Part shown: one piece after another, positions 1 through 53,303 of the stretch
Numbering within the stretch: the stretch's first letter is position 1
Layout: each line of letters starts with the position of its first letter
NCBI GenBank assembly: GCA_964106645.2
Contig: CAXKZF020000136.1
Reading direction: 5' to 3' (one strand)
From: Podarcis pityusensis
Taxonomy: Eukaryota
Length of the DNA stretch: 53,303 nt
The notes under the pieces: generated by a model
Database searches by the model: none
What the model saw: the letters and a program-made list of their open reading frames with translations, nothing else
What the model was told of the DNA's origin: nothing
Made by a program: the position numbers and the translations under genes

Positions 1-351
1 GTTCCAGCCTGTAGCCGCCGAGGCTAAACGGTGCCGTCCCTTCTCGAGGACGTGAATCTAGAGACCTACTCGGATTGAGTCCTGTCACACTCAGGTCAAG
101 GTGTCGCTGGTAACTGCGCTGGCGTTACACCCCCGCAGCTCTGCTGTCGCACGCAGGTTCCTGTGCACGCCGACACGACGGCGCTAACCACGTGGAAGCC
201 CGTCGCACCAAGGGCTCTAAAGAGTGCCTGCCAGACCCGGAGGCGAAAAACTGGGTAGCGTGACCTAAGGGTCGCGTGGGGTGTCACCGTAACCGGGACA
301 CTAACAGATCGTGGATGTGAGCTCTGCTCCGTCCACGATCTTCCCTTTTTT
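1..351 (+). ncRNA. 3' part of the large structured RNA (duplicate of 48907-49257)
   Basis: Overlap copy. Confidence 0.65.
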
Positions 352-458
352 GAGGGGCTTATGCAGCCTTCGGGCCGAACTACTGCGTCAAACCCGAAAC
401 ACTTTTCGCCAGGTGTTGCAGCCGCGATTCTCAGACTTTCTTGTAATAAAAGGCGAAG

Positions 459-1001
459 TTAATCGGTCGCCCCACCAAACTGCTTGTTCTGACGCGTCTT
501 TTTTAGAAACTTCTCGAGTCGGGCCTGAAACACTTCAGGTTTACGCCGCATCTCCTCGATATAACTGATACGGACGCGCTTATACATTTCAGAAAAGGCT
601 TCAAAATGAGCCCAGGTTTCGGGGTTGGCTTGTAGTGCGCTCAAAATGTCTGCCGCGATGTAATCGTCTTCGAGCGAGAGGTCAGGTAGCGTCGCACGTC
701 CCGCCTCGGTCATCTTGCCTTCGTCGATCAGACGGCGGGCACGTATCTTATTTAGTTCGGTCCAGTGGCTGCGCTTACGCCTCGGCGTGTACCGCTTGAC
801 TAAATGGGTGGGGTTGATGCGTTTGCCAAAACCATCGATCCAACCAAAACATAGCGCCTCCTCAACGGCCTCGAGGTACGACACATTAAGCTGCTCTTTG
901 TCCGTCACCAACCAGATTTCGGTTTTTTTGTCGTGATGCTCAAAGAGCCACCGACGCCACGCGGCGCGGTCGGGGGCGTGAAACGTTTCAGTAATGTCCA
1001 T
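459..1001 (-). CDS. YdeI/OmpD-associated family protein
   Basis: WRRWL..H, EAVEEALCFGWIDG, YTPRRKRSHW and C-terminal OmdA-like motifs. Confidence 0.9.
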   Translation of the reverse strand: MDITETFHAPDRAAWRRWLFEHHDKKTEIWLVTDKEQLNVSYLEAVEEALCFGWIDGFGKRINPTHLVKRYTPRRKRSHWTELNKIRARRLIDEGKMTEAGRATLPDLSLEDDYIAADILSALQANPETWAHFEAFSEMYKRVRISYIEEMRRKPEVFQARLEKFLKKTRQNKQFGGATD

Positions 1002-1195
1002 CTTCTACCTCTTGAGGCGTCATACATGCATCAACTTTGCCACTAATTTTAGCGTGCGCAACATGCAAGTTTGATAGATAAAAAGAGAGCGATAGACTTC
1101 AGAGCTTTCGGACGTTTCAGGTGTCCGAGCCCCAAGTCGAAATAACTTGACAACACCCGTTGGCCCAGGTCTACCGCTCCTGTTTGGTCAACGGC

Positions 1196-1633
1196 TCAGG
1201 CGTCGGCCCGAACTTCCAGAATCCAGGTCACGCCGAACTGATCTCTAAGCATTCCGTAGAGCGGCGAGCCCCACGCCGAAGGACCCACGTCCACCGTGAC
1301 GGTTGCGCCGTCCTTGAGCCCGTCCCAGTAGGCCGTCATCTCGTCGGTCGAGTCGCCGTTAAGTGCGACAAAGAGCGCCTTGTCGCCTTGATCGTACGAC
1401 ATGGCAGCCGGGACGTCGTAGCCCATCACATGAAAACCTTTGTCGCTCATAACCTGGCCCCACATGATCTCGTCGGCTTCGTCTTCGGTCGCCATACCGC
1501 CCTCGCTCTGCATGTTGTGTCCGTCCTTATAGGTGAGGAGGGTGATCTCGCCGCCGAAGACGGACTGGTAGAACTCGAGCGCGGTGCGGGCGGTGTGACG
1601 GTAGTTGAGGTGAGTCGTGGTCGTGATAGCCAT
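1196..1633 (-). CDS. VOC/glyoxalase family protein (PhnB-like)
   Basis: ALEFYQSVFGG...WGSPLYGMLRDQFGVTW. Confidence 0.9.
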   Translation of the reverse strand: MAITTTTHLNYRHTARTALEFYQSVFGGEITLLTYKDGHNMQSEGGMATEDEADEIMWGQVMSDKGFHVMGYDVPAAMSYDQGDKALFVALNGDSTDEMTAYWDGLKDGATVTVDVGPSAWGSPLYGMLRDQFGVTWILEVRADA

Positions 1634-2036
1634 TGATGTCTCCTTTATAAATAGGGTGTAGGTAGGGGTACCTTCGGAAGATTTTACGGTTACCGCTGTA
1701 GCCTCCAGCTTGACCTCGTTTTGGGTCTTCTAAAGTCTACGGGCGAGTGTAGGTCAGGGTCAGTCTTGAGTTTGTGTCTTACTTTGCCGTGTTAGAGCTC
1801 GAGACAAGTTCACCCTAGCTGAGGCAAGCCTGTAAGTGGCTACTGAACTCCGGGTGGTCTTGCAGCTGATGTCCTCAGCTTTTCAACAGCTCAATGACCA
1901 TCTCTGTTACACACCGTTTTATGCAGTGGTTGAGCGCGTTGTCTGCATATCCCTATGAGGTGCCACTCATAGATCGTGCCCGTCAAGCTTCGCTCCGTTT
2001 GGGATCTGTCATTTGTACATAGTCACATCGAAACAA

Positions 2037-2058
2037 AAGGGCGAAGCGCTTCGCCCTT
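2037..2058. promoter_or_regulatory. Perfect 22-bp palindrome upstream of the Xre-RES operon (possible operator or hairpin)
   Basis: AAGGGCGAAGC|GCTTCGCCCTT. Confidence 0.45.
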
Positions 2059-2109
2059 ATTTTGTCAATCATTCATCAATAACTCGTCAATTTATTGTAA
2101 AGTAAAGCG

Positions 2110-2481
2110 ATGAGAAGCACTGCGTCCAATCTGATGTTCGGCGTGCCTACCGTTCATGACGAGACGGGCGACATACAAGTGGCTGAACTCGCCAGCCTCT
2201 TCGAGGTCAGCCAGGCACAGCTTGCCCGCATGTCGGGCGTCAGTCGTCAGCTGCTGCACCAGTCTCCTCGCTCAGTCAAGGTGCAGCGTGCCCTGAGACG
2301 ACTGGAGTACCTCTTCGCCCGCACACGTAACTTGACAGGCTCACCCATCAACGCTCGCATCTGGCTCAAGATGGGCCATCCCGACCTCGAGGGCGTCGCA
2401 CCTATTGAGCTGCTCGAAGAGGGACATACCGAGGCCATCGAGGACTTCCTGCTCGCCATCGAGACCGGCTCGCCCCGTTGA
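2110..2481 (+). CDS. Xre/MbcA/ParS-type antitoxin
   Basis: N-terminal HTH plus ARIWL...HPDLEGVAPIELL motif; overlaps the RES gene start. Confidence 0.85.
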   Translation: MRSTASNLMFGVPTVHDETGDIQVAELASLFEVSQAQLARMSGVSRQLLHQSPRSVKVQRALRRLEYLFARTRNLTGSPINARIWLKMGHPDLEGVAPIELLEEGHTEAIEDFLLAIETGSPR

Positions 2482-3033
2482 GCGAACGCCTGGAGCGTCT
2501 CAGCTCGCTCGAGCCCAACGCCCTCGCTGGAACAGCTTTTCGCGCAGTCAACCTGCGTTACCTCGAGACACCACTCTCCGCCGTCGGTCGATCCTGACGG
2601 GCGGGCGCTACAACCCCAAGGGGGCGTTCGAGGTGCTCTACCTGGCTGAGAACCCCATGACCACCCTGCTCGAGGTGCAGTTCGCCGCCAGCAGCGGCGG
2701 GCGCTTCGTGGCTGAGCCCAAAGATCCCTATGTCGTCTTCAGCGTCGCATTTACGCTTCAACACCTAGTCAACCTGCACGATCCCCATAACCTTTCGGAG
2801 CTTGGTCTCTCCCCTGCCGACCTGCAACAGCCTTAGCGCTTGAAGCAGGCACGTGGTGAAAGGGTCCTCACGCACGAGTTAGGTCGGGCACTCTTTGAAC
2901 GTGGGTATGAAGGCCTCAACTACCCCTCGGCCACAGACGGTACGGCGAACCTTGCGGTCTTCCCGACAACTTGAAGCCTGGGAGCCTACTTCAGATCACT
3001 TGGGAAGGCCGTACCCTCGCGAAGGTGCCTTAG
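2478..3033 (+). pseudogene. RES-domain toxin with in-frame amber codon
   Basis: R...GGRYNP...LYLAE...E...YPS..NLAVF motifs; TAG at 2834-2836 in both copies; extra indels in copy 1. Confidence 0.8.
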
Positions 3034-3089
3034 CAACGCATGTCCAAAGAGATACCAGAGCCCTATGTATATAGGGTACGGTGATCGCT

Positions 3090-3285
3090 CTACTTCGCGG
3101 CAAACGTAAGCGCAGCAGCGATGTCCTCAGCTTCCAGGTACGGGTAGTCCCCCTAGGATCTCCTCCTGGCTCGCTCCGGCAGCCAGCAGGTCGAGGATGT
3201 CCTTCACCCGGACTCTTAGACCACGGATGCAAGGTTTCCGCCGCACTGGTCCGGATTCCACAGTGATGCGCTCTAGCTGACTCAT
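3090..3285 (-). pseudogene. Orphan DUF433 antitoxin (frameshifted)
   Basis: RITVNPDQCGG/KPCIRGLRVRVKDILDLLAAG..DYPYLEAEDIAAAL; one base missing at GGAAACC in both copies. Confidence 0.75.
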
Positions 3286-3402
3286 GACCTCACTCCTCAC
3301 GGACCAGTCTGCTCGCTTGATCAATAACAAACCCTAAGGTGTACCCCCGTACCACATCGCGTGCATCCCGTATTTTTTCATGTGCTCGCTGTATCGTCAG
3401 GC

Positions 3403-4116
3403 ATGCGCCTGCACAGCCATTTCGTCGCTCTGTTTGCCCTACTGACCGCCATTGCTACAGCTCAGCAACCCCCACAGCTTGATCCATCCCGAGCCTCGGT
3501 GAACCCTAGAGCCGACGAGATCAGAACGACCGCTTGTACCGTCGAGGAAACGGACGATGACGATGAGCCCAGCAGCCGCGACCTGCCCTCACGCCAGACC
3601 CCCGAATGGCAAGCCGAGTACGCCCGCAGGCAAGCCTACAGCACGCTCTTCCCAGAGTTCCTGGCAGTCGTGCCCCTCGAGCGGGATGACGAGGTGCTCA
3701 TGCCGGTCGAGGGCGTCACCATGAGCCAGGTGGCAGACACCTGGGGTGCAGCTAGAAGCGAAGGCCGGTCGCACGAAGGTACCGACATCTTCGCTGCTGA
3801 GGGCACCCCGATTTATTCCGCCACGACCGGGTACGTGCAGCGCATCGGCTCTAACCCGGTCGGCGGCAACATCGTGACCGTCATCGGTGGAGGCAGTGTG
3901 CGTTATTACTACGCCCATCTCTCGGGCTTCTCCGAGGCGCTCGAGGAGGGGCAGTACGTGACGCCCGAAACGCTCCTGGGCTACGTGGGCAACACCGGCA
4001 ACGCCATAACCACCCCGCCGCACCTGCATTTCGGCGTTTACGCTGGTGAGTCGTACCTGACGTGCGACTGGGACGCCGAGAACCCTTACTCCCTCATCGT
4101 CGATAGAGTCTGGTGA
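3403..4116 (+). CDS. Secreted M23 family metallopeptidase
   Basis: Signal peptide; HEGTDIFA, YYYAHL, PPHLHFG motifs (start could be 3361). Confidence 0.92.
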   Translation: MRLHSHFVALFALLTAIATAQQPPQLDPSRASVNPRADEIRTTACTVEETDDDDEPSSRDLPSRQTPEWQAEYARRQAYSTLFPEFLAVVPLERDDEVLMPVEGVTMSQVADTWGAARSEGRSHEGTDIFAAEGTPIYSATTGYVQRIGSNPVGGNIVTVIGGGSVRYYYAHLSGFSEALEEGQYVTPETLLGYVGNTGNAITTPPHLHFGVYAGESYLTCDWDAENPYSLIVDRVW

Positions 4117-4159
4117 AGAACGTCATACCTGTGACGGCTGAAGTCGTTGCTGGCAGGCT

Positions 4160-4880
4160 TTACTCAGCCAGGGTGCGCCCGAAGAAGCTGACCATCTGGT
4201 CGTAAGCGTCGTTTGCCGCGAAGGTTTCCTGCAGCTCACCGTCTACCAGGAAGCTGTGTGGCTCGCCCTGGTAGACGCTTAGCTCGAAAAACTTGCCCGC
4301 CTCGTCGAGCACCGTCGCGTACTCGTAGATGTCGGCAATCGGGCTCGCTTCGTCGGCCGTCCCGTGGAAGATGAGCATGGGCGCGTCGAGCTGCGAAACG
4401 ATCGCCTCGTCGATGGGCCGGTCTCCCTCATCACCCCGGTTGGGAAAGCCATACCAGGCTACGCCCGCCGCGAACTCGGTGATGGTCGGCAGGTAGTACA
4501 TGGTGTAATAACCGCCAATGCAAAAGCCCGTCAGGCCGATGCGCTCGGGGTCCACGTCGCCACGCTCACCCAGAAAAGCCAAGCTATCGCGCAGGAGGGC
4601 GTCCATAACCTCCAGGGGCGGTTCCTCCTCGTAGGTTTGCCACTCGAGCGCCAGCGTTACAAAGCCATCCGCGGCTAGCTTGTCGGCGACCTCTTCGTAG
4701 CCGGGTTGTTGCCCTCTGATCGAGTGCAAGAGGACAACGGCGGGCTTCTGACCTTCGCCATCGGGCACCGTCAGGTAGGCGGGGTAGCTCTGCTCCTGGC
4801 TGGTGACTTCGACACGTTCGGCGCTCTGGGCGAACACAAGACCAAAAGACAAAACGACCAAACGATAGTAAAACGCGCAT
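4160..4880 (-). CDS. Dienelactone hydrolase family protein (signal-peptide region probably frameshifted)
   Basis: GFCIGG nucleophile elbow, HGTAD, GEPHSF; RBS+ATG at 4880 is out of frame with ORF 4160-4861. Confidence 0.85.
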
Positions 4881-5469
4881 GGTTAAGCCTCCAGGGGTGA
4901 GCTGCCCCCAGGGTAGCGGAAAGGGCGGCAAGCAGTTATGCCCACCCCTCAGGATCAGAGCAGCCGTCTAGGGTGAGCGTGGAGGGTAACCATGCGAGAC
5001 GAAAGCCGCAGCTGCAACAAAACCGTTAGGTCTCAAAGCTTTTAGGCGACCTAAAAACCGGCAGCATCATCACGGCCGGGCAAGCCTCCTACTTTTACGG
5101 CTCTAGTCCCGCAGACGCTCGAGCCTAACGGCCTAAACCAACGCCACAGCTTGACACGAAGAGAATTGCGACCTTATTTCAGCACGCGCTGATCAAAGGT
5201 GGTAGAAGCGTAGCCACCGCGCGACCAAGCAGGTCACTCCAAGACCATTCATCCCATATAGACACCCCGAGCGTCTCTTTGGCACCGGTCAACCTCTAAA
5301 AACAGGGCCATTTCTTACCTGTCGGCCTGTAGCGGCGGTTTTCTTAATACTCCAGACGATAAAGGGCAAATGATTAAAATCTCGTCTCTGACGCAAAAAT
5401 ACAGCCTGAAATGTTAACTCAGCAGAAAACCCGAAGCTGCTCTACGGTGAACTAGAAGGAGCTACCTGT

Positions 5470-6177
5470 ATGTATATCGATCTGTTCGACCAAACCGAAA
5501 CCGTTCGTCTCACTAGGCTTTGCCACGACCTGCAAACCGATAAGGTACTCACCGCAGGGCAGGTGTGGGAGCGCTATAGACTCAGTCCGCGTGTCCTTCG
5601 AGAGGCCGGCTTCACCCTTTCCTGGGAACGCTGGAAAGCGACACCCGATAAGGTCAAAGACCACGCGGTTACCTGCATCACGCTCGAGCCCAGATCACCA
5701 GGCTCTAAGGCAGGATGCTCGCGCCGCGACACGGGTCTCGCAGAGATTCGTTACCTGTTACGTGAACCCTCGAGTTCCTGGAAGTCACCCGAATCATCTG
5801 GGTCTAAGGCCAGGGCCTTGCCCGACATCATCTGCGACAAGCGTCCTGACAACCCGGAAGTCTTTGCCGTGGTGTACGTACTTGGCAAGTCAGGTATAGA
5901 TGACCTTCGCCGCCGGGCACTTGCCCTCGAAGGTAGTTTTCCCACCATCCTTTGGGGCGTTGTGTCCAAGACTAACCGAGAAAAGCTCGAGGGTTGCCTT
6001 TCTGGGCTCGAAACCTCCACCAAGCATCTAGTCCTGGACGCCCCCTACGCCCCTGAACTGGCTAATCCCTACCGCTACGCGTACCCCTGCGATGATCCCA
6101 CAACGCGGGCCATCATTAGGCAAAATCCTGGTCCCCGCTGGCACTGGCTTCAGAGCAGTGACGGCCAAAATTCGTGA
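5470..6177 (+). CDS. Hypothetical protein, possibly a degenerate replication-relaxation / PD-(D/E)XK-like protein
   Basis: GLAEIRYLL...W...PDII...FAVVY...LWG spacing recalls Deinococcota Replic_Relax-like proteins; expected acidic residues appear replaced. Confidence 0.4.
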   Translation: MYIDLFDQTETVRLTRLCHDLQTDKVLTAGQVWERYRLSPRVLREAGFTLSWERWKATPDKVKDHAVTCITLEPRSPGSKAGCSRRDTGLAEIRYLLREPSSSWKSPESSGSKARALPDIICDKRPDNPEVFAVVYVLGKSGIDDLRRRALALEGSFPTILWGVVSKTNREKLEGCLSGLETSTKHLVLDAPYAPELANPYRYAYPCDDPTTRAIIRQNPGPRWHWLQSSDGQNS

Positions 6178-6238
6178 GCAGCCTTGCGCTACGCGAATGG
6201 AACACGTCCTTTAGGTTCACTGGGAGTCACAATCGGAC

Positions 6239-6655
6239 CTAGGGCAGTAGAACGAGTTCTGGGTACGCTGTGCGGTAACGCTTTGGATCAAGCGTGAGGA
6301 GCCGATCTGCTTTCATAAGGGCGTGAGCACCCACGATGAAGTCCACCAGCGACCTTTTGGGATGACCGGCTCGGTCCTCGCGGCGACGGGCAGCGTAGGC
6401 ACTATAGGCCTCCCCCACCAGCTCCCAGATGGTGCGCTCGAGGTTGACGTCAATCTCGATCTGGGTATCGCCGAGAAAGGTATCTACAAATGCTTTTGAT
6501 GCACCCGGATAGGCTATGAGTTCGGCATAGACCGGAGCGCAGATGATGAGCCCGCCCTCCCGCCTTGCCTCGAACAGGAGCTCTTTCATCCCTTCGCTGG
6601 CAGGTTCGTTCGACCATAGGGCGCTGATGACGTTGGTGTCGATGGCGCTCAGCAC
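6239..6655 (-). CDS. vapC: VapC/PIN-domain toxin
   Basis: IDTNVIS, VYAEL, DFIVGAHA, LLTLD. Confidence 0.9.
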   Translation of the reverse strand: MLSAIDTNVISALWSNEPASEGMKELLFEARREGGLIICAPVYAELIAYPGASKAFVDTFLGDTQIEIDVNLERTIWELVGEAYSAYAARRREDRAGHPKRSLVDFIVGAHALMKADRLLTLDPKRYRTAYPELVLLP

Positions 6656-6904
6656 CTAAGCGTCGTCAGGGTCGTCACGCAACTCTGCCACCCAATCGTT
6701 GACGTCGTCCCTAGTGCCAAAAGACTTTAGAGCCCCGACATAAGCCGAAAAGGGATTCACCTCTCCCCTGGCAGGCTTGAGGATGATCTGGCCCCGTTCG
6801 GCAACGAACTCGACCTGATCACCTTGTCTGAGTCCCAGGCGCTGCCGCACCTCTTGGGGAATGGTGATCTGTCCTTTGCTTGTAAGGGTCGCTCGTGTCG
6901 TCAT
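6656..6904 (-). CDS. AbrB/MazE/SpoVT antitoxin
   Basis: TLTSKGQITIPQEVRQRLGLRQGD. Confidence 0.92.
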   Translation of the reverse strand: MTTRATLTSKGQITIPQEVRQRLGLRQGDQVEFVAERGQIILKPARGEVNPFSAYVGALKSFGTRDDVNDWVAELRDDPDDA

Positions 6905-6934
6905 TCCTTACTGTAACACCTTACAGTAAGGAAT
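6903..6934. promoter_or_regulatory. 14-bp inverted repeat abutting the antitoxin start (autoregulatory operator)
   Basis: ATTCCTTACTGTAA-CACC-TTACAGTAAGGAAT. Confidence 0.7.
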
Positions 6935-6938
6935 AGAG

Positions 6939-7244
6939 GTGTTTGCAGCTTTCCTCAGCATGGTATCTAAGAGATACGCTGGAGTCGCAGGCAAGAAGCC
7001 CAGAATCAAACGTCGCCGCAACGAAATCGGGTGTCTCGATAAGGTCGGCGAAGCCTATATCCAGGCGAGCGGTCAGCTCATGGAAGGCATAGCGCTCGTC
7101 GTCCTCTATGACCGCGTCGTAACCACACACGCCGAAGCAACCCTCGCGCTTCACGATGAGCTCGAGCGGCAACAGTTGTGCCCTGAAGACCTCTTCCACA
7201 TCATGAAACGAAAGCGCCAGCAGGCGACGTCTGAATTCGTTTAG
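6939..7244 (+). CDS. Hypothetical protein
   Basis: 101-aa ORF with GAGG upstream; convergent on rep. Confidence 0.35.
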   Translation: MFAAFLSMVSKRYAGVAGKKPRIKRRRNEIGCLDKVGEAYIQASGQLMEGIALVVLYDRVVTTHAEATLALHDELERQQLCPEDLFHIMKRKRQQATSEFV

Positions 7245-8308
7245 GCTGTCACCCGAACCAAGGGCACCTCCCGGAGTTCCTCCCACAGGGCGCAGGCCTT
7301 GAGCCGCGAGACGAAGAGCGCCCCTGGCTTCCGTGCAAAACCCTCTCGTAAATCCGCCATGACCCGCGTCACCATCGCATAGACCACCTCGAAATAGCCT
7401 CTCCCCTGCTGGTTGAGCCTGAGGAGCTGCCATACGAGGTGCCGATAGAAGTTGAGCGACCCTGGGTCCCCAAGGTGCTGCGCGAGCGCCTGCGCTGCCC
7501 TATCCACCCCGGTACGCCTCGCCTGCCTAGGCAACCCCGGGACATCGAGAAAGATCTCCAGCTCAAGCTTCTGGTCGGATGCGACAGTCAAAGTAACGGG
7601 GTTTTTCACTCGTTGCGGGGATAACGCCCAGGATAAGAGGGATTCAAACTCAACACGTTTGTCTTTTTCAGTATATGACTGTCGCATCTGCTGCCAAACG
7701 GTGTTTCCAGCTTCGATATCGGCCTCCAGATCACGGTAGCTGGCTTTGAGGTCCTCAAAGCGGAGACGGGCCTTGCTGCTGGCTGTGGGAACGAGCTTGA
7801 CTGACCAGAGGGTCCCATCACAGCGGACGCGACTCCCCAGGGTGGTTTTGTGCCCCCGACAAGCGACGAGGCCTAGCTCGAGCAGATCTTTCAGAGAGCG
7901 ATAAAACGAGCCTCGTGAAATCCCCAGGTAGGCACAGATCGCCTCAGCGGGGCAGAAGTAGCTCACCTGAGCGGCTTTGGGGTGGTAACCCCGTGTGTGG
8001 GCAACGTGGCAGCCGAGCAGGTTCAGACAAGCGTAGATGCGCTTCGCGAGAGGTCGTAACGCAGCAGCGACCCGACCGACCTGACGCGCTGAGAAGCTCG
8101 CTACGGCCTCTTGCAGGGGTTGGGCAACTATCTCTTTGCGTAAAACGGGCTCGGCGGCCTCAGCGATGCTCTCAGCGGCTCGTGGGAGGGGATTGGACGT
8201 AGCTTCCCTTCTCTGTTTGGGCAGTTCAAAGAGGGCGATCGGCTGGTTGTTCCTGGTTTCAAGGGTTCGCCTTAGCTTCTCGAGCTGTTGCTGAAGCGCC
8301 GGGTTCAC
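7241..8308 (-). CDS. Plasmid replication initiator (Deinococcus/Thermus RepA-type, wHTH)
   Basis: wHTH (LGISRGSFYRSLKDLLELGLV), DGTLWSVKL, RDLEADIEAG, C-terminal ARKPGALFVSRLK; lies next to the par locus. Confidence 0.75.
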   Translation of the reverse strand: MNPALQQQLEKLRRTLETRNNQPIALFELPKQRREATSNPLPRAAESIAEAAEPVLRKEIVAQPLQEAVASFSARQVGRVAAALRPLAKRIYACLNLLGCHVAHTRGYHPKAAQVSYFCPAEAICAYLGISRGSFYRSLKDLLELGLVACRGHKTTLGSRVRCDGTLWSVKLVPTASSKARLRFEDLKASYRDLEADIEAGNTVWQQMRQSYTEKDKRVEFESLLSWALSPQRVKNPVTLTVASDQKLELEIFLDVPGLPRQARRTGVDRAAQALAQHLGDPGSLNFYRHLVWQLLRLNQQGRGYFEVVYAMVTRVMADLREGFARKPGALFVSRLKACALWEELREVPLVRVTA

Positions 8309-8424
8309 ACTTGAGCCTCAGGCAGAGATGTATAAAGGTTGGCAAAAGTTCGACAATTCGCGTGCCTGACGGCATGCTTTGCGGGTGGCATCAATTTGGG
8401 GCTCCGAATCCTGTCTAAAAAGAC

Positions 8425-8530
8425 TTGACGGGAACGACCCAAGCGCTTACCCTGATTTTAGGAATGTTTTTTCAGAGGTAAGCACTTGGAGCTCTCGGTT
8501 GCGGCTAACAACCGGGAGTTCGTCATTTAC
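8425..8530 (+). ncRNA. Candidate countertranscript RNA in the rep leader
   Basis: TTGACG-17bp-TACCCT promoter (8425-8453) antisense to rep, followed by a hairpin at 8490-8520. Confidence 0.35.
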
Positions 8531-8703
8531 GGCTTTGTTGTTCTGCTACACCCTGCGTAGCTTCAAGTTTGAATAACGATCACCACCTTTAACTTGTAGC
8601 TGAGCCTAGCACAACGCGTGCCCTATTTGTATAGGGAGTAAAGAAGCATTAAAAATGCTCCCTCGGTCGGATTTTGCCGCTCACCAAGGCTATTCTTCGT
8701 GAC

Positions 8704-8761
8704 CTTTTACTCATATGAGTAATTGTACTTTTACTCATTAATACATAAACGCTTTTACTCA
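8704..8761. repeat. TTTTACTCA repeats (centromere-like or iteron-like)
   Basis: Copies at 8705, 8729 and 8753 (24-bp period), incl. palindrome TTACTCATATGAGTAA; also at 9575-9591 and 10570-10599. Confidence 0.65.
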
Positions 8762-8877
8762 AGCATTGTAGTGATATTTCCGCCTCAAATCCACCCGAGT
8801 TGGGAAGAGGCTGTCAATCATTCAAGCAATTCTAAGTTTTTTGCATCAGTTTCATCAATTGATGCTAATATAATTAG

Positions 8878-9135
8878 ATGAAACGAATCACCGTGACATT
8901 GCCCGATGACCTCGAGCGTGAACTCGAGACCTATCTCGCGGCTCAGGGAGCACCGCCCAGCCTCACCACCCTGACGCAAACGGCGCTGCGCGACTACTTG
9001 CGGGCTAGCAAGCTGCGGCAGCGCGGCTATCGTCCGGCCCAAAAACCCTTTGACATGCCTCCACTTGTCGAACAGGACGAGAGCGGGGAAGCCGACGTGA
9101 GCGTCAAGCACGATATCTACCTCTCCGAGAAGTGA
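8878..9135 (+). CDS. CopG/RHH antitoxin
   Basis: MKRITVTLPDDLE; coupled to a PIN gene. Confidence 0.85.
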   Translation: MKRITVTLPDDLERELETYLAAQGAPPSLTTLTQTALRDYLRASKLRQRGYRPAQKPFDMPPLVEQDESGEADVSVKHDIYLSEK

Positions 9136-9545
9136 GGGGGCTCCTCGTCGATACTGGCCCGCTTTACGCCCTGGCTATTCCCTCAGACCAGTACCATGCG
9201 CGAGCCAGAGCCGAGCAGCAGCAAGTCGCTCGTGAAAACTTGGCTGTCTTTGCCCTCTACCCTGTTGTTGCAGAAAGCTACACGCTTATCCTGAGGCGTG
9301 TTTCTCCTAGCGTCGCACAGGATTGGCTTCGCGACCTGCGCGAGCGGGTGAGTTTGTTAAACCCTACTGAAGCCGACTACCAAGAGGCGACTGAGTTGCT
9401 AGGGCGCTATCCAGACCAGACGATCTCGCTGTTCGATGCTCTCCTTGCCATCCTGACTCAGGAGCTTGAACTTAACCTCTGGACTTTCGACAGCCATTTC
9501 GATACTTTACGGAGTCCGGTTTGGCGTCCTGAGCCCACGACCTGA
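9132..9545 (+). CDS. vapC: PIN-domain (VapC) toxin
   Basis: LVDTGPLYAL, VAESY, SLFDA, WTFDSHF. Confidence 0.9.
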   Translation: MRGLLVDTGPLYALAIPSDQYHARARAEQQQVARENLAVFALYPVVAESYTLILRRVSPSVAQDWLRDLRERVSLLNPTEADYQEATELLGRYPDQTISLFDALLAILTQELELNLWTFDSHFDTLRSPVWRPEPTT

Positions 9546-9702
9546 AGGCGCTACACCTCAAGGATCATTTGCGCTTTTACTCAAATGAGTACATGAGCTA
9601 AGGACACCTGCTTAAGCTAGGGCAAATCGAGCTCTCATCTTCTTTCTTGACTTAGCAACGCACGGTTACCCTAGATTCACACGAACAAGCTGCTGAATGT
9701 CT

Positions 9703-9915
9703 TTACTGCTTTGAGCGTTTACTCAAATACTCATTTAATACGGCGATCACAAGTTCGGTGATGGATCGCCCTTCGTTAGCAGCCTGGATTTTGATTCTTC
9801 GGTGTAGGCTCAGGGGCACGACGGCGTTTAAGCGCGTCGTTTCTTCCCTTATAACTTCATCTAGAACTCTGTCTTTCGCGTCGCTCTTACGCCTCGTGGT
9901 CTTGGCCCTAAGCAT
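9703..9915 (-). CDS. ParG-like ribbon-helix-helix partition protein
   Basis: 70 aa, RLNAVVPLSLHRRIKIQAANEGRSITELV; overlaps the parA stop. Confidence 0.8.
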   Translation of the reverse strand: MLRAKTTRRKSDAKDRVLDEVIREETTRLNAVVPLSLHRRIKIQAANEGRSITELVIAVLNEYLSKRSKQ

Positions 9916-10546
9916 CGCGAGCAAACTCCATGAGTTCAAACTTGATAGCTTCGATCTCTCTCGAGGCTTCGTCAGAGGGTTCATCATAGACCGTGGCCCC
10001 GCGAGAGGCGCTTGTGGGGTAAGCGACGCGCTGCGTCGTAACTGAATCGAAGACAGGCAGGCCATAGTCCTTCAGGGCTTCTGCGACCTCGCCCGAGAGC
10101 TTGGTATTTTTGATCGAGCGACTAATCACAAATGCAGCCTTCGGAGTTCCTCCGGTCGCTTCCTGACGGGCCGCTATCAGGTCTACTAAATCAGCACACG
10201 CCCAAATGTCGTAAGGACTTGGTTGTACAGGGATGAGGACGATGTCGGCAGCTCGTACCGCAGCAGCGCTGAGCTTGGCAATCTGGGGCGCACCATCGAT
10301 GACGATCCAGTCATAGCCCCCGGAGATAGCTTGGAGGTCTTTGGGAAGAGTCTCGCGGTCTAGACCCACGACTGGCAGAAGGTCACCGCTATTGGCTTCA
10401 TTCCAATCTCTCGCGCTCCCTTGTTGATCGGCATCTACAAGTAGAACGTTGGCATTCGTGCGTTTTAAAGCGAATGCCAAGTTAGTAGCTATCGTTGTTT
10501 TACCCGACCCACCTTTTTGGTTCAATATCGCAACCACTTTGGGCAT
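9908..10546 (-). CDS. parA: ParA/ParF partition ATPase (type Ib)
   Basis: NQKGGSGKTT deviant Walker A, DADQQGS, IDGAP, PVQPSPYD. Confidence 0.95.
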   Translation of the reverse strand: MPKVVAILNQKGGSGKTTIATNLAFALKRTNANVLLVDADQQGSARDWNEANSGDLLPVVGLDRETLPKDLQAISGGYDWIVIDGAPQIAKLSAAAVRAADIVLIPVQPSPYDIWACADLVDLIAARQEATGGTPKAAFVISRSIKNTKLSGEVAEALKDYGLPVFDSVTTQRVAYPTSASRGATVYDEPSDEASREIEAIKFELMEFARDA

Positions 10547-10566
10547 GCAAACTCCCTAAATTGATG

Positions 10567-10600
10567 TTTTGAGTATAAACACATTTACTCAATTACTCAA
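10567..10600. promoter_or_regulatory. TACTCA boxes in the parA promoter (operator)
   Basis: TGAGTA, TTTACTCA and TTACTCA just upstream of parA. Confidence 0.6.
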
Positions 10601-10763
10601 CTTTATACGATCTGAAGTGAGAAGGTGCGCGCTATAGCGTCGTCCTTAAGATGACTTCGGCGAGCCTCATAAGAGTTCTACGAAGACACGAGCTTTTTTA
10701 CGAAACACGAAACGCTAGAGCGGAACCTCAGGGTCGCCAAGACAGGCAGTTGGTCTACAGGTT

Positions 10764-10960
10764 TTGGAGGCTTACATGCATCCTGCCGGGAGGCGCTGGT
10801 GGGACGAGTTTTATAGGCCACTCCGCAACAACAGGGGAGAGTCGTGGTTGCCTAAGCGCCGTCCGGAAATCGATGTGTGGCGGCGGGACGGCGGCCGCTA
10901 CCTGGGCATCGGCGTGCTCGTCCTAGGCAAAGCTGGAGGGTCTGCCAGACGCTCCGATAG
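10764..10960 (+). pseudogene. Possible C-terminal remnant of a class I SAM methyltransferase
   Basis: WWDEFYRPL...EIDVWRRDG..YLGIGVLVL pattern; no N-terminal part. Confidence 0.3.
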
Positions 10961-10977
10961 GTCAGTCGTGGCGAACG

Positions 10978-11487
10978 TCAGGATGGCCGAGTGCGGAACA
11001 CCTGTTTCGGACCTTTAGGCTGGGCGTCGTTATAGGTTTCAGTGAAGTTCCCGCCCGTGTAAGCGTCAATAACGGCGCGCCAGAAATGCTGGGCGGGGAG
11101 GTTATCCTCGTCCTGCGCCACGTGCCACTCGCCCGGGAAGGTCTCGAAGAGGAGCGTTGCGGCGCGTGCACCTACGCCTTGACGTCGGTACCGGCGCATA
11201 ACGAAAAACTCGGCGACGGAATGGACTTCGGGGTTGAGCTGCCGGGCCAGCACGAACCCCCCGAGCTTCCTGCCGACATGGATGAAGAATGGGTAGCGTT
11301 CCGGCTCGCGCCAGTAGGCGTCGAAGTACGAGCCGAGGCTGAAGCAGCCGGTCGTGTCCGGCTCGTCCCCGTTGAATTCGCTCGCGTCGTAGCGGTAGAG
11401 CTGCGTGAGGTTCGCGAGCGTGATCTTCTCGTCCGTGGAGACGGGCACGAGTTCAACGGTGAGCGTTTGATCTTGCGGCATCTCCAT
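10978..11487 (-). CDS. GNAT acetyltransferase
   Basis: EFFVMRRYRRQGVG, NLPAQHFW. Confidence 0.9.
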   Translation of the reverse strand: MEMPQDQTLTVELVPVSTDEKITLANLTQLYRYDASEFNGDEPDTTGCFSLGSYFDAYWREPERYPFFIHVGRKLGGFVLARQLNPEVHSVAEFFVMRRYRRQGVGARAATLLFETFPGEWHVAQDEDNLPAQHFWRAVIDAYTGGNFTETYNDAQPKGPKQVFRTRPS

Positions 11488-11579
11488 TCAGCTTAGCTCA
11501 GGTCTGCCAACTAGACCTGACGGGGGAAGCGCTCAAGCTTTGTGCGGACGGTGAAGGTCAAAACGACACTGTTAGGGAG

Positions 11580-11830
11580 TTTCATGGCGCCATCAGCCTA
11601 GCGGCTGTCATGCGCTCTGCCGAGCACACCATCTTGATCGCGGCGAGCCTGGACGGCGATGCGGACTCGGTCGCGGCGATAGGTGGTGGCATTGCGGGTG
11701 CGCTCGCGCCGGAGACGGTCAACCGGACTTGGGTTGGGATCGCCGAGAGGATCAACGAGCATAACTTGTTTAGGGTGGCCCAACAACTCGCTGAACGCCT
11801 CGCACAGCGGGTAATCGCATGGCGACCTAA
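11580..11830 (+). pseudogene. ADP-ribosylglycohydrolase C-terminal fragment
   Basis: LDGDADSVAAIGGGIAGA motif without the N-terminal part. Confidence 0.6.
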
Positions 11831-12056
11831 TGGCAGCCGGGGGCAAGTACGCCGAACTCTACAAACTGCAAGCCCGAGGCTACCGATAATCTCGAGGTTT
11901 TCATCCACAGCTTTCATCGAAAGGTCAATCGCCATCTCACTACAACAAGGGGTATCGCACCCCCTTGGCGCAAGCCTTGTAAAATAAAGCGTTCTCGATA
12001 CGACCCGCACCGACCTCACCGCGGGCCATACCGTTCGGGCACAGATTGAGATGATT

Positions 12057-12317
12057 ATGGCGACAGGCAAGGTCAAGTGGTTCAACGGCGAAAAAGGCTT
12101 CGGTTTCATTGAGCAAGATGGTGGGGGTGCAGACGTATTCTGCCACTTCTCTGCTATTAGTGGCAGTGGCTTTCGTAACCTTAATGAGGGCGACCTCGTC
12201 AGCTTCGACGTCGAGCAGGGTCAGAAGGGCTTGCAAGCCAAGAACGTGCAGGTCACTCAGGCAGCCGATCCCAGCGCTTCGGGGCGCTCGTCACGTCCTC
12301 AACGCGACCGCTACTAA
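12057..12317 (+). CDS. csp: Cold-shock protein
   Basis: [24 protein letters not shown]. Confidence 0.97.
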
Positions 12318-12507
12318 CAACACATTGTAGAAGGGCAAAAAAAATGGCGCTCGTCTTGAGCGCTCTTATCCTTTTAAAATACCGCCGTATGCGCTATTCG
12401 TCAAGGCGATGCGGGTGTGTAGGCTCGGTAAGGACGAAACCGCAGGCGAGAGCCAGAAAAGCGTTTGGAAAAGGCGCTGTCGGGGCCGGGCGCGCTAATC
12501 TGAAAGC

Positions 12508-12975
12508 GTGGGTCATTCCCTGAACTTGCGCGTACCGCCTCTCATCGTGATGCTCGCCTGGGCGCTGCTGATGTTTCTCCTACACTGGCTGGACAGTCCC
12601 CTGCTCGACTACGACTTTTACGGGCGCCGCACTCTCGCCCTCGTCTTCTGCCTCTTGGGCGTGGCAGTAGCCGTCGCCGGGATCTACACGTTCCGGCAGG
12701 CACAAACGACGGTTGATCCGCGACGCCCAGCGAAAGCCTCGCGGTTGGTCACGAGCGGCGTCTATCGCGTCACCCGCAACCCGATGTACCTGGGGATGGC
12801 ATCTGCTCTTTTCGCCTGGGGAATCTATCTCGGCAGTCTGCTGCCGCTGCTGTTCATGCCGCTGTTCCTGGTTTATATGACTAAGTACCAGATCGTTCCC
12901 GAGGAGCAGGTGCTGCTGCGGCGCTTTGGCGGGACGTTCCACACCTACCGCCGTAAGGTGAGACGTTGGCTTTAG
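12508..12975 (+). CDS. Isoprenylcysteine carboxylmethyltransferase family membrane protein
   Basis: LVTSGVYRVTRNPMYLG, EE..L..RFG..F..Y..KVRRWL. Confidence 0.92.
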   Translation: MGHSLNLRVPPLIVMLAWALLMFLLHWLDSPLLDYDFYGRRTLALVFCLLGVAVAVAGIYTFRQAQTTVDPRRPAKASRLVTSGVYRVTRNPMYLGMASALFAWGIYLGSLLPLLFMPLFLVYMTKYQIVPEEQVLLRRFGGTFHTYRRKVRRWL

Positions 12976-13463
12976 GGATCAACCAGGTCGGTATCGGGCT
13001 TGCCGGGGTGCGGATAACCGAGCACCCGGGCGAGCGCCAGCGCCTGCCCCTTGTGGTGAAACTCGTGCGTTACCGGATGTAAGATCAACCAGCGCTGCGT
13101 CAGCCTACTCTCCTTACTCAAAGCCTCGTTCCAGCCCAGCGGTTCGTCCAGCTCCACGAAGGACTCGAGCGCCCTCTGACCGACGGTGTCGACGCGGTCG
13201 AACACCTTACGCAAACCTGCGACGTCCTCAACGTGCGTGTCGGGTTCGGGCAAGCCGAGTCCGACGCTACCGGTCCACCAGAGGTGGGTGTCGGCGATGT
13301 GTTCGTAGATGGTGCGGAGGCTGCCGTAGGCGAAACTGTCGTGCTGGCGGACGAACACGTCGTGGGGTAGGGTGTCGAGCCAGTCGAGGACGCCTGCGCG
13401 GGTACGGCGGGCGAGATTGTAGAAGGTCGTTAGACCAGGGTCGAGCAGAGACGGCTGAGGCAT
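12972..13463 (-). CDS. DinB family protein
   Basis: SLRTIYEHI, HPVTHEFHHKGQ. Confidence 0.9.
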   Translation of the reverse strand: MPQPSLLDPGLTTFYNLARRTRAGVLDWLDTLPHDVFVRQHDSFAYGSLRTIYEHIADTHLWWTGSVGLGLPEPDTHVEDVAGLRKVFDRVDTVGQRALESFVELDEPLGWNEALSKESRLTQRWLILHPVTHEFHHKGQALALARVLGYPHPGKPDTDLVDP

Positions 13464-13554
13464 GAGCGAGTATAGAGCAGCACCTCAAAGGAGTGGGATG
13501 GCCGCTGACGACGCCTTGCCCGGCTACCTGTCTACAAGCTTCAGTATGCTCAGG

Positions 13555-14760
13555 CTAGTTTTTGCTCTGCGGTTCGACCACCTTGGGGCTAACGACCTCG
13601 TACCAACCACTGGCCCGCGGGTTCCCACCCGCCAACCGTACGAGAACCGACTCTCCTATTTTCAAGTCTTGCCCTTCGTCGAAGTTTTCGACCAGGGTGC
13701 GCTCCCCGTCGACGAAATAGAAACGTAATAGCCCTTCCTCGGACATCTTTGCTAGCTGGTAGACGAGCGCGACCCCACCTTGCGCTCGGGGCGATCCGGC
13801 AGATGACGGTGGCACCTCGACGTAACTCAAGAGTCCGTAGGCGTCACCGGGGTTCCCGGGAACGTTTAGGGATAGCTGTTGCTTGGGTGCTGCCAGTTGC
13901 GGCACCTGGTCGGGCGTCACGAGGTTCAGGTCGGTAGGCTCCGCAACCAAGTTAGGCATCAGCCCCTGCGAAACGACGGTCATGAAGTAAGCCCAGAAGA
14001 AGGCGCGCCCATCCACCGGGTTCGCTTCGTCCCGGAGGCGAAAGGCCACATCATTGAGCTTCACGGTCGGGTCGTCCCAGCCACCAATCTCCAAGCGCGC
14101 GCCCTCGTTCTTGACGAAGAGTTTGACGAGGTTCCACAAGCTCAGATAGCCTTCGTCCTGGAAGATGGTCTGGCCGTTCACGTAGATCGACGCGGGCATA
14201 GTTTCGTTACTACTCAGCGTCAGGAAGATGGGTGTCGTCTCCGGCACGGTAACACTCAAGAACTTGGCGGCCGGACCGAGGACCGTCTTGAAGACGACAC
14301 CTTGAGGTTCCAGCGCACGCCGCAGGGCGCGTTGCGACACCCAGAAATCGTGGTCACTCGCGAAGCAGGTCTGCTCTTGCGTGACCGTGCTGCGGTCGGC
14401 GAGCGCCTGGATGCATTGGCGTGAGGGCCAGAAGGACGAGACATCAAGGGTCTGGGCTGCCCCTTTAGGCCAGAGGCTCACGACCGTTAGTAAGAGGATG
14501 AAGCCGACGAAGCTCGAGCCCGCTACAGTAGGCAGGGTGTAGAGGCGCACCATCCCCGACCGCACCTGACCGGGGTCGCCCAGTTCAGCTAGCGCCCGCT
14601 CGAGCGCCCCCTGCTCGTCCATGCCGCCGACGCGGTGCGTTAGCGTGCGCTCCTCTAGATGTGCTCGAAGTTCTTCCCGCACCTCACGCCGTTTGCGACC
14701 CCATAACCCCCTCGTCGCTCCGCTCAGGTACTTTTCGATAGTTTCCGGTTAGCGTTTCAT
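13555..14760 (-). pseudogene. Permease-prefix/HAAS domain membrane protein, paralog 2 (TAA at codon 4; may restart at GTG 14682)
   Basis: ATG 14760, in-frame TAA 14749-14751, then YLSGATRGLWGRKRREVREELRAHLEER..ALAELGDP. Confidence 0.7.
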
Positions 14761-14831
14761 TTCGCCTCCCATAACGCCTGAACTACGTCAGTGAACTGGC
14801 CTTATGCTTCACACTGCTTGGTTAGGTGTCA

Positions 14832-16037
14832 TTAAGGTTTATGGGCTCCGTAGTTCCGAATTTTGTATCTCACCTGCTCAGCCGGCACAGCTTCGTAGCC
14901 ACGTGCAGTATCACTCCCGGCAAGACGAACCAAGATTGCAGTTCCTGGCTCGGGCTGAGTTTGCAAAGATGTGACAAAGCGTACCGGCTCCTCCGGCAAG
15001 AAAAGCTCGAGCGTACTGCTCTTTTCGACTTGGGCTACATCCATAGACAAAACCGAGGTCAAGTTAGCGAACCATGCAGCGTCAGGGCCGGTGCTTCCTT
15101 GTGACCACTTGGCCAACAACCGTGGGTCGAGAACCACGATCACACCGTAAACCTCACCTGGTTTCGCGATGACCTCGAGGGTCTGCTTTGTGACGCCATC
15201 GTCTTCAGCCTGTAGATCGGTGCGCGGCACAAGCATCAAAACTTTTGCATTGGGTTCCTGAAAAACGACTCTAGCTACATCGTTACTTACGTAAGCACTC
15301 AGGTAAGCTTGGTAAAACGTATCTCCCGGCACCGGGCGCGCGTCACTGCCGACTTGAACCGTGACACCGCCAAAATGTACTCGGGGGTTATTCCATCCTG
15401 TCAGGGAGAGCTGAGGCTGACTCTCCCTGACATCACGCATCAGTTCCCAGAGCGATACATACGACGGGTCAGCCGGTTTGACGTTGTATTTCGGACGACC
15501 CGGCGCACCCGAACGAACATGTACGGGTTGTGAACCAGGAAAGCCTAAAGACAATCTTTGTTCACCTTTGACAGTCACTCCCTGGTCGCGTAACGCCCGC
15601 GAGAGTTCTTGGCGCTCGAGCCAGACGTCATAACCGATGGAGTTGCAAGCTTGAGGTATCGACAGTTCCGAGTCCGGCTCGAGCGCCCTCACACACGCTT
15701 TCGTGGGCAGATAGAAAATGCTTTTGACGCCTTGTGCAGCTGTCTGGGTCCACGTACTTAAGGCAAGAACGGTAGCTGCGGCGAGGATAAGTCCAGAGCC
15801 CGTCAACGCCGGTAAGGTATAAAGTTTTGCCATTCCCACACTCACTTCTTTCGGTTCGCCTAGCTCAGACAGTGCTTTCTCCACAGCATCGGTTTCCCCT
15901 AAACCAGCAATTCGGTGGGCTAGAACCCGTTCGTGTAGGTGCGCCGCTAGTTCCTCCTTGACCTCGAGCCGCTTTTTGCCCCACAGCCCTCGTGTTGACC
16001 GACGCAGATACCTTTCAGTTACCGTTCCATGTTTCAT
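14832..16037 (-). CDS. Permease-prefix domain 1/HAAS membrane-anchored protein, paralog 1
   Basis: ERYLRRSTRGLWGKKRLEVKEELAAHL..ALSELGEP, TM helix, extracytoplasmic domain; ATGA overlap with padR. Confidence 0.85.
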   Translation of the reverse strand: MKHGTVTERYLRRSTRGLWGKKRLEVKEELAAHLHERVLAHRIAGLGETDAVEKALSELGEPKEVSVGMAKLYTLPALTGSGLILAAATVLALSTWTQTAAQGVKSIFYLPTKACVRALEPDSELSIPQACNSIGYDVWLERQELSRALRDQGVTVKGEQRLSLGFPGSQPVHVRSGAPGRPKYNVKPADPSYVSLWELMRDVRESQPQLSLTGWNNPRVHFGGVTVQVGSDARPVPGDTFYQAYLSAYVSNDVARVVFQEPNAKVLMLVPRTDLQAEDDGVTKQTLEVIAKPGEVYGVIVVLDPRLLAKWSQGSTGPDAAWFANLTSVLSMDVAQVEKSSTLELFLPEEPVRFVTSLQTQPEPGTAILVRLAGSDTARGYEAVPAEQVRYKIRNYGAHKP

Positions 16038-16360
16038 TTCGCCTCCCAGAGCGCCTGCACAGCGCCAGTGAACGCCTCCCAGTCCTCCCGCCGGGCAGCG
16101 AGCTGGGCGACGCCGTTCTCGGTCAGCTTGTAGTAGCGCCTGCGCGGCCCGCCAGTGGTGGAAGGCGCGAACTCGGCTTCAACCAGCCCGGCCTTCTCGA
16201 GGCGGTGCAGGGCGGGGTAGAGGCTGCCTTCTTTGAAGTCGAAGTAGCCATCGGTACGGCTCTTGGCTTCGGCGATGATCTGCAACCCGTATTTGGGGTC
16301 GCCCTCCAGAATCGCCAGCAGGATCAGGTCGAGGTTGTCGCGCAGCAGCGCCTTACCCAT
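16034..16360 (-). CDS. PadR family transcriptional regulator
   Basis: YGLQI..EGSLYPALHRLEKAG..RRRYYKLT. Confidence 0.95.
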   Translation of the reverse strand: MGKALLRDNLDLILLAILEGDPKYGLQIIAEAKSRTDGYFDFKEGSLYPALHRLEKAGLVEAEFAPSTTGGPRRRYYKLTENGVAQLAARREDWEAFTGAVQALWEAK

Positions 16361-16390
16361 ATCTACTCCCTAGTCTCATTAGGTAGTTGC

Positions 16391-16419
16391 ATAGTAAGAC
16401 TAGGTAGAGGATCTGTCAA
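16391..16419 (-). promoter_or_regulatory. sigma70-type promoter of the padR operon
   Basis: TTGACA-17bp-TACTAT on the minus strand, overlapped by a CTAGTCT/AGACTAG inverted repeat. Confidence 0.7.
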
Positions 16420-16505
16420 GAGAAGGGGTATGACGAAAAAGGTTTATGGGAGGGTTGGGGTAAAATCGGCAGGCACAAAACCAGACCCTCAAGGAGGTCC
16501 ATACC

Positions 16506-17450
16506 GTGCCTAGTGACCCGCCACAGTCATCCGACCAAACTCAGCAAATCCTTGCTCTCACCGACAGCCTAACCGCCTTGCAGGTCGTTCGCATCACACC
16601 CCTGGCCGAAGGCGAAGGTACAGCTGCCTACAGCGCCTACACGCGTGACGGGCGGACGCTCATCGTACGCGTGCAGAAGCGCGGGGTCTCCGACTTCAAC
16701 CAGGAGGGGTGGGCAATGGCGCGCTGTCGCGAGGCGGGCGTCCCCGTCCCCGAGGTTCACAGCATCTACGACGCTGCGACCACCGGGTTGGGCGCAGTGA
16801 TGGTCATGGACCAAGCCCGGGGACGACCATTAAGCGACGTCCTGCCGTCATTGAGTCCCGACGACGTCAAGAGGGTGTTCGTCAACGTCGGTGCGCTCCT
16901 GGGCCGCCTCCATCAGACATCTGCTCCGGCCTTCGGCTGGCTACGACGCGAGGGAAATGAACCAGGCGCGAGCGACTGGGTCGCCTACGCTCGAGAACTC
17001 CTCGGTGCGCGCCAGAAGGACGCCCCGATGTTAGAGGCAGCAGGATTAAACCCCAACGAGGTTGGTGAACTGCTCGAGGCAGTCTCAAGCATGGCGGACT
17101 TGCCCTATAGGGACCCGGTGCTTTGTCACGGTGATGTAGGTGCCGACCACCTCTTCGTCAACGACGCCCTCGACATTGTGGACCTCATCGACTTCGGCCT
17201 GGCCCAAGGGAGTGCCCCAGCGCTGGACGTGGCGGTCTTGCAGATGTTCCACCCGGAGGTCGAGCGTGCCTGGCTCGCGGAGAGGTACGGCTCGGGGCTT
17301 CTGGAACGTGAGGGCTTCGGGCGCGAGGTTCTGCTGCACCAGGTGAACGCGGCGATGAGCTTCCTGGGCGAGCAGATGCGGCGGGGGGAGCACTGTTATA
17401 AGGACATTGCTGTTCAGGGTTTGCGCTCGTGGCTCATCCAGTTGACGTAA
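16506..17450 (+). CDS. APH-family phosphotransferase
   Basis: GVPVPEV, LCHGDVGADHL, LIDFG. Confidence 0.88.
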   Translation: MPSDPPQSSDQTQQILALTDSLTALQVVRITPLAEGEGTAAYSAYTRDGRTLIVRVQKRGVSDFNQEGWAMARCREAGVPVPEVHSIYDAATTGLGAVMVMDQARGRPLSDVLPSLSPDDVKRVFVNVGALLGRLHQTSAPAFGWLRREGNEPGASDWVAYARELLGARQKDAPMLEAAGLNPNEVGELLEAVSSMADLPYRDPVLCHGDVGADHLFVNDALDIVDLIDFGLAQGSAPALDVAVLQMFHPEVERAWLAERYGSGLLEREGFGREVLLHQVNAAMSFLGEQMRRGEHCYKDIAVQGLRSWLIQLT

Positions 17451-17520
17451 GGGGGTGAAGACTAGCTTCATGAATCCGTGCCCTCTGTCTAGCTGAGAGG
17501 TTGAGAACAAGCACTATGCT

Positions 17521-19600
17521 GTGAGGATGAACTCAGCAGATTATAAGCGCTGGTCCCTGATTCTGTTCGTTATCCTCTCCTTTCTCACAGGTACAGCACA
17601 AGCTTCGCCCCAACTTTACGGCTATGGCAGCCTGACCGACCTGCAGTACAGTCCCGACGGTCGCCTACTGGTGACGGGTACTAATCGCGGCTTTATTCTT
17701 TGGAACGCCCGCTCCCGGCAGATCATCAGGCGAGTCGATCTATCAGGCGCACTCGAGAGCTTTTCTAAGCTTGGCCTCGGGACGGCTGTAGCGTTTAGTC
17801 CCGATGGACGCCAGCTCGCAGCCGCAGCGGGTACAACGCTGCGACTCTGGGACGTTCGCACCTTCAAGTTAATCCGTAGCTACGAGGCCCAACACTTTAG
17901 GGGCAGCAGGCCACCTTCGCTACTTTCGCTAAGCTTCAGTCCATCGGGGGACCGTCTAGCTGCAGGTGCTACCGATGGTCGTGTCCGTCTTTGGGCTATA
18001 AGAAACAAGCAGCCTACCGCTGTTTTTCACACTCGCCCAGCCAACAGTTACGCCTACGACGTCAGCTTCAGCGGCGACGGACGACTCTTGGCTGCCGTAT
18101 CAGGGCTCGGACCCACCGGCATGGTCTCTCGCGTAGAAGCGGGCTCTGTTCGCGTCTGGAATCTTCAAACCCGAACGCTCGTGTTCGGCCTCGAGCCGCC
18201 CAGCGACGTTAAGGCAGTTGCGCTCAGTCCCAATGGCAAGCTGCTGGCCGTCGGCTCCTTTAGCAGCAGGCAGCTTCCGCCCCTCCAAGATGCGAAAAAT
18301 ACTCGTACCTACCGAACCCGTCCTCATACCTACGGGGCTCGACTCTATTCGTTACCCACCGGGAAACTACTGACCAACTATCTGGGGCTTCGCAACGAGG
18401 TCCGTTCGCTTGCCTTTAGCCCCGACGGGACGAGGCTAGCCGGTTCGGCCACTACGGACCGGGCGGTGGTGTGGCGTGTGGCTGACGGTCGTATCGTGGC
18501 GGAACCTACGGGTATGTACGGGGGAATGCAAAACAGCTCTCTGTCGTGGCACCCAAACGGCCAGGTACTGGCCTATGGAACTGATATGGGCGTGCGGCTA
18601 TGGAACATACCGCACAACCGATTCTTGGCACGATTACAGGGTTTTTGCCCCGAATGCGAGGCTGCTTGACATCAGCTCGGACGGGAAGACACTTGCCGCC
18701 GGAAGCTACTCGGGGTTACGTATCTGGTCTATTGCGAACGGTCGCCTGTTACAAGAGATCGGCGACGACGACTTCAAGGCTGCGCGCTTTTCCTCTGATG
18801 GGGAAGGGCTCTTCACTGTTAGGGAGGAGAATTATCAGGGAGAACCCTCCGCTAAAGGAAGGGTCTTTATTGAGCATTACGCCGTACGTGAGGGCAAACG
18901 TCTCGAGTCAGTTCAGACGCCTATCCAAGGGGCACGAGCTGTAACGTTTAGCCGTGACCGCCGTTTTGTGGCTATCATGCGAAACGGTTTTACTGATCCT
19001 ACCAACGAAGGGATCGCCGACCTCTTTGCTCTCCCCTCAGGACGCCATATAGCGGCCCTCGAGCACGTTAGCCGTGTGCCAGGCCTCGATTTTGGTCGGC
19101 CAGCCATGCTGGACACATTAGCGTTTAGTCAGGACGGGTCGAAGCTTGCAGTAAGTACATCTGAGGGTGTGATCTGGCTCTGGAACGTATCTTCGGGTCG
19201 TCTCGTAAAGCGGCTACTTGTCTACAAAACAGCTACAGATGATTACGGGACTGGAGCAATCGCCTGGAGTCCTGATAGAACACGACTTCTGGTTGGTGCA
19301 CAAATTTACGACGTAGCTAGCGGCAACTTGGTTCAGACCCTCCATAAGCAGGAAGTGCTGAGTGTCTACAGTATGGACTGGTTAGCGGACGGGCAGCGTG
19401 TCCTTGTCTCCCGTGCAGGTGGGTATGCCAACAAGTTGACCATCTGGCAGGTCGACGATGCCGTCCATCCCAAGCTTATTGCCATGATCCCCTTAAAGTA
19501 TTCGGTCTATCGAGCGTTGTTCGGTCCGGGCAAGACTATCTTTTTGGAGCATTGGCTTGAAGGATTAATTAGCCGTCACGTCATTCCGGGCGAGCCCTAA
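17521..19600 (+). CDS. Secreted WD40-repeat protein split by a frameshift (ORFs 17521-18669 and 18476-19600)
   Basis: Signal peptide; repeated AFSPDG..LA..VRLWD units in both frames; break near the GGGGTTTTTG/CCCC runs at ~18639-18651. Confidence 0.8.
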
Positions 19601-19723
19601 GGGCACCTGGTATCGCCAAGCTGATCAGGAGGGAAATTCAAGCACTACCGGAAAGGTAATCGAGTGCGGTAGCAAGCACCCGCTCACGAGGCTCAGACGA
19701 ATCTATATAGCACGCCAAACTCT

Positions 19724-20107
19724 TCAGGAAGGCGAAGGTTGCCAGCTCGTCCGCACGGCCTGACTGGCCTTACAGTAGAGGACTTTGACCTCGACACCCA
19801 ACTGCTCCCCCACGCGTAAGCCCCGGTCTAGCGTCTGTCGCCTCCTTACTGGCGTGTCGAGTATGACCGAGAAGCCCTGGAGCAGGAGCTGCTCGCACAC
19901 GTCGAAGCTGACTTCGTAAGTTACCCCTTCGATAGGGCCCTCCAACTCGGAGATCAGTAGCCGGGACTTGATGACGTCTTTGTCGATCACGGGCCAGCCG
20001 AGGCGTTCACCCAGTGCCCGAGCCAGGGTACTTTTGCCCGCGCCTACCGAGCCTGCCATCAAGACGAGCGTCTGTGACGGCAATCCCCCTTCGTTTCGGG
20101 TCGTCAT
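19724..20107 (-). CDS. AAA_33-type P-loop kinase (possibly truncated)
   Basis: GSVGAGKSTLARAL, IDKD, SVILD. Confidence 0.75.
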   Translation of the reverse strand: MTTRNEGGLPSQTLVLMAGSVGAGKSTLARALGERLGWPVIDKDVIKSRLLISELEGPIEGVTYEVSFDVCEQLLLQGFSVILDTPVRRRQTLDRGLRVGEQLGVEVKVLYCKASQAVRTSWQPSPS

Positions 20108-20286
20108 CCACGCAGTATAGCGTCGGAAACCGAGCACCGAATTGCCTAATGGTTGCACTTGAGTTCGACCTGGTATTTTGTCCGGACAGTTACCGCAAGA
20201 AAGCTCTCGAAGGTTAAAGCGGATAGGGTCAGAGAAACCCTAGGTTGCGAGATTCCATCAAATGCCGCGCCATCGTTTTTGCGTGC

Positions 20287-21009
20287 TCAGGCTCGACTTG
20301 CCAGCACACCGCGACTTCCCAAGCCTCGAGTGCTCTCCTGAGGACGAATCGGGTCTATCGCAGGTACGGTCTCGTCTGCCGGGATCAGCGTCGCCAGGTC
20401 GAAGGCTGAAACGTCAACCCGCGCTTCATCCCAGTCGATAAGGGCGATGTGGTCATCCCGAGTTACCAACACGTTGTTCGGGTTTATGTCGCCATGAACG
20501 ACAGACTGCGACTGTCCTGAAAGGGTCGCCCATGCCTCACGGCAAACGCTTATCAAGTCGGCTGGCATCAGCTCGAGGTCGACATCACCGCCCTGCGTCC
20601 GGCTTAGCAGTTCTTGACTGGAAGCGAACCCGGGCCGCTGGGGCCAATGCCGCGTAGCGCCATGAAGTCGCCTCATCGCCTGCTTAGCTGCGGGAAAGTG
20701 GGTGGCGGCAAGGGGTGCACCGTCGATCCACTGTTCTACCGTTACGCCGCCTTCGACAAGGCGACCTTGGAGGCTGGGGACGAACCTGGGCATGACGAGG
20801 CCCGCGGTTTCGACCCTAGGGTAAAGATCTTGAAGCCAGTCGATGCCTGAGGCACTACGACGTGTTGACTTGGCCACCAGCAGTTCATTACCGCGTTCGA
20901 CGAGGAGGACAGTATTGCGGTAGCCGCCCTCGAGCTGCCGCAAGAAGCGCAGGTCACCCCAAGCAGGTAGCACACTGATTACTTGGTCTGGAGTCATCAC
21001 GATCTCCAA
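20287..21009 (-). CDS. APH-family phosphotransferase (C-terminus probably frameshifted)
   Basis: VVHGDINPNNVL, LIDWDEA. Confidence 0.8.
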   Translation of the reverse strand: MEIVMTPDQVISVLPAWGDLRFLRQLEGGYRNTVLLVERGNELLVAKSTRRSASGIDWLQDLYPRVETAGLVMPRFVPSLQGRLVEGGVTVEQWIDGAPLAATHFPAAKQAMRRLHGATRHWPQRPGFASSQELLSRTQGGDVDLELMPADLISVCREAWATLSGQSQSVVHGDINPNNVLVTRDDHIALIDWDEARVDVSAFDLATLIPADETVPAIDPIRPQESTRGLGSRGVLASRA

Positions 21010-21083
21010 TGAAGTTCGACGTTAGAGTTTGTAGACCGATGCCTTTCAGAAGCGGACCAACCTCTGAGAGTATAGATTTTCTT

Positions 21084-21878
21084 ATGAACCGTTACGTCGC
21101 GATTGGCAACCGACAGCTTTATCTCGAGCAGTACGGAGAGGCTGGACCCGTTGTCGTTATCGAGGTCGGCCTGGGCTACAAGCCTGGTACGCAACATCAG
21201 GGCTGGTTCCCCATCCGCGACACCCTGGCTGACAGGGCACGCGTTGTCCTCTACGACCGGGCCGGGTACGGCAAGAGCGACGCCCTCCCAACGCCGCCCA
21301 CCTTCACGGATTACGCGATCGACCTGCACGCTCTGCTGCACGCCGCACACCTGCCACCCCCTTACATCCTTGTCGGCGGTTCGATCGGCGGTCCCATCAT
21401 CACGATGTTTGGCCATCTCTTCCCGACCGAGGTGGGTGGCCTCGTCATGGTCGACGCTGCCCATCCAGAACAGTGGGCACGTATGGCAGCGCTTCTCCCG
21501 CCAGGATTAGCTGCTGAGAACCCGGCTGTACGAGAGTTCTATGAGGAAGACATCGCAGCGGTGCTGGACCCGGAGCGAAACGAGGAGGGGATGGACGTCC
21601 TCGGGAGTATCCCGGCCTTACGAAGCGCTACGCTGGGCGACTTACCGCTGATCGTGCTCACTGCCGGTAGGGACGAGTGGGATGAGGGATTTCCGGAGGC
21701 TGTGGCTGCCGACCTCGAGCGCGAATGGCTTGTGATGCAGAACGAACTCGCGGCACTCTCGACCAGGGGCGTCCAGCGGGTCGTCCCGGACAGCGGACAC
21801 TCTATGCACGGCGATCGTCCGGACGCGATCCTCGAGGCCATAGACGAGCTTCTAGGCGAGTGGGGCGGCAGTAAATAG
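21084..21878 (+). CDS. Alpha/beta hydrolase
   Basis: YDRAGYGKSD, GGSIGG, SGHSMH. Confidence 0.9.
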   Translation: MNRYVAIGNRQLYLEQYGEAGPVVVIEVGLGYKPGTQHQGWFPIRDTLADRARVVLYDRAGYGKSDALPTPPTFTDYAIDLHALLHAAHLPPPYILVGGSIGGPIITMFGHLFPTEVGGLVMVDAAHPEQWARMAALLPPGLAAENPAVREFYEEDIAAVLDPERNEEGMDVLGSIPALRSATLGDLPLIVLTAGRDEWDEGFPEAVAADLEREWLVMQNELAALSTRGVQRVVPDSGHSMHGDRPDAILEAIDELLGEWGGSK

Positions 21879-21906
21879 CAGAGAGGGTAATCGCTACACT
21901 AGAAAT

Positions 21907-22365
21907 ATGAATCCTCACCACAACATGCGCGTTGGGACTAACGCCCTGATCGTTCGAGAGAGACACCTCCTGGTCGTGGCCTTCGACGACGCGAGCGGTT
22001 TCCACTACAACCTCCCCAGTGGTGGGGTCGAGGCGGACGAGAGCGTTGTGCAGGCTCTGAAACGCGAGGTGCGTGAGGAAGCCGCGGCTGAGGTTGAGGT
22101 CGGCCCTTTCGCTTACGCCTTCGATTATTTTCCAGCGGCACACGCCGAGCGCTACGGCACGCTCCGCAAGCTCACGCTGTTCTTCTACTGCACCTTGCTT
22201 GACGGCAGCGAACCGCGCATGCCCGAGCAGCCGGACCCCTACCAGGTGGGCGTCGAGTGGTTACCCCTGGACGAGCTCGCGACTGCCCCGTTGCTGCCAC
22301 CTTTGGGCGACCAGTGGCGACCCTTAGTCGAAACTTCATTTATAGCGAACCGTTTTGGCCCGTGA
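21907..22365 (+). CDS. NUDIX hydrolase
   Basis: GGVEADESVVQALKREVREEA Nudix box. Confidence 0.92.
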   Translation: MNPHHNMRVGTNALIVRERHLLVVAFDDASGFHYNLPSGGVEADESVVQALKREVREEAAAEVEVGPFAYAFDYFPAAHAERYGTLRKLTLFFYCTLLDGSEPRMPEQPDPYQVGVEWLPLDELATAPLLPPLGDQWRPLVETSFIANRFGP

Positions 22366-22543
22366 GGCTACTCTCTGAGGGGTGTCCGAAAGTCATGCCG
22401 GGAGACGCTTGAAAGTATTGCCCGTTCTGCTCGGGCGCACAAACCACAAATAACTTTGAGCTAGCGCACACCAAGATGGGTCACGGATATTACTGCCCTT
22501 CCACAAAAGCAGTAAACCGTCCACGGCGCTTATTATTGAGCTC

Positions 22544-23545
22544 GTGTCTCGCCTTAAAAGCATCCTGAAGGACAGCCTCAGAGCGTCGCTAGCGCCGTCG
22601 CTAAGCGCGGCCGTCATACTCGCCGGGGAGCTACACGAGGTGGAAGCCATCGGTGTACGAAAACGAGGAGAGAACCTTCCAGTTCAACCAACGGACAAGT
22701 ATCATCTCGGGTCTTGCGGGCAAGCAATGACCGCCGTATTGGCAGCCAGACTAGTTGATTGGGGCAAGCTTTCGTGGAGTACGACTGTCATCGATGTCTT
22801 TGGCGACCCATCTATACACGCCGATTATGCGGAGGTCACGCTGAAGCAGCTGCTCAATCACGGGTCTAGGTGCCCCGCTTCGGTGAGCGAAGAATTGTGG
22901 CAGAGTTTGGGCCATCGGTCCGCGAGTGAGCAACGCCTCGCCCTAGTCACTGACGTGCTGACCAAACCACCCCACCCCCTCACTGATGAACCTGGCTACA
23001 GCGACGTGAATTACCTCTTAGTGGGGGCCATGATGGAGAAAGCTACAGGTGAAAGTTTTGAAGACCTCCTTCAGGTAGAACTCTTTATTCCGCTCGGCAT
23101 GACCTCAGCAGGGCTTGGTGCGCCAGTCAAGACTGCCACGATCAGCCAACCGTTGGGTCATAACCCAGATCCCGTCGATCCTCTGATCTACGGGGATGAC
23201 CCGAAAGCCTTCACCCCCGTCGGCAGCGTCCACTGCTCCATGAAGGACTGGGCCACCTTCGCGCACCTTTATCTCTCAGCTAAACCCGAACGGTTCGTCT
23301 CAGAGACAAGTCTCGGTTACCTGCGAGGAGAGGCGCCGGGTTGGGTGGCTAACAACAGCCATCCAGATTTTGGACGTGTTCTCTGGCTTGGAGCGGGCAA
23401 TGGCATGTTTTACGCCGCAATCAGCTTGTACCTCGAGACGAAGTCCGCGGTCATGGTGGCAACCAACGTCGGGGGACAAGCCGGTGAAGAGGCGTGCCTG
23501 ACGGCCTCACTTCAGATCGAGCAAAGCTACCTTAAACAGACGTAG
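22544..23545 (+). CDS. Serine hydrolase / beta-lactamase-like protein
   Basis: LGSCGQAMTA, TLKQLLNH, YSDVNYLLVG, LGMTS; SxxK lysine replaced by Q. Confidence 0.8.
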   Translation: MSRLKSILKDSLRASLAPSLSAAVILAGELHEVEAIGVRKRGENLPVQPTDKYHLGSCGQAMTAVLAARLVDWGKLSWSTTVIDVFGDPSIHADYAEVTLKQLLNHGSRCPASVSEELWQSLGHRSASEQRLALVTDVLTKPPHPLTDEPGYSDVNYLLVGAMMEKATGESFEDLLQVELFIPLGMTSAGLGAPVKTATISQPLGHNPDPVDPLIYGDDPKAFTPVGSVHCSMKDWATFAHLYLSAKPERFVSETSLGYLRGEAPGWVANNSHPDFGRVLWLGAGNGMFYAAISLYLETKSAVMVATNVGGQAGEEACLTASLQIEQSYLKQT

Positions 23546-23580
23546 CAGCCGTCACTCCTCCCCGGATACCGACAAAAACT

Positions 23581-24135
23581 TTAGGGCACATCCAGGTATA
23601 GCTCATCGAGCTTAGAGCGTGCGGCGGCGACATCAATGCGGTAGGTGACGAGCTCGAGCGGGTTACCGCCCAAGCTAGTCATAAGCGAGGTACTGACGAC
23701 CCTCCCGCCTAGCGCCTCAGGGATCCTTCGGCTGGCGCTATTCCTGCGGTCAACCGGGTAGATGAACCCTTTCAGGTCGAGATTCTTGGTAGCCCAATTG
23801 ACGAGGGCAAAGACAGCTTCTTTGCCGTAGCCGTGGCCGTGCGCTTGCTTTTTCGTCCAGACGCCAATTTCGGGAACCCTTACCGACTCGTGGCCATGAA
23901 GTCCGCAGCATCCTAAGAATTCTTCGGTAGCTTTCAGAGAAATAGTGAGCTGCAGATTCCTCCCAGCTTCGGTCGCCCTGCGGCCTTCGGTAATGAACTC
24001 GAGAGTGTCCGAGAGCTTCTCGGCGGGTTTGGGGAACATGTAGCGCGTGACGTCGGCGCTAAAGGTATGGAAGATGTCGTTGGCGTCTGCCTCTGTTGTA
24101 TGGATAAGGCGCAGCCTAGGGCTCTCTATAACCAT
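23581..24135 (-). CDS. GNAT acetyltransferase (RimJ/RimL-type)
   Basis: IESPRLRL, HGHGYGKEA, NSASRRIPEALGG. Confidence 0.9.
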   Translation of the reverse strand: MVIESPRLRLIHTTEADANDIFHTFSADVTRYMFPKPAEKLSDTLEFITEGRRATEAGRNLQLTISLKATEEFLGCCGLHGHESVRVPEIGVWTKKQAHGHGYGKEAVFALVNWATKNLDLKGFIYPVDRRNSASRRIPEALGGRVVSTSLMTSLGGNPLELVTYRIDVAAARSKLDELYLDVP

Positions 24136-24340
24136 GCTGAGGAGGTCCAGGGGGATTCTAGAGCGAGACTGGAAGCGGCACATGCAGTAAGTGTAGCGGG
24201 TTCGATCTGTTGCTTAACTCGTTCCTGTTGCAGTGTGTAGCGAAACGAGTAGAGCTTAAGAGCGACCGAAACCCACAATCCACTCGGCAAGTTGACAACC
24301 CATAAAGGACGTTATAGCTTGTTAACTGAAAAAACGTTGC

Positions 24341-25591
24341 CTATGCCCAATCTCTAATAGGACTCAGCTCTCTAGGCTGCTCGAGAACGATAAAACCCTC
24401 TACTCTGTCAATCTCTGACGTGCCGTACGGGTTTCCCACAGCATACTCGAGGCGGATGTATGTTTTACCTCCAAGCACAGGGCTAAGTTCTAAACTGTAG
24501 ATGCTTTCTGCAATTCCGCCCTCGTTTTCCACACCTCGCACAAGGCGGTCTACCAGATAGACGCGACCGAGAGAAGGGAAAAGCTCATCAACCCTCTGGT
24601 GGTCCTTCAATTGGGCATATAGCTTTGGCAAGTAAAAAGATGGGCGCTCAGGTTCCCGGCGGCTGAACGAGTGTCCGTATACATCCGGCATAGGTTCGTT
24701 AAATAACAGGGCCCTTACGTATGCTCTAACGAGATCATGCCCAGAATGGTTGTTTATGCTTCCCAGTTGCGTGAAGGTATGCCGACGAAACTGGCGTGGC
24801 GCTCCGAGCTGGTCTCGCTGGATCTCGATATCAAGCACGTACTCGCGTTGGTAACGTCCTCGCCCTTCCTCCCGCACAGATATTTGTGATGTTAGCGAGA
24901 CTTCCGTGCCCACAATCAATACTTCACTACGGCCAAATCCTTGTGCAAAGCTCTTGAGGTAAGAGACAATTTGCGGGTCGCGGGTCGCTGTATAGATCTG
25001 TATGGTGGATCCCGCTTGTTGCCAACTCTTTATTGGGAAAACTGCTTGACCCAGCTTTGCCCATTCAAGCGAGTCCGCCTGAGCACGCTTATGGAGACCT
25101 TCTTTAATAAGTTCCTCAAGTTGCCCGAGGCTACGGAAGCGCGCAGCAACACGTTGTGGGTCAAGCTGACGCATGAACGCCTCGAGCTGAGGTTCTCGCT
25201 GAAGTCCTTCTTCTTCCTTGCGGTAGACGAGAATAGGCTTGAGCGCCTCTACGGCAGCGTCATACTCCACATGTGTGGCAGAGCGCCCCACCATGCTTGG
25301 AATAGAGGCTCCGTAGCGCTCACCAAGTAGAAGCACGACGATATCGGCCCGGCTTACTTCGGGCACGTAAACACCGGCGGGATCGCTTGTAGTCGAGAAG
25401 CCTTCAAAAAAGCGAGGGTTCGCGCCAACAGTTCGGATGATAGATGCCACCTGCCTGCGCTCGAGTTGTAGGTCGATCATCGTTGAAGAGATGAAAATGT
25501 TCTTACCTGCTGACCACTGGGGCACTTCAGTTTCGCTAAAGGAAGGTAACGGAGAGGTCAGATCAATAAGTAGTTCTTGTGGATTTGGCAT
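24341..25591 (-). CDS. DUF4062 (TIR/nucleoside deoxyribosyltransferase-like) domain protein
   Basis: IFISSTMIDLQLER, VLLLGERYG, SATHVEYDAA; unknown C-terminal region. Confidence 0.85.
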   Translation of the reverse strand: MPNPQELLIDLTSPLPSFSETEVPQWSAGKNIFISSTMIDLQLERRQVASIIRTVGANPRFFEGFSTTSDPAGVYVPEVSRADIVVLLLGERYGASIPSMVGRSATHVEYDAAVEALKPILVYRKEEEGLQREPQLEAFMRQLDPQRVAARFRSLGQLEELIKEGLHKRAQADSLEWAKLGQAVFPIKSWQQAGSTIQIYTATRDPQIVSYLKSFAQGFGRSEVLIVGTEVSLTSQISVREEGRGRYQREYVLDIEIQRDQLGAPRQFRRHTFTQLGSINNHSGHDLVRAYVRALLFNEPMPDVYGHSFSRREPERPSFYLPKLYAQLKDHQRVDELFPSLGRVYLVDRLVRGVENEGGIAESIYSLELSPVLGGKTYIRLEYAVGNPYGTSEIDRVEGFIVLEQPRELSPIRDWA

Positions 25592-25706
25592 TTACACTCC
25601 GCTCTAGCACGTCAGACCTGCAAAATAGCAAAGATACGACCATAAATGGGTGGTTCAACGCCCTACTCAAGAAGTCTCAGAGCGCTGAGTCAACGAGTAA
25701 GCAGTA

Positions 25707-26684
25707 TTAATACTGGATCTTAAAGGTGGGGCTGTCCTCCGGTTTCATATGTCTACGGTCGTAAAGCCGAGTCGTCGAGATGTTGGCGTGCCCCAGCCAC
25801 TCCTGCACCTTGGCGATGTCCGCCTGGTGCTCGAGCGCGTTAGTAGCAGCAGTCGCCCTCATAGCGTGAACACACAACCCGTCCACTTCAGCGTCTATGC
25901 CTAACGCCTTAGCGTAGGGCTTGATAATCGATTTGAGGACCGAATCGGGATAGAGATGCTTGTTGAGCGTGCCCGTGACGTTATTCCTGACCGGACGGAA
26001 AAGAGCACCGTCCCTATCTTCTAGATGACCTGCCACCTCGAGGTAGCCCTGAATAAGCCTTAAAGCCTTCGCCGCTGCAGGCACGAAACGAGTCTTGCCA
26101 CCCTTGCCCTGGATTCTGAAATGCACCACCCCTTGCCGCTGATGGATGTCTCGGACCCGCAGCTTAACGAGTTCCTCCCGGCGAATGCCGTGGTATAGGA
26201 GCGTCGCCAAGATAGCTCTGTCCCGAAGCCCTTTAAGCGTGTCCTCGGGCGGAGCCTCGAGCAGTCTTCTCGCCTGAGCGTCACTGAGCGCCGGAGTATG
26301 GCCTTCGTTGGCTCCTTCGTTGGGGCGGGTCACGCCATTGACCGGATTGTGGGTCACGGCGTTGGCTTCACAGAGGCTATCGAACAGGGACGACAACGCC
26401 GAGAGCTTACGGCGGATCGTGGCAGGGGAGAGGCCCTTACCTTCCAGATCCTTGCGCCAGGCGATGACGTGCGCGCGGGTGACGAGCCGGTACTCCTCGA
26501 CCTGCCGTATGCCGATGAAGAGGCTGAAGTCCCTAACGTCCCTTTCGTACGCCCGGCGGGTGTTGGCATTGCGGATGTTGGCAAACCAGGTGACCTCAGG
26601 AGGAAGCTCGGCAAGACCCTGAAACTCCGACAGGGTGAGGCGGCGAGGCTCGATCGGTTCATAGGTTGGGGCGAGGTCAGCCAT
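25707..26684 (-). CDS. Tyrosine recombinase / resolvase
   Basis: [35 protein letters not shown]. Confidence 0.95.
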
Positions 26685-26693
26685 AAGGTCTCC

Positions 26694-27050
26694 CTAAACG
26701 TGGATGATGAGGGCGTCACGGGCCAGCTCAACGTAACTGTGGGTCTCATAGAGCTCGGCCAGTTGCTCGAGCCGATTGGTCACCAACTCGAACAGCTCGG
26801 TGTTGCGGATGTTGCCGGTACTGACAAGTAAGAGCTTATAGGGTCGCCCTTGCAGTGTGAACGACTGTACGAAGTCAGCGTCTTTAGTGACGACGATACG
26901 CTGCTCCGCAATAGACAGCGCGTTGATCTCGCTATCCTTAGTAGCGTTTGCACGTGGCAGGTTATGAGTGTGGACGGTGTCATAGCCCGTGGCCTGCATA
27001 GCCCTTGCCAGTTTGAGCGGTAGGTGCGCATCCACGAGAAACCGCGTCAC
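26694..27050 (-). CDS. DUF5615 PIN-like toxin (VapC45-type)
   Basis: FLVDAHLP, IVVTKDADF. Confidence 0.9.
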   Translation of the reverse strand: MTRFLVDAHLPLKLARAMQATGYDTVHTHNLPRANATKDSEINALSIAEQRIVVTKDADFVQSFTLQGRPYKLLLVSTGNIRNTELFELVTNRLEQLAELYETHSYVELARDALIIHV

Positions 27051-27292
27051 ACAATCTTTTGGATACTCTTGACCTGACTGAGCTTGGCGGCATAGAGCAA
27101 GGCAGCATGGATGTCCTCACGCTCGAGGTCGTCGTAGTCCTCTAGAATCTCCTCTGCGCTCATGCCGCTGCTGAGGAGTTCCAAGATCAGCTCGACTGGG
27201 TAACGCAGGCCCCGGATGCTGGGCTTGCCGTGGCTCACGTCTGGGTCCACGGTGATGCGCGACAACAGGGGATTAAGTGTCATAGCGTTCAT
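27047..27292 (-). CDS. DUF433 antitoxin
   Basis: RITVDPDVSHGKPSIRGLRYPV..EEILEDY. Confidence 0.92.
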   Translation of the reverse strand: MNAMTLNPLLSRITVDPDVSHGKPSIRGLRYPVELILELLSSGMSAEEILEDYDDLEREDIHAALLYAAKLSQVKSIQKIV

Positions 27293-27332
27293 TGTACAGC
27301 TCTGCCTTTCAACATCTCTGATGGCATAGGCT

Positions 27333-28106
27333 TCAAGCGAACAAAGGTGGCTGTACAGCAGCAACTTTTGGAGGAAACGATGAGGCGAACAGCGCTACCA
27401 CTCTCGAGTCGTTTGAAGCGGCCCGCATCGTCCTCTTAACAACTCTGTTGCCGCTCGCATACGGTAGGGAAGCTTTCTCTTCGATGTCCCCATACCAGGC
27501 TCCGTGGATCTCATGACTCGCTTCGATGCGATAATCTTTACGGAGGGAATAGCGCGTGGTAGTGCAGCCAAACTCAATCACGCCGTCCTGGCGCAGGATG
27601 AGTCCCCAGGCGTCCATATCTTGAGAACGCAGAACCCGCATCAGACACGCCGCCAAAGACCCAGCTCTGCCCGAGAGGGCAAACACTGCTTCAGGGTCAT
27701 AGCCGTGCCGCGTTACTACCTCTGCAAGCACATGATCCGGAACTAGCAAAATACTGGCGGCCTCATTGCAAAGTTCTTCTTCCAAAGCTTGAGCAACTTC
27801 CTCGCCGTACTTGTCCTCTAACAACGCTCTGAAACACTCGTCTGAACCTGAGAACAGCTCGTGACAAACCTCATGTAGACCAGTGAAAAGCTGACGGTTT
27901 AGGGGAGCAGTCGGGTCATAGGTGATTAAGGAAAGCCCTTTCAGGGTGGTGTGTTGGTTTGAAGATCCGATTGCTACCTTGACCCCCAATACTTCGCACA
28001 GTGAGAGCCAGTTTAACGAGTAACCGCTAAGTCGATGAAACACACGCACATGCGTAAGAAACTCAGAACGGATCTGGCGGTAGTCAGGGTCCTCGACATG
28101 GCTCAT
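27333..28106 (-). CDS. ImmA/IrrE family zinc metallopeptidase
   Basis: RQLFTGLHEVCHELF (HExxH), EELCNEAASILLVP. Confidence 0.88.
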   Translation of the reverse strand: MSHVEDPDYRQIRSEFLTHVRVFHRLSGYSLNWLSLCEVLGVKVAIGSSNQHTTLKGLSLITYDPTAPLNRQLFTGLHEVCHELFSGSDECFRALLEDKYGEEVAQALEEELCNEAASILLVPDHVLAEVVTRHGYDPEAVFALSGRAGSLAACLMRVLRSQDMDAWGLILRQDGVIEFGCTTTRYSLRKDYRIEASHEIHGAWYGDIEEKASLPYASGNRVVKRTMRAASNDSRVVALFASSFPPKVAAVQPPLFA

Positions 28107-28498
28107 GCGCCACTACCAAGCGCTTGTCTCATCGAAGCAAAAATGGGCAACCAATCATCGGTCTCTTTCGGGTATTGCCCCCTCAACTTGACGTTGGCGA
28201 GCGCCCGTTGCCATTCAGGATCGGCCAACTCTGGATTAGTGCCTTGGTACTTTTTGATGAAACTATTCAAGCTGTTGGGTAACTGTAAGCTCGAGGATCC
28301 ATCGACCGCATCGGTGATCTCGTTCATTGGCATCTTGAGCGCATCTGCAATCCGCTGGATCACCTCAATAGTGGGGCTGGATTCATCTTTTTCGATCTTG
28401 ACTAGGTAGGCCACCGAGATGTCGGCTTCGGCAGCTAGGCTTCGCAACGATTTCTCTTGCGCCTTTCTCAAACTTTGAATTTGGTCACCAACGGTCAT
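28103..28498 (-). CDS. XRE family HTH regulator
   Basis: IQSLRKAQEKSLRSLA..ISVAYLVKIEKD. Confidence 0.92.
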   Translation of the reverse strand: MTVGDQIQSLRKAQEKSLRSLAAEADISVAYLVKIEKDESSPTIEVIQRIADALKMPMNEITDAVDGSSSLQLPNSLNSFIKKYQGTNPELADPEWQRALANVKLRGQYPKETDDWLPIFASMRQALGSGA

Positions 28499-28670
28499 TC
28501 CGGCACATATACCCTTCGACACAAAAATCTATGTACTACGTTGTAGCACGCAGGACGTGTCCATGTAAATCTAGGTTTGACAACAAACCAGATTTGTTGT
28601 AGTGTCTCAGAGTACAAAGTGGAGTTTCCTGTACACGTTGGTAGCACACTTTAATCAAAGGAGGTTGGCA

Positions 28671-28889
28671 ATGGCACGACGGTGGAGAGGCAACATGAAC
28701 GGTGAACAGTATCTCGCCAACAAGAATACTAGGAGCCGCGAGGTCCATGATCTCGACAACGAAAAGACAAGCTGCCAGATTGACGAGATCATTCGAGCAG
28801 GAAACGATAAGCCTTACACATCGCACTCGGCGGCACGAGCTGATGGATACGACAACTGTTATTACTGCCTCGGCAGCTCAACGCGTTAA
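28671..28889 (+). CDS. Small Cys/His protein (Ada-like zinc-binding)
   Basis: AGGAGG RBS; EVHDL..CQI..GYDNCYYC. Confidence 0.65.
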   Translation: MARRWRGNMNGEQYLANKNTRSREVHDLDNEKTSCQIDEIIRAGNDKPYTSHSAARADGYDNCYYCLGSSTR

Positions 28890-28900
28890 GGGAGCCTTCG

Positions 28901-29206
28901 ATGTCTGTGAAATTCAAGATGAACCCTGCGTTTGAGCGAAAGCTGAAAGATTTAGCTAAACCTAAGCAAGTCTCGCTCGAAGAGCTGATGCCCTCTACCT
29001 TCATGCGAGCTAACACTCAGTTCCAAAGCATTCAGGAGATGTTCGACAAGAGCGAGTTCACGGACGTTGATCTAGAAGCGCTGCCGAGCATTTTTGAGAG
29101 TAGCGCTTGGAGCAGCTACGTAGGTCAGCGTACGCGCTTCAAAGACTGGAATGACATGCTAGCGGTAGCCGCAGCTGAAAATATGAAGAAGCGCTTAGGC
29201 TCCTAG
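28901..29206 (+). CDS. Hypothetical protein
   Basis: GGAG RBS; 101-aa ORF followed by a hairpin. Confidence 0.7.
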   Translation: MSVKFKMNPAFERKLKDLAKPKQVSLEELMPSTFMRANTQFQSIQEMFDKSEFTDVDLEALPSIFESSAWSSYVGQRTRFKDWNDMLAVAAAENMKKRLGS

Positions 29207-29238
29207 CCTTGCTCAGACGCCTACTGCGTCTGAGCAGG
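29207..29238 (+). terminator. Hairpin after the small-gene operon
   Basis: CCTTGCTCAGACGC-CTACT-GCGTCTGAGCAGG (no clear U-tract). Confidence 0.45.
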
Positions 29239-29309
29239 AGCTACTAAGAACACATGAGGTAAAGTTCTCTCTATTTAAAAGATAGGCACAGATACACTCA
29301 TTAGTAGAG

Positions 29310-29777
29310 ATGCTGAAGCAGCGCAAGCTTGCCGAATTGAATGATCGCCGAGGCTTGACCTACGAGGTTTGGGCGCCAGAGCACGAGGACTTACTCCATA
29401 TTGAACGTTTGAACGTGCGATTTGAAGGCAAGCAGGTTGCATACGTCAATTTGGGCCGCGGGCAAGCCGATTACCTACACTTGCTTGACATCCATATTGA
29501 AGAGACGGTGCAGCTCCCTCCTCGCTCCTGGCTCGAACGCGTGAAGCATGTGATGGGAAAACCACGTAAGTTGCCCTTAAGGCGGAACGGGCTAGGGAGC
29601 GCGCTTCTGCATTATGTAATTACTATTGCAGGGGGGTGGGGCTACCGAGAGATCCGAGGGGAAATCTCTTCTAGCGATGATTGTCTCGAGCTGCGCCGCT
29701 GGTACCAGGATCACGGATTTGAGATACTCCTTGCTGAGCAGGTCCGGTGGACAGCGCTAATCTTGAAAAAGCTTTAA
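29310..29777 (+). CDS. GNAT-fold protein
   Basis: RRNGLGSALL, WYQDHGF. Confidence 0.75.
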   Translation: MLKQRKLAELNDRRGLTYEVWAPEHEDLLHIERLNVRFEGKQVAYVNLGRGQADYLHLLDIHIEETVQLPPRSWLERVKHVMGKPRKLPLRRNGLGSALLHYVITIAGGWGYREIRGEISSSDDCLELRRWYQDHGFEILLAEQVRWTALILKKL

Positions 29778-29926
29778 GGTTCGACAGAACTTGGTTTACC
29801 CCCGATAAAATACATTATCAGGGGTGGATGAGTTAAATATACCGGCAAAGTTATCAAGCTAAACCCAGAATGATGCAAAAACCCAAGCGATGTGCTATTA
29901 TGAACCACATTGTATGGAGTTGACCT

Positions 29927-30178
29927 TTGCCCACTATCGACAGAGAAGGTCCTTTTCGGGTGATCATCTATCCTAACGACCACGAGCCTGCGCACGTTCA
30001 CCTGCTCACCAGTGATGGAACCATAATTATTAACCTCCTCGGTAACGAAGGCCAGCCGGAACTACGCGAGCTTTATGGAGATGTTAGCAGACGCGTTATT
30101 AGACAGGCTCTCGAGCTTACAAACCGGAAACAGGAGCAGTACCTTGCGCGGTGGCAAGACCTACACGGAGACAAGTAA
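29927..30178 (+). CDS. DUF4160 protein (HicA-like toxin)
   Basis: MPTI..FRVIIYPNDHEPAHVH. Confidence 0.88.
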   Translation: MPTIDREGPFRVIIYPNDHEPAHVHLLTSDGTIIINLLGNEGQPELRELYGDVSRRVIRQALELTNRKQEQYLARWQDLHGDK

Positions 30179-30963
30179 TGTCCAACGTAATTTTAGAAGA
30201 GCAAATTAAACAAGCTAAGGCTTTAGGAAGGCAGAGACTTCGCCAAGGGCCTCTCGCGCTTGGTGCTGAGATTTCCGACGAGATGGATGAGCTCATCCTT
30301 ACACTCTCCAGCGGTGAGGTGCTTCGCCTTCCTACTAATCAATTGCAGGGACTCGCTGAAGCCCCTGGCGAGGCGCTTAGAAATGTTGAAATTGTGTCGG
30401 GCGGTCTGGGTCTTCATTGGGAAGAGTTAGATGCCGACCTTCTCGTCCCTGAGCTTGTTAGAGGAATCTATGGTACCCAAAGTTGGATGCGTGCTATTGG
30501 GGAACGCGGGGGTAAAGCAAGGACCGACGTTAAGAGCCAGGCTGCCCGAGATAACGGTGCTAAAGGTGGGCGACCCCGCATATCAAAAGGTCGCCTTCAA
30601 GGTAAGTGCTACATTCTATCTGTCGAGAATAAGATTGTGGATCGACGGACCCAGTGGGTTGGCGTTTTGAGGGCGAACAATGGACGGTCGTTGCTTCAGA
30701 CAGAAGTTTTTTCAGAAAGAAATGCTGTTGTAGATTGTTGGAATGCAATCAAACGGCTAGCTGTCAATGATCATCTATGCTTTGAGAGACAAGCGGTTGA
30801 TAGGAGATGGCAGTTTGAAATCCGGACCTGTGACGGTAAGCCTTTAGGCATCTCTGCCCCCTATGCCAGTAAAAGCACAGCCAGTCGTGCCCAAACTATG
30901 TTGAGCGCAGCGATAGGTGTATCGCGTTTTGATGAACCGCAACTAGAGGGTATATGTCTTTAA
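30178..30963 (+). CDS. DUF2442 antitoxin fused to tandem YegP/DUF1508-like domains
   Basis: GLHWEELDADL, AARDNGAKGGRPR, then two W.F.L.A.NG..(I/L)..S..Y-like repeats. Confidence 0.75.
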   Translation: MSNVILEEQIKQAKALGRQRLRQGPLALGAEISDEMDELILTLSSGEVLRLPTNQLQGLAEAPGEALRNVEIVSGGLGLHWEELDADLLVPELVRGIYGTQSWMRAIGERGGKARTDVKSQAARDNGAKGGRPRISKGRLQGKCYILSVENKIVDRRTQWVGVLRANNGRSLLQTEVFSERNAVVDCWNAIKRLAVNDHLCFERQAVDRRWQFEIRTCDGKPLGISAPYASKSTASRAQTMLSAAIGVSRFDEPQLEGICL

Positions 30964-30978
30964 CCACAGCAGATTTGT

Positions 30979-32574
30979 ATGTCCTCGCCCGATGAACCAG
31001 CCTTTCCGCTAACTTGGCCACCACTTCCAGGTCCATTCGCAGTCATTAGAGGGCAAGGAATCAATGCCAGCGAGCGCGACCTGGCCAAGTTAGCTGAGCG
31101 CACGTTTTTGAGTACCTGGAGCTATCCTAATGTCTGGCGAGACCAAAAGTTCTCCGGCGGTCGCGGCGGGGATGGCAAAGAACTGTGCGACATGCTTATC
31201 GTCTTCGACGAGCACGTTATTATCTTTAGTGATAAGGACGTTGCCTACAAACAGCACGCGAACCCGAAGGTCGCGTGGCGACGTTGGTATAAGGCAGCTG
31301 TCAAAAAGTCGGCAGATCAGGTGTACGGCGCAGAGCGCTGGCTGCGGGAGTACCCTGATCACCTCTTTTTAGACAAAAGTTGTACCCAGCCCTTTCCTAT
31401 ACCGTTACCCTCTTGTAAGCGAATGAAAGTCCACCGTGTCGTCGTGGCGCACGGCGCAGGGAAGGCCTGCACTCAACACTTTGGCAGCGGCAGCGGTAGC
31501 CTCATGCTTATACCCGCGATTATTGGAGACGATCACCTTCTAGCCGATCCTCCTTGTGACGCTCAAACAATAGGACGTGTTCCACCTCCTATTGCGCCTT
31601 TTATGATCGGGCAGATCGATCCAACGCGGGGATATGTCCATGTTCTAGATGACGTTACTTTTAAAATACTTTTAGAGACTCTCGACACCATCACGGATTT
31701 TGTTGAGTATCTAGAGCGTAAGGAGCACTTCATCACCTCGGGGAACCTTATCTCAGCCGCGGGGGAAGAAGATTTGCTCGCCCACTACCTGCGTGATGTA
31801 GGGCAAGATGGTTATAATGATTTTGTCCTCCCAAACCCGAATTGTTTTCTTTCAGTTGGAGAAGGGCTTTGGGAAGAGTTCGAGCAGCACCCGCAACGCC
31901 GCGCTCAACTTGTAGCGAATAAGATCAGCTACTTCTGGGACGACCTAATCGAACACTTCAATTATCACATTCTCAACGACAGTCAATACTACAAAACTGG
32001 TTCAGGTGTGGCGCACGCGGAACCTTTAGTTCGGTTTTTAGCCCGTGAGCCCCGCACTCGCCGCCGTTTCCTCTCTGAGTCCTTTCTTAGCCTCTTCCAT
32101 AAGCTTAAGAGTGAACCGTGGAAAGTACGTGTCATGTTGCCGTCGCAAGCTGGGGACCCGTACTACCTCTTTATGGTTATGCGAAAGCTCGAGGGCGTTA
32201 GCGATAAGGAATACCGCGAGGGCCGCCGCCACGTTCTAGGTGAGTACATGAGTATATTGAAGATCGTCTTCCCGGAGGCGCTCGACATTGTCGGAATCGC
32301 TATTGGGAATGCAGACGACACAGCATCCGAAGATCTTCAGTATTTGGACGCGCGCTTATGGACTAAGAAGGATCAACGCGAGGCAGAAGCGCTACAGCGC
32401 GAAACAGGGTTTTTGACCGACCTGAGGCGCAATGAAACGATCATCAAAACCTACCCGGACCTGCCACCTAGCCGCAAAACCGCTCATAGAATCTCTAAAG
32501 GTAGCGCGCGGAACAAGCCTTGCCTCTGCGGAAGCGGTCGCAAATACAAACATTGTCACGGACAATTGAAATGA
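30979..32574 (+). CDS. NERD/PD-(D/E)XK-like nuclease with C-terminal SEC-C motif
   Basis: ELCDMLIVFDEHVIIFSDK; RNKPCLCGSGRKYKHCHG. Confidence 0.75.
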   Translation: MSSPDEPAFPLTWPPLPGPFAVIRGQGINASERDLAKLAERTFLSTWSYPNVWRDQKFSGGRGGDGKELCDMLIVFDEHVIIFSDKDVAYKQHANPKVAWRRWYKAAVKKSADQVYGAERWLREYPDHLFLDKSCTQPFPIPLPSCKRMKVHRVVVAHGAGKACTQHFGSGSGSLMLIPAIIGDDHLLADPPCDAQTIGRVPPPIAPFMIGQIDPTRGYVHVLDDVTFKILLETLDTITDFVEYLERKEHFITSGNLISAAGEEDLLAHYLRDVGQDGYNDFVLPNPNCFLSVGEGLWEEFEQHPQRRAQLVANKISYFWDDLIEHFNYHILNDSQYYKTGSGVAHAEPLVRFLAREPRTRRRFLSESFLSLFHKLKSEPWKVRVMLPSQAGDPYYLFMVMRKLEGVSDKEYREGRRHVLGEYMSILKIVFPEALDIVGIAIGNADDTASEDLQYLDARLWTKKDQREAEALQRETGFLTDLRRNETIIKTYPDLPPSRKTAHRISKGSARNKPCLCGSGRKYKHCHGQLK

Positions 32575-32665
32575 TGAAGTACACTCGGTTTGAGCGCACA
32601 GATGATCATCGTGACAGGGCATGCAGAAAGGCTCAATGAATTTCCGTCAGTCCCTGTCCTTTTTT

Positions 32666-34112
32666 AGCTTGTGATTTAACCCGTTGGAGTCACTTACCGC
32701 TGCTCAATGGGTAGTTGATCGAGGTGTTTAGCGTTGTTGGCACGCCTAGATCGTGCTAGGAAGCGGGTTGCTCTGCCAGAAACGCTACCCTTGGGGCGTC
32801 CCGGTGACGTGCCGCAGGGTTTTGGCAGGGACGCCGGTGTACCAAGGACTGGCAGTAGTTCAATAAACCCTCGCCTGACCCTGCTTGGCGTCATTCGCTG
32901 CGGCTCCTGAGGGCGCTGCCAGGGCAACTTCACGTCCTCCACAATGCCCCTGGCAAGTCTGAGCTGAGTGAAAGCGAGCAGAACCAGCCAGGACCACAAG
33001 TCAGCCTGCTCAGGATACCTGAGGCGAGGTATCTGCCAGTTCAGCGTTGTCTTGAAGAATCTAAAGGTGTGCTCGAGATCGAATCTTCGAACGTAAGCCC
33101 GCCAGAGAAAGGCCAGATCGGGTTGCCCAGGACCTCGCCACCATAACCAGAAGGCTCTGGGCTTGCGAGTTTCTCTGGGCAGCTTGGAGACCTCGAGCAG
33201 CACGAGCGTTCCTCGGATAACAGGCTTGGTCTTGCGGGTGCCGCGTCTAGGATGATTTTGAACACGTGCATGCAAGTTGCGCCAAGCACGAACACGCACA
33301 AGGCCATAGCCCTCATCATCTTCGGCGTGTTCAAGATCAGGGAATGGCCAGGTAGAAGGGTCATTGCAAACGAACTTAGCGCCGTGGCTAAGAGGTCTAT
33401 CAACTGCCGCTCGTTGTTTGTCCATCGGCTCAGCGTAGAAGCAGCGGTTCCGGCGTAGTCGAACGAGCACCGCAGCCTCGGCTTCATCGACCTGCTCTGC
33501 TAGACGAGTAGGGTCGTAGCCAGCGTCAAAGGCGAAAAGTGGCCTAATGCCTGCTGGCAGCAAGGCCACGACGGCGCGCATCTGCCGCCCGGCAATCTCG
33601 TGAGCATCGACCTCGATCGGGATTCGGCTCACGTCCACCGGTGCTGTCCAACTGCTGCTGAAGCTGCCGAGTTGGGCGCACCACGAATAGCTCCAGCCTG
33701 CCACTACCGGCTTACCTGCCGAGTGACGGCTCGTGTGATAGTAAACGCCGCGTTCGGGGCTGGTCTCGGCGTCACTACGACTATAGGTGCTGGTGTCGAT
33801 GGCGTACACGGGCCGGTTCTCTTTCGGGATGGTGCTCGCAACCAGCTTCCGAATACCTTCGGTATCCATTCGACCCTTTGCCAGGGCTGTGTAAAGACTG
33901 CCGTGTCCCCGCTGATGAGCGGCTTGTAGGCTCAGGTAAGCGAAACTCGGCACCAACCCGGCGCTCAGCGCGCCATCGATAACGTCGCAGAGCGCGTCTG
34001 CCCGGTGAGAACAAAGTTCATGGATGCCCTGCCTAAAATTCCGTAGCTGTTTGAGCGCTGAAAGCTCCATCTATTACGCTACTACCCTGGTCAAACAGTT
34101 AAATCACAAGCT
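32666..34112 (-). mobile_element. IS element (IS701-like DDE)
   Basis: 15-bp perfect TIRs AGCTTGTGATTTAAC / GTTAAATCACAAGCT; TTAG at both ends. Confidence 0.88.
32694..34070 (-). CDS. DDE transposase (IS701-like)
   Basis: YAIDTS, FDAGYD, YVRRFDLEHTFRFFK. Confidence 0.92.
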   Translation of the reverse strand: MELSALKQLRNFRQGIHELCSHRADALCDVIDGALSAGLVPSFAYLSLQAAHQRGHGSLYTALAKGRMDTEGIRKLVASTIPKENRPVYAIDTSTYSRSDAETSPERGVYYHTSRHSAGKPVVAGWSYSWCAQLGSFSSSWTAPVDVSRIPIEVDAHEIAGRQMRAVVALLPAGIRPLFAFDAGYDPTRLAEQVDEAEAAVLVRLRRNRCFYAEPMDKQRAAVDRPLSHGAKFVCNDPSTWPFPDLEHAEDDEGYGLVRVRAWRNLHARVQNHPRRGTRKTKPVIRGTLVLLEVSKLPRETRKPRAFWLWWRGPGQPDLAFLWRAYVRRFDLEHTFRFFKTTLNWQIPRLRYPEQADLWSWLVLLAFTQLRLARGIVEDVKLPWQRPQEPQRMTPSRVRRGFIELLPVLGTPASLPKPCGTSPGRPKGSVSGRATRFLARSRRANNAKHLDQLPIEQR

Positions 34113-34668
34113 TAGATTTTTAATATCACATGTCCGACTACCTCGTAGACGGTCTTTCAATCGCTAAGAAAACCTAAGGTTTGGTGAGTAATCTCTGTAG
34201 ATCAAGCCACTAAATGTCAAACACGTCAGGATCTAGGCGATAGACACGTCCTTTTTAATAAAGAGCCGTTTTTGCCTCCCATCCGTTTTCTTAGACGCTT
34301 ATGCAGCCGCTTCTCGAGCCTTCTCGAGGTTTTCCTGAGCCACTTGAGCGCATCGCTAGCAGTGAATTCTTTGTACATACTCATTAGGCTATCTGCGTGG
34401 TCAGACGCAGCATAGGATTCGCTGAGCGGTTTACTCTGGTCATAGACAAGATTTCACGTTACCACTCATTCCTAAAATATTCACTTTGGAGGGGCTGCAA
34501 GATGTCAAATTCTTAGCAGCCGGAGACTTCACTGTGGAGTTTTTCGTCTACGACAACGTAACTTACTTCATATGATAGCAAAGGCTTGAACGTAGCCAAC
34601 AGTAATGCGACTTGGGACGTAAGAGTTTTGTCAGACCCATATCGTTAGCCTAAATTTGGAGGAGAGCG

Positions 34669-35118
34669 ATGCGACGACACAAAGCCGGGTTTACTTTGAT
34701 CGAGATGCTCGTCGTCATTGCAGTGATTGCTATTGTTGCTGGGATATCCGTCTACAATATCCGTAACATCCTACGCGCCGAACAGGTGCGCGGCGCTTCT
34801 ACAGCCTTTCAGCAGATGCTCTGGCAAGGCGGCACGAGCGCGTCGGCTCGGCTAGAGCCAGTCATTTTGTCTTTCAGCAACAACGCTTTCTTACTGCGGG
34901 CGCAGGATAGCGGCACGGTGATACGGCGCGAGCCTTTACCTGCAGCAGTTACGACGACCTTTCCGAGCAACAAAACGCTTACCTTCCTTCCAGCTGGCAG
35001 GCTCAGTGCGGCAAGCTACAGCGGGATTAATAAACCCGTGCAGATCCGCAATTCGTCTATCACCTACTCTCTGTTTTTTACTGTCATTGGAGAGAGCAAA
35101 TTCGAGGTGTCGCGTTGA
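34669..35118 (+). CDS. Type IV minor pilin (FimT/GspH-like)
   Basis: G|FTLIEMLVVIAV prepilin motif. Confidence 0.92.
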   Translation: MRRHKAGFTLIEMLVVIAVIAIVAGISVYNIRNILRAEQVRGASTAFQQMLWQGGTSASARLEPVILSFSNNAFLLRAQDSGTVIRREPLPAAVTTTFPSNKTLTFLPAGRLSAASYSGINKPVQIRNSSITYSLFFTVIGESKFEVSR

Positions 35119-35576
35119 GGTCCACTGACGGCTTGACCCTCATCGAGGTGCTGGCGGCTATGGCAATTTTGGGTATCATCATCGCCGTCTTCAGTTCCTC
35201 TTTTATGAGCAGCATGAGCGTCACGCGGGCTATGGGCAACCAAACGGATGCCAACACGGTCCTTACCTTTTTTGGTCGTATGGCCTCAGGCGGGGCGGGA
35301 CGTTCGCTGGGGTTTTCGCCTACAGCTGGTTCATTAAGCTACGAATACGGGGAGTTGGAGGCATCGTTTCCGGAACTCGCCTCAGCCGACGCCCACGTCA
35401 AAGACGCCAACCTCTACCAGGTCAGCATCACCTCACCTGGGACGATTGACGTTGGGATTGTGCGGCTCTATCAGTACGACATCGAGGTGTGTTGGCAAGA
35501 CCGAAACCAGGACAGGTGTATTAGTGGCCTCACGGCTGGCCCTCTCGGCTCGCCGGCGGGCGGAGTCGTGAACTAG
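35115..35576 (+). CDS. Type IV minor pilin (PilV-like)
   Basis: G|LTLIEVLAAMAI; C-terminal Cys pair. Confidence 0.92.
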   Translation: MRSTDGLTLIEVLAAMAILGIIIAVFSSSFMSSMSVTRAMGNQTDANTVLTFFGRMASGGAGRSLGFSPTAGSLSYEYGELEASFPELASADAHVKDANLYQVSITSPGTIDVGIVRLYQYDIEVCWQDRNQDRCISGLTAGPLGSPAGGVVN

Positions 35577-35577
35577 C

Positions 35578-36453
35578 ATGCGGCGCAGCCAAGGTGTCAC
35601 CCTGCTCGAACTGCTTGTCGCAATGGCGATCCTTGGGACAGTGCTAAGCCTCTCCTTGAGCACGGTCGTCTCCGGAACGCGGGGTCAGCGGCTCAATGAA
35701 GCCAGCGTCGCCACTCAAGCGAAACTTCGGCGCGTGCTCGAGGTTGTCTCGCAAGACATTCGCGGTTCGGTGTTCGGGACGGTCAGCAACGAGCCCTACA
35801 GCAACACCTCAAGCTCGTTTTCCCTCTCCCTTATTGCTGGGGGAGCGGGGTATTCCGTGCTGCAACAGGGCACGAGTCTGACAGTGAACGCGGGCACCCT
35901 CCAGTTTGTCAGCGACGGGACGCCCAACCTTGGAGGCGCAACGCTGCTCCTAAACTATGAAGGAATCGGTGCAATCTTTACGGTTTCTAACGTGGCAAGA
36001 AGCTCTGGCGTAGACAACACCTATCAGATCACGATGCGTTTGTGTGGTGCTATTAACTACACCGACAACTTGCTCCTGTACCGCATTTCAACAATTGGGT
36101 ATTCATACGACCCTGCCTCACGCACGATCTTCTACCGGGCTGCCGGAACCGATACGCCTCAGCCGTTTGCTTACGACATCGACGCGTTTAACGTGAGCTA
36201 TATCTACGTGAATCAAACTACGGGAGCGGTGCTCGAGCGCACCACCCCTCAGGTAAGCAACGGCATCCCTCAGAAACGCTACGAAATCACGGTTGCAGGG
36301 GCACAGCAAGTCCTTGTGCTGAAACAACTCAAACTTCGTATCAGTTCAACTCAACAGGTGGGAAACCGCTCGCTGACACGCAGCTTTCAGACGACGGTAG
36401 ATCTCGGCTATTCGCAAGCTCTAAACGTTAAGGAGATCCGCGCGTGCAGCTAA
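35578..36453 (+). CDS. Type IV minor pilin (PilW-like)
   Basis: G|VTLLELLVAMAI, VSQDIR. Confidence 0.92.
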   Translation: MRRSQGVTLLELLVAMAILGTVLSLSLSTVVSGTRGQRLNEASVATQAKLRRVLEVVSQDIRGSVFGTVSNEPYSNTSSSFSLSLIAGGAGYSVLQQGTSLTVNAGTLQFVSDGTPNLGGATLLLNYEGIGAIFTVSNVARSSGVDNTYQITMRLCGAINYTDNLLLYRISTIGYSYDPASRTIFYRAAGTDTPQPFAYDIDAFNVSYIYVNQTTGAVLERTTPQVSNGIPQKRYEITVAGAQQVLVLKQLKLRISSTQQVGNRSLTRSFQTTVDLGYSQALNVKEIRACS

Positions 36454-38438
36454 AGGGTCGAGAACAAGGGGTGGCTTTAGTCGCAGCCATCCTCACGATG
36501 CTCGTAGTTGCGGGAATCCTCACCCTCATCTTTGCCCGCACACTTAATGAGGTGAGGTCGGTACGCGATAGCAGTGAGACGACGCGCACCCTGCTCTTAG
36601 CCCGTGGCGCAGCCAATGTGGGCATCGCAATGCTCAATGACGCTATCAAAGCGCAAATCGATGCGGTTGTCACGGACAATTCGTCGAGCACAAGCCGCTG
36701 GGCTTTCGACCCGAGTTCTTCTACAAGTAAACGACCTAACGCCGTGAACGTGGCACGGAACCTACGGCTTGACATTTCCGAAGACCTGCAAGGCGACGTC
36801 GATGATCTAGTTTGTGATTACACCAACTTCGGTTCCCTGCGGGGCTCGGTGTCTCTCCGCATCTACTTCACACCCTCTGCCTGCGGACGCACCTTGCCCA
36901 ACACGGTTTCGCTGCCAACGGGTCGCTACTACAGTGGTGAGGGGCGTGACCCCACTGCGGTCGGCAAACAAGCCTACGCGATCCCATTTGTGCTTGTCGC
37001 AGAAGGTACGGAAAGCGACTACAAGCGCAACGTCGTGATCCAGGGTGAGTACGTGTTCGAAATCGGTCGCAGCTCCTTTGCCCGGTATGCGTACTTCACC
37101 AACTTAGAAAGAGCAGCGGACGGTGACTTGCTCTACTTTAACGATCAGACGATGATCGACGGGCCGGTGCATACCAACGGAACCTTTGCATTCGCTTACG
37201 ACCCTTGGTTTGGCGGCGTGGTGACGAGTGCAGGCTGTGCCACCTCTAATTCGACCAACACCGCCTGCGCGGTCACGCCTCGCCCCGGCGCGAACTTTAA
37301 CGAACGCTACTGCACCATATTCGGATGTGGTACCCGCGAAAGATTTGTAGACCGGGTAAACATGTCCCCCAACGATCAAACACCTTCGTATGGAGGCAAC
37401 GCACCGGTATTCCAGGAAGGAGTAAGTTGGGACGCCCGCTACATTCCCTTGCCGGAAAACAGCAACGACCAGAAAAAGATTGCTGCAGGCACAAATCCTG
37501 ATAACACGACGCGAACCGATAAAGGAATTACCTTTACGAGTTCGCAAACGTCTATGAAGCTGAGAACTGTTAATGAGAGCGGACAAGCGCCGACGCGAAA
37601 CGCGAGCGGGGACTGGACGCCACCGGCAACCCATCAGATTGTGACGGGATGTACAGCGACCTCGTGCCGCGTGTACCGGATCAGTGAGACGACGACCGGT
37701 GGGGTGAAGTCGATGCGGCTCTCGACCTGCACCCGTACCAGCTTAGACGCTGAAGCGCGCTGCCTCAACGAATTCAACCAATCAAGCCGCTGGACTGCTT
37801 CAGCTGACCCTTTCAACGGGGTCATCTACACGGAAGGCAATATCGACCGGTTGGCTGGACCAGCACGCACAGCAGCAGATAATAGCGCAACCGCAGCCCC
37901 GGCCATCGCCTCCTTCGCGCAACTCACCATAACCGCGCCGGGTCGAATCCGGCTGACCAGCGACCTCAAATACGAAGATCGGCCTGTCGAAGGCAATCCC
38001 CAGCGCAACAGCGACAGGAGTGTGACGCCAACGACGTACAACAATCCCGACGCTAAAAACGTTCTTGGGGTCTACAGCTCAGAAAATGACGTTATCGTGG
38101 GGAACCAGAACCTTTTGGACAGCACCCTGAACGCGCCAAAAAACGTGTCTGTCGACGCGGTCCTGATGTCAGCAAAAGGTTCCGTGGCGGTCGAGAACTA
38201 CTCAACGGGCACCCCTCAAGGTAGTTTTTACCTGCTTGGGGGCATGATTCAAAACCGGCGTGGGGCGTTCGGGGTCTTTTCTGGGCAGAATAACCTCAGA
38301 TCGGGCTTCAACCGCGTCTATACCTACGACAGACGGTTGAAAGACGGCCTGTCACCCCCGCACTTTCCCACAACAGGTCTGGATTCGGTGAACTGGGTCC
38401 GTGCTACTGCATATGGTCAGCGCGAGCAAGTCTACTGA
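36444..38438 (+). CDS. comZ: ComZ-like / PilX-N-terminal pilus-tip protein
   Basis: G|VALVAAIL pilin-like N-terminus lacking E5; FARYAYFTN, DGPVHTNG, LLGGMIQ..YDRRL..PPHFP; last gene after three minor pilins as in Thermus pilA1-3-comZ. Confidence 0.75.
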   Translation: MQLKGREQGVALVAAILTMLVVAGILTLIFARTLNEVRSVRDSSETTRTLLLARGAANVGIAMLNDAIKAQIDAVVTDNSSSTSRWAFDPSSSTSKRPNAVNVARNLRLDISEDLQGDVDDLVCDYTNFGSLRGSVSLRIYFTPSACGRTLPNTVSLPTGRYYSGEGRDPTAVGKQAYAIPFVLVAEGTESDYKRNVVIQGEYVFEIGRSSFARYAYFTNLERAADGDLLYFNDQTMIDGPVHTNGTFAFAYDPWFGGVVTSAGCATSNSTNTACAVTPRPGANFNERYCTIFGCGTRERFVDRVNMSPNDQTPSYGGNAPVFQEGVSWDARYIPLPENSNDQKKIAAGTNPDNTTRTDKGITFTSSQTSMKLRTVNESGQAPTRNASGDWTPPATHQIVTGCTATSCRVYRISETTTGGVKSMRLSTCTRTSLDAEARCLNEFNQSSRWTASADPFNGVIYTEGNIDRLAGPARTAADNSATAAPAIASFAQLTITAPGRIRLTSDLKYEDRPVEGNPQRNSDRSVTPTTYNNPDAKNVLGVYSSENDVIVGNQNLLDSTLNAPKNVSVDAVLMSAKGSVAVENYSTGTPQGSFYLLGGMIQNRRGAFGVFSGQNNLRSGFNRVYTYDRRLKDGLSPPHFPTTGLDSVNWVRATAYGQREQVY

Positions 38439-38448
38439 TCGCCAAGGA

Positions 38449-38736
38449 TCAAGGTAGGACGAAGACCAAAATTAGAAAAGGTAAGGATAAGGCGATGAAG
38501 GTATAGACCAGAATCTTCATCGCCCTGCCTTCTGACTTACCTACCGCATGAAGGAGAGAGGCAATTACGAGGGCTATGCCTCCCAAGAAACACCAAACGT
38601 AGCTGATGACGCTCGAGGTACCACGAATCAAATCGAAGTTGGCTAGGCTGGCGTATATCAGGCCTACGCCGCTCAAGAATAAGGCCAAACCGATAAAGCG
38701 ATTCTGAAAGGTGGTTGTGCCGGACATACCTTTCAA
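38449..38736 (-). CDS. Small membrane protein
   Basis: Three hydrophobic segments. Confidence 0.55.
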   Translation of the reverse strand: MKGMSGTTTFQNRFIGLALFLSGVGLIYASLANFDLIRGTSSVISYVWCFLGGIALVIASLLHAVGKSEGRAMKILVYTFIALSLPFLILVFVLP

Positions 38737-39513
38737 GCTATAGCTAAACCAGGAGCATGTCTAAAGATAGTTCACTTTTGCTGACAAGCTAGAGTTTGCC
38801 TTGGCCTATAATTGTGGTTCTCCCGCGTAAACCGCGCTCGGGAGAAATATTTTGACCAATCAACGGTCGAACTGCCAGTAATGCCCTCATCCAGGCGGTC
38901 GCGCCGCCTGGTGGGGGCGCTATAATAGGCAGCGAACCGCCAAAATGCAAGAAGCCGACTTTCTCCTCTTCCAGACGGTCCCCAGAGGAACCTTGCCTAA
39001 CCCCTGAGAGTTCTGCCTGTTCGAGTAAAAGATCTGAGAGACACTGCCTTATGTTGTCTTTCATAGTTCCTCAAAAGTTGATTAAGCCCTTGAAAAGGCT
39101 AGAAGTTGGTTGTGCCGAGGTGTTCAATGAATGCTCAAGGTGAAAGGATCGAGGTTTCCCTAATTATCCTAAAAATGTCCTAGCTCGAGCGGTTCCCGGT
39201 CGCCTGTTATAAGCGCGTCCGCGTTTCCTTCACACACTAGGGCAAAAAGAAAGCGATCAACTTCTCCGGTGCCTCGGGTTAAGGTTCAGCTATGGAAATA
39301 CGCAGGCCACCACAGCGCAGATTTTGGGCAAACACTTGAACAGCCCCTGGCGTTTCGTAACAACTGATAAGGTTGGGGGAGCATCAACCGCCTTGAGCTC
39401 GACCAAGGCGGTCTCTTGGGGTCAGTCAATAGGATGTTGGCACTATCAGAAAGGGATTAAGCTGCTGCTTGCTAGGCGCGACAAGCCTGTAGAATGATAA
39501 TTTTCCTTTGGGA

Positions 39514-39975
39514 TTAGCTTTGTATTGAGGCCATTTTGTAAAGTCCTGGAGCGTTGACCGGATGCTTAATGACCTCTAGTTGGTTAAGTACGACAAGCCT
39601 TTGTAGCGCCTCAGCTGAAGGCCGATGCGAGATGCCCAATAGGCCCTCGAGCTGTCTTACCGACACCTCCACCTCGTCGTGAGGGCGGAGGTACAGGTAC
39701 ACGAGCTTGGTCGTGGGATTCTCCTCGAGCAGCACTTCAGGCAAGGGAGAGGGTACAGTATGCTCGGCTGCACCACTCGTGCCCATCTTCTTATCATCCT
39801 CGAGCCCCAGCGCTCGAAGTCGTGCAAGCGAGAGCGATACCGCCCCCTGAGAGATACCGAGCGCCTGCGCGATCTCCCGCTGTGAGAGCGAGGTCTCCCC
39901 TGTCGGCCCAAGCCATAGATAAAGCAGTTTGACAGTCACCGGCTCGGCCTTAAGCGCGTCATCAAGTGGAATCAA
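39514..39975 (-). CDS. Tandem winged-HTH protein
   Basis: Two internal repeats (KLLYLWLGP..SQREIAQALGIS / KLVYLYLRP..SVRQLEGLLGIS). Confidence 0.75.
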   Translation of the reverse strand: MIPLDDALKAEPVTVKLLYLWLGPTGETSLSQREIAQALGISQGAVSLSLARLRALGLEDDKKMGTSGAAEHTVPSPLPEVLLEENPTTKLVYLYLRPHDEVEVSVRQLEGLLGISHRPSAEALQRLVVLNQLEVIKHPVNAPGLYKMASIQS

Positions 39976-40011
39976 AGGGGCACACTGACTAATGAGTTAT
40001 CTCCTTGTCCT

Positions 40012-40057
40012 CTCCTGGATGAGCTGTTGTGCCTAGGCACAACAGCTCATCCAGGAG
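40012..40057. repeat. Perfect 46-bp palindrome
   Basis: CTCCTGGATGAGCTGTTGTGCCT|AGGCACAACAGCTCATCCAGGAG. Confidence 0.95.
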
Positions 40058-40127
40058 CTTCAGAGGGTTTCAGTCGTCTTCTGGCATAACGTTTCAGCAT
40101 TTTCGAGCCAGGGAAGGGGTTTATATT

Positions 40128-41071
40128 AGACTCTATCCATAAAAAGCCAGATCATGGAGGATGTGGGCACAGGCAAGTTGAACAAGAGCGAGCCAGTTGT
40201 GCAGAGACTTCGACCAACGGGTCTTGATACTTCTACGCTTGCAAAGCCACGATAAGGTACGCTCGACAACGAGAGCGCCTAGCAGGGAAGGTTGTTTCAC
40301 CCAGTCCAGGCACAACGGGTTCAGGTTGCTTAGGGTGTTTAGCCCGCCGGGGATTGCACTTAATGTGTGGCGTATAGCCTTCTAGAACAGCAAACTCACG
40401 GATATCGACGGCGTCATAAGCTTTATCAGCACACAAGTGTTGTTGGGTTTGAGGTCGCTCGATGATGACTGAAACGATGAGCTTTACAGCTGCTGTCTTG
40501 TCATGGCGGTTTGCTGCGGTAACGACAACAGCCAAAGGTGCACCGCGTTTATCCACCAGCACATGCAGTTTACTACCCAGCTTGCCTCGATCAGTGGGGT
40601 TACGCCCCGTACCCTCACCTCCGAGCGGAGCGGGACAACTCTTGCTGTCTAGTGCTTGCCAGCGCCACTTGATCCGGCGCTTTTTACCGTAGACCTTCGC
40701 GAGCTCGGTCATGACCTTCTCGAAGACCCCGAGACGCTGCCACCTTTGAAAGCGAGCATGTATCGTGCTGGCGCAAACGCCAAACCAATCGCGGTGCAAT
40801 GCTTTCCATTGACAGCCTGTCCAAAGCACGTACCAGATGGCGTTGGCAACAGCCCGCTCACAAGCGCGTGGACGCCCACGACCTCGTACTTTGCTGAGTT
40901 TGGGTAGGCATTTCTTTAGCTTTCGCCATAATCGTCGAGGAAGGTGGAAATAGTTGGTTCTTGAGCTGCTAGACTTTGCCAAGGCGCATCTCCAAAAAGG
41001 AATCTCAATCCCTCCATTTTCGGACTTGCGCCCTCCCTTTTAAACTCTTCCCCATTTTTTGGACAGGCTCT
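40128..41071 (-). mobile_element. IS5-family element
   Basis: Imperfect TIRs AGACTCTATCCATAAAA / TTTTTTGGACAGGCTCT enclosing an IS5 transposase. Confidence 0.75.
40133..40982 (-). pseudogene. IS5-family transposase, frameshifted near the C-terminus
   Basis: YVLWTGCQW, DSKS, GSKLHVLVD, ADKAYD; the VVERTLSWL motif lies in another frame. Confidence 0.85.
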
Positions 41072-41965
41072 TACTAAAGGCCCGCTCCTTTCCAACGATT
41101 CAGCAACCTTAGGGTGCGCCCAGGGAATGTGATGATCCTGTGTGCGACATTGCTCGTCGCCAGTGAGCGCTCGACACGTGTCGAGCGCTTCCAGGAGGGT
41201 TTGGGCAGCCCTGCTTCCCCGTTCAGCAGCAGGGAGCAGTTCATCGGGGTCGTCGGCCCAGTGCGCGAGGTAAGGGAAGCTGTAGCAGGCTGTGTTCAAG
41301 CTCAATGCGTTACAGACAATGTAAGCGCAGGCCTCCGCCTCGAGTTCACAGAGGTGCCGGTCTCTCTTAGCGGGGTCACGATGCATGAGGGCGTGAGCGA
41401 GTTCATGGATGAGGGTCTTGAGGCGCTGGGCGGGCTCGAGGCCTTCGCGCAGGGTGATCTGTCCCGTTTTGAGCGAGACCATCCCCAACGCCGCGCCGGG
41501 AAGTGAAGCGGTCACGACGGGAAAGCCTTTGCTTAACGCGAAGGCCTCGAAGCCGCTGAGGGTCTCGAGCACGCTGTCGTCGCCGCCGGTGAGGCGTTCG
41601 GGTTGCGGCGGTTCGGGCAGGGGGTCGCCGTCGGTCTGACTGACATCGAACACGCTCGCGGTGCGAAAGCCGTAGACCTCCATTTCTCCGTCGTCGCTCT
41701 TACGGGTGAGCGGGGCGAAGATGGCGATGGACTTCTCCCCCTTCCTGACCTGCCGTCCGAGTTCCTGCCAGCGCCGGTAGCCCGCGACGGTCGTCGCGTC
41801 GGGACGCTGAGCGTAGATGAGCCAAGCGTTTCGGAAGCTGTAGGTGTGCAGCTTCCGGCGAAAGCGCAGGGCAGCTTTAAAGGTCTCAGTGTCCATCAGT
41901 TTGCTCACGCTCTCCGCCAGGATCACGGCTGCCCGGTGGGTGGCGTCAGAGGTGGGGCGCTTCAT
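40916..41965 (-). CDS. ArdC-like ssDNA-binding protein with metallopeptidase domain; 3' end reads into IS5
   Basis: YSFRNAWLIYAQRP, WQELGRQVRKGEK, VFDVSQTDG, HELAH, ELEAE. Confidence 0.88.
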   Translation of the reverse strand: MKRPTSDATHRAAVILAESVSKLMDTETFKAALRFRRKLHTYSFRNAWLIYAQRPDATTVAGYRRWQELGRQVRKGEKSIAIFAPLTRKSDDGEMEVYGFRTASVFDVSQTDGDPLPEPPQPERLTGGDDSVLETLSGFEAFALSKGFPVVTASLPGAALGMVSLKTGQITLREGLEPAQRLKTLIHELAHALMHRDPAKRDRHLCELEAEACAYIVCNALSLNTACYSFPYLAHWADDPDELLPAAERGSRAAQTLLEALDTCRALTGDEQCRTQDHHIPWAHPKVAESLERSGPLVRACPKNGEEFKREGASPKMEGLRFLFGDAPWQSLAAQEPTISTFLDDYGES

Positions 41966-42087
41966 CGCGCCCCCTCGGTTTCCTTATCGGTCTCCTCGGC
42001 GTGCAGTTCCTCGAAGAGCGCCCTAAGCTCCTCTGCCCTGTCGGCCCAGACTTCGATATCCAGCGGAAGGGTAAAGGGGGCGCTCAT
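41962..42087 (-). CDS. Small hypothetical protein
   Basis: ATGA-coupled chain with GGAGG RBS. Confidence 0.5.
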   Translation of the reverse strand: MSAPFTLPLDIEVWADRAEELRALFEELHAEETDKETEGAR

Positions 42088-42437
42088 GCCGCCCCCTCCA
42101 GAACCCGCTCGACCTCCAGGAGCCGCAGCTTGTAGCGCAGGCAATCCCAAGTAACGCGCGCCTGCTCGAGCTCGTGTCTGGCGTCGTTCAGAGCAACTTC
42201 GAGCCCGAGCAGCTCGCTGTAGGCGTCGAAGAGTGTGAGCCTGATGGTGGCTTCCCTGGCCTCGGCGTTTTTTCCCTCGACGCCTTCGGTAAGCAGTTCA
42301 GCACGCTTGAACTCGAGGGAGCATTTCGCCTCGGTCAGGGCGTTCACCGCGTCGGCGTAGCGACTCTGGGCGTCTTTGAGGGTCTCGGCGGCGCGGTCGA
42401 AGGATTGCGGGGCTAGGTAGGTGAGGGTGGGGCTCAT
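42084..42437 (-). CDS. Hypothetical coiled-coil protein
   Basis: 117 aa, GKNAEAREA; coupled to neighbours. Confidence 0.7.
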   Translation of the reverse strand: MSPTLTYLAPQSFDRAAETLKDAQSRYADAVNALTEAKCSLEFKRAELLTEGVEGKNAEAREATIRLTLFDAYSELLGLEVALNDARHELEQARVTWDCLRYKLRLLEVERVLEGAA

Positions 42438-42694
42438 GCCGCCACCCCCCGCTTACCCTGTTCGATCTGGCTGAGTTCGGCGTCGATGGCCTTGACCTGT
42501 GATGCGAGGCCGTAACCGCTCGTGCCTTGGAGACGATACTCGAGGCGTTTGCGGGCCTGCAAGAGGGCGAGTTGACGCGTGGTGATGGGGGCAGTAAGGT
42601 GAACCATAGCAGCTCCTTCTGGGGTTGTGGATGAAGGTCGCGCTCTCCGTCGAAAGTTTGCGCGGCCTTCGGCTTTTGTTCGGGGCTTACTCAA
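42434..42694 (-). CDS. Small hypothetical protein
   Basis: Coupled operon; start at 42694 or 42607. Confidence 0.5.
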   Translation of the reverse strand: MSKPRTKAEGRANFRRRARPSSTTPEGAAMVHLTAPITTRQLALLQARKRLEYRLQGTSGYGLASQVKAIDAELSQIEQGKRGVAA

Positions 42695-42762
42695 AACCTC
42701 CTTCTCAAAGCTTCAGCGTCGGGTTGTCATGGTCCTCACTAACTCTGCCTGCTAGTGATTAA

Positions 42763-42791
42763 ATAATAGCACAGTAAGGTGTAAAAGTCAA
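42763..42791 (-). promoter_or_regulatory. Strong sigma70-type promoter of the ardC-like operon
   Basis: TTGACT-17bp-TATTAT with extended TG. Confidence 0.75.
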
Positions 42792-42878
42792 CCCTCCAAA
42801 GGGTTAAATAACCTTTCCAGGACAGCGTTTTTGCCCTTTTTTGGCCCTTTCAGATTGCGCCCGAGGGCGCGGTCTTTA

Positions 42879-45383
42879 TTAGGAAGTGTGCTTAGCAGGC
42901 TCGAGCCCGAGCTCCTGAGAACTCGCGGCGAAGTAGTGCCCGGTCCCGCGCACCTCGCACACGGCTACCTTCTCCTTGCCGTCGCTGTAGACCTTACAGG
43001 GCATACCCGTTCCTGTGATCGTCGTGTCGGTCAGGGTCAGGCGTTCAACATCCCCGCCCTGTGCCCTGAGCGTAGCGATAGCCGCCTCGAGGCTGCTCGG
43101 GTAGGTCGGCCTCATCTCCGGGCTTTCTTTACCTCCCTGGAGGTTTTCAGTCCTTGGTCCGGTCTCTTTGCGCTTGCGGGTGCGCTGACGCTTTTTTCTT
43201 TTAGCTGGTTCTGGCTTTGTGCTGGCCTCAGCTGGGGGTGGCCCCGAGGGCACTTCGGGTTCTTTGGGTTTTACCTTGGGTTCGTTGGAGGGTGCCTTCG
43301 TCGGCGCTCGAGGTTCTTGTGGCTCTTCCGGCTCGGGCTCGGCGTAACGCACAGCGGGTTCACTGAGCCGGGTCAATTGAAAGGGTTTGGCGTTCAGCAC
43401 ATTGAGCTTGGCAGTCTCAGTCTCGAGCAGCCGGTAATCCACCCGGTTCGCCACGATCGGCGGCAGGTTCCCCACGAACGTCAGCGTCAAGCCCTCCGGT
43501 AGCTGCATGAACTCGCTCACGCTGATGAGCTCGCGGTCCTTCCACGTCCACGAGGCCGTCTCGCTCGAGTTCGTCTCGCTGACCGTGTTCGACGTGTTGA
43601 GCCACTTCACGCTCGTCTTGCCCGCTCGGTCCGAGACGTACCGCGCCGTGAGGTTGTCTGTCGGACGGTAGTACACCTGGGTGTCGCAGTTACTGCGGAT
43701 AGTTGCCGCCTGCTCCCTGCCGTAAGCAGCGTCCAGCTGCGCCAGGTCCTGCACATAGACGAGCGCGCTGATACCCCGGCTCGAGGTGGTGCTCACCAGG
43801 TCCGGCAGGCGCGGCACAGGGATGCGCCCGGCCTCGTCGAAGCCCAGTAGCAATTTATGCTTCATGTCCTGTGCATGCGTGTCCCCGATGCGGATGAGGT
43901 CGGTCACGAGCGCCAGCACGGTGAGGCGCAGGAAAGCCTTAGTCGCTTCGATCTCGCTCTCCCGGAAGGTCAGGAACAGCGTCACGGGCTTGTCGTTCAC
44001 CACCAGATCCCTGGCCCGGAAGTCGCAACCCGAGGCCACCTCCCGCAAACTCGGCTGCAGCAGATCAGCCGTGCGGGTGTTCAGCGTAGACCAGATCGTC
44101 ACCAAGCGTTCGTCTTTCGCCATCCGCTCAGCGGGCATCTCCGAGGGGTGCCTACCGAGAAAGTCGGTGAGATTGTCGATCACTACGTCGTCCTTGACCT
44201 TCGCGAGCGTCCTGATGAAGTGCGCCAGCCCCCTGCGCTTGACCTCGTAGAGGTAAGGCAACCCCGGGCGGTTAGCGAGCTTCGCCGCCCGCAGGGCAGC
44301 CACCAGCCCGTTCGTGGCACGCTGCGCAAAGTACGGCGGCTCCCGACTGTTGGGGGGCGGCTCGAGGATGAGCTTCGCGGCGCTCCGGAGAGCCTCGGGG
44401 GTGTCGCCAAGGTCCGCGAAGGGGTCGTAGCGGTTCGAGAGGTGCGGAAAGCTCGGGTCGAGAATGAACACAGCCTGACCCAGTCCCCGGCGGTGGTGCG
44501 CCAGCGTGCCCGCGAACTCACCCTTCGGATCCACGAACACCATTGAGCCCGTCCAGTAGAGTCCCTGGGTGATGAGCTGCAACCCCTTGCCCTTGCGGCT
44601 GGGGTAGACGAACAGGGCGTGACCAAGTTCTCGTTGGTCGCCAAAGCCAAGACGCCTGACCAAGGGCTCGATGAAACGCTGCTCGGGCGTGACTTCGTTG
44701 GTCATCCCCACGAGCAGCGCGTCTCCTGGTACCTTGCCGTTACGACCCAGACGGAGAGACTCGATCGCCTCAAGGTCGGCAAACTGCCCCTGATAAAGAC
44801 CTTGTCCTTTGAACGGTGGGCCAAGCGACAGGATGTAGAGGTAGAGCAGAGGCAGGAGGAAAACAGCCCATTTGGCCATCACCTGCGCGAAGTTCCATGC
44901 CAAAGATGGGTAAAAAGACCAACTGTCGGGTGAGGGATTTAAAACAAAGCCCAGGACGTAAGCGAGGGCAGTGAAAAGCCCACCCTGCCCCACGACACGC
45001 CAGCGCCAGGCCGTTTTGGGATCCGTTTTGCGCCGCCTGCGCCTCGTGTCTGTCCGCTTCGAGAATCTGACAATCTGGTTCATCAAAAAGAGCACCACAA
45101 TCATCCCAAATATTGTCAGGCCATTGGCTAAAACCGGATTCCAGGCCTCCCGATCCCAGTTTCGTGCCGTGACCAGATCGATAAAACCTGCCCGGTAGAA
45201 GTTGTTGAGCAGAAACGCGATAAACAGCGTGTTCAGGACGAGTCGCAGGAAGGTGCGAGGACGAAACACGCGCCCTTGAAGCGGCCCCGCCGCTAACTGC
45301 ACAATCACGGCTGCCAAACCTACAGACACCACAATAATGACCAGGGACTCGAGGATGATGCGGAGAGGTTCCAGGATGCTCAC
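42879..45383 (-). CDS. VirD4/TraG-like type IV coupling protein
   Basis: N-terminal TMs, PSRKGKG Walker A, VFVDPKGE, RYDPF, FDEAG Walker B, QDLAQLDAAYG; Pro/Lys-rich tail. Confidence 0.9.
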   Translation of the reverse strand: MSILEPLRIILESLVIIVVSVGLAAVIVQLAAGPLQGRVFRPRTFLRLVLNTLFIAFLLNNFYRAGFIDLVTARNWDREAWNPVLANGLTIFGMIVVLFLMNQIVRFSKRTDTRRRRRKTDPKTAWRWRVVGQGGLFTALAYVLGFVLNPSPDSWSFYPSLAWNFAQVMAKWAVFLLPLLYLYILSLGPPFKGQGLYQGQFADLEAIESLRLGRNGKVPGDALLVGMTNEVTPEQRFIEPLVRRLGFGDQRELGHALFVYPSRKGKGLQLITQGLYWTGSMVFVDPKGEFAGTLAHHRRGLGQAVFILDPSFPHLSNRYDPFADLGDTPEALRSAAKLILEPPPNSREPPYFAQRATNGLVAALRAAKLANRPGLPYLYEVKRRGLAHFIRTLAKVKDDVVIDNLTDFLGRHPSEMPAERMAKDERLVTIWSTLNTRTADLLQPSLREVASGCDFRARDLVVNDKPVTLFLTFRESEIEATKAFLRLTVLALVTDLIRIGDTHAQDMKHKLLLGFDEAGRIPVPRLPDLVSTTSSRGISALVYVQDLAQLDAAYGREQAATIRSNCDTQVYYRPTDNLTARYVSDRAGKTSVKWLNTSNTVSETNSSETASWTWKDRELISVSEFMQLPEGLTLTFVGNLPPIVANRVDYRLLETETAKLNVLNAKPFQLTRLSEPAVRYAEPEPEEPQEPRAPTKAPSNEPKVKPKEPEVPSGPPPAEASTKPEPAKRKKRQRTRKRKETGPRTENLQGGKESPEMRPTYPSSLEAAIATLRAQGGDVERLTLTDTTITGTGMPCKVYSDGKEKVAVCEVRGTGHYFAASSQELGLEPAKHTS

Positions 45384-45534
45384 CTCCTAGAAATGAAAGA
45401 CCTCTTCGCATCAGGGTACAAGCTGAGCAAGCGAGTAGCAATACACAGGAGAAAACAAAAAAACAGTTGGAAAGCCAAGTCATAAAGGCAACACGAGGAA
45501 ACCCAACATCAGCAGATACGCGCTAGCTTAATCA

Positions 45535-45675
45535 TTTCTTTTTTGGATGGGATGAAGCTATCGGCCTCCGCTCCGCGCCTCAAGGCCAAGCCCCTGCGGG
45601 GTGGTCTCGCTCCGCTCCACCAGCCTTGACCCGCTACGCTCCACCCGATCCAAGACAACCATCCCAAAAAAGAAA
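45535..45675 (-). other. Branched stem-loop, candidate single-strand DNA signal (sso/ssi/oriT-like)
   Basis: 16-bp outer inverted repeat (one bulge), inner ATCGG/CCGAT and TCAAGGC/GCCTTGA stems, three GCGNAGC mini-hairpins on the minus strand. Confidence 0.55.
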
Positions 45676-45728
45676 AGGGGGGAACGACCAATAACGGAGC
45701 CCGAACAGGTAAGCACCTGCTCTGACAA

Positions 45729-46070
45729 CTATTTTGGCGGACCCCTGAAGTCATAGACCGGGATGCTGACAAGGTTCTCCGGTTTGTAGGTGATCGGCTC
45801 GAACGTAATCTCGCCGAGCACCGGCCCTAACGCTTTTTCGAGCTCGGCTTTGGCCTCGTCGCTAAGGGCGGGGAGAAAGCCGTAGTGGAGCTGGTGGCGT
45901 CCGGGCTCAACGTCGAGCGTCATGTGGGTCAAGAGCAACGCCTGGTACTTTTCATTCCAGGCTGACACTAGGTCACGGCACTGAAGCTCGGTCTCGCTGG
46001 TAACCAGCTTCTTGACAGCTAGCTGCTCGGGAAACTCGCGGTAAACGCTCTTTTTGCCCATAAAGACCAC
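45729..46070 (-). CDS. Hypothetical protein
   Basis: AAGGAG RBS; 113 aa. Confidence 0.65.
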   Translation of the reverse strand: MVFMGKKSVYREFPEQLAVKKLVTSETELQCRDLVSAWNEKYQALLLTHMTLDVEPGRHQLHYGFLPALSDEAKAELEKALGPVLGEITFEPITYKPENLVSIPVYDFRGPPK

Positions 46071-46290
46071 ACTCCTTCGTCACTTCTTTCCAGCCGATTC
46101 TACCTTAAATATTAAGGTGTTTCAACACACTTAGGTCTCACAAGTTCACTTACCTAACCCGGTAACAAGATGGTGCATCACCTCACCTGGGGCTTTACTG
46201 CATAAACACAGAAGCCCAATGGCGACGTGCAACCACCCTTTGAACGGCAAAGATCTTCATAGCGCAGCCTGTGATGTATATAATGTAGGC

Positions 46291-46575
46291 ATGATCCGGA
46301 AACAGCTCTATCTTGAAGAAGCTCAGGACCAGGCGCTCAAAGTGCGAGCCAAGGAATTAGGTATCTCTGAGGCTGAGATCGTCAGGCGGGCGCTTGACGC
46401 AGCCTTACATCCTAAAGGCAGCGCCCAACTCATCGCGCCCCGTAGGGCAGCACTCACCCGGCTCGTCCGTAACGCCAAACGCCTCTCCGAAGACCATCAC
46501 TTTCCTGAGGGCTACCGCTTCAAGCGCGAGGAACTCTACGACGAGCGAGAGGACCGCTGGCCCAAACGCTCCTGA
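46291..46575 (+). CDS. CopG/RHH antitoxin
   Basis: MIRKQLYLEEAQDQALKVRAKELGISEAEIVRRALD. Confidence 0.88.
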   Translation: MIRKQLYLEEAQDQALKVRAKELGISEAEIVRRALDAALHPKGSAQLIAPRRAALTRLVRNAKRLSEDHHFPEGYRFKREELYDEREDRWPKRS

Positions 46576-47018
46576 TGCCCACCTATCTGCTCGACACGAA
46601 TCTCCTGCTCTATGCTCACGACCAACACAAACTTCACAAGCAAGGACGTGCCCTCGAGTTGCTCGAACGCCTAGGAGATGGCCTCAGTGCTGCGCTCAGC
46701 ACCCAGAACTTGGCCGAATTCGCCAACGTCGCCCTGAAGCGGCTCAAGCCACCCCTCTCTCCTGCTGAGGTCACCGAACAGTTGGAGTTACTCGAGCAGA
46801 CCTTCGTCGTCTACCCGTTGACTGCTGCGGTCGTCCGGGAAGCTGTTCGTGGTGTCGGAGTGCATAGTCTGTCTTACTACGATGCACAGGTCTGGGCGGT
46901 GGCGAAACTCAACCAGATCCCGGTTGTCCTGAGCGAAGACTTCAATACAGGCGCGACGCTCGAGGGAGTGCTATTTCTAAACCCACTCGAGCCAAGCTTC
47001 GACCTCGCTACGTTGTAA
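46575..47018 (+). CDS. vapC: PIN-domain toxin
   Basis: LLDTNLLLYA, QNLAEF, SYYDAQVWA, LSEDF. Confidence 0.92.
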   Translation: MPTYLLDTNLLLYAHDQHKLHKQGRALELLERLGDGLSAALSTQNLAEFANVALKRLKPPLSPAEVTEQLELLEQTFVVYPLTAAVVREAVRGVGVHSLSYYDAQVWAVAKLNQIPVVLSEDFNTGATLEGVLFLNPLEPSFDLATL

Positions 47019-47094
47019 TGCCCCGTGCGAGCATTAAGCGCTAGCGCGACGTGCCGTCGGGTTGACAGAAACAAAATGCGACCCACCCCGATCA

Positions 47095-47799
47095 TTAATC
47101 CCGAGACCCATGCTTAGCGTCCCCGAGGTACTGTCCCAACGTCATCGGCGGGTCGTCATGAAACACCACGGGCCGCATCACCGGGTACGACTCAGGCCAG
47201 TTCGGCTGCCGCTGAAAAAAGTGAAGCCTAGGTGCTGCCCGCGATTCCCCCCAGGCATGCTGCGCCCGCCGCACGAGATCCTTGATGTCCTCTCTTACTC
47301 CGTTGAACATCGGCATCTTCGAGAGGCCCTCGAGCAGCACATTCATCTGCACTGTGTTCCGTGACTTTGCGGCAGCCAGCAACCGCGCCTCGTACTCCTG
47401 CCGGTATTGCCGCCTGAGCTTCCAGGTCCAGCGCTTGTAACGGTTCTCCGTCAGAACGTAATGCCGGAAGGTCAACCGCGTCTGGTTCACCCTCGCGTCC
47501 ACCAATGCCTCACCCTGGATAGGCGCACTCGAGAACAGCAACCAGTGCATCAAGTGGGTATCCTCGAGGCTCGGGTGGACTACCAGGAAGGTCGCTGGGA
47601 ACCCCGCTTTGCGCAGTACATGACGCTCCTGATCGTTCAGCAGGACATGGTACCGAGCGTGCATTTTATCTACAAATGCTGCAATCTTATTCAGCGGCAG
47701 CTGACCCTGAACATACAGCGGACACTTCTGCACCCGCCGCTGCACCGACTGCATCATTGCCGCCTGAGACCGAAAAAGCGGATAATCAAGACCCACCAT
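47095..47799 (-). CDS. Basic hypothetical protein divergent from the large RNA
   Basis: 234-aa Arg/Lys-rich ORF; minus-strand TAGAAT (47809-47814) just before the ATG. Confidence 0.75.
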   Translation of the reverse strand: MVGLDYPLFRSQAAMMQSVQRRVQKCPLYVQGQLPLNKIAAFVDKMHARYHVLLNDQERHVLRKAGFPATFLVVHPSLEDTHLMHWLLFSSAPIQGEALVDARVNQTRLTFRHYVLTENRYKRWTWKLRRQYRQEYEARLLAAAKSRNTVQMNVLLEGLSKMPMFNGVREDIKDLVRRAQHAWGESRAAPRLHFFQRQPNWPESYPVMRPVVFHDDPPMTLGQYLGDAKHGSRD

Positions 47800-47849
47800 G
47801 ATTGCGTTATTCTAGCAAAGCATATTAAAGCCGTATTATAGAATGTTCC

Positions 47850-49257
47850 TCTGCACGAGCTTTTTGTACGCTGTCGATAACCAGTCTGTGGGCGGTGGGT
47901 GGGAGCCTCGAGTTCGTACGTGATGCTTGGTATATCCCGCATAAGGGCGTAAAGTTCCAGGCAGGTGAGTCCACATCACTTACCGAATGAACCTGAGACT
48001 AGCCATCTCAGGAAGCCACGCTGGAGCTGCGTGCCTTCACAAATGGGGGCTGGCGCGGCTGCACCAGGGGCTGCGAGGGGAAGTGCCTCGCTTCTACCTA
48101 ATCTTCACCTGAAGGTTGGGCGACACGGACACGGGTACCAGGTGACCTGGGATGCCCTGCCGTACCAGAACACCGCAGGGGCAGCTCTCGGGGCTTCGCA
48201 AGAGTTGAACCTGCGCCCGACAGGTGGGCTGGCATGCACGACCGCGAGGCGTGCGCGTGAACGATGCGGACCCGGGTGGTCCCCAGGACGCAGACGTTCA
48301 CCGGTACTCCCCGGGGCAACCTGAGGAGATCGCTGGATAGCTCAAGCCGCACCCCAGGCGGCTGTCGGGTCTGCACAACCTTCGGGTTGTGGCGAGCACG
48401 TGCCCTTAAGGCCTACTTCTTGTGAGGGGGTAGGCGTCGGGCCTAGAGGATGAGGCGCTGGTAATCCGGGAGTTCGGAACATTTGCCCGGGGAGAAGCTG
48501 CAACGCGAGACCACAACGGTCAGGCGTCCTCATCCTGGGAAAGGGCGGGCGACTCGTTCACCAACAGTGACAGGGTCAGTACGGCTAACGTGGGAAGCTC
48601 TCCCCAAAACCATCAGGGCTGGGAGAGTGGGAGACTGAGCCAGTAGACGTCAAGGGTGCCGCGAGCGACCGTAAGGTCTAAACCGAACGCGAGCGACACA
48701 CCGAAGCCCGCAAGGGGTCAAGTCGAAAGCTCAGGGCGTGACATTTTCGGCTGCGATGTGGACTAGCCTCGCCGGACGCGAGGACACCAACCGTCACGTA
48801 TGGAAGTGCGTGAACGCGTGACCTGGAGAGATGCCTGGCAGCATCCCGAAAGGTCGCATCACCAGAGACGAACGAGTCTGGTCGCCCGTTTGTCTCGCGC
48901 GTGAACGTTCCAGCCTGTAGCCGCCGAGGCTAAACGGTGCCGTCCCTTCTCGAGGACGTGAATCTAGAGACCTACTCGGATTGAGTCCTGTCACACTCAG
49001 GTCAAGGTGTCGCTGGTAACTGCGCTGGCGTTACACCCCCGCAGCTCTGCTGTCGCACGCAGGTTCCTGTGCACGCCGACACGACGGCGCTAACCACGTG
49101 GAAGCCCGTCGCACCAAGGGCTCTAAAGAGTGCCTGCCAGACCCGGAGGCGAAAAACTGGGTAGCGTGACCTAAGGGTCGCGTGGGGTGTCACCGTAACC
49201 GGGACACTAACAGATCGTGGATGTGAGCTCTGCTCCGTCCACGATCTTCCCTTTTTT
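47850..49257 (+). ncRNA. Large structured RNA; candidate circularly permuted (CP) group II ribozyme with D5-D6 at the 5' end
   Basis: No credible ORF. D5-like hairpin 48024-48061 with AGC triad and 2-nt bulge; D6-like hairpin 48066-48099 with bulged A48096, ending CUACCUAAU; UUCG/GNRA tetraloops, G-U pairs that work only on +, long-range helices; terminal hairpin plus U-tract. Confidence 0.75.
49212..49257 (+). terminator. Intrinsic terminator-like hairpin ending the large RNA (duplicate at 306-351)
   Basis: AGATCGTGGATG...CGTCCACGATCT stem followed by TCCCTTTTTT. Confidence 0.6.
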
Positions 49258-49364
49258 GAGGGGCTTATGCAGCCTTCGGGCCGAACTACTGCGTCAAACC
49301 CGAAACACTTTTCGCCAGGTGTTGCAGCCGCGATTCTCAGACTTTCTTGTAATAAAAGGCGAAG

Positions 49365-49907
49365 TTAATCGGTCGCCCCACCAAACTGCTTGTTCTGACG
49401 CGTCTTTTTTAGAAACTTCTCGAGTCGGGCCTGAAACACTTCAGGTTTACGCCGCATCTCCTCGATATAACTGATACGGACGCGCTTATACATTTCAGAA
49501 AAGGCTTCAAAATGAGCCCAGGTTTCGGGGTTGGCTTGTAGTGCGCTCAAAATGTCTGCCGCGATGTAATCGTCTTCGAGCGAGAGGTCAGGTAGCGTCG
49601 CACGTCCCGCCTCGGTCATCTTGCCTTCGTCGATCAGACGGCGGGCACGTATCTTATTTAGTTCGGTCCAGTGGCTGCGCTTACGCCTCGGCGTGTACCG
49701 CTTGACTAAATGGGTGGGGTTGATGCGTTTGCCAAAACCATCGATCCAACCAAAACATAGCGCCTCCTCAACGGCCTCGAGGTACGACACATTAAGCTGC
49801 TCTTTGTCCGTCACCAACCAGATTTCGGTTTTTTTGTCGTGATGCTCAAAGAGCCACCGACGCCACGCGGCGCGGTCGGGGGCGTGAAACGTTTCAGTAA
49901 TGTCCAT
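49365..49907 (-). CDS. YdeI/OmpD-associated protein (overlap duplicate)
   Basis: Identical to 459-1001. Confidence 0.85.
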   Translation of the reverse strand: MDITETFHAPDRAAWRRWLFEHHDKKTEIWLVTDKEQLNVSYLEAVEEALCFGWIDGFGKRINPTHLVKRYTPRRKRSHWTELNKIRARRLIDEGKMTEAGRATLPDLSLEDDYIAADILSALQANPETWAHFEAFSEMYKRVRISYIEEMRRKPEVFQARLEKFLKKTRQNKQFGGATD

Positions 49908-50101
49908 CTTCTACCTCTTGAGGCGTCATACATGCATCAACTTTGCCACTAATTTTAGCGTGCGCAACATGCAAGTTTGATAGATAAAAAGAGAGCGATA
50001 GACTTCAGAGCTTTCGGACGTTTCAGGTGTCCGAGCCCCAAGTCGAAATAACTTGACAACACCCGTTGGCCCAGGTCTACCGCTCCTGTTTGGTCAACGG
50101 C

Positions 50102-50539
50102 TCAGGCGTCGGCCCGAACTTCCAGAATCCAGGTCACGCCGAACTGATCTCTAAGCATTCCGTAGAGCGGCGAGCCCCACGCCGAAGGACCCACGTCCAC
50201 CGTGACGGTTGCGCCGTCCTTGAGCCCGTCCCAGTAGGCCGTCATCTCGTCGGTCGAGTCGCCGTTAAGTGCGACAAAGAGCGCCTTGTCGCCTTGATCG
50301 TACGACATGGCAGCCGGGACGTCGTAGCCCATCACATGAAAACCTTTGTCGCTCATAACCTGGCCCCACATGATCTCGTCGGCTTCGTCTTCGGTCGCCA
50401 TACCGCCCTCGCTCTGCATGTTGTGTCCGTCCTTATAGGTGAGGAGGGTGATCTCGCCGCCGAAGACGGACTGGTAGAACTCGAGCGCGGTGCGGGCGGT
50501 GTGACGGTAGTTGAGGTGAGTCGTGGTCGTGATAGCCAT
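50102..50539 (-). CDS. VOC family protein (overlap duplicate)
   Basis: Identical to 1196-1633. Confidence 0.85.
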   Translation of the reverse strand: MAITTTTHLNYRHTARTALEFYQSVFGGEITLLTYKDGHNMQSEGGMATEDEADEIMWGQVMSDKGFHVMGYDVPAAMSYDQGDKALFVALNGDSTDEMTAYWDGLKDGATVTVDVGPSAWGSPLYGMLRDQFGVTWILEVRADA

Positions 50540-51015
50540 TGATGTCTCCTTTATAAATAGGGTGTAGGTAGGGGTACCTTCGGAAGATTTTACGGTTACC
50601 GCTGTAGCCTCCAGCTTGACCTCGTTTTGGGTCTTCTAAAGTCTACGGGCGAGTGTAGGTCAGGGTCAGTCTTGAGTTTGTGTCTTACTTTGCCGTGTTA
50701 GAGCTCGAGACAAGTTCACCCTAGCTGAGGCAAGCCTGTAAGTGGCTACTGAACTCCGGGTGGTCTTGCAGCTGATGTCCTCAGCTTTTCAACAGCTCAA
50801 TGACCATCTCTGTTACACACCGTTTTATGCAGTGGTTGAGCGCGTTGTCTGCATATCCCTATGAGGTGCCACTCATAGATCGTGCCCGTCAAGCTTCGCT
50901 CCGTTTGGGATCTGTCATTTGTACATAGTCACATCGAAACAAAAGGGCGAAGCGCTTCGCCCTTATTTTGTCAATCATTCATCAATAACTCGTCAATTTA
51001 TTGTAAAGTAAAGCG

Positions 51016-51387
51016 ATGAGAAGCACTGCGTCCAATCTGATGTTCGGCGTGCCTACCGTTCATGACGAGACGGGCGACATACAAGTGGCTGAACTCGCCA
51101 GCCTCTTCGAGGTCAGCCAGGCACAGCTTGCCCGCATGTCGGGCGTCAGTCGTCAGCTGCTGCACCAGTCTCCTCGCTCAGTCAAGGTGCAGCGTGCCCT
51201 GAGACGACTGGAGTACCTCTTCGCCCGCACACGTAACTTGACAGGCTCACCCATCAACGCTCGCATCTGGCTCAAGATGGGCCATCCCGACCTCGAGGGC
51301 GTCGCACCTATTGAGCTGCTCGAAGAGGGACATACCGAGGCCATCGAGGACTTCCTGCTCGCCATCGAGACCGGCTCGCCCCGTTGA
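51016..51387 (+). CDS. Xre/MbcA antitoxin (overlap duplicate)
   Basis: Identical to 2110-2481. Confidence 0.85.
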   Translation: MRSTASNLMFGVPTVHDETGDIQVAELASLFEVSQAQLARMSGVSRQLLHQSPRSVKVQRALRRLEYLFARTRNLTGSPINARIWLKMGHPDLEGVAPIELLEEGHTEAIEDFLLAIETGSPR

Positions 51388-51941
51388 GCGAACGCCTGGA
51401 GCGTCTCAGCTCGCTCGAGCCCAACGCCCTCGCTGGAACAGCTTTTCGCGCAGTCAACCTGCGTTACCTCGAGACACCACTCTCCGCCGTCGGGTCGATC
51501 CTGACGGGCGGGCGCTACAACCCCAAGGGGGCGTTCGAGGTGCTCTACCTGGCTGAGAACCCCATGACCACCCTGCTCGAGGTGCAGTTCGCCGCCAGCA
51601 GCGGCGGGCGCTTCGTGGCTGAGCCCAAAGATCCCTATGTCGTCTTCAGCGTCGCATTTACGCTTCAACACCTAGTCAACCTGCACGATCCCCATAACCT
51701 TTCGGAGCTTGGTCTCTCCCCTGCCGACCTGCAACAGCCTTAGCGCTTGAAGCAGGCACGTGGTGAAAGGGTCCTCACGCACGAGTTAGGTCGGGCACTC
51801 TTTGAACGTGGGTATGAAGGCCTCAACTACCCCTCGGCCACAGACGGTACGGCGAACCTTGCGGTCTTCCCCGACAACTTGAAGCCTGGGAGCCTACTTC
51901 AGATCACTTGGGAAGGCCGTACCCTCGCGAAGGTGCCTTAG
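51384..51941 (+). pseudogene. RES toxin with one in-frame TAG (overlap duplicate, cleaner copy)
   Basis: ORFs 51384-51743 and 51747-51941 are in the same frame. Confidence 0.8.
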
Positions 51942-52308
51942 CAACGCATGTCCAAAGAGATACCAGAGCCCTATGTATATAGGGTACGGTGATCGCTCTA
52001 CTTCGCGGCAAACGTAAGCGCAGCAGCGATGTCCTCAGCTTCCAGGTACGGGTAGTCCCCTAGGATCTCCTCCTGGCTCGCTCCGGCAGCCAGCAGGTCG
52101 AGGATGTCCTTCACCCGGACTCTTAGACCACGGATGCAAGGTTTCCGCCGCACTGGTCCGGATTCACAGTGATGCGCTCTAGCTGACTCATGACCTCACT
52201 CCTCACGGACCAGTCTGCTCGCTTGATCAATAACAAACCCTAAGGTGTACCCCCGTACCACATCGCGTGCATCCCGTATTTTTTCATGTGCTCGCTGTAT
52301 CGTCAGGC

Positions 52309-53022
52309 ATGCGCCTGCACAGCCATTTCGTCGCTCTGTTTGCCCTACTGACCGCCATTGCTACAGCTCAGCAACCCCCACAGCTTGATCCATCCCGAGC
52401 CTCGGTGAACCCTAGAGCCGACGAGATCAGAACGACCGCTTGTACCGTCGAGGAAACGGACGATGACGATGAGCCCAGCAGCCGCGACCTGCCCTCACGC
52501 CAGACCCCCGAATGGCAAGCCGAGTACGCCCGCAGGCAAGCCTACAGCACGCTCTTCCCAGAGTTCCTGGCAGTCGTGCCCCTCGAGCGGGATGACGAGG
52601 TGCTCATGCCGGTCGAGGGCGTCACCATGAGCCAGGTGGCAGACACCTGGGGTGCAGCTAGAAGCGAAGGCCGGTCGCACGAAGGTACCGACATCTTCGC
52701 TGCTGAGGGCACCCCGATTTATTCCGCCACGACCGGGTACGTGCAGCGCATCGGCTCTAACCCGGTCGGCGGCAACATCGTGACCGTCATCGGTGGAGGC
52801 AGTGTGCGTTATTACTACGCCCATCTCTCGGGCTTCTCCGAGGCGCTCGAGGAGGGGCAGTACGTGACGCCCGAAACGCTCCTGGGCTACGTGGGCAACA
52901 CCGGCAACGCCATAACCACCCCGCCGCACCTGCATTTCGGCGTTTACGCTGGTGAGTCGTACCTGACGTGCGACTGGGACGCCGAGAACCCTTACTCCCT
53001 CATCGTCGATAGAGTCTGGTGA
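52309..53022 (+). CDS. M23 peptidase (overlap duplicate)
   Basis: Identical to the first copy. Confidence 0.85.
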   Translation: MRLHSHFVALFALLTAIATAQQPPQLDPSRASVNPRADEIRTTACTVEETDDDDEPSSRDLPSRQTPEWQAEYARRQAYSTLFPEFLAVVPLERDDEVLMPVEGVTMSQVADTWGAARSEGRSHEGTDIFAAEGTPIYSATTGYVQRIGSNPVGGNIVTVIGGGSVRYYYAHLSGFSEALEEGQYVTPETLLGYVGNTGNAITTPPHLHFGVYAGESYLTCDWDAENPYSLIVDRVW

Positions 53023-53303
53023 AGAACGTCATACCTGTGACGGCTGAAGTCGTTGCTGGCAGGCTTTACTCAGCCAGGGTGCGCCCGAAGAAGCTGACCA
53101 TCTGGTCGTAAGCGTCGTTTGCCGCGAAGGTTTCCTGCAGCTCACCGTCTACCAGGAAGCTGTGTGGCTCGCCCTGGTAGACGCTTAGCTCGAAAAACTT
53201 GCCCGCCTCGTCGAGCACCGTCGCGTACTCGTAGATGTCGGCAATCGGGCTCGCTTCGTCGGCCGTCCCGTGGAAGATGAGCATGGGCGCGTCGAGCTGC
53301 GAA

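What the first reader, a model, noticed from the sequence alone, without database searches (positions are those of the whole stretch)
47850..49257. ~1.4-kb highly structured plasmid RNA with no credible ORF: candidate giant circularly permuted group II ribozyme without an RT
Seen: no credible ORF, but dense + strand RNA structure. Tetraloop hairpins include CACAACC-UUCG-GGUUGUG (48374-48391), a GCAA-capped stem (48307-48328), GACC-GUAA-GGUC (48667-48678) and CCC-GCAA-GGG (48707-48716). G-U-rich stems that work only on + occur at 48411-48435 and 49164-49183. Nested long-range helices: 48365-48373/49138-49146, 48391-48399/49130-49138, 48402-48407/49116-49121, 48434-48442/49104-49112, 48447-48459/48523-48536 and 48543-48559/48870-48891. 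A TAGAAT -10-like box lies at 47839-47844 and a terminator-like hairpin at 49212-49257. Established: CP group II ribozymes (formerly T-large RNA) carry D5-D6 at the 5' end, back-splice to give small circles and branched RNA, and have no known function. Inference: this is a stand-alone transcript of that type, longer than the ~0.7-0.8 kb I recall for that class, on a complete plasmid with no recognisable RT/maturase. The extra length may hold undescribed domains.
Basis: partly seen in the sequence, partly recalled or inferred. Interest (0 to 1): 0.93.

Follow-up and report, generated by a model that had tools for sequence, protein, structure and literature searches.

The report
Known circle-making ribozyme, with hidden maturase-like partner
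This plasmid RNA belongs to an already described class, the circularly permuted group II ribozymes that cut out tiny RNA circles; what is new is a conserved 3' extension and a neighbouring gene of "unknown" function whose predicted fold resembles a group II intron maturase.

Summary
Window 47969-48763 (+) is a circularly permuted (CP) group II ribozyme (Roth et al. 2021, formerly T-large). A family profile built from its homologues hits the validated Polaromonas pPNAP05 ribozyme at E=1e-50. D5 and D6 are supported by covariation in 21 sequences. The published splice-site motifs (NU| and |GGGCG) flank a 15-nt linker, the predicted circle. The divergent upstream ORF (47095-47799, -) is a homologue of AcpG, the published associated protein. 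Rfam has no model for the class, so it gave no hit.

"Giant" is overstated. The closed ribozyme is about 795 nt. The rest is a ~120-nt leader and a ~490-nt 3' tail ending in a conserved terminator. The tail is as conserved as the core in close relatives (78-82% identity), is non-coding, and is absent from other members.

Three are contradicted by a better-supported D1 helix. Two are unsupported.

The scan's other notes on this window touch the same elements.

The parts
47095..47799 (-). acpG homologue (234 aa), divergent from the ribozyme; predicted RT palm+thumb-like fold
   Evidence: tblastn hits the pTT8 TTHC007 locus, pPNAP05 and 19 Thermus plus 2 Deinococcus plasmids. No Pfam or NCBIfam hit. 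AF2 model pLDDT 95.4. Nearest folds are group II intron RT/maturases.
46877..47095 (-). small ORF (72 aa) abutting the acpG stop; a 77-83-aa gene sits at the same place in relatives
   Evidence: ORF list. Gene calls in L050, L057, L058 and L059. No Pfam hit. Homology between these small ORFs was not tested.
47839..47844 (+). -10-like box TAGAAT of the ribozyme transcript
   Evidence: Conserved with its flanks in L057 and L049. The consensus promoter scan did not call it.
47850..47968 (+). 5' leader; its 3' half (about 47932-47968) is strongly conserved in close relatives
   Evidence: Alignment A3; 62-69% identity overall.
47969..47977 (+). 5' strand of the closing helix that pairs with 48755-48763 (split-D4 stem)
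   Evidence: 9 bp, paired in 7 of 7 sequences apart from one cell; three pairs changed on both sides (AU/GC, UA/GC, CG/AU/UA).
47992..48012 (+). P2 hairpin (D4p2), loop CUAGCCA
   Evidence: 7 bp, 5 pairs with double changes in close relatives. A GCCA-type loop is conserved across the family.
48017..48022 (+). segment between P2 and D5 that pairs with 48735-48740 (analogue of the omega-omega' contact described for Gdi-1)
   Evidence: 6 bp, one double change; the contact is described in PMC13717195.
48025..48060 (+). D5: AGC triad 48025-27, 8-bp lower helix, UG bulge 48051-52, 5-bp upper helix
   Evidence: Alignment A2 of 21 members: 93% of cells paired, 9 of 13 pairs with double changes, G and C of AGC invariant. 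Matches the published description.
48066..48099 (+). D6 with internal loop and bulged branch-point A at 48096
   Evidence: 92% of cells paired, 9 of 11 pairs with double changes; the A is present in all 21 rows.
48103..48117 (+). linker, the predicted 15-nt circular exon, between the 3' splice site (AAU|, after 48102) and the 5' splice site (|GGGCG, from 48118); contains a 4-bp stem-loop
   Evidence: The same boundaries give the published 32 nt in Pna. Linkers are 13-70 nt in 27 members and variable in sequence.
48118..48591 (+). D1, including the conserved GGCAA-loop hairpin 48302-32, helix 48392-48407/48541-57, helix 48442-59/48523-39 and a candidate EBS at 48478-84
   Evidence: Collinear with Pna and 20 other members. 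Many helices carry double compensations. The EBS is only a candidate.
48597..48628 (+). D2 (short form)
   Evidence: Follows the family-wide CUAACGUGGGAA motif; helix 48597-604/48621-28.
48629..48635 (+). J2/3, purine-rich GGGAGAC
   Evidence: Conserved across the family.
48635..48734 (+). D3 with E-loop-like AGUAG / GAAAG at its base
   Evidence: Closing helix 48635-40/48729-34 has 3 double changes. The motifs are conserved family-wide.
48735..48800 (+). 3' part of split D4: 48735-40, 48755-63 (closing helix) and hairpin 48767-83
48801..49211 (+). subclade-specific conserved 3' tail: a chain of local hairpins (two with YUGGY loops) and a nearly invariant block at about 48990-49150
   Evidence: 78-82% identity to L050, L051, L057 and L058, equal to or above the core. 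9 pairs with double changes. No similarity to any other family member. Fold z -1.28. Contigs of relatives in RNA libraries cover 48621-49149.
49212..49257 (+). intrinsic terminator-like hairpin plus U tract
   Evidence: Conserved in L050, L051, L059 and L049, with an AU<->UA compensatory pair.

Best explanation
The + strand of 47850-49257 encodes one non-coding transcript. Its body, closed by the helix 47969-77/48755-63, is a circularly permuted group II ribozyme with the order P2, D5, D6, linker, D1, D2, D3, 3' D4.

[quoted passage not shown] The freed 3'-OH of U48117 then attacks the 3' splice site after U48102. This releases the 15-nt linker as a circle and leaves a branched D5-D6/D1-D4 RNA.

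The divergent gene acpG encodes a protein with an RT palm+thumb fold like that of group II intron maturases. I infer that it acts as a trans-encoded, maturase-like cofactor that helps the ribozyme fold or react in the cell. It probably binds the split D4, that is, the conserved leader and 3' tail.

Shown here: family membership, domain anatomy, splice-site motifs, conservation of the tail, and the AcpG fold similarity. Inferred, not tested: catalysis in this member, AcpG-RNA binding, and any role of the tail.
Confidence: 0.9

Rival explanations
1. The 3' tail (48801-49211) is not part of the ribozyme's function. It is a separate conserved element that merely shares the transcript or the DNA, for example a second regulatory RNA, a protein-binding site or a plasmid maintenance site.
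For: The ribozyme is already closed by the helix 47969-77/48755-63. The tail is absent from all other family members. It folds no better than shuffles. Its block at about 48990-49150 is nearly invariant with little covariation, as expected for a sequence-specific site. Roth et al. note a position near a plasmid origin in pPNAP05.
Against: No promoter or terminator separates it from the ribozyme, and the only terminator-like hairpin follows it. It always travels with this ribozyme subclade whatever the downstream gene is. It gains or loses whole hairpins and has 9 double-compensated pairs, as a structured RNA does. In Gdi-1 an unmodelled 3' D4 extension contacts the exon.
Confidence: 0.35
2. 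The element is a decayed, catalytically dead relic of a CP group II ribozyme, kept for another reason or not at all.
For: The candidate EBS-IBS pairing has a mismatch in the window and in L049. The 15-nt linker is shorter than any tested circle (32-86 nt). Processed forms were not detected in vivo even for Pna.
Against: All catalytic landmarks are intact and covary (AGC, bulge, branch A, GGGCG, J2/3, D3 E-loop). Seven relatives at 66-92% core identity keep them. Linkers of 13-16 nt recur in several independent members.
Confidence: 0.08
3. AcpG's resemblance to RT/maturases is convergent or a modelling artefact. AcpG has an unrelated role, for example in plasmid replication or maintenance, and is only genetically linked to the ribozyme.
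For: There is no sequence-level signal. PDB scores are middling. acpG sits in copG-acpG-orf operons on small Thermus plasmids and next to toxin-antitoxin genes.
Against: Three independent searches on a pLDDT-95 model all put group II intron RT/maturases first among non-self matches, covering ~90% of the protein. A first weak model already pointed the same way. A separate REP gene exists on pTthSNM1-1e (PMC12724237). In the window, ParA lies about 10 kb away across the junction of the circular plasmid.
Confidence: 0.2
4. The region encodes a protein, or is a new class of large RNA unrelated to group II introns.
For: No Rfam hit. Open frames of 45-120 codons exist, as in any GC-rich DNA.
Against: There is no conserved frame and no codon periodicity. 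Homology to validated CP group II ribozymes is clear.
Confidence: 0.01

Closest known systems
CP group II ribozymes (formerly T-large RNA; Roth, Weinberg, Vanderschuren, Murdock & Breaker 2021, PMC8637638), e.g. Pna (pPNAP05), Cte-1, Gdi-1, Tth
   Same: Domain order; D5 with AGC and UN bulge; D6 branch A; NU and GGGCG splice motifs around a variable linker with a stem-loop; P2 hairpin; J2/3; D3 E-loop; split D4; plasmid location; divergent acpG.
   Different: Carried on a plasmid whose relatives are Deinococcus plasmids, and that genus is not in the 2021 species list. The linker is very short (15 nt). D2 is short. It has a ~490-nt conserved 3' tail and a conserved leader, seen only in its immediate subclade.
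Canonical bacterial group II introns (Rfam RF00029 D5-D6, group-II-D1D4 models)
   Same: Homologous domains and presumably the same two-step transesterification chemistry.
   Different: The domain order is permuted. There is no ORF in D4 and no mobility. D5 is non-canonical (UG bulge, 8+5 bp), so no Rfam model hits at E<=10. The products are a circle and a branched RNA, not ligated exons and a lariat.
Group II intron-encoded RT/maturases (Pfam RVT_1 + GIIM; PDB 6me0_C, 7uim_D, 8t2r_D) and their relatives G2L4, DRT9, DRT2, DGR and retron RTs, and the Prp8 RT-like domain
   Same: AcpG's predicted fold superposes on their palm plus thumb/X region over 150-208 residues. Both are genetically tied to a group II-type ribozyme.
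   Different: AcpG is about half the size (210-290 aa), and the matches start at about residue 100-150 of the RTs, so the N-terminal fingers are missing. It has no detectable sequence similarity and no conserved YxDD. It is encoded outside the ribozyme on the opposite strand.

Membership tests
CP group II ribozyme | D5- and D6-like domains lie 5' of D1-D2-D3 | tested here: met
   D5 48025-60 and D6 48066-99 precede D1 (from 48118), D2 and D3. The region is collinear with Pna, Taq and 19 others.
CP group II ribozyme | D5 starts with AGC, has five base pairs up to a UN bulge, and the helix is supported by covariation | tested here: met
   AGC 48025-27 and UG bulge 48051-52. 93% of cells paired, 9 of 13 pairs doubly changed, 0 of 500 shuffles as good. 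Description.
CP group II ribozyme | D6 with internal loop and bulged branch-point adenosine | tested here: met
   A48096, present in all 21 aligned members; 92% of cells paired, 9 of 11 pairs doubly changed.
CP group II ribozyme | Variable linker between D6 and D1, bounded by NU (3' SS) and GGGCG (5' SS), usually with a stem-loop | tested here: met
   AAU|15 nt|GGGCG. The same rule gives 32 nt for Pna, as published.
CP group II ribozyme | Sequence homology to experimentally validated members | tested here: met
   The family HMM hits pPNAP05 at E=1e-50. The HMM without the window hits the window at E=8.7e-38. Direct nhmmer of Pna against the window gave no hit at E<=10, so the link is through the profile.
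CP group II ribozyme | Purine-rich J2/3 and E-loop at the base of D3 | tested here: met
   GGGAGAC at 48629-35; AGUAG and GAAAG flank the D3 closing helix, which has 3 double changes.
CP group II ribozyme | P2 loop-D2 loop pseudoknot (kissing loops) | tested here: inconclusive
   The P2 loop CUAGCCA can pair with GGCUG at the 3' edge of the D2 loop (4-5 bp). Deinococcus sp. QL22 has a 6-bp complement (CUCGCC/GGCGAG). This was read by eye, with no statistical test.
CP group II ribozyme | 5' and 3' ends brought together (P1/3' end pseudoknot; omega-omega' of split D4) | tested here: met
   47969-77/48755-63 (three double changes) and 48017-22/48735-40. Literature.
CP group II ribozyme | Self-processing into a small circle and a branched RNA | not testable with these tools
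   The laid runs hold only contigs of relatives, with no joints.
CP group II ribozyme | Frequent association with acpG | tested here: met
   ORF 47095-47799(-) matches the pTT8 and pPNAP05 loci at 26-30% identity over 77-97% of the query.
Canonical group II intron | Matches Rfam D5-D6 / D1-D4 models; order D1..D6; IEP ORF in D4 | tested here: not met
   No hit at gathering score or at E<=10. The order is permuted. No ORF lies inside.
Group II intron RT/maturase (for AcpG) | RT palm plus thumb/X fold | tested here: met
Group II intron RT/maturase (for AcpG) | Sequence signature (Pfam RVT_1, GIIM) and catalytic YxDD | tested here: not met
   No Pfam hit even at E<=10. Across 72 members the near-invariant positions are G32, K45, G66, W126, P163, G167 and R169; the only conserved acidic positions are E97 and D101.

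The most novel reading that the evidence does not exclude
AcpG, described in 2021 as having no detectable homology to any known protein class, is a trimmed and highly diverged descendant of the group II intron reverse transcriptase/maturase. It keeps the palm and thumb, has lost the fingers and probably the polymerase activity, and has moved out of D4 to a separate gene. On this reading CP group II ribozymes are not protein-free. They work in cells as RNPs with a trans-encoded maturase, which docks on the split D4. In this Deinococcus-like subclade the split D4 has grown into a conserved ~120-nt leader and ~490-nt tail.
Probability: 0.5. Interest if true: 0.75.

Novelty: new member of a known kind. 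Interest (0 to 1): 0.45.

Why it matters
The RNA itself adds a member, and a Deinococcus-like subclade, to a class described in 2021 and since solved by cryo-EM, so it is not new as a kind.

Two by-products could matter.

[quoted passage not shown] If AcpG is a maturase-like cofactor, there is a direct experiment: ribozyme plus AcpG at physiological Mg2+. It would also give an evolutionary story, in which the intron's protein was kept after permutation.

Second, a 3' extension conserved as strongly as the catalytic core marks a candidate accessory or protein-binding domain that the published consensus does not contain.

The 13-16-nt linkers in several members also predict some of the smallest natural RNA circles.

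Tried and rejected
- Rfam, at gathering score on the whole window and at E<=10 on 47700-49400: nothing relevant. The class has no Rfam model.
- Viral contigs, scanned with the conserved 19-mer: no match.
- Metagenome scan with a 20-mer from the tail: no match.
- nhmmer of the tail against all 46 loci held at that time: no hit at E<=10.
- blastn and megablast against PLSDB: only a 45-nt patch in two Azotobacter plasmids, which led to the family, and no close plasmid.
- RNA-seq evidence: the four runs hold only Logan contigs. X4 is near-identical DNA, probably the source. X1-X3 carry 90-99% relatives covering 47978-49149 but not the flanking genes. There are no joints. This cannot show transcription, ends or back-splicing.
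- AcpG as the plasmid Rep protein: considered because a 4.7-kb Thermus plasmid lists only copG-acpG-orf. Dropped because its gene table omits genes that cross the record start and long ORFs do run to that end. Also, a sister plasmid has a separate, experimentally used REP, and deleting the ribozyme does not stop pTT8 replication.
- EBS1-IBS1 search by complementarity: a recurrent site near the GGAAYMUCG loop (window 48478-84), but with a mismatch in the window. The perfect 8-nt complement at 48378-85 lies in a hairpin whose stem covaries, so it is probably chance.
- Leader-to-tail pairing by RNAduplex: inconsistent between relatives.
- First AcpG model from 10 close sequences: pLDDT 64, Foldseek uninformative.
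- Sequence searches of AcpG against PDB, Pfam and NCBIfam: nothing.
- Not run: a covariance-model search with the published seed alignment (Data S2 of PMC8637638). It could only have been brought in by typing long sequences.

Full report
**What the window is.** The window is a circular replicon of 48,906 bp read past its junction. Position 48907 repeats position 1, so the finding spans the record's start. The two copies agree for 2,587 nt and then differ at 498 positions in an ungapped comparison; I did not follow this up. The scan's notes for this genome are about a lizard. The window, however, encodes a type IV coupling protein, ParA, VapBC-like genes and transposases. Its coupling protein is closest, at ~33% identity, to those of Deinococcus plasmids. 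It is therefore a bacterial plasmid contig inside an animal assembly.

**The observation.** Region 47850-49257 has only short ORFs on both strands. Rfam gave no hit at gathering score anywhere in the window, and no group II hit at E<=10 in 47700-49400. The core (47990-48800) folds better than shuffles on the + strand only: z -3.24 against -1.44 on the - strand. The last 412 nt do not (z -1.28 on +, -0.46 on -).

**Finding relatives.** A blastn search of plasmids returned only a 45-nt, 91% identical patch. It lies in a 1.2-kb unannotated gap of two small Azotobacter plasmids. By eye the gap was collinear with the window and showed compensatory changes. An 18-mer from that patch found 28 places in representative genomes. 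About 21 of them are true homologues by nhmmer: Azotobacter, Marinobacter, Paraburkholderia, Neisseriaceae, Fluviicoccus, Moraxellaceae, Kordiimonadaceae, Rivibacter and Acinetobacter.

**Identification.** The 5' hairpin begins with AGC and has a two-base 3' bulge. The next hairpin has a bulged A. A variable hairpin follows, then an invariant GGGCGAC. This is the description of circularly permuted group II ribozymes in Roth et al. 2021 (PMC8637638):
- a ~900-nt class on chromosomes and plasmids of Thermus, Firmicutes and Proteobacteria;
- D5 with AGC and a UN bulge separated by five base pairs;
- D6 with the branch A and an internal loop;
- a variable linker bounded by NU and GGGCG;
- an associated ~260-aa protein, AcpG, often immediately upstream and divergent.

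Two tests tie the window to that class.
- The ORF at 47095-47799 (-) matches, by tblastn, the TTHC007 locus of pTT8, the matching gene of pPNAP05, and 19 Thermus and 2 Deinococcus plasmids, at 26-30% identity over 77-97% of the query.
- The HMM of my 19 homologues hits pPNAP05 131-751, the experimentally validated Pna ribozyme, at E=1e-50. It also hits the gaps upstream of acpG in Deinococcus sp. QL22 and D. wulumuqiensis.

An HMM rebuilt without the window hits 48019-48652 at E=8.7e-38. Direct nhmmer of Pna against the window found nothing at E<=10, so the link runs through the profile.

**Anatomy and covariation.** I used a MAFFT alignment of 21 members, including Pna and T. aquaticus (A2).
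- D5 (48025-48060) is 93% paired, with 9 of 13 pairs changed on both sides.
- D6 (48066-48099) is 92% paired, with 9 of 11 pairs changed on both sides.
- No shuffle out of 500 reaches the observed score.
- When the 3' partners are slid by 1-3 columns, pairing over the whole structure drops from 80.8% to 40-48%.
- G and C of the AGC triad, the bulge and the branch A (48096) are conserved.

Placing the splice sites after NU and before GGGCG reproduces the published 32-nt circle of Pna. In the window it gives a 15-nt linker, 48103-48117. Across 27 members the linkers are 13-70 nt and unrelated in sequence.

**Close relatives.** AcpG has close relatives at 60-92% identity. Their contigs (L049-L059) align with the window over the whole of 47802-49270. 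On these seven sequences RNAalifold, together with my pair counts, supports the following:
- P2 (47992-48012);
- many D1 helices;
- D2 (48597-48628);
- D3 (48635-48734);
- a pairing of 48017-22 with 48735-40;
- a 9-bp helix, 47969-77 with 48755-63, with three doubly compensated pairs.

The last two bring the 5' and 3' parts together, as described for the split D4 of Gdi-1 (PMC13717195). The closed ribozyme is therefore about 795 nt.

- Helix 48447-59/48523-36 is confirmed.
- Helices 48391-99/49130-38, 48402-07/49116-21 and 48543-59/48870-91 are displaced by the D1 helix 48392-48407/48541-57, which has four doubly compensated pairs.
- Part of 48870-96 instead forms a local hairpin with its own compensations.
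- The other two helices show only invariant or G-U type changes, or are partly broken. Their cofolding gain is not significant after allowing for the scan.

**The extra length.** Published Thermus members are already 1.0-1.14 kb, and about 1.25 kb is conserved among Thermus plasmids. So 1.4 kb is not far outside the class.

Even so, the 3' tail (48801-49211) is as conserved as the core in the window's subclade. Tail against core identity is 82.2/80.5% for L050, 78.4/66.5% for L051, 79.3/81.4% for L057 and 81.6/79.7% for L058.
- It shows no codon periodicity.
- It gains or loses a whole 28-nt hairpin.
- It has nine doubly compensated pairs in a chain of local hairpins.
- It ends in a conserved terminator.

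It has no similarity to the sequence downstream of other CP ribozymes, including the two named Deinococcus plasmids. Contigs of relatives in RNA libraries cover 47978-49149 and not the flanking genes, but contigs cannot prove transcription. The function of the tail is open. It may be an extended 3' D4 or a separate element.

**"Without an RT".** None of 39 ORFs scanned has an RT domain. AcpG has no hit in Pfam, NCBIfam or PDB sequences.

A profile search found 429 AcpG clusters. With 72 diverse members, AlphaFold gave a model of pLDDT 95.4 and pTM 0.89.
- In the ESM Atlas, the nearest non-self structures are four clusters of group II intron RT/maturases (RVT_1 + GIIM). TM by query is 0.65-0.68 over 202-208 of 234 residues.
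- Foldseek ranks 8t2r_D, 8fli_B and 8t2s_D second, fourth and sixth, with weak E-values.
- The matches start at about residue 100-150 of the RTs, so the fingers are missing.
- No YxDD is conserved. E97 and D101 are the only conserved acidic positions.

In the searchable literature only the 2021 paper mentions AcpG, and it reports no homology. I read this as a good lead that AcpG is a diverged maturase relative. It is not proof.

**Verdict.** The finding is real, and the class was named correctly from raw sequence. The class is already known. The size argument and most of the long-range helices do not hold. The conserved tail and the maturase-like fold of AcpG are the parts worth a follow-up.

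Noticed in passing
window 1-4397 versus 48907-53303: The window wraps around a 48,906-bp circle. The two copies are identical for 2,587 nt and then differ at 498 positions in an ungapped comparison, although later ORFs keep the same offset. This could be a local variant, an indel or assembly heterogeneity.
   Followed up: no
whole window: The scan's other notes on this genome concern a lizard. This contig, however, is a bacterial conjugative-type plasmid with distant Deinococcus affinities, so it is probably a contaminant or an associated bacterium in the animal assembly.
   Followed up: partly
L047 (pTthSNM1-1f) 2001-3275 and L048 (pTthSNM1-1e) 4313-5487: Small Thermus thermophilus plasmids from Senami hot spring carry the CP group II RNA divergent from a copG-acpG-orf operon. 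In the 4.7-kb plasmid these are the only three listed genes. One of these plasmids (pTthSNM1-1e) is a source of the shuttle-vector replicons in PMC12724237.
   Followed up: partly
L001 2700-3560, L002, L008 (Azotobacter plasmids); L003, L007, L010, L013, L020, L022, L028, L030 (Acinetobacter contigs): Unannotated CP group II ribozymes sit in 1.2-kb 'empty' gaps of small Azotobacter and Acinetobacter plasmids or contigs. The Acinetobacter copies have long AT-rich linkers (40-70 nt) and insertions in D1.
   Followed up: partly
window 48820-48856 and 48863-48896: Two tail hairpins carry YUGGY loops (CUGGCA, CUGGUC; UUGGUC in relatives). These resemble the UGGC loops that kiss the GCCA loops of P1/P2 in other members. 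The window's own D2 and D3 loops lack UGGC.
   Followed up: no
window 46219-47018 (+); L049 3669-4396; L057 2374-2968; L058 2150-2738: Toxin-antitoxin pairs (RHH+PIN, or an 83-aa ORF+PemK) lie directly beside the acpG-ribozyme module in the window and in several relatives.
   Followed up: no
window 16506-19600, 20287-21009, 22544-23545: The plasmid cargo includes two APH-type phosphotransferases, two adjacent WD40 beta-propeller proteins and a serine beta-lactamase-family protein.
   Followed up: no
window 48258, 48810, 48900: The octamer CGTGAACG occurs three times in the transcript. The second and third copies lie in the tail and are largely conserved in relatives (one substitution in some).
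   Followed up: no

What the first reader, a model, noticed from the sequence alone, without database searches (positions are those of the whole stretch)
48024..48102. Group II D5 and D6 look-alikes at the 5' end, with a non-canonical D5
Seen: GAGCUGCGU-GCCUUCA-CAAA-UGGGGGC-UG-GCGCGGCU has the same architecture as canonical D5 (GAGCCGUAU-GCGAU-GAAA-GUCGC-AC-GUACGGUU). It has an AGC triad at 48025-48027, an 8-bp lower stem, a 2-nt 3' bulge at 48051-48052, an upper stem and a tetraloop. A D6-like hairpin follows (GCGAGG/CCUCGC) with A48096 bulged next to a G-U pair, 7 nt from an AY end (CUACCUAAU, 48102). About 1.15 kb of structured RNA lies downstream, the reverse of normal domain order. Deviations from consensus: CAAA instead of GNRA, UG instead of AY bulge, G-C instead of G-U at the triad G, and a longer upper stem. 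Inference: a divergent active site, or a ribozyme repurposed as a scaffold.
Basis: partly seen in the sequence, partly recalled or inferred. Interest (0 to 1): 0.85.

Follow-up and report, generated by a model that had tools for sequence, protein, structure and literature searches.

The report
Circularly permuted group II ribozyme core
The two hairpins are the catalytic domains (D5 and D6) of a circularly permuted group II ribozyme, a bacterial RNA class described in 2021 that cuts out small RNA circles. This is a new, unusually long plasmid-borne member of a known class, not a new kind of ribozyme.

Summary
D5 is at 48025-48060: AGC triad, five pairs, UG bulge, 7-bp upper stem, CAAA loop. D6 is at 48067-48098 with bulged A48096 beside a G-U pair. 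AU ends at 48102.

Both hairpins covary. Across 14 distinct sequences, 18 of 25 pairs show compensatory changes and 96% of cells are paired.

[quoted passage not shown] 2021, PMC8637638):
- D5-D6 lie at the 5' end.
- The bulge is "UN".
- The splice-site motifs are NU and GGGCG.
- A divergent gene, acpG, often sits upstream.

Three results support membership:
- A covariance model built only from this RNA's relatives finds the published RNAs on Thermus pTT8 (E 2e-8) and Polaromonas pPNAP05 (E 1e-7).
- A second model (D2-D3) hits them downstream in the same order.
- The divergent 234-aa neighbour (47095-47799) is an AcpG homologue (E 1e-15).

Rfam has no model for the class. RF00029 also misses the pTT8 RNA, so "no CM hit" says nothing.

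This copy has four peculiarities: about 1.4 kb instead of about 900 nt, a predicted 15-nt circle, CAAA instead of GAAA, and a 10-nt deletion of a conserved D1 helix strand. Activity is untested. Earlier scan notes cover this same window only.

The parts
47095..47799 (-). acpG homologue: 234 aa, no Pfam domain, divergently transcribed from the RNA.
   Evidence: BLASTP against the 259-aa protein encoded divergently upstream of the published CP group II RNA on pTT8 gives E 1e-15 and 27% identity over the full length. tblastn finds homologues on 24 plasmids, 19 of them Thermus, 2 Deinococcus and one Polaromonas pPNAP05. There is no Pfam hit. It is kept next to the RNA in all relatives that reach that far.
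47802..47849 (.). Conserved intergenic block between acpG and the RNA. Presumed divergent promoter or operator region.
   Evidence: It is almost invariant in 8 relatives. Promoter function is inferred; the consensus scan did not call a sigma-70 site here.
47850..48024 (+). 5' leader, equivalent to the class-specific P1/P2 region. It includes a covarying hairpin at 47992-48012 with the conserved loop CUAGCCA.
   Evidence: Seven pairs are predicted, four of them with compensatory changes (columns 145-151 with 159-165). The assignment as P2 is by position relative to D5, as in the published alignment, and is inferred.
48025..48060 (+). Domain 5: AGC triad 48025-48027, five pairs, UG bulge 48051-48052, 7-bp upper stem, CAAA loop 48040-48043.
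   Evidence: Searches give the coordinates. 10 of 15 pairs covary across the class. Model R1 hits the published loci.
48067..48098 (+). Domain 6: basal helix with bulged A48096 (predicted branch point), CU/UU internal loop, 6-bp upper helix, 7-nt loop.
   Evidence: 8 of 10 pairs covary and the A is invariant in all 15 rows. This matches the published description of a bulged A plus an internal loop.
48101..48102 (+). AU, the predicted 3' splice-site dinucleotide (class consensus NU). The cut would follow U48102.
   Evidence: AAU or GAU is conserved in all rows that reach it. Placement is by homology to the mapped site in the C. testosteroni ribozyme. It was not tested.
48103..48117 (+). Linker between D6 and D1. 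This 15-nt segment would be released as an RNA circle.
   Evidence: It lies between the conserved NU and GGGCG motifs. The published range of predicted circles is 15-86 nt. Relatives have 15-19 nt, with variable sequence.
48118..48122 (+). GGGCG, the class-specific 5' splice-site motif and the start of D1.
   Evidence: It is invariant in the family and present in pTT8, T. aquaticus, Polaromonas and Deinococcus QL22. D. wulumuqiensis has GUGCG. The motif is named.
48118..48596 (+). Domain 1, with approximate boundaries. It contains the conserved strands CCCG-ACAGG-UGGGCUG (48216-48231), AUAGCUCAA (48337-48345) and GGCUGUCGGG (48360-48369). It also holds a hairpin at 48465-48491 whose invariant 15-nt loop is the candidate EBS1. 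In this copy 10 nt are missing between 48345 and 48346.
   Evidence: Many covarying helices are predicted. The same sequence blocks appear in the same order in the published alignment rows. The window is the only sequence with a gap at pairs 381-385 with 508-512.
48597..48634 (+). Short domain 2 hairpin (48597-48628), followed by the purine-only J2/3 segment GGGAGA (48629-48634).
   Evidence: The hairpin covaries. Model R2 aligns this segment to pTT8, Deinococcus QL22 and pPNAP05. A purine-rich J2/3 is a stated class feature.
48635..48734 (+). Domain 3, closed by CUGAGC with GCUCAG. An E-loop-like internal loop (CAGUA 48641-48645 opposite GAAA 48725-28) sits at its base.
   Evidence: Searches show the structure and coordinates. 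R2 hits pTT8 at 5230-5088, inside the published RNA (E 2e-4), and Deinococcus QL22 (E 4e-7). An E-loop at the base of D3 is a stated class feature.
48736..48799 (+). D4-like terminal hairpin (GCGUGAC with GUCACGU). The published class boundary ends about here.
   Evidence: Assigned by position after D3, as in the published consensus structure. The stem is conserved but does not covary. This is inferred.
48800..49211 (+). 3' extension beyond the published class boundary. It includes a nearly invariant block at about 48983-49130.
   Evidence: It is conserved in L002, L003, L010 and L011, replaced in L001 and partly deleted in L012. The fold z-score is only -1.3. There is no Rfam, plasmid or viral match.
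49212..49257 (+). Intrinsic-terminator-like hairpin followed by a U run. Presumed 3' end of the transcript.
   Evidence: The sequence is. The stem is conserved, with one compensatory change, in relatives. The simple scan missed it because the loop is long.

Best explanation
The hairpins at 48025-48060 and 48067-48098 are domains 5 and 6 of a circularly permuted (CP) group II ribozyme. The whole non-coding transcript runs from about 47850 to 49257 on the + strand and has the class's order: leader-D5-D6-linker-D1-D2-D3-D4.

The mechanism below is shown for other members of the class and inferred here.
- D5 supplies the metal-binding platform, formed by the AGC triad and the UG bulge.
- The 2'-OH of bulged A48096 attacks the phosphate before G48118 (5' splice site, GGGCG).
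- The freed 3'-OH of U48117 then attacks after U48102 (3' splice site).
- This releases the 15-nt linker 48103-48117 as a covalent circle and leaves a branched D5-D6/D1-D4 RNA.

The divergent upstream gene encodes AcpG, the protein of unknown function that often accompanies this RNA class. The locus sits on a circular conjugative-type plasmid of about 48.9 kb, whose closest protein matches are in Deinococcota.
For: Family and structure:
- Seven independent relatives keep the whole 1.4-kb RNA next to the same protein.
- 51 pairs in the 5' half and 26 in the 3' half show compensatory changes.

Homology of D5-D6 to published members:
- Model R1 was built only from this family (D5-D6-linker-5' splice site).
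- It finds the published CP group II RNAs on T. thermophilus pTT8 at 5911-5808 (40.8 bits, E 2e-8). The published RNA spans 5976-5075.
- It finds Polaromonas pPNAP05 at 128-268 (40.2 bits, E 1e-7). The published RNA spans 83-834.
- It also finds Deinococcus plasmids (87 and 69 bits) and three other Thermus plasmids, each time upstream of an AcpG homologue.

D5 and D6 across these loci:
- 96.3% of cells are paired and 18 of 25 pairs covary.
- The triad, the UN bulge, the bulged A, NU and GGGCG are conserved, as the paper describes.

Homology beyond D5-D6:
- Model R2 (D2, J2/3, D3) hits the same loci downstream in the same order.

Protein and coding content:
- AcpG homology gives E 1e-15, and plasmid homologues are mostly in Thermus.
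- No ORF with a Pfam domain lies inside the RNA.
Against: - No biochemical or read-level evidence of branching or circle formation exists for this locus. The one RNA-library contig that covers 47978-48128 is unspliced and could be DNA.
- This copy has CAAA where relatives have the GAAA tetraloop.
- It lacks 10 nt that form one strand of a conserved D1 helix.
- Its last linker bases pair less well with the candidate EBS1 loop than in relatives. It may therefore process poorly or not at all.
- The RNA is about 500 nt longer than the published average, and the extra 3' part is unexplained.
- I could not score the window with the paper's own alignment.
Confidence: 0.9

Rival explanations
1. By descent it is a CP group II RNA, but this copy no longer self-processes. 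It would be a decaying ribozyme, or one kept for another role such as an RNA scaffold for AcpG or a plasmid function.
For: - The 10-nt deletion between 48345 and 48346 removes the partner of ACAGG (48220-48224). All seven relatives keep this helix, and it is in the published consensus structure.
- The D5 loop is CAAA instead of GAAA in this copy and in L001.
- The linker ends in GGUU where most relatives have UGUU, opposite an unchanged AACA in the candidate EBS1 loop.
- The paper itself saw expression but no clear self-processing in vivo in Polaromonas.
Against: - All directly catalytic elements are intact: the triad, the bulge, the branch A, both splice-site motifs, J2/3 and the D3 E-loop.
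- The rest of the RNA is still under visible constraint.
- L001 shares CAAA and is otherwise intact, so CAAA alone is tolerated in evolution.
- The deletion could be recent, or an assembly error. The source run does hold all sampled words of the stretch.
Confidence: 0.3
2. An unrelated large non-coding RNA that happens to contain a D5-like hairpin.
For: No Rfam family, including RF00029 and the group II D1-D4 families, matches at any threshold tried. The local fold energy is not exceptional.
Against: - Rfam also fails on the published pTT8 RNA.
- Two independent covariance models link the RNA to published class members in the right order.
- The partner protein is homologous to AcpG.
Confidence: 0.02
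3. A remnant of an ordinary mobile group II intron, with D5-D6 left over and followed by unrelated sequence.
For: The locus is on a plasmid, where group II introns are common. An AGC triad and a bulged A are present.
Against: - There is no reverse-transcriptase ORF.
- There is no D1-D4 upstream.
- The downstream sequence is homologous to D1-D3 of the CP class.
- The arrangement is conserved with the same neighbour in seven relatives rather than scattered as a mobile element would be.
Confidence: 0.02

Closest known systems
CP group II ribozymes (formerly 'T-large' RNA). Sources: Roth, Weinberg, Vanderschuren, Murdock and Breaker 2021, PMC8637638; structures in PMC13717195.
   Same: - Domain order D5-D6-D1-D2-D3-D4.
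- D5 with an AGC triad, five pairs and a UN bulge.
- D6 with a bulged A and an internal loop.
- NU and GGGCG splice-site motifs around a short linker.
- Purine-rich J2/3 and an E-loop at the base of D3.
- No internal ORF, a plasmid location and a divergent acpG gene.
- Covariance-model homology to the pTT8 and pPNAP05 members.
   Different: - About 1.4 kb against an average of about 900 nt, mostly from a roughly 410-nt 3' extension and a longer 5' leader.
- The linker is 15 nt, the published minimum.
- The D5 loop is CAAA in this copy.
- 10 nt are deleted in a conserved D1 helix.
- AcpG is only 27-30% identical to Thermus and Deinococcus proteins.
- The published taxon list names Thermales, Firmicutes and Proteobacteria, not this lineage.
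Canonical bacterial group II introns (Rfam RF00029 for D5-D6).
   Same: - The same D5 geometry: triad, five pairs, a two-nucleotide 3' bulge, an upper helix and a tetraloop.
- The same D6 branch adenosine a few bases before the 3' splice site.
- The same two-step transesterification chemistry. For the CP class the chemistry is from the literature.
   Different: - The domain order is permuted.
- The bulge is UN rather than AY.
- The triad G pairs with C rather than U.
- The upper stem has 7 pairs rather than 4-5.
- The 5' splice-site motif is GGGCG rather than GUGYG.
- There is no intron-encoded protein and no mobility.
- The products are a circle plus a branched RNA rather than ligated exons plus a lariat.
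- RF00029 does not score it.

Membership tests
CP group II ribozyme | D5 and D6 lie 5' of D1-D4 in one transcript. | tested here: met
   The R1 hit is at 48013-48141. The D2-D3 segment at 48578-48745 is homologous, through R2, to pTT8 5230-5088, which lies 3' of the pTT8 D5 at 5911. The order is the same in Deinococcus QL22 and pPNAP05.
CP group II ribozyme | D5 has an AGC triad, five pairs, a two-nucleotide UN bulge on the 3' strand, and a terminal loop. | tested here: met
   Searches show it. 10 of 15 D5 pairs covary. The loop is CAAA here and GAAA in 6 of 8 family members.
CP group II ribozyme | D6 has a bulged adenosine and an internal loop. | tested here: met
   A48096 is invariant in 15 rows. 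8 of 10 D6 pairs covary, and the CU/UU internal loop is present.
CP group II ribozyme | A short linker (15-86 nt) is bounded by NU (3' splice site) and GGGCG (5' splice site). | tested here: met
   AU is at 48101-48102, GGGCG at 48118-48122 and the linker is 15 nt.
CP group II ribozyme | Sequence and structure homology to published members. | tested here: met
   R1 scores pTT8 at E 2e-8 and pPNAP05 at E 1e-7. R2 scores pTT8 at E 2e-4. E-values are rough because calibration was short. Scoring with the published alignment itself was not possible.
CP group II ribozyme | Purine-rich J2/3 and an E-loop at the base of D3. | tested here: met
   GGGAGA is at 48629-48634. CAGUA lies opposite GAAA, flanked by covarying helices. 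The same motifs are in the T. aquaticus row of the published alignment.
CP group II ribozyme | An EBS1 loop in D1 is complementary to the 3' end of the linker. | tested here: inconclusive
   The candidate is the invariant loop of hairpin 48465-48491, which contains AACA. It pairs with UGUU in most relatives, while Thermus has AACC with GGUU. The window and L001 have GGUU opposite AACA, which is a mismatch.
CP group II ribozyme | Class-specific pseudoknots: P1 loop with the 3' tail, P2 loop with the D2 loop, and D3 loop with D1. | tested here: inconclusive
   Only a 4-nt complementarity was seen, between the hairpin loop at 47992-48012 (AGCC) and the D2 loop (GGCU). No covariation test was done.
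CP group II ribozyme | No protein-coding ORF lies inside the RNA. | tested here: met
   Only short ORFs are present, none with a Pfam hit. Relatives differ by indels that are not multiples of three.
CP group II ribozyme | An acpG gene is nearby. This is frequent in the class but not obligatory. | tested here: met
   Searches show the homology. The gene is divergent and starts 50 nt from the presumed RNA start.
CP group II ribozyme | Self-processing into a branched RNA and a small circle. | not testable with these tools
   The available runs are held as contigs only. One unspliced RNA-library contig covers the linker.
Canonical group II intron | Domain order D1 to D6, with GUGYG at the 5' end. 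| tested here: not met
   D5-D6 come first, and the 5' splice-site motif is GGGCG.
Canonical group II intron | A match to Rfam RF00029 or the group-II-D1D4 models. | tested here: not met
   No hit was found at gathering score, nor at E up to 10 on 1.75 kb or on 111 nt. The published pTT8 CP RNA gives none either.
Canonical group II intron | An intron-encoded reverse transcriptase in D4. | tested here: not met
   Searches show no such ORF.

The most novel reading that the evidence does not exclude
This plasmid lineage may have turned the CP group II ribozyme into something larger. It carries a conserved 3' module of about 410 nt that is replaced or partly deleted in some relatives. The module's near-invariant 130-150-nt core also turns up with different flanks in other samples. 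The window's copy has lost a D1 helix strand and the D5 GNRA loop. Together these facts would fit an RNA whose main job, with AcpG, is no longer circle formation, or a new functional RNA module fused to the ribozyme.
Probability: 0.12. Interest if true: 0.6.

Novelty: new member of a known kind. Interest (0 to 1): 0.3.

Why it matters
It settles an apparently exotic 'non-canonical D5' as the standard catalytic core of a class that is known but still poorly catalogued.

- The class has no Rfam model, so automatic annotation misses it, as it did here.
- The locus adds a divergent lineage with an AcpG partner only about 27-30% identical to Thermus and Deinococcus proteins (27% to pTT8), and seven metagenomic relatives.
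- That gives fresh covariation data for D5, D6 and D1-D3.
- It provides natural variants that bear on open questions for the class: a minimal 15-nt circle, a CAAA D5 loop, a missing D1 helix strand and a 3' extension.
- Those questions are what the circles are for, what AcpG does, and why these RNAs live on plasmids.
- It also flags a bacterial plasmid contig inside what the scan's other notes describe as a reptile genome assembly.

Tried and rejected
Searches that gave nothing useful:
- Rfam at gathering score on the whole window, and at E up to 10 on 1.75 kb and on 111 nt, found no relevant hit. The control on pTT8 shows why.
- blastn of the RNA against plasmid and phage collections found only a 45-nt chance match in Azotobacter.
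- The search for related loci with the neighbour protein in species-representative genomes found nothing.
- A 21-nt pattern from the most conserved loop gave only chance matches in genome contigs.
- The same pattern gave one true relative in metagenome contigs, already held as L009.
- The 3' block found nothing in viral contigs or plasmids.

Structural readings I rejected:
- RNAalifold proposed a helix enclosing D5 (AGCC with GGCU, columns 167-170 with 223-226 of A2). Three of its four pairs break in L003, and it competes with the D6 basal helix, which covaries across the class.
- RNAalifold also proposed pairing CCUAAU with GUUGGG across the linker. This is not conserved in pTT8.
- GUGCG at about 48250 and GUGAA at about 48257 were considered as 5' splice sites. 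Neither is conserved in relatives. The class motif GGGCG at 48118 is conserved.

Other points:
- I could not load the paper's Stockholm alignment into a model, because long sequences may not be typed into calls. That step was left out.
Full report
**What is in the sequence.**
The window is a circular replicon of about 48.9 kb read past its start. Bases 1-4397 repeat 48907-53303 at 99.9% identity. It encodes:
- a type IV coupling protein
- an ArdC-like protein
- an RHH/PIN pair
- an integrase
- a transposase

The coupling protein's best plasmid matches are Deinococcus and Allomeiothermus, at only about 33% identity. This is therefore a conjugative-type bacterial plasmid, probably from Deinococcota or a neighbour. 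Notes on other pieces of the same assembly describe lizard retroelements, so the contig is probably a bacterial passenger in a reptile assembly.

Between a 234-aa ORF on the minus strand (47095-47799) and a 180-aa ORF (49365-49907) lie about 1.4 kb with no credible ORF.
- The stretch is GC- and purine-rich on the plus strand.
- It ends in a hairpin plus U run at 49212-49257.
- The plus strand folds better than the minus strand (z -3.6 against -1.8 for the first kilobase).

**The observation.**
- D5-like hairpin: 48025-48060. It has AGC at 48025-48027, an 8-bp lower stem, UG at 48051-48052, a 7-bp upper stem and a CAAA loop.
- D6-like hairpin: 48067-48098. A48096 is bulged next to the G48069-U48095 pair, and a CU/UU internal loop sits below the GCGAGG/CCUCGC helix.
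- AU at 48101-48102.

The local folding energy is unremarkable (z -1.7). The case therefore rests on comparison.

**Relatives.**
The neighbouring protein has 12 homologues at 60-92% identity in metagenomes. Their contigs carry a gene-free gap of about 1.5 kb on the same side. That gap aligns with the window's RNA over its whole length at 69-86% identity.

The distinct relatives are:
- L001
- L002
- L003 (the same as L004 and L005)
- L008 (the same as L009 and L021)
- L010
- L011
- L012

RNAalifold predicts 208 pairs in the 5' 710 nt, 51 of them with compensatory changes. It predicts 223 pairs in the 3' part, 26 with compensatory changes.

Public runs also hold related copies at 85-99% identity in an air metagenome, in another organism's run with many variants, and in two RNA libraries. 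This is a real, conserved, structured RNA gene.

**Identification.**
A note on this window by the first-stage reader suggested a 'circularly permuted group II ribozyme'. I tested that against the paper that defines the class (PMC8637638).

The paper describes the following:
- RNAs of about 900 nt on chromosomes and plasmids, first seen in Thermus.
- Domain order D5-D6-D1-D2-D3-D4.
- A D5 whose AGC triad lies five pairs from a 'UN bulge'.
- A D6 with a bulged A and an internal loop.
- A linker of 15-86 nt, bounded by NU and GGGCG, that is released as a circle.
- A divergent upstream ORF of about 260 aa with no known homology, named AcpG. The type example is TTHC007 on T. thermophilus HB8 plasmid pTT8.

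I fetched pTT8.
- Its 259-aa ORF at 6164-6943 matches the window's 234-aa protein over the full length (E 1e-15, 27% identity).
- tblastn finds homologues on 24 plasmids: 19 Thermus, 2 Deinococcus and one Polaromonas pPNAP05, which is also in the paper.
- The D5 of the pTT8 RNA is nearly the same as the window's. It has the same lower stem apart from one U-G to C-G change, the same UG bulge and a 7-bp upper stem, and its loop is GAAA.

**Statistical tests of RNA homology.**
Model R1 was built only from the eight family sequences over D5-D6-linker-5' splice site, with my hand-drawn structure.

| Target | Position | Bits | E-value |
|---|---|---|---|
| Deinococcus sp. QL22 plasmid | 2599-2731 (-) of locus L026 | 87 | 3e-19 |
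| D. wulumuqiensis pDrdVI | 285-421 (-) of locus L027 | 69 | 1e-14 |
| pTT8 | 5911-5808 | 40.8 | 2e-8 alone, 8e-8 in the larger search |
| pPNAP05 | 128-268 | 40.2 | 1e-7 |
| T. aquaticus, T. oshimai, T. brockianus plasmids | - | about 34 | - |

The pTT8 hit lies inside the published 5976-5075, and the pPNAP05 hit inside the published 83-834. In every locus fetched around an AcpG match, the hit lies upstream of that gene. The window has a single hit, at 48013-48141.

On the resulting 15-row alignment:
- The 25 pairs are 96.3% paired.
- 18 pairs have compensatory changes: 10 of 15 in D5 and 8 of 10 in D6.
- No shuffle of 500 reaches the observed values.
- Sliding the partners drops pairing to 41-47%.
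- The alignment is model-fitted, which inflates pairing somewhat. The compensatory changes across genera are plain in the rows.

Model R2, from the family's D2, J2/3 and D3 segment, hits:
- Deinococcus QL22 (E 4e-7)
- pTT8 at 5230-5088 (E 2e-4)
- pPNAP05 at 673-842 (E 0.02)

Each hit lies downstream of that locus's D5-D6 hit. Rows of the published alignment that I could read show the same conserved blocks in the same order as the window:
- GGUU-GGGCGAC
- GAUAGCU...GUAAC
- CGGAAC
- CUAACG-GGGAA
- GGGAGAC...CAGUA
- GAAAGC

**Why the suggested Rfam test is uninformative.**
RF00029 and the D1-D4 families give nothing on the window at any setting. They also give nothing on the bona fide pTT8 RNA. 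Rfam 15 has no model that recognises this class.

**Domain map (inferred by homology and covariation).**

| Element | Coordinates | Note |
|---|---|---|
| Leader | 47850-48024 | Covarying hairpin at 47992-48012 |
| D5 | 48025-48060 | |
| D6 | 48067-48098 | |
| 3' splice site | after U48102 | |
| Linker (predicted circle) | 48103-48117 | 15 nt, the published minimum |
| 5' splice site | 48118-48122 | GGGCG |
| D1 | to about 48596 | |
| D2 | 48597-48628 | |
| J2/3 | 48629-48634 | GGGAGA |
| D3 | 48635-48734 | E-loop-like CAGUA/GAAA at its base |
| D4-like hairpin | 48736-48799 | |
| 3' extension | about 48800-49211 | About 410 nt, not within the published class boundary |
| Terminator | 49212-49257 | |

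Its end does not fit the conserved GGGCG motif.

**What is unusual in this copy.**
1. The D5 loop is CAAA here and in L001. It is GAAA in the six other family members and in pTT8. In group II introns the D5 tetraloop docks on D1, and the paper predicts the same for this class. The change may therefore weaken docking. This is inference.
2. Ten nucleotides present in all seven relatives, and matched in Thermus, are missing between 48345 and 48346.
   - They supply the strand that pairs with ACAGG at 48220-48224. The window is the only gapped sequence at five pairs.
   - The published consensus structure shows a five-pair helix just before the corresponding hairpin; I matched it by eye, so this is tentative.
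   - The source run holds all sampled words of the stretch, so the deletion is probably real.
3. The linker ends in GGUU opposite AACA in the candidate EBS1 loop, where most relatives have UGUU.
4. The RNA is about 500 nt longer than the class average.

None of these touches the triad, the bulge, the branch A or the splice-site motifs. I rate loss of self-processing in this copy at about 0.3.

**The 3' extension.**
- It is conserved in L002, L003, L010 and L011.
- It has an almost invariant block at about 48983-49130, even in L003, which is 69% identical elsewhere.
- It is replaced by other sequence in L001 and partly deleted in L012.
- Contigs in other runs match this block and then diverge on both sides.
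- Its fold energy is not exceptional (z -1.3).
- It has no match in Rfam, plasmids or viral contigs.
- Indels that are not multiples of three argue against coding.
- Its role is unknown.

**Verdict.**
It is wrong to treat the features as a divergent active site, because they are the norm of a known, active class. This is a new member of that class from an unsampled lineage, with some copy-specific lesions and an unexplained 3' extension. Interest is modest.

Noticed in passing
window 1-4397 and 48907-53303: The window overlaps itself. The two ends are 99.9% identical, with two compensating small indels near 2587 and 3250. The replicon is therefore a circle of about 48.9 kb whose assembly ends were not trimmed. 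Notes on other pieces of the same assembly describe lizard retroelements, so this is probably a bacterial plasmid contig inside a reptile assembly.
   Followed up: partly
window 48800-49211, core about 48983-49130: A 3' extension lies beyond the published boundary of CP group II RNAs. Its near-invariant core is kept even in the most divergent relative, replaced in L001 and partly deleted in L012. It is found with different flanks in contigs of other runs. There is no match in Rfam, plasmids or viral contigs.
   Followed up: partly
window 48345/48346: A 10-nt deletion relative to all seven relatives removes one strand of a conserved five-pair D1 helix. Its partner is ACAGG at 48220-48224.
   Followed up: partly
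window about 48903 (alignment A5 columns 405-432): The window and L001 lack a 28-nt hairpin (CCCC...GGGG) that L002, L003, L010, L011 and L012 carry in the 3' part.
   Followed up: no
L006:1-1200: One AcpG homologue (76% identity) has no detectable CP group II RNA upstream. A 377-aa ORF running to the contig end sits there instead, and model R1 finds nothing. [quoted passage not shown]
   Followed up: partly
L026:2599-2731 and L027:285-421: The Deinococcus sp. QL22 plasmid copy has a CGC triad with a G-U wobble at the triad G, as in group IIC introns. The D. wulumuqiensis copy has GUGCG, the canonical group II motif, at the 5' splice site instead of GGGCG. The genus Deinococcus is not in the published taxon list that I could search.
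   Followed up: partly
window 47978-48128: A 155-nt contig from a small RNA-seq library of another organism (run X24) covers the leader hairpin, D5, D6, the linker and the first bases of D1 at 96% identity. It is unspliced and could be precursor RNA or DNA carry-over.
   Followed up: no
window 46219-47018: An RHH antitoxin and PIN toxin pair lies next to acpG. A PIN gene also lies beside acpG in L001 and within a few kb of it in L002, and PemK-type pairs sit there in L007, L010 and L011.
   Followed up: no
window 40012-40057: A perfect 46-nt palindrome lies just upstream of the ArdC-like gene region. It is a possible transfer or replication origin element.
   Followed up: no
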